Virus record (IMG/VR): IMGVR_UViG_3300031857_000254
Span: 1 to 53,562 of that record
DNA from: a virus
Taxonomy: Duplodnaviria > Caudoviricetes
DNA: 53,562 nucleotides
Reading direction: 5' to 3' (one strand)
Both the position numbers and the translations under genes were made by a program. Of this stretch, positions 1-53,562 are shown piece after piece. The notes under the pieces were generated by a model that was given only the letters and a program-made list of their open reading frames with translations, searched no databases and was not told the origin of the DNA. How positions within the stretch are numbered: the first letter of the stretch is position 1; every line of letters starts with the position of its first letter.

Positions 1-9782: not shown

Positions 9783-12700
9783 ATGGCAAACTATCGGTAC
9801 ACATATGAATCCGGCGGATACCGCTACGTAATCGAAGCCCCTGACGGAGCTACGCCAGCTGACCTTCAAGCAATCGTTGACGGTGCCGGGCGGGCGGCTG
9901 CTCTGCCACCGCCTGCTGCAAAGCCGAAGCCGAAGCCGAAGAAGAAAGAAGACGAGTCGTTTCTTAGCGATGTTGGCGCAAGGTTTAAGGGTGGCATCGG
10001 AAGCCTCGTGTCCGAGCTTGGCTTAACATTCAAGCAGGCAGCAAATCTTACTAAATCAGTTCCTGTTATTGGCGAGATAGATAGACAGGTAGACGCGCTA
10101 CTTGGGGATTACCTTCGGAAATCCGGTGAGGGAATTAAGACTAGGGCTGAGGCTGAACTATCTGAGGCGAGCCTTGAAAATCAGGCTAGGCAGCAGAGAG
10201 AAATAGCTCAATCCGATCCCGGCATGGGTTCTAAAATTTACTCTGGGATTGGCAGATATTTGGCAGCGCCTCCAAGTACTAGTACGAAAATATTTAGTCC
10301 AATAGATTACGCCATCAACGCATTCGCCCGTAACTTATTGCCTCAAACGCCGAAAGAGGCTGCTACTCAAATAGCTACAGTTCAAACGGCAGTTGATACG
10401 CCGCGAAGTCTTGCTGAAACTACAGCGTCAATGTTGCCTGCCACGCTTGCTACGGTCATTCCGGGTAAACTCGTTCAGTCCGGTGCTCGCGCAATACTGC
10501 CGCGCTTAGGGGCTGAGGTTTCTGAAGCGGCACTCAACAAAGTGGTTAGGCGCGGCGTTGTTGGTTCTGGTGCCACAATAAACGCAGCTAGTGCTGGTAG
10601 CCAAGCCTACGAAGATGTGCTTGCCAAAGGCGGAACCCAAGAAGAGGCTGACCGTGCATTCCAGATAGCATTTTCTGGCGCAGCAGCTACGTCTGCCGTC
10701 GCGGCAAAAATACCGGGCCTTGAGCAGCGAGTATTCGCCGGTCAACCAGTGCGGGAAGGTATCCTCCGTTCTGCGGGTCGAGCGGCTATTGGCGAGGCTC
10801 CGCAGGAGTTTGTTGAAGAAGCTGGATCTAAGCTGGCAACAAACATCGCCAAGCTCGGAACCGCAGCGGAAGTGCCTATCGGCGAAGATGTTATGTCCTC
10901 CGGCGCTCTGGGCGCAATCGGTGGAGCGACAATCGCAGCCCCTATCGGCGGTCTTCAGGGTGTGTTCTCTGGGCGTGACACGGGGCCAACCGCTCCAACG
11001 TCCGGTGCTGCACAAGCTCCTCGCACTCCACCGCCTCCTCCGCCTCCGCCACCGCCACCAGCAGACATGGAGGCCCTTGCTAAAGCTCTTGGCCCTGTCG
11101 GCGGCAAAGTCATTCTTCAGGAACCAACCGGGCCGCAGGAATATACATTCCAAGGCTTCGATGAAGACGGCGGCGTTGTCCTCGCGGATGCTGACGGCGT
11201 AGTATTCTCTGAAGATCCAGATCAGATTCAGGCTGCGATCAAAGCTGGCGTCGCTGAGCCTGAAAGCGGCTTGGGCGGCATGGCCTTTGGCATGGATATT
11301 ACAGAGGGTCTGGATGATGTGTTTGCTCCACCGCCTCCTCCACCACCACCGCCTACTGCACCTACTGAGAAACCGAAGTTTACCATTGAAACGGCGGAAG
11401 AAGAAGCGGCGCGGGAAGCTAAGGCCGCAATCAAGTCTGGTGCTGTAGCACCACCGGTATTTTCTCCGGATGTGGCCCCACCGATATTTTCACCGCCTGC
11501 TGGGAAGCCGAAGTTCACCATCGAGATGCCTCCTCCTTCGCCAATGAATGCGCAGGGCAAGTCTCAGGTTGGCAAGGTAATCTTTGACCAAGAAAATGGC
11601 GTCGGTCAGGTTCCGTTGAACCAGAACGTGAAGTATCGCGGCTTCACAGCCATGATGCGTCCATCAAAGTTCCTTGAGCTGGCTGCTGATCTTGAAAAGC
11701 CAAAGCAGTCGAGTCTCGATTACATCCGGCAATCCGTAGAAGAAGGTAAGGGCGTTGGATCGCCATTCCTGAATCTGGATTTTGAAACGGGTAAGGTCAA
11801 GAGCCATGATGGTCGTCACCGGATGATGGTCATTCAGGAAAAGAATGGGGACGTTCCTGTCCCGGTTCACATCTTTGGTAAAGGCGAACAGCGCGCAAGG
11901 TCGCTCGATGAAGGCAAGATCAACTCGTTTGCTTCGAGCATGACTGGTGAAGACGGTAGGCAGTCTACGGACAATTTCTCAGAAGCGTTTCTGGATGAGG
12001 CCGCTGTGCCTGTGTCTGCGCCTGCACCTGTACAAGAACCTGTACAAGAGCCTGAGCTCCCGCCGCCACCACCAGAGCGTGTCCGCACCGTAACCACTCC
12101 CGGTGGATCGAAAGTAAAAACTGCCTTCGAGGTCGTGGATGCAGCCAATCTGACAGCGGCTACAGGCGACCTGCAGAACCGCGACCGCAGCCGATCTTCC
12201 ACTGACCTGCAGGTTCAGGACATCTTCGCTAAGTTTGACCCTGAGCGCCTTGGTGAGAGCCTTGAGAGCGACCGTGGTTCTCCGATTGTTGGCCCAGACA
12301 ATGTGGTCGAGAGCGGCAACGGTCGCGTCTTGGCGATTAACAAAGTGTACGACGAGTCTCCTGAGAAGGCTGATGCCTATCGTAAGTTCATTGAAGATCA
12401 GGGCTTCGACATATCTGGTCTTGATCGTCCAGTTCTGGTGCGCCGCCGTATTGACCGGATGACGCCGGAGGAGCGCTCGAAGTTCGTGCGCGAAAGCAAC
12501 ATGGACACGAAGCTGCAGCTCAGCACCAGCGAGAAAGCTCAGACTGACGCAGCGTCTTTGACCCCAGATGTCATGAGCCTCATGGCGTCTCCTGATGTCA
12601 ATGCTTCAACCAATCAGGGATTTGTGCGTGCGTTCCTGTCGAAGCTGCCAACGCAAGAGCAGGCTGCGTTCCTTGATAAAGATGGTCGGTTGTCAGCTGA

Positions 12701-15275
12701 AGGCACTCGCCGCCTTCGCACCGCTGTTAAATCATCGGCATACGGTGATGCTGACCTGATCAACACCCTTGATGAATCTCAGGACAATAACATCAAGAGC
12801 ATTGGTGGTGCGCTTGAGGATGCTGCCCCGGCATGGCGTCGTATGCTCGATGCAATCAAAGAGGGTGATGTCGAGCCAGAAATGGACACGACCAAGCAGC
12901 TTGTTGAAGCGGCAAAGATTGTTCGCGATGTCCGCAACAAGGGCATGAAGATTGGCGACTTCCTAAGCCAGCAGGACGCATTCAATCCGTTGAATCCTGT
13001 GACGGAGCGGTTCATTCGTTCGTTCTATAATGAAACCTTGGGTCGCGCAGCTGGCCGCGAAGCCATTGCTGACGTGCTTGAAAAGTATGCGCGCCGGGCT
13101 TCTGAGCAGACAACGAGCGAGGGCTTGTTTGAGAGCGATTCAATGTCGCCCGTTGAAATCCTTGACGGCATCTTGGACGAACGCGGCAGTGGCGCTGGGC
13201 AGTCCAATATGTTTGCCAGCATCCAGCCGATCTCGCCAAAGCGTCGAGAGGAGATACTCGATGAGGCCCGCAGGGTTCCGTCATTGTCCCGTGGCGTTAC
13301 CAAGCTCATGAAGCTGTGGGCTGACGGCAAGATAAATGCCAATGAGTTTGCTTTTGAGGTAGCGTCGTACTCTAACTTCATTGAAGACATGAAGAACTGG
13401 AAGCGCTGGGAAGATCTTGGTAAGCTGAAGGTTCGTGGCCCTGACAGGATCAGGTCGGTTCTCCTTGAGCAGAAGCGCAAAGGCAACATATCTGAAGAGG
13501 AAGCTAATTTTGCAGAGTGGTTCATTCTGCGCAATGAAAACCTGCTTAATGATCTTGGCATTTCTGTAGTAAAGCAGCCTAAGGATAGTAGTTTCTTAGG
13601 AGAATATGATCCGCTTTCCCGTGTCATGCGCTTGATTAAAGGCCGGGCTAACGATGGCACGACGGTCCATGAAATCATGCACCACCTTGAGCGCATGATG
13701 CCGCAGGATATTCGTGCAGCAATCAAGCGGGCTTGGGCGAAGGAGCTGAATGAAGTTGAGGTGCTTTCTTACGATGGCAAGAATGAAAACGATACCCTGT
13801 TTTTCCAAGCCATCCGTGCGTTCCATAACCAAGAGCAGATTAAGCTAAAGGATAAATACTATAGCCCTAGCTCGGCATTCAAGTTTGCGACGGGGCTGAT
13901 TTCGTCTGGGAAAGTTGACGGACGCCTCTACCAATATGTGAACCCGTCAGAGTTCTGGGCCGTCAACGCCACTGAAATTTTGCAGGGCCGGTATGATGTG
14001 CAGGGTTCGCTGCTTGGACGCCTGAAGAATTGGCTGCGTGAGCTTTCGATAAAGATCAAGGGTCTCTTCAAGCTGGATTCAAACGCGCCAATCATCAAGG
14101 CGCTGGATAGCTTGGCGAAGAGCGATGGTAAGTTTGTTTCTAACCAGATGCTCGAAGACAAGGCTTTTGAATATGCCAACATACGCGACTCTAAGCCTGT
14201 AACTGCCATTGCAGCAGCGGCGGCATTGGCTTCATCGCCAGCAAGTGCGACTATTAACGATACCCCGATTGCGCCGAACAGCGCTCTCTACAAAACGCTT
14301 GAAAGTGGTGACACGAAGAAGGCCATTGAGTTAATCCAGAAGAGCAGCAAGAACCCAGACGCACGGAAAATGGCCGCCATTCTAGCCTTGAACGGCGTTG
14401 GTGATCAGAAGACGGTTATCCTTGATCCGGTCAACGACTATGACAAAGCGATAGCTACGCTCTCAAAGAACGGAGCTGACGAAGATTCCATTTATCTTGT
14501 GACTATCGGTGACGTTCGCGGCATGGTTCTTTCGACGCCAAAAGATAAGAACATCTACCTTATAAAGAACAAATACCAAGCAGCGAACGGTGTTAATGAG
14601 CAGACGTTCCTGCATGAAGCGATCCACGCTTACGTGAAGGCGCGTTGGTCAAGCGTTGGAGTTTACAATGAACGCAATCGTGAGCCTCTGGAAGATCGCG
14701 GTTTATACAATGAAGATGTCGCGGCAGAGGTCCAGAAATTTAATAACATGTGGCGCAAATTCGGTAATGTTATTAAGAAAGAATACGAGGGTGGCGCAGG
14801 CATCCCCAGTACCGTTATAAGCGCAGCGGAATCTCCGAATGAAGCGCTGGCATACCTGCTGACCAATAAGGATATTCAGGATTTCGCTAAGCGTGTCGTG
14901 AAGGATGGCAGCGGTTACCGTCTCATGAGTGAGAAGGAAGCTGGTAAGCGGTCATGGTGGGATGACTTTGTGGATATGATCCGCAAGATATTCGGCATGG
15001 GCCCGGCGCGAGATCAGTTCTTCAACGACTTCCTAGACGCTGCTAATAGCGTAATAGCGGCGGGTGACAAGGCGAAGGCCGACTTCCGCGTAGCTGCAGT
15101 AAACGAAGAATCGGTTTCACCTGAGAAGGTAACAAACAACAAGCAGGCTGTTCAGGCTCTGATTAATGGGACGCCTAAGCAGATGCGGAATGCGGTTGCC
15201 AAAGCGCAGAAACCCAACGATAAGATCATCAAAGAAGGCGCTGACTTGCAGAAAGAAAACCGAGGGTGTGACTGA
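9783..15275 (+). CDS. Large polyvalent virion protein (ParB-like, DdrB-like ParB, two zincin metallopeptidase domains)
   Basis: 1830 aa; HDGRHR; LQNRDRSR..SPIVGPDNVVESGNGR; HEIMHH..EFWA; HEAIHA..E; polyproline linkers. Confidence 0.8.
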   Translation: MANYRYTYESGGYRYVIEAPDGATPADLQAIVDGAGRAAALPPPAAKPKPKPKKKEDESFLSDVGARFKGGIGSLVSELGLTFKQAANLTKSVPVIGEIDRQVDALLGDYLRKSGEGIKTRAEAELSEASLENQARQQREIAQSDPGMGSKIYSGIGRYLAAPPSTSTKIFSPIDYAINAFARNLLPQTPKEAATQIATVQTAVDTPRSLAETTASMLPATLATVIPGKLVQSGARAILPRLGAEVSEAALNKVVRRGVVGSGATINAASAGSQAYEDVLAKGGTQEEADRAFQIAFSGAAATSAVAAKIPGLEQRVFAGQPVREGILRSAGRAAIGEAPQEFVEEAGSKLATNIAKLGTAAEVPIGEDVMSSGALGAIGGATIAAPIGGLQGVFSGRDTGPTAPTSGAAQAPRTPPPPPPPPPPPADMEALAKALGPVGGKVILQEPTGPQEYTFQGFDEDGGVVLADADGVVFSEDPDQIQAAIKAGVAEPESGLGGMAFGMDITEGLDDVFAPPPPPPPPPTAPTEKPKFTIETAEEEAAREAKAAIKSGAVAPPVFSPDVAPPIFSPPAGKPKFTIEMPPPSPMNAQGKSQVGKVIFDQENGVGQVPLNQNVKYRGFTAMMRPSKFLELAADLEKPKQSSLDYIRQSVEEGKGVGSPFLNLDFETGKVKSHDGRHRMMVIQEKNGDVPVPVHIFGKGEQRARSLDEGKINSFASSMTGEDGRQSTDNFSEAFLDEAAVPVSAPAPVQEPVQEPELPPPPPERVRTVTTPGGSKVKTAFEVVDAANLTAATGDLQNRDRSRSSTDLQVQDIFAKFDPERLGESLESDRGSPIVGPDNVVESGNGRVLAINKVYDESPEKADAYRKFIEDQGFDISGLDRPVLVRRRIDRMTPEERSKFVRESNMDTKLQLSTSEKAQTDAASLTPDVMSLMASPDVNASTNQGFVRAFLSKLPTQEQAAFLDKDGRLSAEGTRRLRTAVKSSAYGDADLINTLDESQDNNIKSIGGALEDAAPAWRRMLDAIKEGDVEPEMDTTKQLVEAAKIVRDVRNKGMKIGDFLSQQDAFNPLNPVTERFIRSFYNETLGRAAGREAIADVLEKYARRASEQTTSEGLFESDSMSPVEILDGILDERGSGAGQSNMFASIQPISPKRREEILDEARRVPSLSRGVTKLMKLWADGKINANEFAFEVASYSNFIEDMKNWKRWEDLGKLKVRGPDRIRSVLLEQKRKGNISEEEANFAEWFILRNENLLNDLGISVVKQPKDSSFLGEYDPLSRVMRLIKGRANDGTTVHEIMHHLERMMPQDIRAAIKRAWAKELNEVEVLSYDGKNENDTLFFQAIRAFHNQEQIKLKDKYYSPSSAFKFATGLISSGKVDGRLYQYVNPSEFWAVNATEILQGRYDVQGSLLGRLKNWLRELSIKIKGLFKLDSNAPIIKALDSLAKSDGKFVSNQMLEDKAFEYANIRDSKPVTAIAAAAALASSPASATINDTPIAPNSALYKTLESGDTKKAIELIQKSSKNPDARKMAAILALNGVGDQKTVILDPVNDYDKAIATLSKNGADEDSIYLVTIGDVRGMVLSTPKDKNIYLIKNKYQAANGVNEQTFLHEAIHAYVKARWSSVGVYNERNREPLEDRGLYNEDVAAEVQKFNNMWRKFGNVIKKEYEGGAGIPSTVISAAESPNEALAYLLTNKDIQDFAKRVVKDGSGYRLMSEKEAGKRSWWDDFVDMIRKIFGMGPARDQFFNDFLDAANSVIAAGDKAKADFRVAAVNEESVSPEKVTNNKQAVQALINGTPKQMRNAVAKAQKPNDKIIKEGADLQKENRGCD

Positions 15276-18200
15276 TGATAGGATCTAACTGCTCCCTTGA
15301 TATTGCTGATGTTGCTCTGGACAATCCTCCGGAGGCTCCGGTCTTTTTGGACCCCGTGCAAAACATTGGGGCCTTTTCGTCGTGGCTGCGTCCAGCGACT
15401 GCCGTTGCCCGGAAAAGCAAGTTCTTTGCCCGCATGCACAAGGCAACGAACGACAAGATCAAGATGCGCAACCTTCTCATGGCTGACTTTGAAGGGCTGC
15501 TGCATGAAGTGAACCAGCTGCCGAAGGAATCCAAGCAGAAGCTCAACGCGGTTTTCGAGTATCTCCGCCTGTCAAGGACACCTGTCCGCGACACTGGGCG
15601 TAACTTTTCCCTCAAGACCCGTGAACTTCGGCGCGAAGGTGCGGACGGGATCGAGCGACGCGTCGCTCCTGAACTATCGAAGCCCGGCGAAATACTGAAG
15701 CTGGATGCAAATGAAACCCGCCTGCTACATGAGGTGCGGGATTATCTGGATAGTCGCTTTACGCTGGATGCCAAATCGCGACTGGCTGCGCTTGGTTACG
15801 ATGGTGAATACAGCCGTGAAGGTATTGAAAAGGGTGTTGAGGACGAGGAGTTCCGCGACGAACTTCTCCGCCTGTTCGATGCCATTGAGTCGCAGCGTCT
15901 GATATCTTACATCCCGTTCATGCGCTCAGGTGATACGCGCATCATGGTCTATGGCCCCGATGGCACGATAGACAGTGGCGCTTTCTTCATGCTGGACAGC
16001 CTTCAGTGGCTGAAGAATATGGTGGGACCGAAGGCTGCCAAGCTGATTCCAGATCCGGGCATCAACAAAAAGATTGCTGAGATTCAAAAGAAGTACCCAT
16101 CCAGTGAAGGATACAAGGTGGTCGTGAGTCGCCGCGCTGCCGACGTGAATGAGCGCCTGACTATCGACGACTTATCCGGCTTGGATAAGCTGCTGAACTT
16201 GATGGATGCCAACGCTGGCAAGATCATCAAGAATTACTTCGACCGGACTATGGGCGGCATGTTCTCTCAGGATACCGTTGGTGAACTCAGCGCAGCAAAC
16301 GCAGAGCAGGTTGCGCGTGGCGTAATTGCTGATCTCCCGAAGAGCGTGCGCTCCGTCCTGATGGAAGATCTGATCTCCAGCTACATGAAGCAATCCCGCG
16401 ACATTCCGGGTTATGATACGAACTTCACGGATCGGCTGCTCGATTACAATCGCATCGTGGCATCGACGGTTTCTCACCGGATGTATCGTGAGGAATACTC
16501 CGAGGCGTTTGATGATCTGAAGCGCAACGTAAGCGATGCTGAGCGTGAATATGCTGAGGGCTGGGACGAATACGTAGATAGCCCTGAGCATGGTATATTT
16601 CGCGCTCTCCGGACGATTGGCTTTTTTAACTCTATGTGGGGAAGCATTGCGTCATCATCGGTGAACGCCATGTCTGTCTGGACAGTCACTGCCCCACAGA
16701 TGACGATCATGAAGGGTTCGGCTGGTCTTGATATTTATAAGATGTCAGCTCAGGTCATCGCCGGATTCCGTGGTCAGGTTGGCTATGGAATGCACGTTGA
16801 TCCATACGCGATACCGGGCCTGACCGACGAAGAGCGCGACGCTCTCGTTCTTGCGAACAAGCGTGGAACCGTCCGGGCCCAGATGAACCCAGAGCTTATG
16901 GGTGTTGAAACCGAAATCATGGCGTCTCGCGGCGGCGGTATTAGGCAGGCGGCACAGCGATACTTCCAGTACGGATCGAGCGTCATCTCTGTCACTGAAG
17001 AGATGAACAAGGCGGCTGCGTTCATTGTGGCGTATCGCTATGCCAAAGATCAAAAAGCTCTGAAGAACTGGCAGGAAGCCTACAAGGACAACGAGCGCGC
17101 CAAGATAATCATGGATGAGGGCTCCGATCCCTTCGACGTTGCTGAATTTATGGTTGAGACAGCGACGTTCATGGGCGGTCAGATCGAGAAGCCGCCCGTC
17201 ATGCGTGGTGCTGGCGGCGTGCTGCTACAGTTTTCCCAGTATGCTCTGCAGACTATGTTCTTATTGTCTGAGAATCTCCGCAAGCAGGGCCCGCGTGGTA
17301 AGATAGCTGCCATGTTCACGATCATGACGATGTGGACTGTGGCTGGCCTGTTGTTTGCTATTCCATTTGGCGACGATGCGATCAATATCTTCCAGTATAT
17401 TTATAACAAGCTCAACGGGAAAAAATTAGACATGCGCACTGAGGCGCAGATGATGCTGGCCGAGATGTTTGGCGGCGACGAAGATGCGCGCCGGGATGCA
17501 GAAGCAATCTTCCGTGGGCCGTCACGGGCATTTGGTTTGAATATCAGTGAGCGTATTGGATTCACGTCCATCATCCCTGAATTTGAAGACGGTCTCAGTA
17601 TCGTTCCGGCTATCTCAACCAGCGTCCTGAAGATCTCAGAGTACCTTGATCGTCGCGCATCTGGGGTGCAGCCGATTGGCGCTTATGTGGCAGCTGTATC
17701 GCCGTTCATTGGTAAAGGGCCGTCGGATCTCTTAAAGGGCTTCGTGCAGTATCCGCAGGAGGGCGTCAGGACGCGCTACGGTACGCTTGTAAAACCAGCT
17801 GAGGAAATGGGTTTCTTTGAAGAGCAGCTCCCTCGCGCCGGGGGTTTTCAAACAACTGATATTGCGCGCCGGCAGCAGGCGAGGCAGGCAGTAAAGAATC
17901 TTAATGAGTCCACTCGTGACGCAGAGCGGAGAAATACATTGCGTCTTGGCAAGCTACTGGCTGATGCAGTCAAAGCTGACAAGGCTGGCAAAAAGGCTGA
18001 AGCAGAAAAGATCCGCATGCAATTCGATAGGGAAATACGCAAGATTTCCAGTGAGTATTCAGCTGAAATCCAAGCTGGTAATATGGAAGACGCCATCAAG
18101 CCGCCGTCAGATCAGACTCTTAAAAACGCCATGATGTCGGAGCTATACCCGGGCATGAAGCTCGACAGAGTGGGTAAGCTGAAGCGTCAGGCAGTTGAAG

Positions 18201-18298
18201 ATATTTACCAGACGATTATGGTTGAGGATCAAGAAGACGAATCCGAAGATGGCGAGTATGAAGCGGAGGGCGGGATTGAACCCGCCCTACCCCAGTAA
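15275..18298 (+). CDS. Large ejection protein, polyvalent-associated (PLxRFG-like domain)
   Basis: 1007 aa; YIPFMRSG motif; QFSQY followed by hydrophobic GLLFAIPF segment; TGATG-coupled to upstream gene. Confidence 0.65.
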   Translation: MIGSNCSLDIADVALDNPPEAPVFLDPVQNIGAFSSWLRPATAVARKSKFFARMHKATNDKIKMRNLLMADFEGLLHEVNQLPKESKQKLNAVFEYLRLSRTPVRDTGRNFSLKTRELRREGADGIERRVAPELSKPGEILKLDANETRLLHEVRDYLDSRFTLDAKSRLAALGYDGEYSREGIEKGVEDEEFRDELLRLFDAIESQRLISYIPFMRSGDTRIMVYGPDGTIDSGAFFMLDSLQWLKNMVGPKAAKLIPDPGINKKIAEIQKKYPSSEGYKVVVSRRAADVNERLTIDDLSGLDKLLNLMDANAGKIIKNYFDRTMGGMFSQDTVGELSAANAEQVARGVIADLPKSVRSVLMEDLISSYMKQSRDIPGYDTNFTDRLLDYNRIVASTVSHRMYREEYSEAFDDLKRNVSDAEREYAEGWDEYVDSPEHGIFRALRTIGFFNSMWGSIASSSVNAMSVWTVTAPQMTIMKGSAGLDIYKMSAQVIAGFRGQVGYGMHVDPYAIPGLTDEERDALVLANKRGTVRAQMNPELMGVETEIMASRGGGIRQAAQRYFQYGSSVISVTEEMNKAAAFIVAYRYAKDQKALKNWQEAYKDNERAKIIMDEGSDPFDVAEFMVETATFMGGQIEKPPVMRGAGGVLLQFSQYALQTMFLLSENLRKQGPRGKIAAMFTIMTMWTVAGLLFAIPFGDDAINIFQYIYNKLNGKKLDMRTEAQMMLAEMFGGDEDARRDAEAIFRGPSRAFGLNISERIGFTSIIPEFEDGLSIVPAISTSVLKISEYLDRRASGVQPIGAYVAAVSPFIGKGPSDLLKGFVQYPQEGVRTRYGTLVKPAEEMGFFEEQLPRAGGFQTTDIARRQQARQAVKNLNESTRDAERRNTLRLGKLLADAVKADKAGKKAEAEKIRMQFDREIRKISSEYSAEIQAGNMEDAIKPPSDQTLKNAMMSELYPGMKLDRVGKLKRQAVEDIYQTIMVEDQEDESEDGEYEAEGGIEPALPQ

Positions 18299-18595
18299 TT
18301 AAAACGGAACATCATCCCCGCCTAAGTCACGCGCTGCAGGCTGATAGCCGTCTGCCTTAGCGGCTGAGTGCGCCTGCTGGCCGCCGCCATCCTTAGGCTC
18401 ATAGAGCGACACGATGATGCTCTCACGGCCTTCATTGCCGCCAACGCCAGCTGGATTGAACGTGCGGTCGAGCAGGATGTAAGGGCCCTTGTCCCCGTCC
18501 ATCATGACGCCGACGTTCTTGAACCGGCCCTTGGTCTGGCCTTGGCCATCTGTGTATTCGCCAACCTTGACGACGAGATCATACTTTTTACCCAT
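18299..18595 (-). CDS. Putative single-stranded DNA-binding protein
   Basis: 98 aa beta-rich with acidic DDVPF C-terminal tip; adjacent to recT. Confidence 0.6.
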   Translation of the reverse strand: MGKKYDLVVKVGEYTDGQGQTKGRFKNVGVMMDGDKGPYILLDRTFNPAGVGGNEGRESIIVSLYEPKDGGGQQAHSAAKADGYQPAARDLGGDDVPF

Positions 18596-18606
18596 TTACT
18601 TTCTCC

Positions 18607-19641
18607 TTATTGAAACAGCTTCATTAACTTGGTGGTGTTGCGTGGGGCCATTAGCTCTGCCTCTTCAAGCATTGCTTCGTGCAATACGCGCCATGCTTCG
18701 CGTTCTTCAGGGGACAGGCTTGCAACAATCTCACACGCAGTGATTGCCCACCCATCCCAATCCGTCATGCCTTCTTCGTCTTCGCCAGCCTCCAGCACAT
18801 CGATGTGCAGCGGAGCCTTAGGCTTAGCCTTGGCTACAATCTTTTCCTCAAGGGTCTGCACCTGAGCTTCGGCTGCAGGAACGTCATCGAAGTCGGTGAT
18901 GTCCATCTCGCTGCCGCTATACTCATCGGCCTCGATGATGCCTTCAGCCTGATTGTCAGCCATCACAGCACGCTGCGCTTCGGTGGACAGTGGCATATAC
19001 TTGCTGGCTCGGCGGACCACAGTCTTGCGCCACATCTCAGCTTCATCAGTCTTCCAAGGGCCGACGATAGTGCCGTCCTTAGTCTTCGATGATGAGCGGT
19101 CACGGATCGAAAGGATCTCTTCCTTGCTCATGATCTCGAACTGCGTCTCGCCGTTCTTCAACTTCCACACACAGTACGCGCCGATCTTCTCACCGCGATC
19201 AGACAGGCCATGCTTGTGGATGATGCGCGACTCGATGCCTTCTTCGACCTCGAACAAGTCTTTGCTATATACCAGACGGCTCTCGATCTTCAGAACCTCA
19301 CCAGCCTGCAGCGCCAGCTTCATCAATCCCTTATAACGTGGACGGAACTGCGCGACATTCTTCTTCATGCGGCCATCCCAAACCTTCAGGATGTCAGCCT
19401 CACCCATGCTCTTATTGAGCGACAGGCCAAGCTCAGCGGCGCTCAGGCACGCCTTCAGCAGTGAACCACGGTCGCAGTCCAGCAAGTCCATGTTGTCAGC
19501 GACAGCCGCCACCACAATGCCTTGGAACTTATCGACTGTCATAGACTGCGGGAGAAGGCTGCGGAGATGCCCTTCGCGCATGGCCAGCTCCTGCTTAAAC
19601 CGATCTATCGGCTTCACGGGAACCATCTCATTACTTTGCAT
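18607..19641 (-). CDS. recT: RecT family single-strand annealing recombinase
   Basis: SLLKACLSAAELGL, YKGLMKLA, GPWKTDEAEMWRKTVVRRASKYMPLS. Confidence 0.92.
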   Translation of the reverse strand: MQSNEMVPVKPIDRFKQELAMREGHLRSLLPQSMTVDKFQGIVVAAVADNMDLLDCDRGSLLKACLSAAELGLSLNKSMGEADILKVWDGRMKKNVAQFRPRYKGLMKLALQAGEVLKIESRLVYSKDLFEVEEGIESRIIHKHGLSDRGEKIGAYCVWKLKNGETQFEIMSKEEILSIRDRSSSKTKDGTIVGPWKTDEAEMWRKTVVRRASKYMPLSTEAQRAVMADNQAEGIIEADEYSGSEMDITDFDDVPAAEAQVQTLEEKIVAKAKPKAPLHIDVLEAGEDEEGMTDWDGWAITACEIVASLSPEEREAWRVLHEAMLEEAELMAPRNTTKLMKLFQ

Positions 19642-19792
19642 TTTTCAATTCCTCTTCTAGATCATCAATCATTAATTCAATGGCACGTTCGACAACGGCT
19701 CGAAGCGTAGGCTTTAGCGGGTGCTTGGCTGCGACATCGCGCAGCCTTGCCAGCAGATCCCTATCGACCCTCATCATAACAATATCTTTCAT
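19631..19792 (-). CDS. Ribbon-helix-helix (Arc/CopG-like) DNA-binding protein, 53 aa (not in ORF track)
   Basis: MKDIVMMRVDRDLLARLRDVAAKH..LRAVVERAIEL; overlap-coupled to both neighbours. Confidence 0.65.
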   Translation of the reverse strand: MKDIVMMRVDRDLLARLRDVAAKHPLKPTLRAVVERAIELMIDDLEEELKNAK

Positions 19793-20727
19793 CAGGTAAT
19801 CCTTACTGTAGTGTAGCCAGAACGCTTGCCCGTCAGGGTGCCAACCATGTCAGCCGTGATTTCCTTGCCGGGATTATCAGCAACCACACTGATCGACATC
19901 TTATGTTCTCCGCACTTCACGGAAGCCTTGTCCTTCGATGTGTTCATAAGCTCCAGCTTTGCACGGGCCTTCATCAAGATCTCAGCCTTAGCCTCGTCGG
20001 CGCGGGCAGCTGCATACTTCTCGTCTTGCTTGGCAGTCTTATATTCCAAGAAGAGCAGCGCGTCTCCGTCATCGAGCACGACATCGCTCTTAGGCAGCGT
20101 GCCCATGAGCTTGGTGATAGCGCCCACGTCGGTCGTGTAATCCGGCTCAGGCTCCTTGCCTTCAGCAATCGACTGCCAGAACGATGTAATCTCATGCTTG
20201 ATTGCATCAATGATGTTGTCGTTGCGCGGGATCTTCATGCGGCGCGGCTCGTCATCGATCAGGGCAACAAGCCATGCGTGATCCGAAGTCGTGCAAGCCA
20301 GCTGGTGCTGCACCTGAAGCAGATAGTTCTCAGGCGCTTCGTCAATCTCTTCGCCATTGTAGTGCCAGCCATAGCCACGGGCAGACCATTTGATCTCCAC
20401 AGGTGCGCCGCCTGCCGTGATGTAATCGAACGATGCACCCATACCGGGGCAGTCATCGACCGTGTAATAGTCACTGACCTTACCAAGATCCATCGACCAA
20501 CGGTGCGACGCCCAGTTTGCAATGCCACTCTCAAGGAATGTCCCAGCTTGCACAGCCTTGTTGCCAGAGATGTCCTCCGGCGGCAGCTTGCCAGCCTTCT
20601 CCATCCACAGTTGCCAGCGGCTCGAATAGGGCGACAGCCCAAACAACGCAGCAACATCGCTCCCACCAACGTGCTGAGAACGCAACTCGTGCCAGTGCTT
20701 CTGGTCACGTACTTGTATAATAGCCAT
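19792..20727 (-). CDS. YqaJ/lambda-exonuclease family nuclease
   Basis: WHELR..VGGSDVAALFGLSPY, G..LE, ASFD, VEIK, YLLQVQHQL. Confidence 0.9.
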   Translation of the reverse strand: MAIIQVRDQKHWHELRSQHVGGSDVAALFGLSPYSSRWQLWMEKAGKLPPEDISGNKAVQAGTFLESGIANWASHRWSMDLGKVSDYYTVDDCPGMGASFDYITAGGAPVEIKWSARGYGWHYNGEEIDEAPENYLLQVQHQLACTTSDHAWLVALIDDEPRRMKIPRNDNIIDAIKHEITSFWQSIAEGKEPEPDYTTDVGAITKLMGTLPKSDVVLDDGDALLFLEYKTAKQDEKYAAARADEAKAEILMKARAKLELMNTSKDKASVKCGEHKMSISVVADNPGKEITADMVGTLTGKRSGYTTVRIT

Positions 20728-20744
20728 TTATTTTCTCCGGTTAC

Positions 20745-20800
20745 TGGCCGTATACAGTCGGCCTACATTGTGTATACAGATGTCTACGGAGTTATGTCAA
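20745..20800 (-). promoter_or_regulatory. Putative sigma70 promoter with direct-repeat operator for the recombination operon
   Basis: Minus strand TTGACA-18-TATACA; two GTAG-N4/5-CTGTATAC repeats; GGAG RBS downstream. Confidence 0.5.
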
Positions 20801-21107
20801 GTCCCTTGTAAACATCTTCAACAGATCGCGCCAACACGTATATTCCACCGCGTTTTTCCCATGCGCTCTGCCATGCTGCCTGCGCAAGCCGCTGCTTTCC
20901 CTTCTCGGTCTTGACCTCGATAGCAAACGCTCGGCCCGGTGACATGACGCCAAGCAGGTCGGGTGTCCCCTCAGGCGCGGACTGGATGACACGGGCTCCG
21001 CCATCGAGCGGTCGGAACTTACCGACGTTGATCCGGAACATCATGATGTCCTGCCTCTGGCCCAGTGCAAGACGAATCGCCTGCTGGATTGCAGCTTCAC
21101 TGCTCAT
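20784..21107 (-). CDS. VRR-NUC domain nuclease
   Basis: E..IQ..I, FRINVG, GTPDL, AIEVK..GKQR..Q..W..GG. Confidence 0.85.
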   Translation of the reverse strand: MSSEAAIQQAIRLALGQRQDIMMFRINVGKFRPLDGGARVIQSAPEGTPDLLGVMSPGRAFAIEVKTEKGKQRLAQAAWQSAWEKRGGIYVLARSVEDVYKGLDITP

Positions 21108-21328
21108 TGCAGGGTTAGCTCCTGTCCGTCATTGTCCAGCTGCTCAAGCACAGCCTCAGTCGCGGCCATCATGGCGGCGAAGCATTGCCGGTGATCAATC
21201 ACATCAATCTTCCGATCTTCATGCCACTGATCCAGCACATGCAACATCTCGAATGTCAGCGCATGGATCAGGGACAGCGGCACAACTACCGAATGGAACT
21301 CTGTTTCGTTCCCATCGTCATCTTCCAT
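21104..21328 (-). CDS. Hypothetical protein
   Basis: 74 aa from ATG 21328 with upstream GAGG; acidic. Confidence 0.6.
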   Translation of the reverse strand: MEDDDGNETEFHSVVVPLSLIHALTFEMLHVLDQWHEDRKIDVIDHRQCFAAMMAATEAVLEQLDNDGQELTLQ

Positions 21329-22776
21329 ATCGAAGCCCTCTCTTCTGCCGTCAGGCCGTTGGTTGTCTGAGCATCGCGCATACCCACCTTCTTGGCAAGG
21401 CGTGATGCCTCTTGCCCGCAGATAACATTGAATGCCCATTGCGTCGGGTTATTGTAGCCGCGCTTGCGGGCCACGCTGGTGAGGACGCGGAACTTCTTCT
21501 GCATCATCCCCTCTATGGTTTCAGTTTCAGGATCACCCTCGCGGCGTGTGACAACCAGATCGCCATCCACATGCTTCACTTTTCTGGCCGTGATAGGATA
21601 GACATGGCCGCACATGGGGCAGGTAGGTGTCGGCTTGTGGACCGCGAAGCAGGCAGTGCATGTCCGAACGGATACAACCTTTTCTCCACTCTTGCCGCGA
21701 TTCGCAACGAACCCATCAGCAAGGCTCCAATCCCGCTCATCGTCAATGAACCCATGCCTTGCGGTGTTGCCGGCATGATCAAGGATGATCGTCCTCTCCT
21801 TGTCAGGGTGCGGCCTGATTGCTCGACCGCATTGCTGCAGGAACAGGCCAAGGGATTTCGTCGGGCGCAGTAGGATCGCGACCTCAACGGACGGAAGATC
21901 GAAGCCCTCGCTCACCAGATCGCAGCTCGTCAGGATCTGAATCCGGTCTTCCTCGAAGGCTTTCAGAACAGCATCCCGCTCAGTATCATCCATGCCGCCA
22001 TCGATGTGGCTGGCTGCATAGCCAGAGACACGGAAGTCTTCGGCCACATCCTTGGCGTGCTTAACGCTCACGCAGAACGCGATTGCCTTCTTGCCCGGCG
22101 CGTATTTACCATAGTGCTTGACCGCGCTGCCAGTGATGATCGGCTTGTCCATCGCGTCTTCGAGCTGCTTGGATACGTAATCGCCCATGCGCGTACCAAC
22201 AGAGCCAAGATCAGGTGCGCTTGGTGCATAGACCACAGCGTGCGACAGGAAGCCCTGTGCGGTCAGCTCTGCGACTGTAGGGCCCATCACCATATCATCG
22301 AACATCTGGCCCATGCCTTTGCCGTCAAGGCGCTCAGGCGTAGCCGTAACGCCCAGCACACGGGCAGAGGGGAAGCCAGCCACGACCTTGCCCCAGCTGC
22401 TGTCAGGGGTGAAGTGATGCGCCTCGTCGCCAATGATCAGGTCGAACGGCTTCATCATCTTCATGCGCCGCACCAGCGTGAACACGGATGCCACCACGAC
22501 ATTGGCAATAGGAATACCCGGCGTCCCGCCAGATAGGACAGCATGACGCACGCCCACCTTCTTCAGCGCGCCGCTGATTTGCTTGAGCAGCTCGCGCCTG
22601 TGCGCCACGATTAGGATGCGCTTGTTATTCTTCGCCATGCCTGCCGCGATGTAGCTGAAGATCACCGTCTTGCCCGATCCCGTAGGGGAAACGAGCAGGG
22701 TTTTCTTGTGCCCATTGCGAAAGCTGTCGCGCACAGCCTGAACGGCTGATTCTTGATAGTCTCTAAGCTGAACCAT
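21286..22776 (-). CDS. Superfamily 2 DEAD/DEAH-box helicase with C-terminal Zn ribbon
   Basis: LRDYQ, SPTGSGKT, DEAHH, TATP, EGFD, QQCGRAIR, CxxC..CxxC; AAGGA RBS before ATG 22776. Confidence 0.93.
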   Translation of the reverse strand: MVQLRDYQESAVQAVRDSFRNGHKKTLLVSPTGSGKTVIFSYIAAGMAKNNKRILIVAHRRELLKQISGALKKVGVRHAVLSGGTPGIPIANVVVASVFTLVRRMKMMKPFDLIIGDEAHHFTPDSSWGKVVAGFPSARVLGVTATPERLDGKGMGQMFDDMVMGPTVAELTAQGFLSHAVVYAPSAPDLGSVGTRMGDYVSKQLEDAMDKPIITGSAVKHYGKYAPGKKAIAFCVSVKHAKDVAEDFRVSGYAASHIDGGMDDTERDAVLKAFEEDRIQILTSCDLVSEGFDLPSVEVAILLRPTKSLGLFLQQCGRAIRPHPDKERTIILDHAGNTARHGFIDDERDWSLADGFVANRGKSGEKVVSVRTCTACFAVHKPTPTCPMCGHVYPITARKVKHVDGDLVVTRREGDPETETIEGMMQKKFRVLTSVARKRGYNNPTQWAFNVICGQEASRLAKKVGMRDAQTTNGLTAEERASIWKMTMGTKQSSIR

Positions 22777-22862
22777 AGATTTCCTTATGTGGCAGACTAT
22801 CTTCGCCCCGGCCTGCCAGCAGGGTTCCAAAGTGCCTTAACGACACGACCGAAGCTGATCCG

Positions 22863-23396
22863 TCACTCTGCCCGCCATACCTGCGTTGATGTCGCAATGT
22901 CGGTAGGCCAGCCGCTGTCCTCAGTGAAGCTACGCTCCTCGAACAGAACCATATTCGTCGGCCTTATCAGCAGGCGATCACCCGTCGTTCGCATGAACAT
23001 GAACTCCTTGCTCTGGTCTGGCGCTGCGCTGAACCCATCGCTGTGCGGGCAGGCAGTGAACAGGCAGGTCGCTCGGTCATCGCTGCCATCGTAACGCGCC
23101 TCAAGGTTTGCCAGATATTCATAGCGGATAACATCGAACTCAGTGCCGTAGCAGTCCCAGACCTGCGCCTTCTCCAACGGCCAGTAAACATCTGGTTTGT
23201 CAGAGAACGCCAGTGCATGAGGCGGCACGTTCCGATAGACCGCGCCACATTCCAGCATGAGGTGACAACCCCACGCCCGGTCAGGCTCGGATCTCAGGGC
23301 GAACCAAACAGCAGGCTCGAAACCTTTGCCATCCCTGCGAATGAATGCGCTGTCCACATAAACGTAAAGATGGTTTGGTAGGTTTCTGCTGCTCAT
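22863..23396 (-). CDS. Hypothetical protein
   Basis: 177 aa; GAVYRNVPPHAL, QVWDCY; ATGA-coupled. Confidence 0.75.
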   Translation of the reverse strand: MSSRNLPNHLYVYVDSAFIRRDGKGFEPAVWFALRSEPDRAWGCHLMLECGAVYRNVPPHALAFSDKPDVYWPLEKAQVWDCYGTEFDVIRYEYLANLEARYDGSDDRATCLFTACPHSDGFSAAPDQSKEFMFMRTTGDRLLIRPTNMVLFEERSFTEDSGWPTDIATSTQVWRAE

Positions 23397-23593
23397 CTAA
23401 CCCTCATGATACGGATAGTGTCGCCCTTGGCGGTGGTCGCATAATGCCGATCCGTCCGCTCGTTTTGATTGTGCGCAGCGCGACGGATTCGTCTTTTGTC
23501 AGCGGCCTCCGGTGCATCAAACGTGCGAATATCACCGACTTCCATTGAGCTTAGGTTATACTTTGAACTGCGGATGTCAAAATCTGATGTCAT
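23393..23593 (-). CDS. Small basic protein (DUF7303-like)
   Basis: SKYNLSSMEVGD..IRIMRVR; paralogue of 24559-24786. Confidence 0.6.
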   Translation of the reverse strand: MTSDFDIRSSKYNLSSMEVGDIRTFDAPEAADKRRIRRAAHNQNERTDRHYATTAKGDTIRIMRVR

Positions 23594-23654
23594 CTATTTC
23601 CCATTCATAAATATCCCAGCCGAAATTATCGAACAGGAATTGGCGCAGGGTCAC
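23577..23654 (-). CDS. Tiny 25-aa ORF
   Basis: MTLRQFLFDNFGWDIYEWEIDDIRF; GTGA overlap with upstream stop. Confidence 0.4.
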   Translation of the reverse strand: MTLRQFLFDNFGWDIYEWEIDDIRF

Positions 23655-23947
23655 TGCGCTTGCTCCCTCAAACGCGCCTCAAAGAACTGATGCAGTGCCT
23701 TGAGCAACGCATTGGATCCATCTCTTGCATCGATGTAGCGCTTGTTGTCAGGCTCACTGCTCACTGGAGTGGTCGCGGTATTCCGGGAAACATATGACTT
23801 CTTCGGCACCTCAGCACTGCGCCTGCTGATCTGCTTACGCAGATTAGAAACACGCCGCACATCAACACCGTGATAGGATGCGATATACTTATCGTCGGTT
23901 ATGTATCCAATCGTGCGGATGATTTCTCTGTCGCTCACTGTTCCCAA
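23651..23947 (-). CDS. Hypothetical protein, possible HTH
   Basis: DDKYIASYHGVDVRRVSNLR; start may be GTG 23938. Confidence 0.6.
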   Translation of the reverse strand: MGTVSDREIIRTIGYITDDKYIASYHGVDVRRVSNLRKQISRRSAEVPKKSYVSRNTATTPVSSEPDNKRYIDARDGSNALLKALHQFFEARLREQAQ

Positions 23948-24003
23948 TCCCCATATCCATCAAACAGGCGCGTCAACACCCAGTCGATTAAGCATTTAAT
24001 CAC
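23935..24003 (-). CDS. Tiny 22-aa ORF
   Basis: MIKCLIDWVLTRLFDGYGDWEQ; bridges two genes by overlaps. Confidence 0.35.
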   Translation of the reverse strand: MIKCLIDWVLTRLFDGYGDWEQ

Positions 24004-24178
24004 ATTCGATCTCGCGGGTCGCCGTCCATACGAAGGGCATGTAGCAGATGTCCTCGCCGTCCTTGGTCACGCTCCAGCCGAACAGGTAACCAGTATCGCC
24101 AACAAGTTTAGCTGCTGCTGCCGGAGCCGCTGCGCCTGCAGCCAACCCAATCATAAATCCAATCGCCAACTTTTTCAT
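23996..24178 (-). CDS. Small secreted protein with signal peptide
   Basis: MKKLAIGFMIGLAAGAAAPAAA signal-like N-terminus; two Cys in the mature part; GGAGG RBS. Confidence 0.65.
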   Translation of the reverse strand: MKKLAIGFMIGLAAGAAAPAAAAKLVGDTGYLFGWSVTKDGEDICYMPFVWTATREIECD

Positions 24179-24381
24179 TTCGATTCCTCCTTTATTTTTC
24201 GCAACAATGAACGCAGCTCCATTAAGGAGCTAAAGATACTCGGCGTTACCCGCACATCATTTTCCATGCAGAACTCAACGAAGCGGCTATGGATGTCGAT
24301 GCGCCCTTGGATTATACCCACAATACGGGCGCGCTCTTCCTCTGCCTCAGTCACTCCACGGAATCCTTCATATGGACGCAC
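24175..24381 (-). CDS. Hypothetical protein
   Basis: 68 aa, coupled ORF. Confidence 0.55.
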   Translation of the reverse strand: MRPYEGFRGVTEAEEERARIVGIIQGRIDIHSRFVEFCMENDVRVTPSIFSSLMELRSLLRKIKEESK

Positions 24382-24566
24382 TCCTCGATCTGTATGCTGA
24401 TCAAGTCGCTTATCACTGTGGCAACGTCATCACGCAGCCACGCCACGATGCGGGCGCGTTCGATCTCCGCGCCTCGTTCCATAGCGCGCTCAAGAAATTG
24501 CGGTAGATTGTGGCCGGACACATACAGCTGCCCGTCAATGTCCATTGCCTCGACTATATCACTCAT
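24351..24566 (-). CDS. Hypothetical protein
   Basis: 71 aa from ATG 24566; ERARIVAWLR. Confidence 0.55.
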   Translation of the reverse strand: MSDIVEAMDIDGQLYVSGHNLPQFLERAMERGAEIERARIVAWLRDDVATVISDLISIQIEECVHMKDSVE

Positions 24567-24786
24567 AGCGCCAGACCCGGACGCCACCTTCGGACTCACG
24601 GGCAATGAACTTCTTGCCGTTGCGACGGCCAGCGTGAGACGCAGTGCTGCTCATTGAGCGAAGCGCAACATCCTTCACAAAGAAGCTCTGGCCCACATCC
24701 AGCTGCGACCAAGGGTATTTTTCTCGGCGTCCACTATGCTGCCGCGCAGCAGGAATCGCATGTTCATCTTCAATTTCAAAACTCAT
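24559..24786 (-). CDS. DUF7303-like putative DNA-binding protein
   Basis: KYPWSQLDVGQSFFV..GVRVWR; GGAG RBS. Confidence 0.75.
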   Translation of the reverse strand: MSFEIEDEHAIPAARQHSGRREKYPWSQLDVGQSFFVKDVALRSMSSTASHAGRRNGKKFIARESEGGVRVWRYE

Positions 24787-24839
24787 ATCATTCTCCGGTT
24801 GTTTTTATCAATCTCGCACATTCATCACTGTAATTCAAC

Positions 24840-25007
24840 TCAGAAATTACGGCGACGACGCTCTTCTTTCAACAGTCTTTCAGCAGTATCCAAGCTGATA
24901 CCAAACGCCGCAGAAACTTGATGCGGACGCTTGCCCAGAAGCGTAGTGTCCGGCCAATCGCGGATGATCTGGAAGGCTAATTCAGTGCCTTCGTGTTTAT
25001 TCTTCAT
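24840..25007 (-). CDS. Small HTH-like protein
   Basis: PHQVSAAFGISLDTAERLL; ATGA-coupled to primase stop. Confidence 0.55.
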   Translation of the reverse strand: MKNKHEGTELAFQIIRDWPDTTLLGKRPHQVSAAFGISLDTAERLLKEERRRRNF

Positions 25008-27418
25008 TCCCATAGTCCTACTGGCCACTCCTGTTTAGGTAGATAAATCGCTCGTGAAGTCGCGCCCCCGAAGCGAACACTCTCGGTGCTCTTCTTGGCG
25101 TATGGGTGGCGCAGCAAGACACCAGCCCAGCCCTCGAAATAGACAGACGTTTGCATGATCCGGTTCATCGGCTGGATGCTCTGGCCTATCCATACTCCTA
25201 CGACATTCCCATATTCACGTTCGATCTTCATTCCATAACGGGAAAGCGTGGACTCTGCCACTTTCAACCGAACGTCCGTCGTGTCATCGCGGGTAAAGCA
25301 AACTATCAGCAGCTCGCCAATCGTCCGCTCCTGTGCGCCGTGAACAGTCTCAACGCGGATCATGCTCCCCACGATGTGATGCAGCAGCGATATGTCCTCG
25401 CGCTCCGACTTCACCTGCAGGAACTCATCTAGGTTCACCGTGTTCAGGTATTTCTCGCACTGCTTCATGTCCAAACGCTTCGTGCTATACAGGCTATAGC
25501 AGCCAGCCATCAGCGTCCCCAGCTGGTCGCCAATGCGTCGGTTCGCCAGCACAGTAGCAATCGTTTCCTTGAATATCTCCACGTTGTGACGCAGCGTAAA
25601 TATGTTATGCAACTGCCGTGCCAACAGGCGCTGCGGCATATCCTGCGGTATCTCCGATGCAAGGCTCAGGAAGTCCTTGAACTCCTGCTCCTTCTTCTTC
25701 CGCTCGTCATGGCTGTAACTGTCCAGCGGCTTGATCGTCAGCACTGCCGTTCTCGTAAGGTCAGCTGCTTCCTTCAGGCCAACACCAATCGATGACATCA
25801 GGAACGACGACCGCATCGTAAACGCCTGTGCGCTATGGTTCGCCGACCCCTTCAGAATGCGGCCACGCCCCTCGCTCGAAGCCTGCCGCATCAGATCCAG
25901 AACCGCCTTGCGCCGCGCCTCGGCCTGCATCTTCTGCTTATCGTCAGCCTCGCTCTCATCGAACACCACTGGCATAGCATCATTACGCACCACCTGACGG
26001 ATGCCAGCCTCGGTCGTTGCCCCTAATGGATAGATAGCCAAGTCCCCAAGGCACGCGCCCGCAATCTCATTGACCACTGTCGATTTACCCGAACCCTGAT
26101 TGCCTGTAACCCAAGCGTGCGTCCGCCACTGCAGACCACCGCAAACTACCGCCGTCGCAATCCAGCCAGCCAATAGGTCGCCATAGATCGGCGCATCCCA
26201 GCGCACCTTGTTGCACAGCTCACGGATCATGCGGCCATCGTCATCGCTGGCCCGTGTGTTATAGTCGTCCACATCCAAGATCAGGTCGGCGTTCTTCTCG
26301 TAAATCCAGCGGCTCTTGAACCGAACAAACGGAATCTCCCGTGTCGCACCACCAGACCGACTGACCACCAGCTTACTGCCCGTGTTCATCACTGCCCGCT
26401 CGACGTTATCGTCAGCCTTATCAATCCAGATGCCGCGCCCACGCAGGCGCTTCGGATCATAGACGCCAAGCTCATGGCAACGATCCATGATAGTAATCCC
26501 AGACTGTATCCAGTCCACGCCCTTGCCGTCCGGCTTGCCTTGCTGGCCGCCCCAGTAGGTCGGGTCGCCATAGATATTCATGCAGCCCTTCTGGCTCATC
26601 AGGCGGTCGGGATCGAACACATCCACCTGCTCCCGTTGCTGCGTCATCAGCATATATTTCATGTGATCATAGCCCAGCGGTCGCCACTCACGCTCCGCAT
26701 CCTCGTCGTAGTCAATGACCTTCTTCTCTTTCACAGGCTCCGGCGCGTCCGGTGTAGCCACAGCAGCACGCTTCAGCTCCCGCCGCAGCAGGCCCGTGAT
26801 ATTCTCCGGCTTTACCTTCGCTGGCAGCTCGTCGCCCAAGTCCCAGCCATCAGGAAACGCAGGGCTCAGCCCCACAATCGAAACCGGAACAGCGTGACGC
26901 GCCAGAATAGCCTGTATCTCCATCGCAGCCTGCGCCCCAGCGCCATCATTATCCGGCCAGACAACAACACTGTGACCCTCAAGCACAGCCCAGCTACTCT
27001 GATCCACAGCGTTCGCGCCACCCTGCCACGTCGCAACAACCCAACCCTCAGGCAGATACTGCTGCGCTGCATCCGCAGCCTTCTCACCCTCGACAATCAG
27101 CACAGGCGAGTTCGGCGCGGACGCAATCATGTCGCTGTTATACAACGGACGGCCAGTCCCAAACCCAGAGGTCAGAAACTTCTTTCCGTCCCAAACAATC
27201 GGTCGGATTTCTTTGCGCTTCCCTTCAGGGTTCCAGCGTGCCACCGCACCAAAGGCAGAGCCATCAGCAAGGCGGTATATCCACATCGAGTCCGGCTCAC
27301 CGCCCAGTGCAGCCTTCAACTTCGCAGGAACCTCAATCGGCTCTGGCATGGGTGTGACTATGCTCGGTGTGTCCGTTATGTCCTCGGCCTTAACCGCCGT
27401 CAGGTCTATCTTACGCAT
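25004..27418 (-). CDS. TOPRIM primase fused to a P-loop helicase
   Basis: VEGEKAAD, WPDND, GWDLGD TOPRIM motifs; GNQGSGKS Walker A; FDESE Walker B. Confidence 0.88.
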   Translation of the reverse strand: MRKIDLTAVKAEDITDTPSIVTPMPEPIEVPAKLKAALGGEPDSMWIYRLADGSAFGAVARWNPEGKRKEIRPIVWDGKKFLTSGFGTGRPLYNSDMIASAPNSPVLIVEGEKAADAAQQYLPEGWVVATWQGGANAVDQSSWAVLEGHSVVVWPDNDGAGAQAAMEIQAILARHAVPVSIVGLSPAFPDGWDLGDELPAKVKPENITGLLRRELKRAAVATPDAPEPVKEKKVIDYDEDAEREWRPLGYDHMKYMLMTQQREQVDVFDPDRLMSQKGCMNIYGDPTYWGGQQGKPDGKGVDWIQSGITIMDRCHELGVYDPKRLRGRGIWIDKADDNVERAVMNTGSKLVVSRSGGATREIPFVRFKSRWIYEKNADLILDVDDYNTRASDDDGRMIRELCNKVRWDAPIYGDLLAGWIATAVVCGGLQWRTHAWVTGNQGSGKSTVVNEIAGACLGDLAIYPLGATTEAGIRQVVRNDAMPVVFDESEADDKQKMQAEARRKAVLDLMRQASSEGRGRILKGSANHSAQAFTMRSSFLMSSIGVGLKEAADLTRTAVLTIKPLDSYSHDERKKKEQEFKDFLSLASEIPQDMPQRLLARQLHNIFTLRHNVEIFKETIATVLANRRIGDQLGTLMAGCYSLYSTKRLDMKQCEKYLNTVNLDEFLQVKSEREDISLLHHIVGSMIRVETVHGAQERTIGELLIVCFTRDDTTDVRLKVAESTLSRYGMKIEREYGNVVGVWIGQSIQPMNRIMQTSVYFEGWAGVLLRHPYAKKSTESVRFGGATSRAIYLPKQEWPVGLWE

Positions 27419-27803
27419 GGTTCATGCCCAGCATATCTGCGAATCCTTTTAATGTTTCATGCAGGCTATCCCCGAATAGCCTCATAGACAGGTCGATCAT
27501 GTCGCCATGTTCCCCAGTCGCAAAATCTTTCCAACGCCCCGTGCTAAGCGAAACGCCCAGCGAAGCACTGCGATCCTCGCGCCACGGAGTGCGGCAGACA
27601 AACCACCCACCCTGCCGCTTGCCATCCGGCAGCCAAGCCTTGCACAGTGCCTCGATGTGTGTGGAACTCAAGCGATCCTTGATGTCGCTTATAGATATTG
27701 ACCGGAGATTGACGGCCTTGCCAGCGGCGGGGAAAGGAGGCCGCTCGCTGGAAGCTATGTGGTTTTTAGGCAAGCCTTGGACATTGCCACATTTTCCGGT
27801 CAT
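27411..27803 (-). CDS. Stand-alone primase zinc-binding-domain-like protein
   Basis: PWREDRSASLGVSLSTGRWKDFATGEHGDMIDL resembles CHC2/DnaG N-terminal domain with ligands degenerate. Confidence 0.7.
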   Translation of the reverse strand: MTGKCGNVQGLPKNHIASSERPPFPAAGKAVNLRSISISDIKDRLSSTHIEALCKAWLPDGKRQGGWFVCRTPWREDRSASLGVSLSTGRWKDFATGEHGDMIDLSMRLFGDSLHETLKGFADMLGMNHA

Positions 27804-27807
27804 GTTG

Positions 27808-27836
27808 TTAATACCTTTCTAAAATCGCGCCGTCAA
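27808..27836 (-). promoter_or_regulatory. Putative sigma70 promoter for the replication operon
   Basis: Minus strand TTGACG-17-TATTAA. Confidence 0.6.
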
Positions 27837-27882
27837 ACGCACAAACACTAATGCTTGCATACGGAACCGAAACTTACAAGCC

Positions 27883-28212
27883 TTAACTCTCGCTGTCGTA
27901 AACGCCTCCGACAAAACTATATCGGTGGAAGCGTATCGGAATAGCCTCGGTGCGATACACCTTTCCCGCTGCATCCTTCCATTTCCCATGCTTGTCCAGC
28001 CGGATACGGAACGTCAGTGCTTGCGGGTCAGGTGCTATCGTCCAGTCCTGCTCTTCCTCATTCGTGCAATGGCCCATGATCATGGCCGGACGCCAACCTT
28101 TCTTCAGGTCAGCCGCCATCTCCCGAATCACAAGCTCGTGCCCGCTTATCACCTCGACCACCTCGAAGGGAAGAGTCCCCTTCTCCTCATAGCGGTTCGC
28201 ATAGCCCAGCAT
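27883..28212 (-). CDS. Hypothetical protein
   Basis: 109 aa; PFEVVEVIS..IREM..EQDW..IRL. Confidence 0.7.
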   Translation of the reverse strand: MLGYANRYEEKGTLPFEVVEVISGHELVIREMAADLKKGWRPAMIMGHCTNEEEQDWTIAPDPQALTFRIRLDKHGKWKDAAGKVYRTEAIPIRFHRYSFVGGVYDSES

Positions 28213-28406
28213 TACGCAGCGTCGCCCAGCCTCGCACGCACAGCCTGCCTCAACATTAGCGCCGTGAAGCCCCAGACCTTAGTCGCCAAGCTATACGCCT
28301 TCACCAGCTCCTTGATCTCACCATCAATCTCTTGCAGCCTACGCGCCGCCCTATCACGTTCACTAAAGGCATCGCGTGCCTTCAGTATAACTTCGGTATC
28401 AGTCAT
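28212..28406 (-). CDS. Hypothetical protein
   Basis: 64 aa helical, coupled. Confidence 0.65.
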   Translation of the reverse strand: MTDTEVILKARDAFSERDRAARRLQEIDGEIKELVKAYSLATKVWGFTALMLRQAVRARLGDAA

Positions 28407-28684
28407 CCCACAATCTCCAAAATCTCCGGCTTGTCCGTGCAGTCCGCGACCACCTCGTCAGCGTCATTGCCGTAGACCAGATAAATAGAACCAATCCGCT
28501 TGCGGTCAGCGTTCGCCACCTGCAGCCACTCTTCGTCGCAGTGCCCCAGCTCGACCATCACCGCTTCAGGGTCATCGCTGTGCATGATAGGATATTCCTC
28601 GCCGTCAAACACCGACAACAAATAGCCCTTGTCCAGAGCGCGCCCCACTATCTGTTTCACCACGAATCGTTCTTCCGTGTTCAT
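28403..28684 (-). CDS. Hypothetical protein
   Basis: 93 aa; GY..SVFDGEE..LVYGND..VVADC; GAGG RBS. Confidence 0.7.
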   Translation of the reverse strand: MNTEERFVVKQIVGRALDKGYLLSVFDGEEYPIMHSDDPEAVMVELGHCDEEWLQVANADRKRIGSIYLVYGNDADEVVADCTDKPEILEIVG

Positions 28685-28869
28685 CTCTTCCTCCTCGGCT
28701 CTCTGCGGCCATACTCAACCAGCGTGTCAAACGCCGTGTAATAGTCATCCCATAAAGACGGGTCGATATACGGGCTGTCATCCCCATTAACGTGTTCATC
28801 AATCGAATTGACAAGCAAATCCAGCACATCGAGCAGCTCACCTGCGTCTGCTGCGTCTAGCTCTCTCAT
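28681..28869 (-). CDS. Hypothetical protein
   Basis: 62 aa acidic; GAGG RBS; coupled. Confidence 0.6.
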   Translation of the reverse strand: MRELDAADAGELLDVLDLLVNSIDEHVNGDDSPYIDPSLWDDYYTAFDTLVEYGRREPRRKR

Positions 28870-29129
28870 GGCTGCACCTCGCTTGATGAGGATTTATTCT
28901 TGCGCGATGAGGATTTATTCTTGCTACCAGCCGGACGGCCCATGTTCGCCTTATTGCGCGGCTTCTTATCCTTGCTGCCAAGCGGACGGCCAACCTTCTT
29001 CTTCGGGGTAAATAATTTCTCCTCCTTGGCCTCGATCATCACAACTTCCAATGACATTATAAAAACCGCATCCCAGTCCAGACGAACAGCCCAATCAAAA
29101 AACTTCTCTGCTAACCATTTACGCATCAT
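28866..29129 (-). CDS. Small protein with two AT-hook-like motifs
   Basis: GRPLGSKDKKPR and GRPAGSKNK. Confidence 0.65.
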   Translation of the reverse strand: MMRKWLAEKFFDWAVRLDWDAVFIMSLEVVMIEAKEEKLFTPKKKVGRPLGSKDKKPRNKANMGRPAGSKNKSSSRKNKSSSSEVQP

Positions 29130-29277
29130 CCTTCTCCTCTTCCTCATCCACAATCTGCATTGCCCACAAAATCTCTTCCTTGCTAATCGCCTTCAGCAAT
29201 TCCTTCAGCTTCACCCGTGCGTCCAGCTCGTGACTAGCCATCACGGAAAAGCCCAGCGTGAAATCAAACTTCCTCAT
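29119..29277 (-). CDS. Hypothetical protein, 52 aa (not in ORF track)
   Basis: MRKFDFTLGFSVMASHELDARVKLKELL; GGAGG RBS. Confidence 0.6.
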   Translation of the reverse strand: MRKFDFTLGFSVMASHELDARVKLKELLKAISKEEILWAMQIVDEEEEKDDA

Positions 29278-29512
29278 CTGCTACCTCCACGCTCGTCACC
29301 ATGTCCTCAATGTCGCAGCCCAATTCCAGCGCCTCATCGCGGGTCAAATCCCGCTCGTCGTTCCATTCCAGCGTTGCCCAAGGCTTTACGAAATCCCCAT
29401 TGGGCAGAACCCAGCCGCGCCCACCTGCCATGTCCATCGACGCACTGTCATCCGGCAGGGTCAGCGTCACTTCCAGTGTCATATTCACAATCATATCAAT
29501 ATCCCTTCCCAT
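29264..29512 (-). CDS. Hypothetical protein
   Basis: 82 aa ORF in the early cluster. Confidence 0.6.
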   Translation of the reverse strand: MGRDIDMIVNMTLEVTLTLPDDSASMDMAGGRGWVLPNGDFVKPWATLEWNDERDLTRDEALELGCDIEDMVTSVEVADEEV

Positions 29513-29669
29513 TGCGGTATTCGATCACTGTCACCTCGCTGTCGCGCTCATCAGTCACAGTCCAAAGCCTATCGTCCTCCATGCTCAAAGACCGCGCCGC
29601 CCACATGGCGTGAATGCCATACTCGAACCGCGCAACTTCCTTGCAATCCACCTCCAGCCGCACGTTCAT
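29496..29669 (-). CDS. Hypothetical protein, 57 aa (not in ORF track)
   Basis: MNVRLEVDCKEVARFEYGIHA..YRNGKGY; GGAG RBS; ATGA overlap. Confidence 0.6.
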   Translation of the reverse strand: MNVRLEVDCKEVARFEYGIHAMWAARSLSMEDDRLWTVTDERDSEVTVIEYRNGKGY

Positions 29670-29926
29670 CCGTCTATCTCCTCCAGCAGCCGCGCAGCAT
29701 CAGCCACGAAGGTGTCCGTCACCCGACCAAACGCAGCATAATTCAGAACCATGCTTTGCAGTGCCGTCCGCATCGCGTCATAACGCTCCTGCATCGCCAA
29801 GATCGCGGTCAGGTTCGCTACGCTATCGTCATACAGCTTGCCTTCCGTGTTCACCGCATTGCCCATCAGCACGCAATCGCTGCTCTCCAGAAGCTCACGC
29901 ACTGTGCGGAATATATCGTCAGTCAT
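29666..29926 (-). CDS. Hypothetical protein
   Basis: 86 aa from ATG 29926. Confidence 0.6.
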   Translation of the reverse strand: MTDDIFRTVRELLESSDCVLMGNAVNTEGKLYDDSVANLTAILAMQERYDAMRTALQSMVLNYAAFGRVTDTFVADAARLLEEIDG

Positions 29927-30224
29927 CGTCCCGATCCTTCCCCGCCAAGCTATCCGAAGCCATCTGCCCAGCTTCAAACAACTGCTCCAGCGTTGCCGCA
30001 TGGCACTGGTTCAGCGCATCCGCAGCCACCTCTACAAATTCACAGGCGTAAAAGTCCTCGCCAGCTTCTCTGGCCGCCTCGCGCCGCCGAATCGCCTCCT
30101 CTGCTACCGATATGCACAGCTCCGCCATCTCATCGGTGTAGCGTTCATCATAATACAGCGCGTCCGTCCCTGCATCGGCAGCAAAAATCGCCGCATATCT
30201 CGCCAAATCCTTCGCTTCATTCAT
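29919..30224 (-). CDS. Hypothetical protein
   Basis: 101 aa from ATG 30224 with GGAG RBS. Confidence 0.6.
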   Translation of the reverse strand: MNEAKDLARYAAIFAADAGTDALYYDERYTDEMAELCISVAEEAIRRREAAREAGEDFYACEFVEVAADALNQCHAATLEQLFEAGQMASDSLAGKDRDDD

Positions 30225-30696
30225 CGTCCCACTCCTCAAACGCAAACGCGAAACAATCGCGCAGCTCTTCATCCTCGCACTCACCGATCATCATGGTCAC
30301 TTCAACGCCAGCGCCATAGCGCCCAATATAATCCATGCCCGTTTCGCAATACATCGCAGCCACAGACAAGCCCTGCTCCTCCTCGGCATAACGATACGCC
30401 TCAACAGGTGGCGACCATGCGCTGTCAAAGCGGAACGTCACGCTCTCGCCCTCGTCCTCAATGCCAACGTCACCAACCTCCCATTTCGTCCCCCAATGCT
30501 CAACGCTCCAGTCATACCAATTATTCGAGCCATGCTTCTCGCGCTCGGCACTGCCCACGTTCCCCCGAAAGACGCTATCCGGCATCGGGCGGATTGTGTT
30601 CAACAATTCCCGCTTGCCAGCGCCATCAATCAGCGCGTCTAGCTTCGCCCTCGGCCCCGTAAACGTCACCACATTTTCACACCAATTCGGCATCAT
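30217..30696 (-). CDS. YubB/DUF1281-like ferredoxin-fold protein
   Basis: MPNWCEN, WYDWSVEHWGTKW, FDSAWSPP, Y.E.G. Confidence 0.8.
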   Translation of the reverse strand: MMPNWCENVVTFTGPRAKLDALIDGAGKRELLNTIRPMPDSVFRGNVGSAEREKHGSNNWYDWSVEHWGTKWEVGDVGIEDEGESVTFRFDSAWSPPVEAYRYAEEEQGLSVAAMYCETGMDYIGRYGAGVEVTMMIGECEDEELRDCFAFAFEEWDDE

Positions 30697-30850
30697 TCTT
30701 CTCCTCGTAAATCATCTCTATCAGTTCAAACGCGCCGCTATCCTCGCCGCGAACCATCATAGCCAGCAATTCCAAGAGGCCATCCCGTGCCTCCTCCAAG
30801 CTATCCGCACCGATATATAAATCCGTGCTAAAAACGTATGTCGCAGCCAT
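30677..30850 (-). CDS. Hypothetical protein, 57 aa (not in ORF track)
   Basis: MAATYVFSTDLYIGADSLEEA; GGAGG RBS. Confidence 0.6.
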   Translation of the reverse strand: MAATYVFSTDLYIGADSLEEARDGLLELLAMMVRGEDSGAFELIEMIYEEKNDAELV

Positions 30851-31137
30851 CACGCATCCTCCTCTTCATCTTCATCCGCCTCTGGCCGATACGCATCGAT
30901 ATTCATCGACGCGATTTCATACCAATTCACCTGCGCTAGAAACGCCTCGGCATAATCCAAAGCAATCCCCGATGCCTCTGCGCCAACAGTCTCCATCGCC
31001 ATGTCGCGCAAGTTCTGCCCCAGATCGTAAGCGTCCATGTCATTGTCGCTGGAAAAATCAGCGTCGAACATCTCCAGATTAACGCGCCAAGTCTCGTAAT
31101 TCGTCCAGCCGTTATATGTCGTATCTTTATCCATCAT
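30850..31137 (-). CDS. DUF7249-like protein
   Basis: YNGWTNYETW..VNWYEIA. Confidence 0.75.
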   Translation of the reverse strand: MMDKDTTYNGWTNYETWRVNLEMFDADFSSDNDMDAYDLGQNLRDMAMETVGAEASGIALDYAEAFLAQVNWYEIASMNIDAYRPEADEDEEEDA

Positions 31138-31382
31138 GCCTCTCCCTTCGCGGCCTTAATCGCAGCCGATGCGATATACCGCATACCTATGGCCGAACCG
31201 CCATTGCCCTCGACCTCAACAATCCGCTCCAGAGCCGCCAGCATATCCGCGACAATCGCCCGTGCCTCTCCAAGCTCCGCCAGCGTATCGCGTATGGAAG
31301 CCCCCTCAGGAGCCTCCAACGCCATCACCGCATAGTGCAGCGCCCCAGACGCATCACGCAGGGCTTCGGTTACATTTACCAT
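31134..31382 (-). CDS. Hypothetical protein
   Basis: 82 aa from ATG 31382; MLAALERIV..AAIKAAKGE. Confidence 0.65.
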   Translation of the reverse strand: MVNVTEALRDASGALHYAVMALEAPEGASIRDTLAELGEARAIVADMLAALERIVEVEGNGGSAIGMRYIASAAIKAAKGEA

Positions 31383-31690
31383 CACGCCGCCTCCTTCGTA
31401 ACGTAACGCTTCACAACATCCCATGCCGATGCCACCTGCTCGGCAGGGAAATATTCCGGAAACGAAACAACCACACACTGCGCCGCGCAATCCTCCTCAA
31501 ACCATTGCGACGAACCAGACCAATAAGCCGCATAGTCTTTCATTTCTTTCGTGATACGGGGAAGCAATTCACGGGCAACCCAGATGCCGCCGTGCGATGC
31601 AGTCGAAACATAAATGATGCCCTCGGCAATGACCTCTTCGTCCTGCACGATGCCCCAAGGGGAAGATTTTCCATTCAACGTAAGCGTCAT
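31382..31690 (-). CDS. DUF7007-like protein
   Basis: SPWG, GIIYVSTASHGGIW, WFEEDC; AAGGA RBS. Confidence 0.75.
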   Translation of the reverse strand: MTLTLNGKSSPWGIVQDEEVIAEGIIYVSTASHGGIWVARELLPRITKEMKDYAAYWSGSSQWFEEDCAAQCVVVSFPEYFPAEQVASAWDVVKRYVTKEAA

Positions 31691-31814
31691 ATTAAATATC
31701 CTTTCTCATATCATCCGGCTGTCAACGTCACATTGCAACCTATCGCCAGCCATAGTTTATCCGATTTACATATGTCAACAGCAAAACGACAATTATCACA
31801 TCATCCTTTATATT

Positions 31815-32200
31815 TTCCAAAATGTCACGGATTTGCCCAAAAATGTCACGGAAAGCGTGACAAGCAAGTCGTTGTTTTTAAACGATAAAAATAGGGCCGA
31901 ATCGGACCTGTGACAAGTTTGTGACAAGCAAGTGCCTGTTATTGCAGGGGAATCCCAAAAATGTCACGGATTTCGGAAAAATACATCCCTATATATATCC
32001 CCCACCCCCTATCTCTCATAGGCCCTCTTTTTATTTTCAGGGGGTTGTATATATATAAATATCGTTACATTTATAAATATATATAAAAAAGGGCGGATTT
32101 CTGCGGTTTTTTCTGTCACATCGTCGTGACATTTTCGAAAAATCCGTGACAAACTGGCCTCAAACCCGCAGGAATCCTAGGGTTTTTTTGTGACATTGCC
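31815..32200. other. Putative replication origin: iterons around an AT-rich core
   Basis: 10 copies of TGTCAC/GTGACA in both orientations flanking TATATA tracts (about 31990-32090); GC skew appears to flip here. Confidence 0.75.
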
Positions 32201-32206
32201 CAAAAT

Positions 32207-32283
32207 CCGCGCCAACCTATCTAATTCAACCATTTGACAACAGCGTCAACAGGGTGGGCCGCGCTTCCCTATGTAATTCAACC
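32207..32283. repeat. 25-bp imperfect direct repeat pair enclosing a TTGAC-N6-GTCAA palindrome
   Basis: ccgcgccaacctatctaattcaacc / ccgcgcttccctatgtaattcaacc. Confidence 0.75.
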
Positions 32284-32295
32284 CAAGCGGTGGTC

Positions 32296-32320
32296 AAAAA
32301 AAGGGGAGCCGGAGCCCCCC
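32296..32320 (-). terminator. Rho-independent terminator of the first early operon
   Basis: Minus strand GGGGGGC-TCCG-GCTCCCC followed by T7. Confidence 0.85.
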
Positions 32321-32325
32321 TGTGG

Positions 32326-32628
32326 TTATCCGTAAATCAGGTTCGGGCATGGCGGCATCGAGTCCCACATGGTGCGCCAAGAATCCGAATAGGCGGGTGG
32401 CTGTCCGATACGCATCCATGAAGCGCCATAGGAGCCATGCTCAACGCTTTGCTTGCTGTATCGGGTATCGATGCCTAGCCATAGGTCTTTGATGCGCTCC
32501 TGAGCCTCCTGAGGCGCTTCACGGGCACGGGCGGATAATTCTATCATGACTTCCTCTAGGTTGTCGCCTTCGACCGATAGCGGGCGATACTTGCCCAGAA
32601 AATAGATTGTGCCGATGTAATGGCTCAC
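32326..32628 (-). CDS. Hypothetical early protein
   Basis: 100 aa from GTG 32628 (GTGA overlap, GGAG RBS). Confidence 0.6.
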   Translation of the reverse strand: MSHYIGTIYFLGKYRPLSVEGDNLEEVMIELSARAREAPQEAQERIKDLWLGIDTRYSKQSVEHGSYGASWMRIGQPPAYSDSWRTMWDSMPPCPNLIYG

Positions 32629-32918
32629 TTCACGGCTCCCATGTCGATTGCAGTCCAGTCCTCGTCCTCGCAAGCCTCACCGACTGAATAGATATCTTCG
32701 CGGTGGTAGGCTTGGGTGTCGGTGTCGTTCAGCTGCAGCAACATTAGCATGGCTCGGACTGTGCCATTCCATAGGTTATCATCGTCGATGGTCTCGCCGT
32801 TCAGCGCACCGACGATTTCATAATCGCCATCGCTGCGCTCCCATGCGAACGTGATGTGGTTCGGATAGCGGCGCGACTTTAGGTCGGCAATCATCGCTTC
32901 GATTTCGGTCTGTGTCAT
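32625..32918 (-). CDS. Hypothetical early protein
   Basis: 97 aa; AAGGA RBS. Confidence 0.7.
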   Translation of the reverse strand: MTQTEIEAMIADLKSRRYPNHITFAWERSDGDYEIVGALNGETIDDDNLWNGTVRAMLMLLQLNDTDTQAYHREDIYSVGEACEDEDWTAIDMGAVK

Positions 32919-32983
32919 AAGGTTCCTTTCCTTGTTGGCGCTAGTGCCAGCCTCGGCGCGGATTGCTCCGCGCTCCGGTGGTG

Positions 32984-33073
32984 CTAGTTTCCTTCGATGG
33001 TGTGCTTGATAACAAGTATCGATAGGAGCAGGACGCCCCAGAAGAACGATAGCACTGCGATGTGGCTAATCAT
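32984..33073 (-). CDS. 29-aa single-pass membrane peptide
   Basis: MISHIAVLSFFWGVLLLSILVIKHTIEGN; GGAG RBS; ATGA overlap. Confidence 0.55.
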   Translation of the reverse strand: MISHIAVLSFFWGVLLLSILVIKHTIEGN

Positions 33074-33306
33074 GCGATGCGCTCCGCATCCAGTTGGCAG
33101 GCGTTGATGAAGCGCTTGTGGTCGAACCTTGAATTGTCGTTCCGCAGCTTCTCGGCGAGCCTGTGGGCGATTGTGTAGGTCGCCAGTCGTTCGCCGGATA
33201 GGATTGCCTTAGCTCTATCTGACAGGTTGTCGGATTGCTCCTGCGCGATTTCGCGGCGAACCTGCGCGATGGTTTCGGCGATTAATACATAGTCTTTGCG
33301 TGTCAT
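33070..33306 (-). CDS. Hypothetical early protein
   Basis: MTRKDYVLIA..DNSRFDHKRFINAC, a common phage early-protein pattern. Confidence 0.75.
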   Translation of the reverse strand: MTRKDYVLIAETIAQVRREIAQEQSDNLSDRAKAILSGERLATYTIAHRLAEKLRNDNSRFDHKRFINACQLDAERIA

Positions 33307-33307
33307 G

Positions 33308-33400
33308 TTATGCTCCAGTCATTGCGTATAGGTTGGCGGTGATTACTATCAGGGCGAATAGGCCCAAGCGGATTGCTAGGTGGATTTGCGTGTCGGTCAT
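33308..33400 (-). CDS. 30-aa membrane peptide
   Basis: MTDTQIHLAIRLGLFALIVITANLYAMTGA; GGAGG RBS; TAATG overlap. Confidence 0.55.
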   Translation of the reverse strand: MTDTQIHLAIRLGLFALIVITANLYAMTGA

Positions 33401-33651
33401 TATGCGTCCTCCCTTTCGACTCGATAGAAGCAATACCCGTCATCCTTCGCGCTGCGGGCCATCGTGTATTCGACGCGCTCGTCGCCGCTGTCATCCATCA
33501 GGATAAGCATCAGCTTCTCAGCTGCTAGGGCGTGAGCGTCCTCGACGTTCAGCTCGTAGGGATAGGGGATTGTCACCTGACGCGCCCCGTTCGTTGCCTT
33601 GATGCGCGAGCCTCGCGTGTCGGTCGGGCCTTGATAGCGTGTCCGTATCAT
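33400..33651 (-). CDS. Hypothetical early protein
   Basis: MIRTRYQGPTDTRGSRIKA..TIPYPYEL. Confidence 0.7.
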   Translation of the reverse strand: MIRTRYQGPTDTRGSRIKATNGARQVTIPYPYELNVEDAHALAAEKLMLILMDDSGDERVEYTMARSAKDDGYCFYRVEREDA

Positions 33652-33839
33652 CAGTTGAGCCCCTTCATTGCAGCGCCAGTGTGAAGCGCGTCCTCGGCAT
33701 CGCTGGTGTAATAGGCGACTGCCTCCTCCCGTGCCGGTGATAGGTCGGGCAGCGTCACCCGATACTCTTGCCAGTCCCGCGAGTAGGTGGCCTTGCATCC
33801 CATTGCCTTAAGCTGGGCCAGTGTTTGCTTGATGCTCAT
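33651..33839 (-). CDS. Hypothetical protein, first gene of the leftward operon
   Basis: EYRV..YYTSDAEDA; AAGGA RBS before ATG 33839. Confidence 0.7.
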   Translation of the reverse strand: MSIKQTLAQLKAMGCKATYSRDWQEYRVTLPDLSPAREEAVAYYTSDAEDALHTGAAMKGLN

Positions 33840-33902
33840 GTTGTGTTTCCTTAGAACTGTGCCGAGGGATACGCCGCGGCTCGCTGGGCATCTCGCCCGC
33901 CG

Positions 33903-34030
33903 CAATTAATCTCAGATGTCAGCAGCTATGTCAACAGCTATGTCATCAATTAAACACCAGGTCGAAAACCGGATACATCACAGTGCAATGTGAGCCTGGA
34001 CTTGTTGGAAATCACAGCGCAATGTGACAT
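33903..34030. promoter_or_regulatory. Divergent control region with tandem repeats and palindromic operators
   Basis: Three 12-bp ATGTCANCA(G/A)(C/T)T units containing a minus-strand TTGACA; two TCACA-N6-TGTGA palindromes. Confidence 0.6.
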
Positions 34031-34267
34031 TGACCGCCAGAAATCAGGGCAGGTCGGCCCCAGCTGCAGCCAGACACCCCCACCCACCCACTTTTGGCAG
34101 GTTATGGGTATTTTATATCTATATATACCCACTCCCACCCACATTTTCCGCCAAAACAGTTTGCCTTCTTGGCCGACCCCCCACCCCCTGATATGACCCC
34201 CTTTGTTCTAATCGCTGGCTCCATAAAAATTTATATATTGTTTTAACTTGGATGATGATTATAAAGG

Positions 34268-34804
34268 ATGGATATGGATTGGGATGATGACGATTTTGGG
34301 TTGGGTTCGCTGATCAGCGAGGGTGCTGAAGTTGCGATGCGTGAGGACCGTGACTTGGTTTTTGCGCGTGAGTATGTGCGTTTGAAGGCGGTGAAGTCGA
34401 AGAACGCTGCTGAGCTGGCGTGCGTCCGGGCTGGGATTACGAATCCTGAGTATCACATCAAGGTAGTTGCGGAGCGGCAGCTGGCGCGTGTGGAGGTTCA
34501 GCGGCTGATTGCTGAGGCTGAGACTTCCGGGCTGACGATTGAGCGGACGGAGTACACGCGGGATTTGTTTTTGGATGAGCTGCAGGCGGTGCATGAGCGG
34601 GCGTTGGATGCGAAGAATTTCACGAGTGCGATTAGTGCGGTGAAGACGCAGGCTCAGTTGCTGGGGATGATGGACCAGACGGTGAATATCAATCACACGG
34701 TGACGGCGAAGGATCTGGATTTGCAGACGTTAAGAGCGATGGTTGCTGACCGGGCGAAGCCGGTGGCGGTTATTGAGGCGGATTATAGGGAGGTTGAGGG
34801 ATGA
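34268..34804 (+). CDS. Putative terminase small subunit
   Basis: FAREYV..AELACVRAG HTH-like region; SAISAVKTQAQLLGM; lies upstream of terL. Confidence 0.7.
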   Translation: MDMDWDDDDFGLGSLISEGAEVAMREDRDLVFAREYVRLKAVKSKNAAELACVRAGITNPEYHIKVVAERQLARVEVQRLIAEAETSGLTIERTEYTRDLFLDELQAVHERALDAKNFTSAISAVKTQAQLLGMMDQTVNINHTVTAKDLDLQTLRAMVADRAKPVAVIEADYREVEG

Positions 34805-35049
34805 AGATTAATCAGGCGTTTTTGCGTGGATTTACGGGTGACGGCGATAAGCTATGTACGCCGCTGACCATAATTGGGGATGAGAACTCAATCACGCTGA
34901 CCAAGGGCGAGGGCTTTGACGAGTGGTTGGCGGATGACACCGAGATTGTTCTGCACGACGGTACTGAGACTACCTACACCGCCCAGAACCAAGAGGCGCT
35001 TCGCAGGATTGTGGCGGCATGGCTTCATGGTGAAGAGTTCGAGGGGTGA
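34801..35049 (+). CDS. Hypothetical protein
   Basis: 82 aa; ATGA-coupled. Confidence 0.6.
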   Translation: MKINQAFLRGFTGDGDKLCTPLTIIGDENSITLTKGEGFDEWLADDTEIVLHDGTETTYTAQNQEALRRIVAAWLHGEEFEG

Positions 35050-35210
35050 TATATATCCGCGACGAGGGGCAGCTGATTCGCAATGGGATTAACGTGTACC
35101 CGCGTCGATCCAGCAGTGTTGGGTTTATCGTAGCTCTGGGCCAGCGGCGTTGGATGCTGCGTTATTCGCGGGTTTTGGGTCGGCTGTATTGCACTGTGGT
35201 GGCGCGATGA
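35046..35210 (+). CDS. Hypothetical protein, 54 aa (not in ORF track)
   Basis: GTG start overlapping upstream TGA; stop overlaps terL ATG. Confidence 0.5.
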   Translation: MIYIRDEGQLIRNGINVYPRRSSSVGFIVALGQRRWMLRYSRVLGRLYCTVVAR

Positions 35211-36739
35211 ATCCTGACCTATCGATGGATGACTTGCTGGCGGAGCTGGTGGCCCGCGAGGAGGCGATGGCATCGTTTGCGGCGTATATTGAGTATGTGA
35301 GCGGGATGAAGCCGCCGCCGCACTTGAAGCTGATTTGCGACAAGCTGGACGAGGTGGCGAACGGTAAGATTCAGCGGCTGATGATCTCGATGCCGCCGGG
35401 GCATGGTAAGTCGTTTGCCGCGTCGCATTACTTCCCGGCCTATTACTTGTCGAAGAACCCGACGAAGAATGTGATCTTTGCGACGCACAAGCAGGAGCTG
35501 TCGGATTCGTTCGGTCTGAAGGTTCGTAACGTGATCAAGGGCGACGAGCATCGGCGCTTGTTCCCGGATGTGGGTATTAGTGCGGACAAGACGGCTGCGG
35601 GCGAGTGGATGACGACGCAGGCTGGTGGTTATCACGCGACGGCGGTTGGCGCGAACGTGACGGGTCGGCGCGGGGATATATTGATTGGGGACGATTTGCT
35701 GTCGGGTATTCAGGCGGCGGAATCGGACAGTGAGCGGAACAAGCTATGGGCATGGTACGGTGCGGATTTTTTCACGCGCCGTAAGAACAAGGACACGCCG
35801 ATCATCCTGATTGGAACGCGCTGGCATCTGGGGGACCACATGGGTCGCTTGGATCAGGGCGAGCGGGATGGTGAGGGCGAGAAGTGGGAGCGGGTGATTT
35901 TGCCCGCGCTGGCGGTGGATAACGACATTTTGGGGCGTGAGCCCGGAGATGCACTGTGGCCGGAACAGTTCCCGAAAGAGGAACTGGAGAAGATCCGCCG
36001 CCAGCCTTCCACGACGAGCCGCATCTGGTCGTCGCTGTATCAGCAGAATCCGGTTGTGGATGATGGTGGTATTATCGATCAGACGTGGTTCAAGTGGTGG
36101 CGGTCGCCCGATCCGCCGGAGGTGAAGTATGTGATACAGGCGTGGGATACGGCACTGACGGCGAACAAGACATCGGCGTATAGCGCGTCAACGACGTGGG
36201 GCGTGTTTGATGACGATAACGGGATACCGAATCTGATATTGCTGTCGGTGTGGCGCGACCGTGCGGAGTGGCCGATACTGCGGCGAATGGTGCAGCGGAT
36301 GGCGACGGATTACCGGGACGATAACTACCGCACGCCGATCAAGGCATCGAAGAACCGGATGCCGGATACGGTGCTGGTGGAGGCGAAGGCGAACGGTCAG
36401 ATGCTGATTCAGGATTTGGGCCGTGCAGGAATTGTTGCAACGCCGTTTAATCCTGATAAGTTTGGTGATAAGATAGCGCGTGTTCGTCTGGTTACGGATT
36501 TGATCGAGAACGGGCGTGTGTGGTTGCCGGCGATGAAACCGGCGTATGATCAGTTGAGGCCGTGGGCGCGTGACTTTATGGAACAGTGCGTTCAGTTTCC
36601 AGCGGCTGATTCGAGGGACTGGGTTGATACGATGACGATGGCGTTTTTGCGGGTCAAGCAGTCTGGGTGGGTTCACAATACCGAGAACCCGTATGAAGAG
36701 GTTTATGACGTACCGCTTGAACGCGCATCGTTTTATTGA
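35207..36739 (+). CDS. terL: Terminase large subunit
   Basis: MPPGHGKS Walker A, TGRRGDILIGDD Walker B, GTRWH, LYQQNP, QAWDTA nuclease Asp, EAKA.G, D.VDT. Confidence 0.95.
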   Translation: MNPDLSMDDLLAELVAREEAMASFAAYIEYVSGMKPPPHLKLICDKLDEVANGKIQRLMISMPPGHGKSFAASHYFPAYYLSKNPTKNVIFATHKQELSDSFGLKVRNVIKGDEHRRLFPDVGISADKTAAGEWMTTQAGGYHATAVGANVTGRRGDILIGDDLLSGIQAAESDSERNKLWAWYGADFFTRRKNKDTPIILIGTRWHLGDHMGRLDQGERDGEGEKWERVILPALAVDNDILGREPGDALWPEQFPKEELEKIRRQPSTTSRIWSSLYQQNPVVDDGGIIDQTWFKWWRSPDPPEVKYVIQAWDTALTANKTSAYSASTTWGVFDDDNGIPNLILLSVWRDRAEWPILRRMVQRMATDYRDDNYRTPIKASKNRMPDTVLVEAKANGQMLIQDLGRAGIVATPFNPDKFGDKIARVRLVTDLIENGRVWLPAMKPAYDQLRPWARDFMEQCVQFPAADSRDWVDTMTMAFLRVKQSGWVHNTENPYEEVYDVPLERASFY

Positions 36740-36750
36740 TAGGAAGCATA

Positions 36751-39102
36751 ATGGCCCGTAAACCAATGACACTCGAAGATACGCTGCGTCCCCAGTTTGA
36801 GGGGATTGGCGGCGTTGACGTTGACATGCCTGAGGGCGACGCGGAATACGAAATCGAAATGGGCGGCCCTGAGATGGTCGATGGCGCTGAGATCACCGAA
36901 TTGGATGATGGCGGCGTTGAGATTGATTTTGAACCATCGGAAGATGAAGAAGAAGAAATCACGCACGAGTCGAACCTCGCGCTGTACATGGACGATATGG
37001 ACCTAAATGGTCTGGGTGAGATGCTGCTAAGCGGCGTTGAGGAAGATAAACAGAGCCGCAGTGAGTGGGAAACCACGATGTCTGAGGGCATCAAGCTGAT
37101 GGGCCTGAAGATCGAAGACCGCCAGACGCCGTTCAAGGGGGCGTGCGGCGTTTACGATCCGCTGTTGGCTGAGGCTGTGGTGCGCTGGCAGGCTGTGGCT
37201 TGCGGCGAGCTGTTACCGGCTGCTGGTCCGGTTAAGACGCAGATCACGGGCGTTGCGAACGAGCAGTTGGAGGCGCAGGCGTCGCGGGTTAAGGACTTCA
37301 TGAACCTTTACCTTACGGAATTGGCCCCTGAGTTCTACGAAGAGTTCGACCAGATGCTGTTCTGGTTGGCGCTGGTGGGTTCGACGTTCAAGAAAGTTTA
37401 TCAGGATCGGCTGCTGGGACGCCCGGTGAGCCGATTTGTTTTGCCGGACAACTTCATTGTTTCCTATGGCACGACTGATTTAGAGACATCGCCACGTTTC
37501 TGCCACATTACGCCGATGACGCGCCGGAATTTCCGCTTGGCGCAGCTGGCGGGTGTGTATCGCGATATCAAGGTTGGCGATCCGCAGCCGGATGATGAGG
37601 GCCAGAGCCCGATTCGCGCAGAGGTTGACGGCGTTCAGGGCGTTGAGCCGGGCGCGGAAGGCACGGAAGAGTATCGGATCTATGAGGTTTATGCGGATCT
37701 GAACCTCGAAGGCTTTGAAAACGAGGATGGTATTCCTCTGCCGTATATCGTGACGATTGATGAGGGGACTCGCAAGGTTCTGTCGATCTATCGTAACTAT
37801 GAAGAGGGTGATCCGACGTTCAAGCGTCAGGATTGCTTTGTTCACTATAAGCTGATGCCCGGCGTTGGCTTTTATGGCCTTGGCTATGCGCATTTGTTGG
37901 GCAACTCGGCGAAGACGGCGACATCGATCCGTCGTCAGCTGATTGACGCTGCGACGCTGAACAACTTCCCCGGCGGCTTGCGCGTTAAGGGCATGCGCCT
38001 CGACGACAATAACATTGGGATTGGCCCGACTGAGTTCCGTGAAATTGACACGGGCGGTATGCCGATTCAGAACGCGATCATGACGATGCCGTATAAGGAA
38101 CCTTCGCAGGTTTCTTTGGCGCTGCTGAAGGAAACGTATGAGAGTGCGCGGAATCTTGCCAACACAGCCGAAATTGCGGTGGGTGAGGGCAGACAAGATG
38201 CTCCAGTTGGAACGACTGTGGCTCTTATGGAAGCGGCAACCCGACTCCAGTCGGCGACGCTCAAGCGGTCGCATAAGGCGTTCAATCGGGAACTGAAGAT
38301 GATTGCGAATTTGTTTGGCAAGTATCTGCCAGACGAACCGTATCCATTCCCAGTTCGCGGCGGCATGTCGGCGATCATGCGCGAAGACTTCTCGGACAAC
38401 ATCGACGTTATTCCTGTCAGCGACCCGAACATTTCGTCGTCCGCGCAACGCATGATGCGTGCGGAAGCTCTATTGCGTTTTGCGACACAGCAGCCTGACC
38501 AGCACAATCTGCGCGCAGCCTATCGTCAGATGTATGTCGAGATGGGAATTGACGAAGAGAAGATTGAAATGCTCCTGTTGCCTGAGCAAGAGAAGCCGAA
38601 GCCGCTGGATCCTCTGTCTGAGAACCAGAATGCACTGACGGGCAAGCCATTGGTGGCCGGCGCGTATCAGGATCACGACGCACACATCGCGGCGCACGCC
38701 CCGATTGCTGAAGAGAACCCAGCGCTGCAGGCGCACATCAACGAGCATTTGGCCCTGAAGATGCGCTTGCAGGTTGAGCAGATCATTGGCCAGCCGTTGC
38801 CGCCTCCGGGCCAGCCGCTGCCGCCTGAGATTGAGAACCAGCTCGCGGTTATGGTTGCACAGGCCATGCAGCAGCTTGCGCCATCCTATAAGCCACAGCC
38901 TCCGGGCCCTGACCCAATGGTTCAGATTGAGCAGATGAAGGTTCAGCAGCGCGATGCTGACAGCAAACTTGACGCCCAAGTCGAAATGACGAAGGCGCAA
39001 ATAGAAGCACAGACTGACGCGGAAGACCGTGCTTCGAGAGAGCGGATTGCAGCAATGAAGCTCCAGTCCGAAGCCCTGCGTAATAATGGAGGTTTTCAAT
39101 GA
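36751..39102 (+). CDS. Portal protein
   Basis: About 783 aa after terL; GSTFKKVY, PGVGFYGLG, APVGTTVALME, IPVSDPNI. Confidence 0.88.
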   Translation: MARKPMTLEDTLRPQFEGIGGVDVDMPEGDAEYEIEMGGPEMVDGAEITELDDGGVEIDFEPSEDEEEEITHESNLALYMDDMDLNGLGEMLLSGVEEDKQSRSEWETTMSEGIKLMGLKIEDRQTPFKGACGVYDPLLAEAVVRWQAVACGELLPAAGPVKTQITGVANEQLEAQASRVKDFMNLYLTELAPEFYEEFDQMLFWLALVGSTFKKVYQDRLLGRPVSRFVLPDNFIVSYGTTDLETSPRFCHITPMTRRNFRLAQLAGVYRDIKVGDPQPDDEGQSPIRAEVDGVQGVEPGAEGTEEYRIYEVYADLNLEGFENEDGIPLPYIVTIDEGTRKVLSIYRNYEEGDPTFKRQDCFVHYKLMPGVGFYGLGYAHLLGNSAKTATSIRRQLIDAATLNNFPGGLRVKGMRLDDNNIGIGPTEFREIDTGGMPIQNAIMTMPYKEPSQVSLALLKETYESARNLANTAEIAVGEGRQDAPVGTTVALMEAATRLQSATLKRSHKAFNRELKMIANLFGKYLPDEPYPFPVRGGMSAIMREDFSDNIDVIPVSDPNISSSAQRMMRAEALLRFATQQPDQHNLRAAYRQMYVEMGIDEEKIEMLLLPEQEKPKPLDPLSENQNALTGKPLVAGAYQDHDAHIAAHAPIAEENPALQAHINEHLALKMRLQVEQIIGQPLPPPGQPLPPEIENQLAVMVAQAMQQLAPSYKPQPPGPDPMVQIEQMKVQQRDADSKLDAQVEMTKAQIEAQTDAEDRASRERIAAMKLQSEALRNNGGFQ

Positions 39103-39635
39103 AGATGACTGACTTGCGGGCGAAAGCTCGTGCAATTTTCGGCCCAGCAATCGCTGAGCCTATGCCTAAACAACCCAATGGCGCGAAGGCGCTTCAGGAG
39201 CGTGCAAACGCCCGTCCTATCCCGACCTATAAGGTTGGCGGTGCTGTAAAGAAGAGCATGCCTCCTCAGCCGACTGCAGCTGAGCGTGAAGCAGATCGCA
39301 AACGTCGCGAAGAGTATGCGAAGATGAAGGTGTCGAAGGAACAGGGTGCAGCCATTACCCGTGGTAATCGCGCCGCTGACATTGAAGGTGGTCGCTATAA
39401 GGATGGCGGCAAGGTTCAGACATCGGCTGACACTGCCAAAAAGCTGGCCACAGAAATGGGCGGCATGAAAAAGGGCGGCAAGGCAAAGAAGGATGGCCTC
39501 GCTGTCATGATTGCTATTGGTGAGCCTAAGAAGCCAGTTAAAAAAGCTGCTGGCGGCGCTGCCAAGGTTCGCAAGGGCATGATGACACCTGAAGGTAAAA
39601 TTACGCACGCCATGAATAAGATGCGCGACAAGTAA
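39099..39635 (+). CDS. Basic protein with repeated xKxGG motifs
   Basis: 178 aa; YKVGGAV, YKDGGKV, MKKGGKA, KAAGGAA. Confidence 0.8.
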   Translation: MKMTDLRAKARAIFGPAIAEPMPKQPNGAKALQERANARPIPTYKVGGAVKKSMPPQPTAAEREADRKRREEYAKMKVSKEQGAAITRGNRAADIEGGRYKDGGKVQTSADTAKKLATEMGGMKKGGKAKKDGLAVMIAIGEPKKPVKKAAGGAAKVRKGMMTPEGKITHAMNKMRDK

Positions 39636-39734
39636 CAGGGGCCGCGACCGTGCCTTAACAGTGCGGTCGCGACTACCTAACCCTAGCAGAAGGTGGGCAA
39701 AGACTCGCCGCTGCAAAACTACCGGAGAATAAAA

Positions 39735-40016
39735 TTGAGCGCAGAGGAACTAAGCCGCAGAGCGGTTGAGCGTATCAGTGAGCTGCGAGATCGCGCCACA
39801 GAATACTCATTAAATGCACGTTTTAGGCCGTCCAGCCAAGGGGAGAAATACTTCCCGGCATCGACGGCGGAAGAGATTGCCCTTCAGGTTCTGGAGGGGA
39901 ATGCGTTGGTGCGTGGCTATACAGCTGCAATTCAGGTCATTGCCGACGAGTATAAACGTATGATGCAGCCTGACGATGATAAAATACCGGAACAAAAAAC
40001 AAGGAGTCATTACTGA
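39735..40016 (+). CDS. Hypothetical protein (TTG start)
   Basis: GGAG RBS then TTG 39735; helical 93 aa upstream of groES-like gene. Confidence 0.65.
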   Translation: MSAEELSRRAVERISELRDRATEYSLNARFRPSSQGEKYFPASTAEEIALQVLEGNALVRGYTAAIQVIADEYKRMMQPDDDKIPEQKTRSHY

Positions 40017-40474
40017 TGAGCATGAGTAACATTGAGCCGCATGAAGAAGAGCTTGCGAAGCAATTCATAGACGGGCATTTTGTGGAGATGACGGGTCAGC
40101 CGTTTGATATGCGCCCAGCTGGGTATCTTGTGGCTGTAAAAATTTACATCCGCCCTGAAGAGCTGAAGACGATCAAGAAGGAAGACGGCACGGAAGTGAC
40201 GCTTTACCTGCCAGACACGGTTCGCGCTGAAGATAAGTTCTCATCGGTTTCGGCTTTGGTATGCGCTGTTGGACCGGAAGCCTATCAGGGTGAGAAGTTC
40301 GAACGCTCTGGGCCTTGGTGCAAGGTCGGGGACTGGATCCTGATCCCACGCTATGAATCGACAATGGTTTCTTATCGCGGCGTTGCAATGGCGCTTCTGC
40401 CTGATGATCGCGTTATGGCGGTTATCACTGGCCCAGAAGATGTCGAATCAGGCAAGGCTGCTAATAATTATTAA
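40016..40474 (+). CDS. groES: GroES-like co-chaperonin
   Basis: RPAGYLVAV, LYLPD mobile loop, VCAVGPEAY, WCKVGDWILIPRY, LLPDDRVMAVI. Confidence 0.85.
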   Translation: MSMSNIEPHEEELAKQFIDGHFVEMTGQPFDMRPAGYLVAVKIYIRPEELKTIKKEDGTEVTLYLPDTVRAEDKFSSVSALVCAVGPEAYQGEKFERSGPWCKVGDWILIPRYESTMVSYRGVAMALLPDDRVMAVITGPEDVESGKAANNY

Positions 40475-40484
40475 GGAATAGAGC

Positions 40485-41510
40485 ATGGATGAAGAAAACG
40501 AAATTCCAGAACTTCCGTTGACGGAAGAGGGGCCCACCGAAGACATCGAAATTGAGATAACCGAAGACGATCTTGGTGAAAGCCTCGCGGATTACGAGGA
40601 AGAAGAATCCGAAGAAACCGTTGAGGAAGAAGAGCCTGAGGAAGAAGAAGAACCCGAAGAAGAGCCTGAAGAAGAGGCCCCGAAGCGGAAGCGTTCACCT
40701 GACAAGCGAATAGCTGAGCTGGCCCGCAAGGCCGCTGACGCTGAGCGCCGTGCGCAGGAAGCTGAGTCTCGCCTGCAGAACGAAGCCCAGATGCGTCAGC
40801 AATCTGACTTCGCCATGATGACGCACTACAAGAACAACCTCATCAACGAGGCTGGTGCGGTCAAGCAGAAGCTCATGGATGCGCATTCTATGGGCGACAG
40901 CGAACAGATTGTTGAGCTGCAGAGCATTTACTACAAACTGCAGAATGATCTGGCCGGCGTTGAGAACTGGGAAGCTGAGCAGAAGGTAACAGCTCCAGAG
41001 GTGCAAAAGCAAGCGCAGCCAAAGGCCCAGCCTCAGCCTTCGCTTGAGCCGCGCACAGCTGGATGGATTCAGAAGAACGAGTGGTTTCAGCCACAGTCTC
41101 CTGAGTTCGATCCTGAGATGCACGAAGAGGCAACGCTGTATGCACGCCGCATCGAGCGTCGGTATCGTTCTGAGGGTCGTGACGACGAAATCGGTGGCGT
41201 TGATTACTTCACGGAAATCGACCGTCACATGCGTAAGGAATACCCTGACGCATTCTCAGCCGTATCAACCCCAAGCAAGAGAACTCCACCGATGTCTCGT
41301 GAATCTAATGTTGCCCCTGTCCAGCGCAGCGCGCCAAACCAGCAAGGCAAAAGCGCCAAGACCATACGACTAACAGCCGATCAGCGCCGCATGGCACACC
41401 AGTTGGCCCAGTCTGGGGCTATTCGCAATCAGAAGGGAGGTCGCATGACCGATCTTGAGGCGGAAAAATATTACGCAGTTCACATGATAAAACAGAGTAA
41501 AGGATCTTAA
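40485..41510 (+). CDS. Putative scaffolding protein
   Basis: Very acidic N-terminus, KRIAEL coiled coil, W..KN.WF, IRLTADQ; lies between portal and capsid. Confidence 0.7.
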   Translation: MDEENEIPELPLTEEGPTEDIEIEITEDDLGESLADYEEEESEETVEEEEPEEEEEPEEEPEEEAPKRKRSPDKRIAELARKAADAERRAQEAESRLQNEAQMRQQSDFAMMTHYKNNLINEAGAVKQKLMDAHSMGDSEQIVELQSIYYKLQNDLAGVENWEAEQKVTAPEVQKQAQPKAQPQPSLEPRTAGWIQKNEWFQPQSPEFDPEMHEEATLYARRIERRYRSEGRDDEIGGVDYFTEIDRHMRKEYPDAFSAVSTPSKRTPPMSRESNVAPVQRSAPNQQGKSAKTIRLTADQRRMAHQLAQSGAIRNQKGGRMTDLEAEKYYAVHMIKQSKGS

Positions 41511-41512
41511 TA

Positions 41513-41992
41513 ATGGCACGAGCATCAAGAATCTCGCAGAGCCGAGCAGCAGAATCACGCGAATCCAGCATGCGCAAGCGTCCTGAAACGCACTTCCAAT
41601 CCAAACTATATGTTCCGAAGGACAAAATCCCTGCGGGCATGACATACGCTTGGGTTCGCGAATCAACCCTCAACGAACCCGATCCCGACAACATGACGGA
41701 TCGCATGATTAAGGGCTGGGCTCCAGTTCCTGCGTCACGCCACCCTGAGATGGTCCCTCCTCCCCTTCCCGGCTATGAAGGCTTGGAAGTGCAGGTTATC
41801 CGTCGCGGCGGTCTAATGCTCTGCGAATGCCCGACACGGGACGTTCAGGAGCGTAACGAAGATCGCGATCTGGAAAACATTGAAACCTTGCAAGACGTGG
41901 CATGGACTGGTCAGAGCGACCCGAACCTTCCGCGCTTTGAAGACAAAGACAGTGGCGTCTCGTTCGAGCGCGTCACGTCATTTAAGGATTAA
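41513..41992 (+). CDS. Conserved head-module protein
   Basis: PAGMTYAWVR, GWAPVPA..HPE, GGLMLCECP. Confidence 0.75.
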   Translation: MARASRISQSRAAESRESSMRKRPETHFQSKLYVPKDKIPAGMTYAWVRESTLNEPDPDNMTDRMIKGWAPVPASRHPEMVPPPLPGYEGLEVQVIRRGGLMLCECPTRDVQERNEDRDLENIETLQDVAWTGQSDPNLPRFEDKDSGVSFERVTSFKD

Positions 41993-42034
41993 CCTCCGGC
42001 CACAGCGTTATTTCCCCTTGCGCTGTGGGAACTT

Positions 42035-42069
42035 CCCTCCGCTCACTCAACTGGGCGGGGGGTTTTTTT
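42035..42069 (+). terminator. Rho-independent terminator
   Basis: CCCTCCGCTCA-loop-TGGGCGGGGGG followed by T7; a second hairpin CCACAGCG/CGCTGTGG lies just upstream. Confidence 0.75.
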
Positions 42070-42075
42070 ATGTTG

Positions 42076-42104
42076 TTGACGCAGGTGTTGAATTGAGTTA
42101 GTTC
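42076..42104 (+). promoter_or_regulatory. Putative promoter for the capsid operon
   Basis: TTGACG-17-TAGTTC immediately after the terminator. Confidence 0.5.
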
Positions 42105-42110
42105 TGATGT

Positions 42111-42232
42111 CCTCGACGCAGGTCACGTATCCTGCACCTCGATAGTGGTCACGTACCCACTCCTACGGCGGGTAGCCGATTCGATGTCGCGTCACGTATC
42201 GCGTCACCTAGCAGGCAGGTTAAAGCCGAATC
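42111..42232 (+). ncRNA. Structured leader: three hairpins with identical UCACGUAY loop
   Basis: GCAGG/CCTGC, AGTGG/CCACT and CGCG/CGCG stems around TCACGTA(T/C), each preceded by TCGA. Confidence 0.7.
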
Positions 42233-42257
42233 ATTCATTTTAGCATGGAGAAACCGT

Positions 42258-42854
42258 ATGTCTTACGGAACGAATGCGCCAAATGGTTTTCAGCCCGTCA
42301 AAAAACTTGATGGATCTGCTTGGACTGGCGCGACAAACCCTTACGAGATTGTTACCACCTACGCGACTGCCATTTTCCGTGGCGATCCTGTCACCGTTGC
42401 AAACACAGGCTACCTTCAGGTTGGCGTTGCAGGCTCCGCTTGCGTTGGCGTCTTCTGGGGTGTCAAGTACACCGACAGCACTGGCGTCGTAAAGTTCATG
42501 AACTACTGGCCGGGTAATCCGGGCGTTCTCACCGGCTCGACCGTTGAAGCTCTCGTGATTGATGATCCAGACACAGTGTTCTCGATTCAAGAAACAAGCG
42601 GCACCGGCACTGCTGGCACTCCGCTGGCACTTGCTGATCGTGGCCTGAACATCAACTTCCTTTACACTGCTGGTTCGACTTCGACGGGTTCGTCCGCCGT
42701 TTCGATCAACAACGCAACGGAAGCCGACACCAGCACGCTGAACTGCAAAATCCTCCAGCTCGACCCGACTCCGGGTAACGCTGTTGGCGCTTTTGCTAAC
42801 TGGCTCGTTGTCCTCAACAACCACCTCTATCGTGGCGGCGTGACCGGCATCTGA
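42258..42854 (+). CDS. Putative capsid decoration/minor capsid protein
   Basis: 198 aa beta-rich; AIFRGDPV, GVFWGVKYT, VIDDPDTVF; directly upstream of MCP. Confidence 0.7.
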   Translation: MSYGTNAPNGFQPVKKLDGSAWTGATNPYEIVTTYATAIFRGDPVTVANTGYLQVGVAGSACVGVFWGVKYTDSTGVVKFMNYWPGNPGVLTGSTVEALVIDDPDTVFSIQETSGTGTAGTPLALADRGLNINFLYTAGSTSTGSSAVSINNATEADTSTLNCKILQLDPTPGNAVGAFANWLVVLNNHLYRGGVTGI

Positions 42855-42877
42855 TAAGCCAGTAGGGAGAATTTAAA

Positions 42878-43783
42878 ATGGCTATTAATACAACCGCAAT
42901 CCGCGATCTGCTCCGGCCCGGTTTGGCCGCCGTTTTTGGCGACTATCCGATGTACCCCGGTCAGTGGTCGGAAATCTTCGAGAAGCACACATCCGATAAG
43001 GCTGTTGAAATCGAAGTCGAAGTCAAGCTGCTTGGCTTGGCGCAAATCAAGGCAGAAGGTGCCTCGACCGCTTACGGCGAAATGGGTCAGCGCTATGTAA
43101 CGAACTATGTAAACCGTTACACCAGCATTGGTTTCATCATCACCCGTCAGGCGATCAAGGACAACTTGTACCAATCGTCGTTCCCACTGCAGGCGAAGGC
43201 TCTTCGTCAGTCGATGGAACAGACCAAAGAAGTTCTCGGCGCATCCGTTTTGAACAACGGCTTCTCGTCGAACTTCCCAATTGGTGACGGCCAGCCACTG
43301 TTCTCGACGGCTCACCCCATCGAAAACGGCACGGTTGCCAACACCTTCTCGGTACAGGCTGACTTGAACGAAACGTCGCTTCAGGATGCCATCGTTGGCG
43401 TTCAGCGCTTCCGTGATGCTGCGGGCCTCCGCATCATGACGAAGCCTACAAAGCTCATCGTTCCAGCCGAACTGCAGTGGACCGCGACTCGCTTGCTGCA
43501 ATCGCAGTTCCGCGTCGATACGGCGAACAACGACATCAACGCGATCTATAACAACTCGGCGGTTCCGCAGGGTCATCGCGTCAACATGTTCTTGACGGAC
43601 ACGAACTCGTGGTTCTTGCTCACCGACGCTCCAAACGGCTTCAAGCACTATGAGCGTGAAGCTCTCGAAACCGATGTCTACACGGACTTCGACACCGACA
43701 ACCTCAAGGCGAAAGCCATTGAGCGTTATTCGTTCGGCTGCTCGAACTTCCGCGCAGGCTGGGGTTCACAGGGCGCTTCCTAA
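42878..43783 (+). CDS. Major capsid protein
   Basis: LLRPGL..VFG, KAEG, GDGQPLFSTAHP, LIVP, FLTDTNSWFLLTD, ERYSFG; HK97-fold (Mu gpT-like) pattern. Confidence 0.9.
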   Translation: MAINTTAIRDLLRPGLAAVFGDYPMYPGQWSEIFEKHTSDKAVEIEVEVKLLGLAQIKAEGASTAYGEMGQRYVTNYVNRYTSIGFIITRQAIKDNLYQSSFPLQAKALRQSMEQTKEVLGASVLNNGFSSNFPIGDGQPLFSTAHPIENGTVANTFSVQADLNETSLQDAIVGVQRFRDAAGLRIMTKPTKLIVPAELQWTATRLLQSQFRVDTANNDINAIYNNSAVPQGHRVNMFLTDTNSWFLLTDAPNGFKHYEREALETDVYTDFDTDNLKAKAIERYSFGCSNFRAGWGSQGAS

Positions 43784-43792
43784 TCGGACTCT

Positions 43793-43815
43793 GGGGGTGG
43801 CATCCGTCACCCCCT
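43793..43815 (+). promoter_or_regulatory. Intergenic hairpin after MCP (pause/stability element, no U-tract)
   Basis: GGGGGTGGC-ATCC-GTCACCCCC. Confidence 0.6.
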
Positions 43816-43832
43816 AACTATGGAGAAAATTT

Positions 43833-44498
43833 ATGACTCACTTCTCTGATGGTGTCCGGGTTGGGCGTAGCTTCAGCCTCAATGGGGCCGCTCCGATTCC
43901 GGGTGCCCCCATGTCTCCGATGTTCGTCTATGACGTTACTCCGGTGGCTTTGGATGCAGATGGCATCTGCGCTCAGCAGACGCTTGCTGCGGCAGGCAAT
44001 GCCCTGATCAACGGTGCTTTGGCATCCAGTGGCGTTGTAACCCTCGACGTTCCTCGCAACGTCATTGTTGACGCTGCCGGTGCGGCTACTGCTGTTCTTA
44101 CGGTTACTGGTACGGACGTTTATGGCGTTCCGATGTCGGAAGCTATCACCCTGAATGGCACGACTGCTGTTGCTGGCAAGAAGGCATTCAAGACAATCAC
44201 CAGCGTAGCAGCTTCGGCTGCAGCCACCGATTTCTTCGTTGGCACTGGCGATGTGTTTGGTCTTCCTTTCCGCTCGGATAGCCGTAACTACTGCTTGACC
44301 GCTTGGAACAGCGCATTTGTTACGACTGGCACGTTTGTGGCAGCTGTAACGACCGACCCCGCGACCACCACTACTGGCGACGTTCGCGGAACCTACGCGG
44401 TTCCAGACGCAGCTGATGGCTCTAAGCAACTGACTGTTTGGATGTTCATTGAAAATCCAGACTCAGTGACGGGCCTCTATGGCGTGACACAAGCCTAA
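43833..44498 (+). CDS. Structural protein (head fibre/decoration-like)
   Basis: MTHFSDGV start; Thr/Ala/Gly-rich beta; GTGDVFGLP, TTGDVRGTY. Confidence 0.7.
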   Translation: MTHFSDGVRVGRSFSLNGAAPIPGAPMSPMFVYDVTPVALDADGICAQQTLAAAGNALINGALASSGVVTLDVPRNVIVDAAGAATAVLTVTGTDVYGVPMSEAITLNGTTAVAGKKAFKTITSVAASAAATDFFVGTGDVFGLPFRSDSRNYCLTAWNSAFVTTGTFVAAVTTDPATTTTGDVRGTYAVPDAADGSKQLTVWMFIENPDSVTGLYGVTQA

Positions 44499-44503
44499 TG
44501 ATT

Positions 44504-44525
44504 GGGGCGGCCTTCGGGTCGCCCT
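44504..44525 (+). promoter_or_regulatory. Intergenic hairpin with cUUCGg tetraloop
   Basis: GGGGCGGCC-TTCG-GGTCGCCCT. Confidence 0.6.
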
Positions 44526-44543
44526 AGTTACATGGAGACGGTG

Positions 44544-44795
44544 ATGCGGGCGAAGAAGGACTTTCAGTTTAAGGCGAAGCATAAGAACCCCAAGGGCGGT
44601 CTCAACGAGGCTGGTCGTAAGGCGTATAATGCAGCCACTGGATCGAACCTTAAGCGTCCGCAGCCGGAAGGTGGCTCTCGTCGTGATAGCTTTTGTGCCA
44701 GAATGAAGGGCATGAAAAAGAAACTGACATCCGCCGAGACCGCCAAAGATCCGAATAGTCGGATCAACAAATCACTCAGAGCGTGGAACTGTTAA
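44544..44795 (+). CDS. Small basic protein (DUF6321-like)
   Basis: KNPKGGLN..GR, RRDSFCARM, SLRAWNC; GGAG RBS. Confidence 0.8.
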   Translation: MRAKKDFQFKAKHKNPKGGLNEAGRKAYNAATGSNLKRPQPEGGSRRDSFCARMKGMKKKLTSAETAKDPNSRINKSLRAWNC

Positions 44796-44796
44796 C

Positions 44797-44976
44797 ATGC
44801 GTGGAAAAAAGAATTTCATTGCTGAGGCTATCAAGAAGCCCGGCGCACTTCGTAAAGCGCTTGGCGCTAAAGCTGGAAAGCCTATCCCCGCAGGAAAGCT
44901 GGAGGCAGCCGCTAAGGCACCCGGTAAAATGGGCCAGCGCGCACGCTTCGCTATGACACTTAAAGGAATGAAATAA
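44797..44976 (+). CDS. Small basic protein, 59 aa (not in ORF track)
   Basis: MRGKKNFIAEAIKKPGALRKALG..GQRARFAMTLKGMK; TAATG-coupled. Confidence 0.8.
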   Translation: MRGKKNFIAEAIKKPGALRKALGAKAGKPIPAGKLEAAAKAPGKMGQRARFAMTLKGMK

Positions 44977-45377
44977 TGGCTGACGCAGTTAATTCCCAGA
45001 CTCTATTTGACGGCGAAAGCCAAGCCGTCATGAAGTTCAATAACGTGTCCGATGGCACGGGTGAGAGCGCTGTTCTCAAGGTTGATGTATCAGCTTTGAC
45101 TGCGAACAATGTCGGAAAGGCATGCTCTGCCGTTTCAATTCGTCGGATTACAGCGATGGTTAACGGCATGTCGGTTAACCTCCTGTGGGATGCAGATACT
45201 GACGTGAGCGCGGTTATTCTTGCTCCGGGCATGTACACCCTGAACTTTGATGACACAGCTATTCTGGGCAACAATGCCGGCACGGGTAAGACTGGCGACA
45301 TTCTTTTCACAACCGTCGGCGCTTCGTCCGGCGACACATACAGCATCATCCTTGAGATGATCAAAACTTACGCCTGA
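44976..45377 (+). CDS. Hypothetical structural protein
   Basis: MADAVNSQTLFDG..SDGTGESAVLKVDVS..TGDILFTT. Confidence 0.75.
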   Translation: MADAVNSQTLFDGESQAVMKFNNVSDGTGESAVLKVDVSALTANNVGKACSAVSIRRITAMVNGMSVNLLWDADTDVSAVILAPGMYTLNFDDTAILGNNAGTGKTGDILFTTVGASSGDTYSIILEMIKTYA

Positions 45378-45389
45378 TAGGAGTTTATT

Positions 45390-45677
45390 ATGATTCTTCG
45401 TAGATACACAAACGCAAATGGTGACCAGCAGGAAATCAGCCTTTCTCAAGAAGATTGGGAAAAGGTGACTGAAGAGTCGCTTGAAATGATGCTCGGCTTT
45501 AAGGATGCGCCTGAACCTGCTGCTGAGGCCGCTGTCGTTGAGGAAGCTCCCGTCGTTGAAGAGGCTCCTGCCGCTGAAGAAGCGCCAGTTGTCGAAGAAG
45601 CCCCTGCTGCTGAAGAGGCCCCCGTCGCTGAAAAAGCGGCAGTTGTCGCAGAAGCGCCTGCCAAAAAGGGCAAATAA
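45390..45677 (+). CDS. Hypothetical protein with acidic hexapeptide repeat
   Basis: GGAG RBS; EEAPVV/EEAPAA tandem units. Confidence 0.75.
   Translation: MILRRYTNANGDQQEISLSQEDWEKVTEESLEMMLGFKDAPEPAAEAAVVEEAPVVEEAPAAEEAPVVEEAPAAEEAPVAEKAAVVAEAPAKKGK
45535..45660 (+). repeat. 18-bp coding tandem repeat
   Basis: About 7 degenerate units encoding EEAP(VV/AA). Confidence 0.75.
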
Positions 45678-45841
45678 TGCGCGGGAAAAAGGAGGTTTGG
45701 GAAAAGCCACGGCCCAAAGGTCTTGGCTCACCCAAACCTTTATCATCTTCTCAGAAGCAAAAAGCTAAAGCCATTGCCAGCAAGTCAGGGAGCAAGTATC
45801 CTTCGCTGGTAGCAAACATGCAGGCGGCGAAGAAAAAATGA
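45677..45841 (+). CDS. Small basic protein, 54 aa (not in ORF track)
   Basis: MRGKKEVWEKPRPK..KAKAIA..YPSLVANMQAAKKK; coupled at both ends. Confidence 0.75.
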   Translation: MRGKKEVWEKPRPKGLGSPKPLSSSQKQKAKAIASKSGSKYPSLVANMQAAKKK

Positions 45842-46521
45842 CCACTAGCGGCACGTACACATTCGGTGACACCGAACAGATCGATATCATCACTGAGGCG
45901 TATGAGCGCGTCGGTCGGCTTCCGTCTACGCTTGCGTCCAATGACATCGATAGTGCGCGCCGCTCCATTAATTACATGTTCTCCGACTGGGCCAACAACG
46001 GCCCAAACCTGTGGGCTGTGGATCTCCAGAGCATCACTCTGACTCCGGGCACACTGTATTACGAACTTGAGCCGCGCACGGTTTCAATCCTTCAGGTGTA
46101 CACGCGCACCACATCTGGTGGCATAAACACTGACCTGATGATGTCGCCGATTAGTCGGGCGGAATACGACGCGATTCCAAACAAGGCGCAGCTTGGCCAG
46201 CGCCCTTTCCAATACTATTTTCAGCGCACCATCACTCCACGCCTGTATATTTGGCAAGCTCCGCAGGATGCTGGCGTTACGCTATTTTATCACCGCATGA
46301 AAATCCAAGAGGATGCCGGTGACTTCACTGATAGCATGGATGCGCCAAACCGTTGGATGGAGGCTATTGCCGCCGGCCTTGCCGCTAAGCTCGCGGTGAA
46401 GTTTGCGCCGGATCGCCTTAGTTTCCTTCAGGGTTTAGCGGATAGTTCATACGAACGCGCCGCAGCCGAAGATCGCGAAAAGGTTCCGCTTCGTATCACC
46501 ATTAATCCTTGGGGCTACTAA
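45838..46521 (+). CDS. Putative head-tail adaptor
   Basis: MTTSGTYTF, IITEAYER.G, ARRSIN..WAN.G.NLW, RP.QYY, GLAAKLA. Confidence 0.7.
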   Translation: MTTSGTYTFGDTEQIDIITEAYERVGRLPSTLASNDIDSARRSINYMFSDWANNGPNLWAVDLQSITLTPGTLYYELEPRTVSILQVYTRTTSGGINTDLMMSPISRAEYDAIPNKAQLGQRPFQYYFQRTITPRLYIWQAPQDAGVTLFYHRMKIQEDAGDFTDSMDAPNRWMEAIAAGLAAKLAVKFAPDRLSFLQGLADSSYERAAAEDREKVPLRITINPWGY

Positions 46522-46871
46522 TGCAGTACGGATTCGGACGCGGTAAAAAACATCGGACGCAACCGAAGTTTGCCGTAAAGTCGCCGCAGGGTCTTGCGAT
46601 ATGTGACGGCTGCGGCTTTATGGTTCAGCACACGGAGCTGCGTCAGAAGCAAGACTATCGTGGTGGCTCAGTGCCTGTTGGCCTTAGCTTGCGCGTTTGC
46701 GCCTCTTGCGATGATGTACCGCAGCCATATTTTGGCCGCTTACTTCTACGAGCCGATCCTATACCACTGCAAAATCCTCGTCCAGATTCACAGGACGCAC
46801 AAACGAATGCGCAAGAAGCGGCTGCCAATGCAGTTTCTTTATATCTCAACCAGCTTTATGGATTATCATAA
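46521..46871 (+). CDS. Small CxxC..CxxC zinc-binding protein
   Basis: AICDGCGF..LRVCASC..QP..DP..L.NPRPD. Confidence 0.75.
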   Translation: MQYGFGRGKKHRTQPKFAVKSPQGLAICDGCGFMVQHTELRQKQDYRGGSVPVGLSLRVCASCDDVPQPYFGRLLLRADPIPLQNPRPDSQDAQTNAQEAAANAVSLYLNQLYGLS

Positions 46872-47581
46872 TGGCAAATAAAAAAATCACAGACCTCACG
46901 GCGGCCACAACTCCACTCAGCGGCAACGAGCTGCTGGAAGTCGTGCAATCTGGCAGCAGTGCTAAGGCAACCGCTACATCGATTGCGAACACGTTCAGTA
47001 GCACACTGGGCGTCGCCAATGGCGGCACCGGGGCAACCACCCTCACGGGATATGTAAAGGGCAGCGGAACATCAGCAATGACGGCGGCTGCGACAATCCC
47101 TTATGCGGATGTGGCTGGCCGGGCTTACATTTCTGCGTATGATAGCACAGATCAAACTGGCAGCGTTTCGGCTGCCACTGCGATAAAACTTGCATCAACG
47201 TCTTTCAGCTCAGGCATAACCATTGCGAATAACGGAAGCGGAGATCCAACGCGGATTACATTTGCTGTCGCCGGCACATACGCAATAATGCCAAGCCTAC
47301 AGTTCGCCAACTCTGATGCAAATGATCACGAAGTTAATATCTGGTTCCGTAGAAACGGCACTGATATAGCTAACTCAAATACGGTAATCAGCGTTCCAAA
47401 GGCAGCTGATGGCGGTAATACATTCTTCCAGATTGCCCTGTACGAACAGGTGACTGCCGGCCAATACATTGAGGTTATGTGGCTGCCTGTGAACACGAGC
47501 GTCACGCTTGATTACATTGCCGCTGGGGCAATTGCTCCCGCAGCGCCCTCCGTCATTATCTCGTCTGAGCGAATCGCATAA
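46871..47581 (+). CDS. Fibre/appendage protein
   Basis: MANKKITDL N-terminal motif; VANGGTGA repeat; C-terminal beta-sandwich (AGTY..W.R.NG). Confidence 0.7.
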   Translation: MANKKITDLTAATTPLSGNELLEVVQSGSSAKATATSIANTFSSTLGVANGGTGATTLTGYVKGSGTSAMTAAATIPYADVAGRAYISAYDSTDQTGSVSAATAIKLASTSFSSGITIANNGSGDPTRITFAVAGTYAIMPSLQFANSDANDHEVNIWFRRNGTDIANSNTVISVPKAADGGNTFFQIALYEQVTAGQYIEVMWLPVNTSVTLDYIAAGAIAPAAPSVIISSERIA

Positions 47582-47943
47582 TGATTGAGCAGCTCATCTC
47601 TCGCGTATTTTACGCCCGCAACCTCGCTCACTTTGCGCACTGGCGCGCCAAGGGTGATGGTAGCTATGCCAAGCACAAGGCACTGGGGAAGTTTTACGAT
47701 GGCGTAATCGATGCGATTGATCCGTTGGTCGAGGCTTACCAAGGCGCATATGAGCTGATCGGCGCTATTCCAGTTCCCGGTGAAATGGAGAAGGATATTC
47801 TGAAGTGCCTTGAATCCGATGCTGCTTGGATTGAGGCCAACCATGAGAAGATCTGCAAGGGCAACCGAGCCGTTGCGAATCTGATTGACACGCTGACCGC
47901 CGTATATCTCTCTGCAATCTATAAGCTGCGGAACCTCAGATGA
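47581..47943 (+). CDS. Dps/ferritin-like four-helix protein (DUF5856-like)
   Basis: HFAHW..YAKHKAL..FYD..D.LVEAYQG..YKL. Confidence 0.75.
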   Translation: MIEQLISRVFYARNLAHFAHWRAKGDGSYAKHKALGKFYDGVIDAIDPLVEAYQGAYELIGAIPVPGEMEKDILKCLESDAAWIEANHEKICKGNRAVANLIDTLTAVYLSAIYKLRNLR

Positions 47944-48170
47944 TGGATACCGGCACCCTCTTTACCATTCTCGGCTTCGTCATCACCGCCTTGAGCTTTA
48001 TAGGGGCTTTGATAACCGTCTGGGTTAATCTTACCAATAAGCTGACGCTGCTTGAGGCGCGTCTCGGCTTTGGCGACGAGAAATTCAACGCCATCGATAA
48101 AAAGTTTGACGAGGTAATGATGCACCTCCGACGCATTGAGGATAAACTGGACAACAAGGCGGATCGGTGA
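47940..48170 (+). CDS. Small membrane protein with coiled coil (holin-like)
   Basis: One TM helix then RIEDKLDNKAD. Confidence 0.6.
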   Translation: MMDTGTLFTILGFVITALSFIGALITVWVNLTNKLTLLEARLGFGDEKFNAIDKKFDEVMMHLRRIEDKLDNKADR

Positions 48171-49195
48171 TGAATAAAAGGTATTGGGTTCTTGTGTCTC
48201 TCGGCTGGTGTAGCATGGCGCTTGCGCAGACCGCTCCGGTGTCTGTGGCCCCGACCGAATACGTCTACACCACGACAACAACCAGCACATCGGACAACAA
48301 CAATACGTCCACCAGCACGAATACGAACAACAACAACAACAATTCGACCAGCACATCGACGAACACGAATAACAATAACAGCACGTCTGCCAGCACGTCG
48401 GTAAACACCAATACGAACTTCAACACCAGCGAAAGCACTAGCACGTCGGTCAACACGAACAACAACGTGAATGCCAGCACGAGCACGTCGCTGAACACGA
48501 ACAACAATAACAACGTCAGTTCGTCAACCAACACCAACATAAATCAGAACACTGGGACGATGACCAACATCAACCAGAATACGAACATAAATTCTGGCAC
48601 GATGACGAACATTAACCAGAACACCAACGCCAGCACATCCGAAAATACGAACCGCAATTTTAATACGGATGTCAGCAACAGCACCGTAAATCAGACGGTC
48701 AACAGCACCGTCAACACGAACAACACGAACAACGACACCAGCACGATTAACCAAACGACAAGCAGCGATAACCGCAACGTTAATCAGAACAACAACGTCA
48801 ACGTCTCCGACAGCAAAAGCTACAGCGAGAGCGTTAATCGTCAGGTTATCGACCAGAATATTAAGTCGCCACCGCCCAGCGCCATCGCGCCGTCGATGAT
48901 GTCCTACAGCCAAGACCTTTGCACCACCGGCCAGTCTGGCGCAGTGCAGACGCAGATTATTGGCCTCTCGGCAGGCCGCACCGTGCGTGATCAGAACTGC
49001 GAGCGGATGAAGCTGTCGAAGACCCTGTACGACATGGGTATGCGCGTCGCCGCCGTGAGCCTCCTGTGCCAAGACCCCCGCGTATTCGGCGCGATGGAGA
49101 TGGCTGGCACGCCCTGCCCCTTCATGGGTTTGATTGGCGAGGAAGCCCGCGCCGCGTGGACCGAGAACGTCGAGCTTCGCCCTGTCGAGGACTAA
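48167..49195 (+). CDS. Secreted Asn/Thr/Ser-repeat protein with Cys-containing C-terminal domain
   Basis: Signal peptide ending ALA-Q; about 190 aa N/T/S repeats; PPPSAIAP..C..NCER..LCQD..GTPCP. Confidence 0.8.
   Translation: MMNKRYWVLVSLGWCSMALAQTAPVSVAPTEYVYTTTTTSTSDNNNTSTSTNTNNNNNNSTSTSTNTNNNNSTSASTSVNTNTNFNTSESTSTSVNTNNNVNASTSTSLNTNNNNNVSSSTNTNINQNTGTMTNINQNTNINSGTMTNINQNTNASTSENTNRNFNTDVSNSTVNQTVNSTVNTNNTNNDTSTINQTTSSDNRNVNQNNNVNVSDSKSYSESVNRQVIDQNIKSPPPSAIAPSMMSYSQDLCTTGQSGAVQTQIIGLSAGRTVRDQNCERMKLSKTLYDMGMRVAAVSLLCQDPRVFGAMEMAGTPCPFMGLIGEEARAAWTENVELRPVED
48268..48830 (+). repeat. Low-complexity coding repeat (aac/acg/agc codons)
   Basis: STSTNTNNNN-like units; duplicated GTMTNINQNTN. 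Confidence 0.85.
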
Positions 49196-50858
49196 GACAT
49201 ACGTCTTGCAGGCGGCTCTCCTGCTGACTTGCGCGACGCCTCTGTGTGCGCAGACCTATGAGCCTGCCTTAATCCCCCCGCAAATAAACGGCGCGCCCAC
49301 CACAATGACGCCTCTCAATCTGGGCGATGACGGCACGCGGAACGTATCTCTTGGCTTTGAGTTTGAATACTGGGGCCAGACGTTCACCAATGCGTGGGTG
49401 TCGTCCAATGGCTTTGTGTCGTTCCAGAGTGGCGCGCATCTGTGCTGCAACGGCCAGCCCATAGAACTGGCGCAGCGCAACACAATATACGCCTATTGGT
49501 CTGACCTGATTAGCTACACCGGTAATCCATATTATCGCCGCGATGATGGCTCGATCCTCTTCGGCTGGTACGGCGTGAACGAGTACGGCACGAACAACAG
49601 CAGCACCTTCGAGATCGGCCTCTTTGCTGACGGCAAGATACAACTGAACTTCGGCAGTCTGGGTTTCTCCGGTCGGCGTGACTTTACCGCAGGCATCACC
49701 GGCCCAACTGCGGATGACAACATACCGCTTTTCTACGGTCGCAACGCGCAGTTCCTACAGAACCAGTCTGGCATCCTGTCGTGGATTGCGCCGGAACCGG
49801 ATGTCGTGGCAATCGACTGCAACGCAACGCCCATGCACCCAAGCTGCCCACCAGCATCAATAGCCATTGATGTCGGCGCACCTGACCCAACTGAGAGTGC
49901 GCTCGAAGCTGCCGTGGCTTCCGTCGAGCAGGCGGCGATGGAAGAAACGCAGCAAGAAGTGCTGGTTGAAGATATTGCTGACATCGAACAGGTGCTTGAA
50001 ACCGCGCAAGAGGCATTGGAAACAGCAGACACGTCTGTTGAAGCCGAAACGGACGAGCCTGTCGCGGACGAGGAGCCTGCCGGTGAGGACGCCCTTGAGG
50101 AATTGATTTCGGAGCGGGATTTAGAAGATACCGGCTCCAATGCAGAGCGACTGTCGCCGGACGAATTGGCGGCGCTGGCAGCGCAGGGCCCAGAGGATGC
50201 TACCGCTGACGAAACGGAAGCACTGGCGCCATTGGAGCTGGATGGCACAGAGAACGCCGTAGGGGGCCAAGACGCATCGTCAGGCGCGTTGGAGCAGGAA
50301 GTATCCAATCAGCTTGCTACGGCGCTGGAAGAAAGCGGACAGGGTATGCAATCCGCATTCTTTGAAGAAGCAGCGGAAGTAAGCCAAGCATCGGCGTTTG
50401 AAAGCGGGTCGCAATCGTCGCAAAGTTTCGGCAGTTTTCAAATGCGCGTTGATTTCGGGTCAAGCACTTCGGTTAGCAGCGGGATTGGTTCTGGCGTCGG
50501 ATCATCACCACTGGACGCTGCTGTCTCGGCAAGCAGTCCCATGTCGATGTCCACCACATTCGAGATACTGAACAATGTCGGCGGTCAAAGCAGCGCAGCG
50601 CCCGTTACAGCAACCGCGTCATCTGAAAAATCAGAAAGCGAAATGGCAGAAGGTCAGAGCGAAACTATTTCTGAGATGGGGTCCGTACCGGGCTTCGCTG
50701 CGTACACTCAGGCGTCCTTGCAAGATAGGGCTGACTTTTACGCAATACGTGATATATACCGCAGACGTGTGCTGCAGGACGCAAACTTTGAATTGTATCG
50801 CATGATGCAGACGAACGATGCCCGTTGGCAGGAGATGGTAGATGAGCAGTACAGATGA
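49134..50858 (+). CDS. Secreted protein with nidogen (NIDO)-like domain and acidic tail (start uncertain)
   Basis: Signal-like AALLLTCATPLCA-Q; DD..VSLGFEFEYWGQTF..WVSSNGFVSF..IYAYWSDL..TFEIGL..G.I. Confidence 0.7.
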   Translation: MARKPAPRGPRTSSFALSRTKTYVLQAALLLTCATPLCAQTYEPALIPPQINGAPTTMTPLNLGDDGTRNVSLGFEFEYWGQTFTNAWVSSNGFVSFQSGAHLCCNGQPIELAQRNTIYAYWSDLISYTGNPYYRRDDGSILFGWYGVNEYGTNNSSTFEIGLFADGKIQLNFGSLGFSGRRDFTAGITGPTADDNIPLFYGRNAQFLQNQSGILSWIAPEPDVVAIDCNATPMHPSCPPASIAIDVGAPDPTESALEAAVASVEQAAMEETQQEVLVEDIADIEQVLETAQEALETADTSVEAETDEPVADEEPAGEDALEELISERDLEDTGSNAERLSPDELAALAAQGPEDATADETEALAPLELDGTENAVGGQDASSGALEQEVSNQLATALEESGQGMQSAFFEEAAEVSQASAFESGSQSSQSFGSFQMRVDFGSSTSVSSGIGSGVGSSPLDAAVSASSPMSMSTTFEILNNVGGQSSAAPVTATASSEKSESEMAEGQSETISEMGSVPGFAAYTQASLQDRADFYAIRDIYRRRVLQDANFELYRMMQTNDARWQEMVDEQYR

Positions 50859-51363
50859 GGAACCCAAGGTCTCTTTCGACGAGAGCGGCTTTAGCTTTAA
50901 CATTGGTGGTCTGAGCAGCGGCAAGATTGCTATCATCTTTGCTGCATTCTCAACAATCCTTGGTGGTCTATGGGCTGGCTTCCAAGTGTATCAGCAGTTC
51001 TTGACCATGCAGGAAGTTACGGCTGCGTATGTGCCGCCAGACCTTTCTGGTATTGAAGGTCGCATTTCTGTGCTTGACGAGCGCGTCACGAGTGTAGAGC
51101 GCCTGACTAAGATTAACAGCGAAGCTCTAAACTACATGACTGGTTCAATCTCTAGCAGTGTCAGCGGCACGCGACAGACGGTTGACGCGGTGTCAAGTAG
51201 CGTTAGAAACAGCGATGCACAGAATATGGCAATGCAGCGAGCCATCATAGATCAGCTGCGCGAGCAGGATAAGGAACAGCAGCGCCGGATCAAGGAACTG
51301 GAGACTGAAACTACTGCACGTATTCAAAAGACGCTGGCGAACCCGCTGGCCGGAAAGGAATGA
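50842..51363 (+). CDS. Membrane-anchored coiled-coil protein
   Basis: TM IAIIFAAFSTILGGLWAGF; long heptad region; ends LANPLAG. Confidence 0.75.
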   Translation: MSSTDEEPKVSFDESGFSFNIGGLSSGKIAIIFAAFSTILGGLWAGFQVYQQFLTMQEVTAAYVPPDLSGIEGRISVLDERVTSVERLTKINSEALNYMTGSISSSVSGTRQTVDAVSSSVRNSDAQNMAMQRAIIDQLREQDKEQQRRIKELETETTARIQKTLANPLAGKE

Positions 51364-51869
51364 ACATGGAAGATAAACTAATGGATGCCCGCATCAAGGC
51401 GCTCCTTATGGCTGCGCGCACGATGGCGTTTGTCATCTGCACGATCACCATCGCCATGATTGCCGGCCTATTCGTATCGAACGAGATCATCGACAACAAG
51501 GATGTCTTCGGCCTCCTTAGCTACGTAATGACCTCCGTCGTCGGCGCTGTTGCTGGCTCCTACGCCACGCTGATGGGCATGAAGGGCGAACTGGTCCCGC
51601 CACCGCCAGAAGACCGCGATGATCCTGAGCCGGAGCCTGTGGCCCCTGTAGCGCCTGAACCAGACCCGCTACCCCTTACACCTGAAATGGTTGCGCCAAA
51701 AGCGTATGACGACCCGCAGGCCACTGTCTTTATCGACACACCTGAAGACGATGATGATGACGATATGGAGCCTTGGGAGAAGTACCGCAACGATATGCGT
51801 TATGACGCCAATGGCGACGGCGTTGTTGATGAACTTGATTTCCCTGATTGGCGGAGTGCTGGCAAATGA
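51360..51869 (+). CDS. Two-TM membrane protein with C-terminal EF-hand-like loop
   Basis: Two hydrophobic helices; Pro/acidic linker; DANGDGVVDELD. Confidence 0.75.
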   Translation: MNMEDKLMDARIKALLMAARTMAFVICTITIAMIAGLFVSNEIIDNKDVFGLLSYVMTSVVGAVAGSYATLMGMKGELVPPPPEDRDDPEPEPVAPVAPEPDPLPLTPEMVAPKAYDDPQATVFIDTPEDDDDDDMEPWEKYRNDMRYDANGDGVVDELDFPDWRSAGK

Positions 51870-52480
51870 GCATGATTGAACTTCAGAAGAAGATTGGGGT
51901 AACGGCAGATGGTGCGTTCGGTCCGGGTACACTTAAGGCGGCTGCGGCTTACTATAAACTATCACCTAATCGGGCTGCACATTTCTTTGCTCAGTGCGCG
52001 CATGAGTCGGGCAACTTCAAAGCGTTCAGCGAGAACCTCAACTACGGAGCCAAAGGGCTGCGCGGAATCTTTGGAAAGTATTTCCCGACTGACGCAATGG
52101 CCCGTGCCTACGAGCGTCAGCCAGCCAAGATCGCCAACCGTGTCTATGCCAACCGCATGGGCAATGGCGACGAAGCGTCAGGCGAAGGTTTCGCATACAA
52201 AGGCCGAGGCCCGCTCCAACTCACCGGGAAAAACAACTACCGCGCATTCGGCAAGTACATTGGTCGTGAACAGGAAATTTTGGACAATCCAGATCTCGTG
52301 GCTACTGAACTGGGCTTCGAAAGCGCCTTGTGGTTCTTTGACGCAAACAAGCTGTGGTCCATCTGCGATCAGGGCATCAACGACGCTGCGATCCTCGCAC
52401 TGACGAAGCGGATCAACGGGGGCACACATGGCCTTGATGACCGCAAACAGAAAACCAAGAAATATGCTGCTTGGTTGTAA
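51866..52480 (+). CDS. Endolysin, glycoside hydrolase family 19 with N-terminal peptidoglycan-binding motif
   Basis: LQ..G..ADG.FG.GT; AHFFAQCAHESG; YKGRGPLQLTGKNNY; TKRINGG..GLDDR. Confidence 0.93.
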   Translation: MSMIELQKKIGVTADGAFGPGTLKAAAAYYKLSPNRAAHFFAQCAHESGNFKAFSENLNYGAKGLRGIFGKYFPTDAMARAYERQPAKIANRVYANRMGNGDEASGEGFAYKGRGPLQLTGKNNYRAFGKYIGREQEILDNPDLVATELGFESALWFFDANKLWSICDQGINDAAILALTKRINGGTHGLDDRKQKTKKYAAWL

Positions 52481-52485
52481 GGAGA

Positions 52486-52686
52486 ATGACTATGGTTAAT
52501 CTGAAGAAACTTATCCGTAAGGAGGCCGAGAAGGCAATCGTCAACAAAACTGTTGGCAAAATCCTGCCTATGGAAGATGCTCCAAAACTGACGCTGATGG
52601 CTAAATTGATGAACGCCAAGGGTAAGCTGGCAGTCGCAATTGCTGCTATTACAGCTTTGATTGCAGCCGTCACTGAATTGATGTAA
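52486..52686 (+). CDS. Small membrane protein (lysis-associated)
   Basis: AAGGAG RBS; basic N-terminus, C-terminal hydrophobic helix. Confidence 0.6.
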   Translation: MTMVNLKKLIRKEAEKAIVNKTVGKILPMEDAPKLTLMAKLMNAKGKLAVAIAAITALIAAVTELM

Positions 52687-52695
52687 GGCTATCCC

Positions 52696-53349
52696 ATGCC
52701 AACCGCGATGACGTATAACAGTTTGCTCAACGACCTCAGGGCCTACCTTGAGCGCGGAGCTACGCTGGCGACTGACCCCACTGTTTACGAAATGCTCCCG
52801 ACGCTTATCGGCATGGCTGAGCGTCGTCTTGCGCGTGAGCTGAAGATCCAAGGGACTGTTAACGTCGTCACTACCGCCCTCATCGCAGGGCAGTCGGTAT
52901 ATGATAAACCGGACCGCTGGCGCGAAACCGTCAGTATTTTCGTTGGCACGGGGACGGGCAATAACACCCGCAGTGAAGTCTATCCCCGCGCCTATGAATA
53001 TATCCGGAGCTATTGGCCGAATCCAACGACAACAGGAACGCCACGCTTTTACGCCGACTATGACTATTCGCATTGGCTGATTGCTCCTACACCATCCAGC
53101 GCGCTGCCGATGGAGATTTTGTATTACGAGATTCCGCCACTGCTCGATGATTCAAATCAGACCAACTGGTTTACTGAGTACGCGCCAAATGCGTTACTCT
53201 ACGCAGCTCTTCTTGAGGCAACTCCGTTCCTGAAAAACGACGAACGTATTGCAACTTGGGAAGGATTCTATAATCGTGCTGTCGCGGCTCTCAACGGCGA
53301 AGACATTCGCCAAATTTCTGATCGTGGCATAATTCGCAGGGAAGATTGA
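52696..53349 (+). CDS. Second adaptor/tail tubular-A-like protein
   Basis: MTYNSL..YLER, I..AE.RLAR.L, G.PRFYA, APTP, NW....P.ALLYA.L.EA..FLK. Confidence 0.7.
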   Translation: MPTAMTYNSLLNDLRAYLERGATLATDPTVYEMLPTLIGMAERRLARELKIQGTVNVVTTALIAGQSVYDKPDRWRETVSIFVGTGTGNNTRSEVYPRAYEYIRSYWPNPTTTGTPRFYADYDYSHWLIAPTPSSALPMEILYYEIPPLLDDSNQTNWFTEYAPNALLYAALLEATPFLKNDERIATWEGFYNRAVAALNGEDIRQISDRGIIRRED

Positions 53350-53350
53350 T

Positions 53351-53562
53351 ATGGCGTTTACTGAAACATTTGGCGGCACGACCATTTATCCGTCCGATGT
53401 CAGCTATCGGGCTATCAGCCTGTCTGCGAATCAGGAGCTTTCTTGGCCGCTTGAAGTCGCAACCAGCGGCAATGTCGTTGCCCAGATCATGGATGTTACG
53501 CCCAGTGCGAGTGGCTTCACTATCACTATGCCGCCTGCCAATGAAGCAAGCCCCGGTGAGAC
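53351..53562 (+). CDS. Tail protein, truncated by window end
   Basis: MAFTETFGGTTIYPSDVSY.. open to the end of the window. Confidence 0.65.
   Translation, partial: MAFTETFGGTTIYPSDVSYRAISLSANQELSWPLEVATSGNVVAQIMDVTPSASGFTITMPPANEASPGE

Follow-up and report, generated by a model that had tools for sequence, protein, structure and literature searches.

The question raised by this locus is what three short hairpins, all built around the same loop sequence, are doing in the leader of a phage's capsid genes, where they lie between a putative promoter and the ribosome-binding site. The window, by which we mean the whole stretch of DNA analysed (53,562 bases), is a nearly complete (98%) linear virus record, whose + strand bears the head and tail genes and whose − strand bears genes for recombination and replication (RecT, YqaJ, a helicase and a primase-like gene). 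Upstream of the locus, a 159-aa gene ends with its stop codon at 41990-41992, and 3′ of the leader a + strand gene block runs from 42258 to the window end and continues from position 1 to 18298. Three units of identical layout (TCGA, one to three bases, a stem closed by a G-C pair, the loop TCACGTA(T/C), and the returning stem) occupy 42113-42206; when re-read in the window, their coordinates and sequences proved to be those given in the original prediction, which was made from the sequence of this stretch alone. The elements needed for the argument are the following.

42000-42028, + strand: first hairpin after the stop codon of the 159-aa gene, CCACAGCG / CGCTGTGG; relatives keep a hairpin here, with other sequences.
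42035-42069, + strand: intrinsic terminator, 42035-42062 followed by TTTTTTT, with 11 pairs of which 8 are G-C; it closes the portal-to-159-aa gene block.
42076-42104, + strand: putative sigma70-like promoter, with −35 TTGACG at 42076-42081, a 17-nt spacer and −10 TAGTTC at 42099-42104.
42113-42135, + strand: hairpin unit 1, with TCGA at 42113-42116 plus C, stem 42118-42122/42131-42135 (GCAGG/CCTGC) and loop TCACGTAT at 42123-42130.
42139-42161, + strand: hairpin unit 2, with TCGA at 42139-42142 plus T, stem 42144-42148/42157-42161 (AGTGG/CCACT) and loop TCACGTAC at 42149-42156.
42166-42178, + strand: accessory hairpin CGGC-GGGTA-GCCG between units 2 and 3, with 97.5% of cells paired in 20 distinct leaders.
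42181-42206, + strand: hairpin unit 3, with TCGA at 42181-42184, a CGCG stem at 42188-42191/42200-42203 and loop TCACGTAT at 42192-42199.
42214-42227, + strand: GGC-AGGTTAAA-GCC element 3′ of unit 3, found in the long leader type only.
42247-42260, + strand: Shine-Dalgarno GGAG (42247-42250) and ATG (42258-42260) of the 198-aa gene, as read in the sequence.
42258-42854, + strand: 198-aa gene, for an all-beta, probable capsid decoration/cement protein.
42878-43783, + strand: major capsid protein (MCP), 301 aa, phrog_371 major head protein (E 6.5e-17).
43793-43814, + strand: G+C-rich hairpin directly 3′ of the MCP stop codon, without a T run, seen in the sequence.

Within the window, the stem of unit 3 extends to seven positions (42185-42191/42200-42206, TGTCGCG/CGCGTCA) with one T·T mismatch, and this helix is paired in 90.7% of cells in related leaders. 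The folding energies of units 1, 2 and 3 are −8.5, −5.2 and −7.1 kcal/mol; single hairpins are modestly stable relative to shuffled sequences (z −0.7 to −2.5), and the minimum free energy of the whole leader is no better than that of shuffled sequence (z 0.70). The loop string TCACGTAY occurs five times on the two strands of the window, where 1.92 occurrences are expected (sd 1.44) and where 5 of 100 shuffles reach five. Three of the five copies fall within 77 bases of the leader, and the remaining two (20705 on the + strand and 50745 on the − strand) have no flanking stems. Since the hairpins are modest when taken alone and the fold of the leader is ordinary, the case for them rests on comparison with relatives.

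The surroundings of the array are as first described. The terminator at 42035-42062, with its T run, is the strongest on the + strand between 32000 and 50000 and is also present in related leaders, and the TTGACG/TAGTTC promoter is kept, in the form TTGAC[AG]-N16-17-TAnnTn, in 46 of the 47 leaders with enough upstream sequence. A simple promoter scan did not return 42076-42104, because its −10 is weak. Decoration and MCP genes had likewise been placed downstream, and both assignments agree with our searches. The tblastn matches of the 301-aa MCP are annotated major capsid proteins. The 198-aa protein belongs to phrog_37556, whose function is unknown in PHROGs, and is probably a capsid decoration/cement protein, judging from its predicted fold: an AlphaFold2 model (pLDDT 83.4) is all-beta, and its nine top structural matches are all capsid decoration/cement proteins, with Z values of 5-7.5 that are middling and form a consistent set (HFTV1, BB1, FCWL1, T1, TW1, Sf11, Pam3 and SHP; lambda gpD comes at rank 12). 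Foldseek E values of the protein with decoration/cement proteins are 0.014-0.3. By eye, a hairpin of varying sequence is found 3′ of the MCP gene in most of 62 distinct MCP-downstream sequences. The copy at 43793-43814 may, by its position, be the 3′ boundary of a stable decoration-MCP mRNA, and structures on both its 5′ and 3′ sides thus seem to frame the coding region of these two high-copy head proteins. Elsewhere in the window, another repeated motif, containing GTCACG, marks a control region at 31.8-32.2 kb; it differs from the leader motif and lacks ACGTA.

Relatives were collected in several ways. A search of viral contigs with the MCP gave 203 relatives, of which the best 80 were kept, all with 97-100% MCP identity. 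The flanking DNA of these 80 is only 70-93% identical to the window, and the 67 leaders among them (53 distinct) all carry the same units with differing stems. Stricter two-loop patterns added 20 and 78 stretches of further contigs, including four (L235, L101, L149 and L100) in which identity is 56-72% for the 198-aa protein and 65-90% for the MCP, so that the array is kept down to 56% and 65% identity, respectively. A loose two-loop pattern was abandoned because it gave mostly chance matches, with model matches in 6 of 78 new loci among the matches listed. The wider set comprised 144 loci for which 240 bases 5′ of the gene were available, corresponding to 78 distinct leaders, in which three units were detected in 62 cases and two in 16; bulged stems are missed by the detection, so some of the twos may be threes. 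RNAalifold run on a MAFFT alignment of 38 whole leaders did not recover the hairpins, because the stems were misaligned, and an alignment at the level of units was used instead. It contains 96 distinct units, one of the 97 found (L074:2755-2786) having been dropped as a false positive in the promoter region.

In this alignment the stems vary while pairing is kept and the loop stays fixed. Because a unit had to have at least four flanking pairs to enter the alignment, the complete (100%) pairing of its four inner positions is in part built in; over all cells, 80.2% are paired, compared with 48.4% in shuffles (a value reached by none of 500) and 34-47% when each arm is set against a slid partner. 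The covariation score is 0.715 versus 0.172, and all seven pairs are changed on both sides. The 96 units use 21 distinct 5-bp stems, and the wider set contains 33 distinct arm pairs. A count that is unbiased by the choice of units leads to the same picture: at least four consecutive flanking pairs surround 91 of 100 distinct T-N-ACGTA-Y contexts in the 78 leaders, against 2 of 51 such contexts outside the leaders (same loci and window, both strands). At least six of the nine exceptions in leaders are the same hairpins with one bulged T, and three are in the promoter and are not units. Covariation in relatives, on which the original prediction had staked itself, is thus present, and these comparative data support hairpins under selection for pairing with a fixed loop. 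A covariance model built from related capsid leaders, as had been proposed, matches only the three leader units in the window, at 38.1 bits (E 1.8e-8) for unit 1, 23 bits (E 3.2e-4) for unit 2 and 32.4 bits (E 7.3e-7) for unit 3, the next best match having 12.3 bits (E 0.35).

The conserved positions are few and sharply defined. Loop positions T1, A3, C4 and G5 are invariant in all 96 units, and T6, A7 and the closing G-C pair are kept in at least 90%; position 2 can be C, T or A, and position 8 is a pyrimidine, T or C. Loop length is 8 nt, except in 7 of the 96 units where it is 9 nt, and 12 loop variants occur. A CGA triplet, which was not a selection criterion, precedes the loop by 9-10 nt in 94 of the 96 units and by 8 nt in the other two, and since the base before it varies, conservation covers CGA only and does not take in the full palindrome TCGA.

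The array is anchored to the promoter. In the window the first unit begins 8 nt 3′ of the −10 TAGTTC, and, counted from the T of TTGAC, the C of the first CGA comes 36-41 nt later in 66 of the 78 distinct leaders, the other 12 distances being due to missed first units or to another TTGAC. From these distances, the first unit would be situated within a few nt of the expected start of transcription. At the other end, the last loop starts either 42-48 or 60-70 nt before the ATG (42-70 overall), loop-to-loop spacing ranges from 25 to 60 nt, and the units of the window end about 40 nt 5′ of the GGAG; ...GCATGGAGA...ATG is near-invariant across 38 leaders. The fixed distance to the promoter and the variable distance to the ATG indicate that it is the promoter or 5′ end, and not the ribosome-binding site, that fixes the position of the array, whereas the copy number of two to three and the variable spacing fit independent binding sites and not one precisely folded RNA.

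Other structures proposed in and around the leader fared unevenly. In the accessory hairpin at 42166-42178, two of the four pairs are changed on both sides among 20 distinct leaders. The three pairs of the GGC-AGGTTAAA-GCC element are invariant in 20 distinct leaders and hence uninformative on pairing; related motifs are found in other leaders. An outer helix between GATTCG (42178-42183) and CGAATC (42227-42232), which had been suggested to close a larger domain around unit 3, is complementary in the window, yet it is paired in only 65-83% in 20 distinct leaders, its changes break pairing without compensation, and it competes with the accessory hairpin. The units do not have the makeup of a terminator or attenuator, a G+C-rich stem with a U run behind it: none of them leads into a run of T, and a terminator scan was empty at 42105-42257. 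Nor is a free-standing small RNA indicated, as the array runs into the coding region with no terminator between. An anti-Shine-Dalgarno role for CUCC after unit 2, facing GGAG, was discarded, the string not being kept in short leaders (by eye). What stands of the original reading as a regulatory RNA is therefore the selected hairpins, their site between promoter and ribosome-binding site, their single locus and the RNA-library contigs described below, while the outer helix and the small RNA drop out of it.

The array is confined to one place in one group of phages. The covariance model finds one cluster per record in 10 related records, three of which are at least 90% complete, and model searches in six records gave no second locus with units. 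Of 86 viral loci matching a two-loop pattern, 82 have a homologue of the 198-aa gene starting 80-180 nt downstream and three are at a contig end; the one left over (L210) is an unrelated direct repeat and was set aside. Dispersed repeats of the REP/RAYT, IS200/IS605-end or CRISPR-like kinds were rejected on the grounds that there is one cluster per genome and that stems differ within a genome. Across bacteria and archaea, with 185,579 species represented by a single genome each, nine stretches carry the two-loop pattern. Four of these have a model match and are this phage on short MAG contigs (three in two Actinomycetota MAGs and one in an Alphaproteobacteria MAG), and the other five have no model match. 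The placement of these contigs is at best a weak hint to the host, and the absence of host copies argues weakly for a phage-encoded partner. The Rfam search called for at the outset (Rfam 15, whole window) gave no matches at gathering thresholds; when 41990-42300 was searched with E up to 10, six weak matches were obtained, all of which fall outside the hairpins, in the terminator region 41990-42077. No description of the motif was found in open-access papers and bioRxiv by exact-word matching. The phage lineage itself is present in many freshwater metagenome and RNA libraries.

Among the cultured and assembled relatives with 28-47% MCP identity are the pelagiphages HTVC023P and HTVC027P, DSL-LC04, CRP-901, an Alcaligenes phage, Pag-Yong1 and Manatee Spring viruses. 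Their gene order is unchanged (a gene of about 160 aa, the 198-aa gene, MCP), and in eight of nine such relatives examined the gap between the first two genes is only 13-78 nt; the covariance model had no match at the loci of five of them. It also had no match at 26 more distant viral loci, where the gap is at most 56 nt in 14 of 16 distinct ones. MW202675.1, the last of the nine relatives, combines a tRNA-Met with a terminator, a TTGACA promoter and a leader of roughly 100 nt that carries a different repeated motif. Given its lack in distant relatives, the terminator-promoter-hairpin cassette is an innovation of one clade.

Is the active form RNA or DNA? Contigs from freshwater RNA libraries link the leader to the gene, covering 42124-43035 (X5), 42135-43417 (X4) and 42194-42391 (X9); the first two come from one study, and assembled contigs can neither show a 5′ end nor exclude library DNA. 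Likewise, the lack of contig cover on 41664-42118 in four RNA runs proves nothing where contigs are concerned, and contig starts were rejected as a proxy for the start of transcription, as the 11 contigs beginning at most 300 nt upstream scatter. The complementary strand folds at least as well as the sense strand. Wobble pairs in the inner five positions number 30 G·T versus 3 C·A, with 22 of the 30 G·T coming from one stem type, the sixth pair has 22 versus 20, and the list of arms, by eye, has about 8 with G·T and about 6 with A·C, so that the strand is not settled by these counts. We nevertheless infer that RNA, not DNA, is the active form, because the motif is asymmetric and always sense-oriented between promoter and ribosome-binding site, because pairing is kept while the arm sequence changes, and because the array has a single locus in the genomes searched and RNA-library contigs extend over the leader.

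The search for a binding partner covered 44 of the 82 predicted ORFs with Pfam and 25 proteins with PHROGs, and in this set no RNA-binding domain, sigma factor or RNA polymerase was recognised. An HUH-type nuclease was not found there either, and the 1830-aa protein has a ddrB-ParB domain, with no sequence match in PDB. Several small basic ORFs are present without family assignment, N proteins being too short and diverse for these libraries to exclude one. Two proteins, of 221 and 120 aa, are common only to hairpin-bearing relatives and have no link to RNA. A search for the binder by presence and absence was given up, as the distant hairpin-bearing fragments cover head genes only.

Several known systems offer points of comparison. 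In the lambdoid nut sites, boxB is a 5-bp stem with a 5-nt purine-rich, GNRA-like loop, boxA lies upstream, and the loop is kept while stems differ. The likeness is that of a short promoter-proximal hairpin in a phage leader RNA; here, however, the loop is an 8-nt U-N-A-C-G-U-A-Y, CGA takes the place of boxA on the 5′ side, no N-like protein was found, and two to three tandem copies lie at one locus, whereas nut has one hairpin at each of two loci. The units lack the boxB loop (theirs has 8 nt, or 9 in 7 of 96), and CGA is their only conserved 5′ element. HK022 put is a fixed pair of stem-loops acting in cis just downstream of a phage promoter, and shares with the array its promoter-proximal cis hairpins but not its near-identical repeats of varying copy number and spacing. 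Leaders and sponges bound by CsrA/RsmA have several hairpins with one loop motif and free stems, read by a multivalent protein; their sites carry GGA in the loop, and one of them is at the Shine-Dalgarno sequence. The array resembles such leaders in its multiple 5′-leader hairpins with a conserved loop and variable stems and differs from them in that GGA is in none of the 12 loop variants of the 96 units, the units end about 40 nt before GGAG, and, apart from this phage, bacterial genomes gave no copy of the leader motif. The operators of MS2/PP7 coat protein and T4 RegA are single hairpins over a start site, recognised by loop sequence and stem shape; as with those, a phage RNA hairpin is here proposed to set the level of a phage protein, although with two to three copies at the 5′ end and the last loop 42-70 nt from the ATG. 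The ompA leader has a 5′-terminal stabilising stem-loop, and the P22 scaffolding gene is autoregulated post-transcriptionally, the RNA target of this control being, to our knowledge, undefined. Stabilisers need no conserved loop. A 5′-end structure on an abundant message and post-transcriptional control of a morphogenetic protein are shared with these two cases, but here the loop is conserved and the gene is decoration-like, not scaffold. Finally, N4-type hairpin promoters in single-stranded DNA, which serve a phage virion RNA polymerase and have 3-nt loops, are a poor match, since the loops here have 8 nt and the largest virion-type proteins gave no polymerase family with the libraries used. 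The kind of element is thus one already known, that of phage-leader hairpin operators, and it is the motif, the tandem 5′-terminal layout and the clade that are absent from Rfam.

The reading that we favour, and to which we give about an even chance, is that of a 5′ multi-hairpin operator read by a sequence-specific factor that controls the stability and/or translation of capsid mRNA. Host RNA polymerase would make the decoration-MCP mRNA from the promoter just 3′ of the terminator, and the three units would be RNA hairpins at the extreme 5′ end of this message. Each unit (5′-CGA, a stem of 5-7 bp with a closing G-C pair, and the loop U-N-A-C-G-U-A-Y) would be a separate recognition site for one trans-acting factor, most likely a protein and probably phage-encoded, and the factor, seated on two to three sites, would determine how long the capsid mRNA lasts and/or how it is translated, and thereby how much of the two most abundant virion proteins is made and when. 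A fixed loop and CGA combined with free stems and two to three modular copies is the signature of a sequence-specific partner's site, and the position of the array at the 5′ end and not on the ribosome-binding site favours a factor controlling the fate of the capsid mRNA, simple occlusion of the ribosome-binding site being unlikely because the hairpins lie off it and at a varying distance. We infer both the binding of the hairpins by a protein and the direction of its effect. A bolder version, which we put forward tentatively and hold to be somewhat short of even, is that of an undescribed pair, a CGA-stem-UNACGUAY array and a dedicated phage factor, which between them would protect the message, license its translation or load onto RNA polymerase for read-through, with the cassette having split an ancestral head-gene operon in one lineage of abundant freshwater phages.

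The main rival, unlikely in our estimate, is that the array is a loading site for antitermination, in the style of lambda nut/boxB-N or of the protein-free HK022 put. Nascent hairpins, alone or via a small phage protein, would then stay on RNA polymerase and allow read-through of the post-MCP hairpin and of the remaining roughly 30 kb of structural genes. The loop of 8 nt is no boxB pentaloop, no boxA-like string was seen by eye in 42105-42257, no N-like protein was identified among the proteins scanned, and the varying copy number and spacing are unlike the fixed two-stem arrangement of put. The search for a strong + strand intrinsic terminator in 42100-50000 also came back empty, although the conserved G+C hairpin after the MCP gene could be counted in favour of antitermination, as could the long + strand gene block downstream (42258 to the end and 1 to 18298) and the situation of the array, which follows the promoter immediately and at a constant distance while its distance to the ribosome-binding site varies. 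Moreover, a hairpin-less relative has a gene annotated as RfaH-like, which suggests that such operons need elongation control, and passages of PMC4496710 describe NUT RNA as a tether for N/Nun near the elongation complex. We consider it more doubtful still that the array is a purely cis-acting 5′ element without a dedicated partner, whose hairpins keep host nucleases off the 5′ end or guide processing cleavage at CGA, or whose palindromic ACGU core is kept for kissing between hairpins or mRNAs. The array does lie at the predicted 5′ end and, together with the hairpin after the MCP stop, brackets the decoration-MCP message, but protection needs structure only and would leave the invariance of U1, A7, Y8 and CGA unexplained. 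ACGT is self-complementary, and TTACGTAY, present in 16 of the 96 units, contains a 6-nt palindrome; most loops (N = C), however, allow a kiss of 4 bp only. We know of no host nucleases with a specificity of this kind, which also counts against such an element.

That the active form is DNA, either as hairpins extruded from single-stranded or supercoiled DNA near the promoter or as double-stranded T-N-ACGTA-Y sites for a regulator of the capsid promoter, seems improbable to us. A reader of double-stranded DNA would conserve arm sequence and not complementarity, whereas 33 different arms pair; the motif is asymmetric, with CGA on one side, and always in gene-sense orientation; and neither an RNA polymerase of the phage nor an HUH-type nuclease was recognised among the proteins scanned, the 1830-aa protein carrying a ddrB-ParB domain and not being a polymerase. 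These points are set against the location of the sites at most about 100 bp downstream of the promoter, the possibility of hairpins on both strands, wobble-pair counts that are compatible with DNA, and the GTCACG-containing repeat that marks the control region at 31.8-32.2 kb, a repeat that nevertheless lacks ACGTA. Very improbable, finally, is a decoy or sponge on an abundant late mRNA that mimics a host RNA, such as an anticodon-type stem-loop, and titrates a host enzyme or defence nuclease. Such a decoy would be served by several identical loops on a presumably very abundant phage transcript, by the geometry of a 5-bp stem with a G-C closing pair and by the ACG/CGU triplets in the loop, but the loop has 8 and not 7 nt, the position equivalent to U33 in tRNA numbering is not kept, and the array was found in no other phage transcript.

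The motif is thus a well-supported candidate for a structured RNA in a capsid-gene leader that is absent from Rfam. It offers a concrete and testable handle on how the level and timing of its most abundant proteins are controlled in an uncultured phage that relies on the host polymerase. It also bears on how such regulation originates, in that relatives at no more than 47% MCP identity share the gene order without the leader, and this clade inserted a terminator, a promoter and the array between two head genes. Should its partner be identified, this small hairpin, whose 8-nt loop is defined and whose stem can be chosen freely, would provide a compact orthogonal RNA tag.

A very compact arrangement of the capsid control signals is seen in the leaders of the related phage loci L259, L244, L091 and L069, in which terminator and capsid promoter overlap: the hairpin of the upstream terminator holds the −35 element of the promoter (TTGAC) in its loop, while its T run supplies the −10 region. 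In the window and its related leaders in general, the stretch preceding the start codon of the decoration-like gene (…ACTTYAGCATGGAGA…ATG; 42214-42257 in the window) is nearly invariant. Several versions of a motif resembling GGC-RGGTWAA-GCC are seen in the spaces separating the hairpin units and also 3′ of them. A promoter scan also returned a weak promoter-like site on the minus strand (42264-42237), directed antisense across the hairpin units, which is probably due to chance because such sites are no commoner than in shuffled sequences (8 found versus 10.9 expected). A further hairpin lies at the other end of the decoration-MCP gene pair:

43793-43814, G+C-rich hairpin without a T run, directly 3′ of the MCP stop codon and just 5′ of the SD sequence of the next gene

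This hairpin, which could act as a 3′ stabiliser or as a partial terminator of the decoration-MCP message, is kept in the relatives with differing sequences (e.g. GGGGGTGGGGC-TTCG-GCCCCACCC).

Elsewhere in the window, two features may be described:

31700-32300, large non-coding region between minus-strand early genes and plus-strand genes
9783-15275, gene for an 1830-aa protein with a ddrB-like ParB superfamily domain

The non-coding region is probably an early promoter/operator or origin region. It contains at least five copies of a AAAATGTCACGGA-like motif, with both strands represented, together with related TGTGACAAG repeats and an AT-rich block, TATATATA. This motif cluster accounts for part of the excess of GTCACG across the window, which contains 41 occurrences versus 27.1 expected. 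The 1830-aa protein, in which residues 775-889 match the ddrB-like domain (E 1.8e-33), looks like a large polyvalent protein that is possibly injected. Short contigs of the same phage (L291, L296, L297 and L299) have been binned in metagenome-assembled genomes (MAGs) labelled Actinomycetota (two) and Alphaproteobacteria (one). These assignments may result from errors of binning, or they may point weakly to the host.

As for the more distant relatives, L309 (MW202785.1) lacks the hairpin units but has an annotated integrase, and the gene at 29242-29790, which lies 5′ of those for its structural proteins, bears the annotation of an RfaH-type transcriptional activator. In L085, the same place as the capsid leader of the window is occupied as follows:

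438-691 of L085 (MW202675.1), tRNA-Met gene, terminator, TTGACA-N17-CATTAT promoter and leader of about 100 nt

The UNACGUAY unit is absent from this region. The leader harbors three copies of CYCGGU, some of them within small hairpins, and it may represent an analogous leader of different specificity.

What the first reader, a model, noticed from the sequence alone, without database searches (positions are those of the whole stretch)
48167..51869. Four-gene secreted/membrane module inside the lysis region
Seen: four overlapping, coupled genes between a holin-like gene and the endolysin: a signal-peptide N/T-repeat protein with four C-terminal Cys, a signal-peptide NIDO-like protein with an acidic stalk, a TM coiled-coil protein and a two-TM protein with an EF-hand-like loop. 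Established: exported proteins are not normal virion parts, and canonical spanins include a lipoprotein; I see no clear lipobox pair. Inference: an uncharacterised envelope-spanning complex, such as an alternative outer-membrane disruption device, a superinfection barrier or a surface adhesin on infected cells.
Basis: partly seen in the sequence, partly recalled or inferred. Interest (0 to 1): 0.72.

Follow-up and report, generated by a model that had tools for sequence, protein, structure and literature searches.

The report
Conserved exported gene module in phage lysis cassette
Next to the cell-wall-degrading enzyme of this freshwater phage lies a set of exported and membrane proteins of unknown function that recurs in the same gene order in many water-dwelling phages, including phages of the abundant ocean bacterium SAR11, and matches no described protein family.

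Summary
Four translationally coupled genes (48167-51869) lie between a one-TM gene and a GH19 endolysin in a 98%-complete phage genome.

- **g1:** Sec-type signal peptide, N/T-rich linker and a 4-Cys C-terminal domain.
- **g2:** signal peptide, NIDO-like domain, acidic stalk and a conserved ~70-aa C-terminal domain.
- **g3:** one TM, a coiled coil and an invariant C-terminal NPL.
- **g4:** two TM segments and an EF-hand loop that is probably cytoplasmic.

All four are under strong purifying selection (dN/dS 0.02-0.26) and are colinear in 80 IMG/VR relatives wherever the contig reaches.

The trio g1-g2-g3 is much wider. The g1 domain has 1244 clusters at 50% identity. It occurs in cultured Pelagibacter, Roseobacter and Ralstonia phages (13 phage records). 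In eight examined, a g2-like gene follows it in five and a g3-like gene in six. Holins, endolysins and, in some relatives, canonical Rz/Rz1 spanins sit beside the trio.

No Pfam, NCBIfam or PADLOC family matches, and the only PHROG match is a family of unknown function. The g1 domain has no PDB fold match.

It is therefore not a canonical spanin, and probably not a simple substitute for one. My best reading (about 0.4) is an uncharacterised envelope complex accessory to lysis. A complex prediction gave no verdict, and the function is unproven.

The parts
47940..48170 (+). tm76: 76-aa protein with one N-terminal TM segment (res 7-25) and a charged helical tail. It is a holin-like candidate. Its stop overlaps the g1 start.
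   Evidence: It has only weak hits to PHROGs of unknown function. tblastn finds it in 61 of 80 close relatives.
48167..49195 (+). g1: a secreted protein. It has a signal peptide (res 1-21, ALA|Q), a low-complexity N/T/S linker and a conserved 4-Cys C-terminal domain.
   Evidence: phrog_20531 (unknown function), E 8e-15. No Pfam family.
48839..49192 (+). g1 C-terminal 4-Cys domain (res 225-342). The model shows a beta-hairpin plus four helices.
   Evidence: 1244 clusters at 50% identity. 3450 clusters at 90%. AF2 pLDDT 81.9. No PDB match: Foldseek best E 1.5 and VIA best Z 2.6. A PDB sequence profile finds nothing at E<=1.
49134..50858 (+). g2: a secreted protein, TTG start. The signal peptide is cleaved before QTYEP (inferred). 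It has a NIDO-like domain, an acidic stalk and a conserved C-terminal domain.
   Evidence: No Pfam or PHROG family. 97 IMG/VR relatives.
49251..49883 (+). g2 NIDO-like N-terminal domain (res 40-250).
   Evidence: Atlas lead to PF06119. Pfam gives nothing at E<=5. The domain is shared by 50 of 51 g2-like proteins. The AF2 model is poor, pLDDT 61.
49884..50570 (+). g2 acidic low-complexity stalk (about res 251-479).
   Evidence: Its length and sequence vary most among relatives: whole-protein identity is 55-93% while the N-domain is 76-94% identical.
50571..50855 (+). g2 conserved C-terminal domain, with aromatic positions F57, Y60, Y72 and Y78 of alignment A4.
   Evidence: All 51 g2-like C-termini fall in one BLAST cluster.
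50842..51363 (+). g3: a bitopic membrane protein with a TM segment at res 29-47, a coiled coil and an invariant C-terminal NPL.
   Evidence: dN/dS 0.02-0.04. Not related to co-resident Rz-like i-spanins (hhalign probability 6.7%).
51360..51869 (+). g4: a two-TM protein (res 21-39, 49-67) with a proline-rich, acidic tail.
   Evidence: 2982 clusters at 90% identity, one of them named 'EF-hand domain-containing' by UniRef. No holin family hit.
51804..51839 (+). EF-hand-type 12-residue loop DANGDGVVDELD in the g4 tail.
   Evidence: Seen in the sequence and conserved in relatives. Pfam gives Dockerin_1 at E 0.02, below cut-off. One of the 70 scanned neighbour proteins of marine relatives matches EF-hand_5 at E 7.5e-7. 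I take it to be one of the L159/L167 two-TM proteins, from their loop sequence.
51866..52480 (+). GH19 endolysin. The ORF opens at TTG 51848, and the likely start is ATG 51866, overlapping the g4 stop.
   Evidence: PF00182 E 6e-11. phrog_181 E 3e-60.
52471..52686 (+). p71: 71-aa protein with a C-terminal TM segment (res 53-71). It overlaps the end of the endolysin gene.
   Evidence: No family found.

Best explanation
g1, g2 and g3 are a co-inherited three-gene module of the late lysis cassette of a very large group of aquatic tailed phages.

- **g1 and g2** are exported by Sec into the periplasm. This is inferred from their signal peptides.
- **g3** sits in the inner membrane.
- **g4** is a two-TM, holin-like protein. 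Its EF-hand tail most likely faces the cytoplasm, inferred from the positive-inside rule.

I propose that the three conserved ends act together: the g1 4-Cys domain, the g2 C-terminal domain and the g3 NPL end. They would form an inner-membrane-anchored periplasmic assembly. The long flexible linkers and the NIDO-like domain would reach the wall or outer membrane. The assembly would act at lysis as an accessory to holin, endolysin and (where present) spanin. It would either help the last envelope layers give way or set the timing.

**Shown:** gene reality, coupling, strict co-occurrence, neighbourhood in lysis cassettes, and absence of any known family.

**Inferred:** export, topology, complex formation and any role in lysis.
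For: **One unit of expression.** The genes run in one translationally coupled string from tm76 to p71, with no promoter-like or terminator-like excess.

**Colinear in close relatives.** In 80 IMG/VR relatives, g1 was found in 73, g3 in 75, g4 in 75 and the endolysin in 72. All are colinear, and every miss is at a contig end.

**Trio conserved more widely.** 46 further IMG/VR loci have at least 3.5 kb downstream of the g1-like gene. In 44 of them the next gene is an acidic ORF of at least 400 aa. In all 46 an ORF ending in NPL lies within the next four ORFs.

**Same order in cultured phages of different morphotypes.** These are HTVC115P, HTVC023P, HTVC202P, Mosig, CRP-810 and CRP-207.

**Lysis genes beside the trio.** Among the neighbour ORFs of 22 marine loci, Phage_lysozyme occurs in 7. 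There is one hit each to M15_3, M15_2 and GH19. Holin-like two-TM proteins and Rz-like spanins also occur.

**Selection.** dN/dS is 0.02-0.26. g3 (0.02-0.04) is more constrained than the endolysin (0.07-0.12).

**No other candidates in this genome.** tm76, g3, g4 and p71 are the only small membrane proteins of a size to act in lysis in this 98%-complete genome. My scan also flagged two ORFs of about 40 aa near 33.3-33.9 kb, which I did not examine. Apart from g1 and g2, I noted no other signal-peptide ORF; I ran no dedicated signal-peptide scan of the whole window.
Against: No experiment or fold match ties any of the four proteins to lysis.

The topology of g3 is ambiguous. Over 49 g3-like proteins, K+R counts are 72 on the N-side of the TM segment and 82 on the C-side. 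The coiled coil could therefore be cytoplasmic.

Neighbourhood in a late operon also fits other late functions. In some relatives the trio lies next to structural or replication genes instead: terminase in HTVC202P and primase in Mosig.

Only 8 to 10 of the 22 examined marine loci show a muralytic enzyme within the ten-ORF neighbourhood.
Confidence: 0.4

Rival explanations
1. A non-canonical spanin. g3 would be the inner-membrane arm. g1 and g2 would replace the lipoprotein arm and link to the outer membrane by protein or glycan binding instead of a lipid anchor. After the wall is degraded, the complex would disrupt the outer membrane.
For: g3 has the i-spanin layout of an N-terminal TM segment plus a coiled coil. 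The window genome is 98% complete and has no lipobox ORF and no other i-spanin-like gene. The module sits directly before the endolysin.
Against: The same trio coexists with an Rz-like i-spanin candidate in 6 of 22 marine loci. L112 is PHROG-confirmed for both arms (phrog_739 E 2e-7, phrog_812 E 4e-12). L125 is confirmed for the i-spanin arm. The g3 profile is unrelated to those i-spanins (hhalign probability 6.7%). The g3 topology is unresolved. The linkers of g1 and g2 are far longer than a periplasm is wide (my estimate from residue counts).
Confidence: 0.15
2. A protective module: superinfection exclusion, or masking of envelope components. Periplasmic g1 and g2, held by g3, would block entry of a second phage. 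Alternatively they would coat debris after lysis so that progeny are not lost on it.
For: Exported phage proteins with binding-type domains are typical of exclusion systems (general knowledge, recalled). g2 carries an adhesion-type domain: NIDO-like here and CBM_4_9-like in HTVC202P (E 3e-4, below cut-off).
Against: PADLOC has no hit, though that library targets host defence systems. The genes are translationally coupled to late lysis genes rather than placed among early genes. The g1 domain is up to 62% identical between phages of very different hosts. That is unexpected for a host-receptor-specific function.
Confidence: 0.2
3. A function outside the cell after or during release: an adhesin or aggregation factor of infected cells. 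This would be analogous in idea to the curli (T8SS) cassette described in pelagiphages.
For: There is precedent that pelagiphages carry multi-gene exported cassettes shared between podo- and myoviruses (PMC9599517, abstract and passages read). This trio is likewise present in both podovirus and myovirus pelagiphages. The linkers are long, with adhesion-type domains.
Against: There is no outer-membrane pore or secretin gene in the module. There are no hits to Csg families or any secretion family. An inner-membrane partner (g3) would have no obvious role.
Confidence: 0.1

Closest known systems
Two-component spanins (lambda Rz/Rz1 type)
   Same: Located in the lysis cassette. One partner (g3) has an N-terminal TM segment and a coiled coil. 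The partners are exported to the periplasm. The genes overlap and are coupled.
   Different: There is no lipoprotein partner and no sequence relation to Rz-like families. There are two large secreted partners instead of one small lipoprotein. The trio coexists with canonical Rz/Rz1 pairs in some relatives.
TonB / TolA-type envelope-spanning proteins
   Same: The layout is a membrane anchor plus a long low-complexity spacer plus a conserved C-terminal domain. One g2-like protein is annotated 'transport protein tonB' in a GenBank record.
   Different: Anchor and spacer are on different polypeptides. No TonB or TolA family was reported among the Pfam hits at E<=0.1 for the whole proteins. There are no ExbBD/TolQR-like partners. 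The GenBank name probably reflects the low-complexity spacer only (my inference).
Pelagiphage curli (T8SS) cassette (PMC9599517)
   Same: A multi-gene exported-protein cassette of marine phages, found in both podo- and myoviruses of SAR11.
   Different: No CsgG, CsgF, curlin or FecR family appears among the Pfam hits reported at E<=0.1, so the gene families are different. The present trio sits in lysis cassettes and is not described in the passages I read of that paper.
Class II (two-TM) holins
   Same: g4 is small and has two TM segments. Positive residues on the N-side, and after TM2, suggest an N-in/C-in topology. It is encoded immediately before the endolysin.
   Different: There is no hit to any holin family. 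The tail is strongly acidic and carries an EF-hand-type loop, whereas holin tails are usually basic (recalled). My literature search found no holin with an EF-hand (listing only).

Membership tests
Two-component spanin (Rz/Rz1) | i-spanin: an inner-membrane protein with an N-terminal TM segment and a periplasmic coiled-coil domain | tested here: inconclusive
   g3 has the TM segment and the coiled coil. Its orientation cannot be decided from charge counts (72 against 82 K+R).
Two-component spanin (Rz/Rz1) | o-spanin: a small outer-membrane lipoprotein with a lipobox, encoded within, overlapping or next to the i-spanin gene | tested here: not met
   No credible lipobox ORF in any frame of the window by my heuristic scan. 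g1 and g2 have signal-peptidase-I type sites, and relatives of g2 have no Cys in the signal peptide.
Two-component spanin (Rz/Rz1) | Sequence membership in a known spanin family | tested here: not met
   No PHROG or Pfam spanin hit for g1-g4. The g3 profile against co-resident Rz-like i-spanins gives hhalign probability 6.7%.
Unimolecular spanin (T1 gp11 type) | One protein with an N-terminal lipoprotein signal and a C-terminal TM segment | tested here: not met
   p71 has a C-terminal TM segment but no signal or lipobox. None of g1-g4 has both features.
Holin (class II) | A small protein with two TM segments, required to release the endolysin, and belonging to a holin family | tested here: inconclusive
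   Two TM segments are present. There is no holin family hit. Function cannot be tested with these tools.
EF-hand | A 12-residue Ca-binding loop (D-x-[DNS]-x-[DNS]-G-x-[ILV]-x-x-x-[DE], recalled consensus) recognised by a family model | tested here: inconclusive
   The loop DANGDGVVDELD fits the recalled consensus. Pfam on the tail gives only Dockerin_1 at E 0.02, below cut-off. One marine neighbour protein matches EF-hand_5 at E 7.5e-7. UniRef names an 85%-identical cluster 'EF-hand domain-containing'.
NIDO domain (PF06119) | A match to the Pfam model at its gathering score | tested here: not met
   No Pfam family at E<=5 for res 40-250. The Atlas feature search does point to clusters with PF06119 in 12-14% of members. 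So it is 'NIDO-like' as a lead, not a member by the Pfam test.
Curli T8SS (CsgG/CsgF/CsgA) | Matches to the Csg families | tested here: not met
   No such Pfam or NCBIfam hits for g1-g4.

The most novel reading that the evidence does not exclude
The trio is a new functional class of phage lysis protein. It would be an inner-membrane-anchored periplasmic assembly whose long uncharged (g1) and polyanionic (g2) tethers are held by the intact wall. Once the endolysin has cut the wall, the tethers would push or pull the outer layers apart. It would be paired with a holin-like protein (g4) whose cytoplasmic EF-hand lets Ca2+ influx through the first membrane lesions speed up or gate triggering. If so, some of the most abundant phages of the ocean and of lakes would lyse their hosts with machinery that has not been described.
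Probability: 0.15. Interest if true: 0.85.

Novelty: categorically new. Interest (0 to 1): 0.68.

Why it matters
How phages of the dominant aquatic bacteria open the cell envelope is largely unknown, and their genomes are mostly 'hypothetical proteins'.

This module is one of the most widespread unannotated gene sets in them:
- 1244 clusters at 50% identity for the g1 domain;
- presence in HTVC023P-type pelagiphages. [quoted passage not shown]

The module is under stronger constraint than the endolysin beside it. It has no known fold for its best-conserved domain.

Working out its role would fill a gap in the lysis pathway, or reveal another late envelope function, of phages that drive bacterial mortality in oceans and lakes. 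It would also name several thousand database proteins. The EF-hand on a holin-like protein offers a directly testable link between Ca2+ and the timing of lysis.

Tried and rejected
**Complex prediction.** I submitted the g1 domain, g3 without its TM segment, and the g2 C-terminal domain. The score was 0.00 in two runs and the verdict was 'no answer', so it is evidence neither way.

**g1 domain fold.** Foldseek against the PDB had best E 1.5. VIA-align against 48,161 chains had best Z 2.6. No fold match.

**g2 N-domain.** The best AF2 model had pLDDT 61 and the other four 32-37, too poor to use. Foldseek on it found nothing at E<=0.001.

**PDB sequence profiles.**
- g1: nothing.
- g2 C-terminal domain: only chance-level rows (best E 0.12).
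- g2 N-domain: only a chance-level row (E 0.37).
- g3: only generic coiled coils, including its top row 8qox_B (E 3e-6), which aligns over a heptad-like repeat.

**Family libraries.** NCBIfam gave only low-complexity noise far below cut-offs, and PADLOC gave nothing.

**DNA search.** A search of GenBank phages with the region hit only the endolysin. g2 had no tblastn match among 50,697 phage records.

**Internal paralogy.** No part of the module resembles the phage's own tail or fibre genes.

**Bacterial genomes.** All 48 loci found are in MAG or SAG records with scattered taxonomic labels, and none is in an isolate genome. This gives no prophage and no host assignment.

**Rejected idea: variable g2 N-domain.** I first thought the g2 N-domain varies freely between lineages. 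That is wrong for the main clade, where 50 of 51 share the NIDO-like domain. Only some cultured pelagiphages differ.

**Rejected idea: general lipoprotein partner.** A small lipoprotein ORF directly after the g3-like gene looked like a general o-spanin-like partner. It is present in only a few marine loci.

**Literature.** Searches for pelagiphage+spanin, holin+EF-hand+bacteriophage, 'NIDO domain'+phage and HTVC023P turned up no description of this module in listings or in the passages I read. Table S3 of PMC12753301 (temporal classes of HTVC027P genes) could bear on expression timing.

Full report
**The observation**

The window is a 53,562-base virus record rated 98% complete. It carries terminase, portal, helicase and primase genes.

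From 47581 to 52686 the + strand carries an unbroken string of overlapping genes:
- a DUF5856 gene
- tm76 (47940-48170)
- g1 (48167-49195)
- g2 (49134-50858)
- g3 (50842-51363)
- g4 (51360-51869)
- a GH19 endolysin (ORF from 51848, likely ATG at 51866)
- p71 (52471-52686)

The endolysin call is firm: PF00182 at E 6e-11 and phrog_181 at E 3e-60. A consensus scan found no excess of promoter-like sites (3 against 6.5 expected). It also found no excess of terminator-like sites (13 against 9.3 expected). Together with the overlaps, this suggests one late transcription unit.

**The four proteins**

*g1.*
- It starts with K/R, a hydrophobic stretch and ALA|Q.
- A linker follows that is made almost only of N, T and S.
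- It ends in about 118 residues holding four Cys.

*g2.*
- It has a long n-region and ...PLCA|QTYEP. Many relatives have a textbook signal peptide at this point (MLTAALTQNKRLISLLAALLVSTSAAA|QTYEP) with no Cys. It is therefore a secreted protein, not a lipoprotein.
- After a 210-residue beta-rich domain comes a stalk with 10-15 acidic and 0-2 basic residues per 40 aa.
- It ends in a conserved aromatic-rich C-terminal domain of about 70 residues.

*g3.*
- It has one hydrophobic segment (res 29-47).
- The rest scores only against generic coiled coils.
- Its last residues contain an NPL that is invariant in 45 aligned homologues.

*g4.*
- It has two hydrophobic segments, then a proline-rich and acidic tail.
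- The tail holds the loop DANGDGVVDELD.
- Basic residues lie before TM1 and after TM2.
- In relatives with the domains in reverse order (CRP-207 gp72, L159, L167), the end after TM2 is KKK or KGKK.
- So the EF-hand part is most likely cytoplasmic. This is my inference from the positive-inside rule.

**Real genes**

Against seven relatives, dN/dS is as follows:

| Part | dN/dS |
|---|---|
| tm76 | 0.02-0.07 |
| g1 domain | 0.03-0.11 |
| g2 N-domain | 0.06-0.11 |
| g2 C-terminal domain | 0.10-0.26 |
| g3 | 0.02-0.04 |
| g4 | 0.04-0.17 |
| endolysin | 0.07-0.12 |

**Co-occurrence in close relatives**

A scan of IMG/VR with g2 found 97 relatives, of which 80 were kept. tblastn on those 80 loci found g1 in 73, g3 in 75, g4 in 75 and the endolysin in 72, always in the window's order. 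The misses are loci that begin or end inside the module. The flanks differ between these loci (the DUF5856 gene and the gene after p71), so the block is kept together while its surroundings change.

**A much wider trio**

The g1 C-terminal domain has:
- 3450 clusters at 90% identity within the searched length range;
- 1244 clusters at 50% identity at E<=0.001;

The ESM Atlas lists only viral clusters near it.

Among GenBank phages, tblastn finds the domain in 13 records. These include six Pelagibacter phages (podoviruses and the myovirus Mosig), two Roseobacter phages and Ralstonia phage RSP15, with up to 62% identity.

I examined eight of these records.
- **g2-like gene.** In five of them a long acidic g2-like gene follows the g1-like gene. 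These are HTVC115P, HTVC023P, HTVC202P, Mosig and the spring-water podovirus.
- **Shorter gene instead.** In CRP-810 and CRP-207 the next gene is shorter (187 and 261 aa) and not clearly g2-like.
- **g3-like gene.** Six have a short TM coiled-coil protein ending in NPL. These are HTVC115P, HTVC023P, HTVC202P, Mosig, CRP-810 and CRP-207.
- **Exceptions.** I saw no g3-like gene in the spring-water podovirus. RSP15 shows only the g1-like gene.

Of the second set of IMG/VR loci, 46 have at least 3.5 kb downstream of the g1-like gene.
- **g2-like gene.** 44 have an acidic ORF of at least 400 aa as the next gene. Of the two exceptions, one missed my acidity threshold by rounding and one has a 225-aa g2.
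- **g3-like gene.** All 46 have an NPL-ended ORF within four ORFs.

All 51 g2-like C-termini fall in one BLAST cluster, and 50 of 51 N-domains in another.

g4-like proteins (EF-hand loop plus two TM segments) recur in the close relatives and in L159, L167 and CRP-207, there with the domains in reverse order.

**Neighbourhood**

In 22 marine loci, the ORFs of at least 90 aa around the trio include:
- staphylococcal-nuclease homologues in 11;
- Phage_lysozyme in 7;
- one hit each to Peptidase_M15_3, Peptidase_M15_2 and GH19;
- a two-TM family (phrog_10198) in 8;
- a holin-like family (phrog_1544) in 4;
- an Rz-like i-spanin candidate in 6.

Of those six, L112 is confirmed by PHROGs for both arms (phrog_739 E 2e-7; lipoprotein phrog_812 E 4e-12). 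L125 is confirmed for the i-spanin arm, next to a phrog_689 holin.

In HTVC023P the g3-like gene is followed directly by the gene annotated peptidase M15. In a spring-water podovirus, a holin-like gene and a lysozyme follow the g1-like and g2-like genes, with one other gene in between.

The trio is thus a regular resident of lysis cassettes. But it sits beside canonical spanins, not only in place of them.

**What it is not**

- **Family libraries.** Pfam, NCBIfam and PADLOC give nothing for g1-g4. PHROGs gives only phrog_20531 (unknown function) for g1.
- **g1 domain.** The AF2 model (pLDDT 81.9: a beta-hairpin plus four helices) has no PDB counterpart. Foldseek best E is 1.5. VIA best Z is 2.6 over 48,161 chains.
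- **g3.** Its profile is unrelated to the co-resident Rz-like i-spanins (hhalign probability 6.7%).
- **Lipoproteins.** My heuristic scan found no credible lipobox ORF in the window. Besides tm76, g3, g4 and p71, the hydrophobicity scan flagged only two ORFs of about 40 aa near 33.3-33.9 kb, which I did not examine.
- **NIDO.** 'NIDO-like' is a lead, not a membership. The Pfam model does not match at E<=5. 20 of the 30 nearest named Atlas clusters carry PF06119 in 12-14% of members, score 0.90. The alignment shows what I recall as the characteristic motifs.
- **Curli.** The curli cassette described for pelagiphages is a different gene set (PMC9599517, abstract and passages; no Csg hits).

**How it most likely works**

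*Shown:* a strictly co-inherited set of two signal-peptide proteins and one membrane protein, coupled to lysis genes and strongly constrained.

*Inferred:* the conserved pieces are the three C-terminal ends, while the linkers vary freely in length. This is what one expects if the ends dock to each other and the linkers act as tethers or spacers. The C-terminal end type of g2 (QYR against QP.L) goes together with the g3 type (long against short) across lineages, while the g1 domain is uniformly conserved. That fits a g2-g3 contact, but equally fits shared descent.

I therefore favour an inner-membrane-anchored periplasmic assembly that serves the lysis step or its timing (0.4). The rivals are:
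- a true non-canonical spanin (0.15);
- a protective or exclusion role (0.2);
- an extracellular adhesion role (0.1).

The remainder is unknown.

The weakest links are the unresolved orientation of g3 and the lack of any interaction evidence. The one complex prediction gave no verdict and counts neither way.

**Host**

The host remains unknown. All 48 bacterial-genome loci are in MAG or SAG records with scattered labels. The closest (97% identity) is a 4-kb contig binned to a pond alphaproteobacterial MAG. One g4 cluster is named from an uncultured Caudovirales phage record.

**Novelty and verdict**

The genes are deposited only as hypothetical proteins, or in two roseophages mis-labelled 'lysozyme'. 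My searches found no paper describing the module (listings and passages only, supplements closed).

It matches no known kind of lysis, exclusion or secretion system by sequence or fold. It only resembles spanins and TonB/TolA in layout. I rate it categorically new in kind but of unproven function, with interest 0.68.

Noticed in passing
window 47581-47943: A DUF5856 / phrog_858 gene ('starvation-inducible transcriptional regulator', which I recall as Dps/ferritin-like) is translationally coupled to tm76 at the head of the lysis string. It is present in many, but not all, close relatives.
   Followed up: partly
window 45390-45677: A 95-aa ORF whose C-terminal half is made of acidic A/E/P/V repeats (AEEAPVVEEAP-like). 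It lies in the structural region and its function is unknown.
   Followed up: no
L111, L112, L117, L119, L125, L126, L147, L155, L161, L162, L163 (gene one or two ORFs upstream of the g1-like gene): A staphylococcal-nuclease homologue (PF00565) lies one or two ORFs upstream of the g1-like gene in 11 of 22 marine loci. In the one sequence I read there is no evident signal peptide.
   Followed up: partly
L111:5603-5806, L117:5437-5607, L131:4504-4707, L141:5395-5589, L166:9094-9270: A 56-67 aa ORF with a lipoprotein-type N-terminus directly follows the g3-like gene in a few marine loci. In L117 it lies ahead of a canonical Rz-like pair. It may be an extra lipoprotein partner in that sub-lineage.
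   Followed up: partly
L087:5162-5584 (CRP-810 gp51), L088:3292-3873 (CRP-207 gp73): These are annotated 'lysozyme' or 'putative lysozyme' in GenBank. By sequence they are g3-like TM coiled-coil proteins ending in NPL, so the annotation is probably wrong.
   Followed up: partly
L167:7663-8232 and L167:8232-8561: A protein with a GHSLGG motif lies immediately before an EF-hand two-TM gene in the same cassette. I infer it is the single Lipase_3 hit. A lipase in a lysis cassette recalls mycobacteriophage LysB (recalled).
   Followed up: no
window 18000-32000: GC skew turns negative over roughly 18-32 kb, where the helicase and primase genes lie on the minus strand. The genome thus has two divergent arms.
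   Followed up: no
L003:3965-4264: In the GenBank record of a spring-water podovirus the g1-like gene is not annotated; two short opposite-strand ORFs are annotated instead. The g2-like gene is named 'transport protein tonB'.
   Followed up: partly
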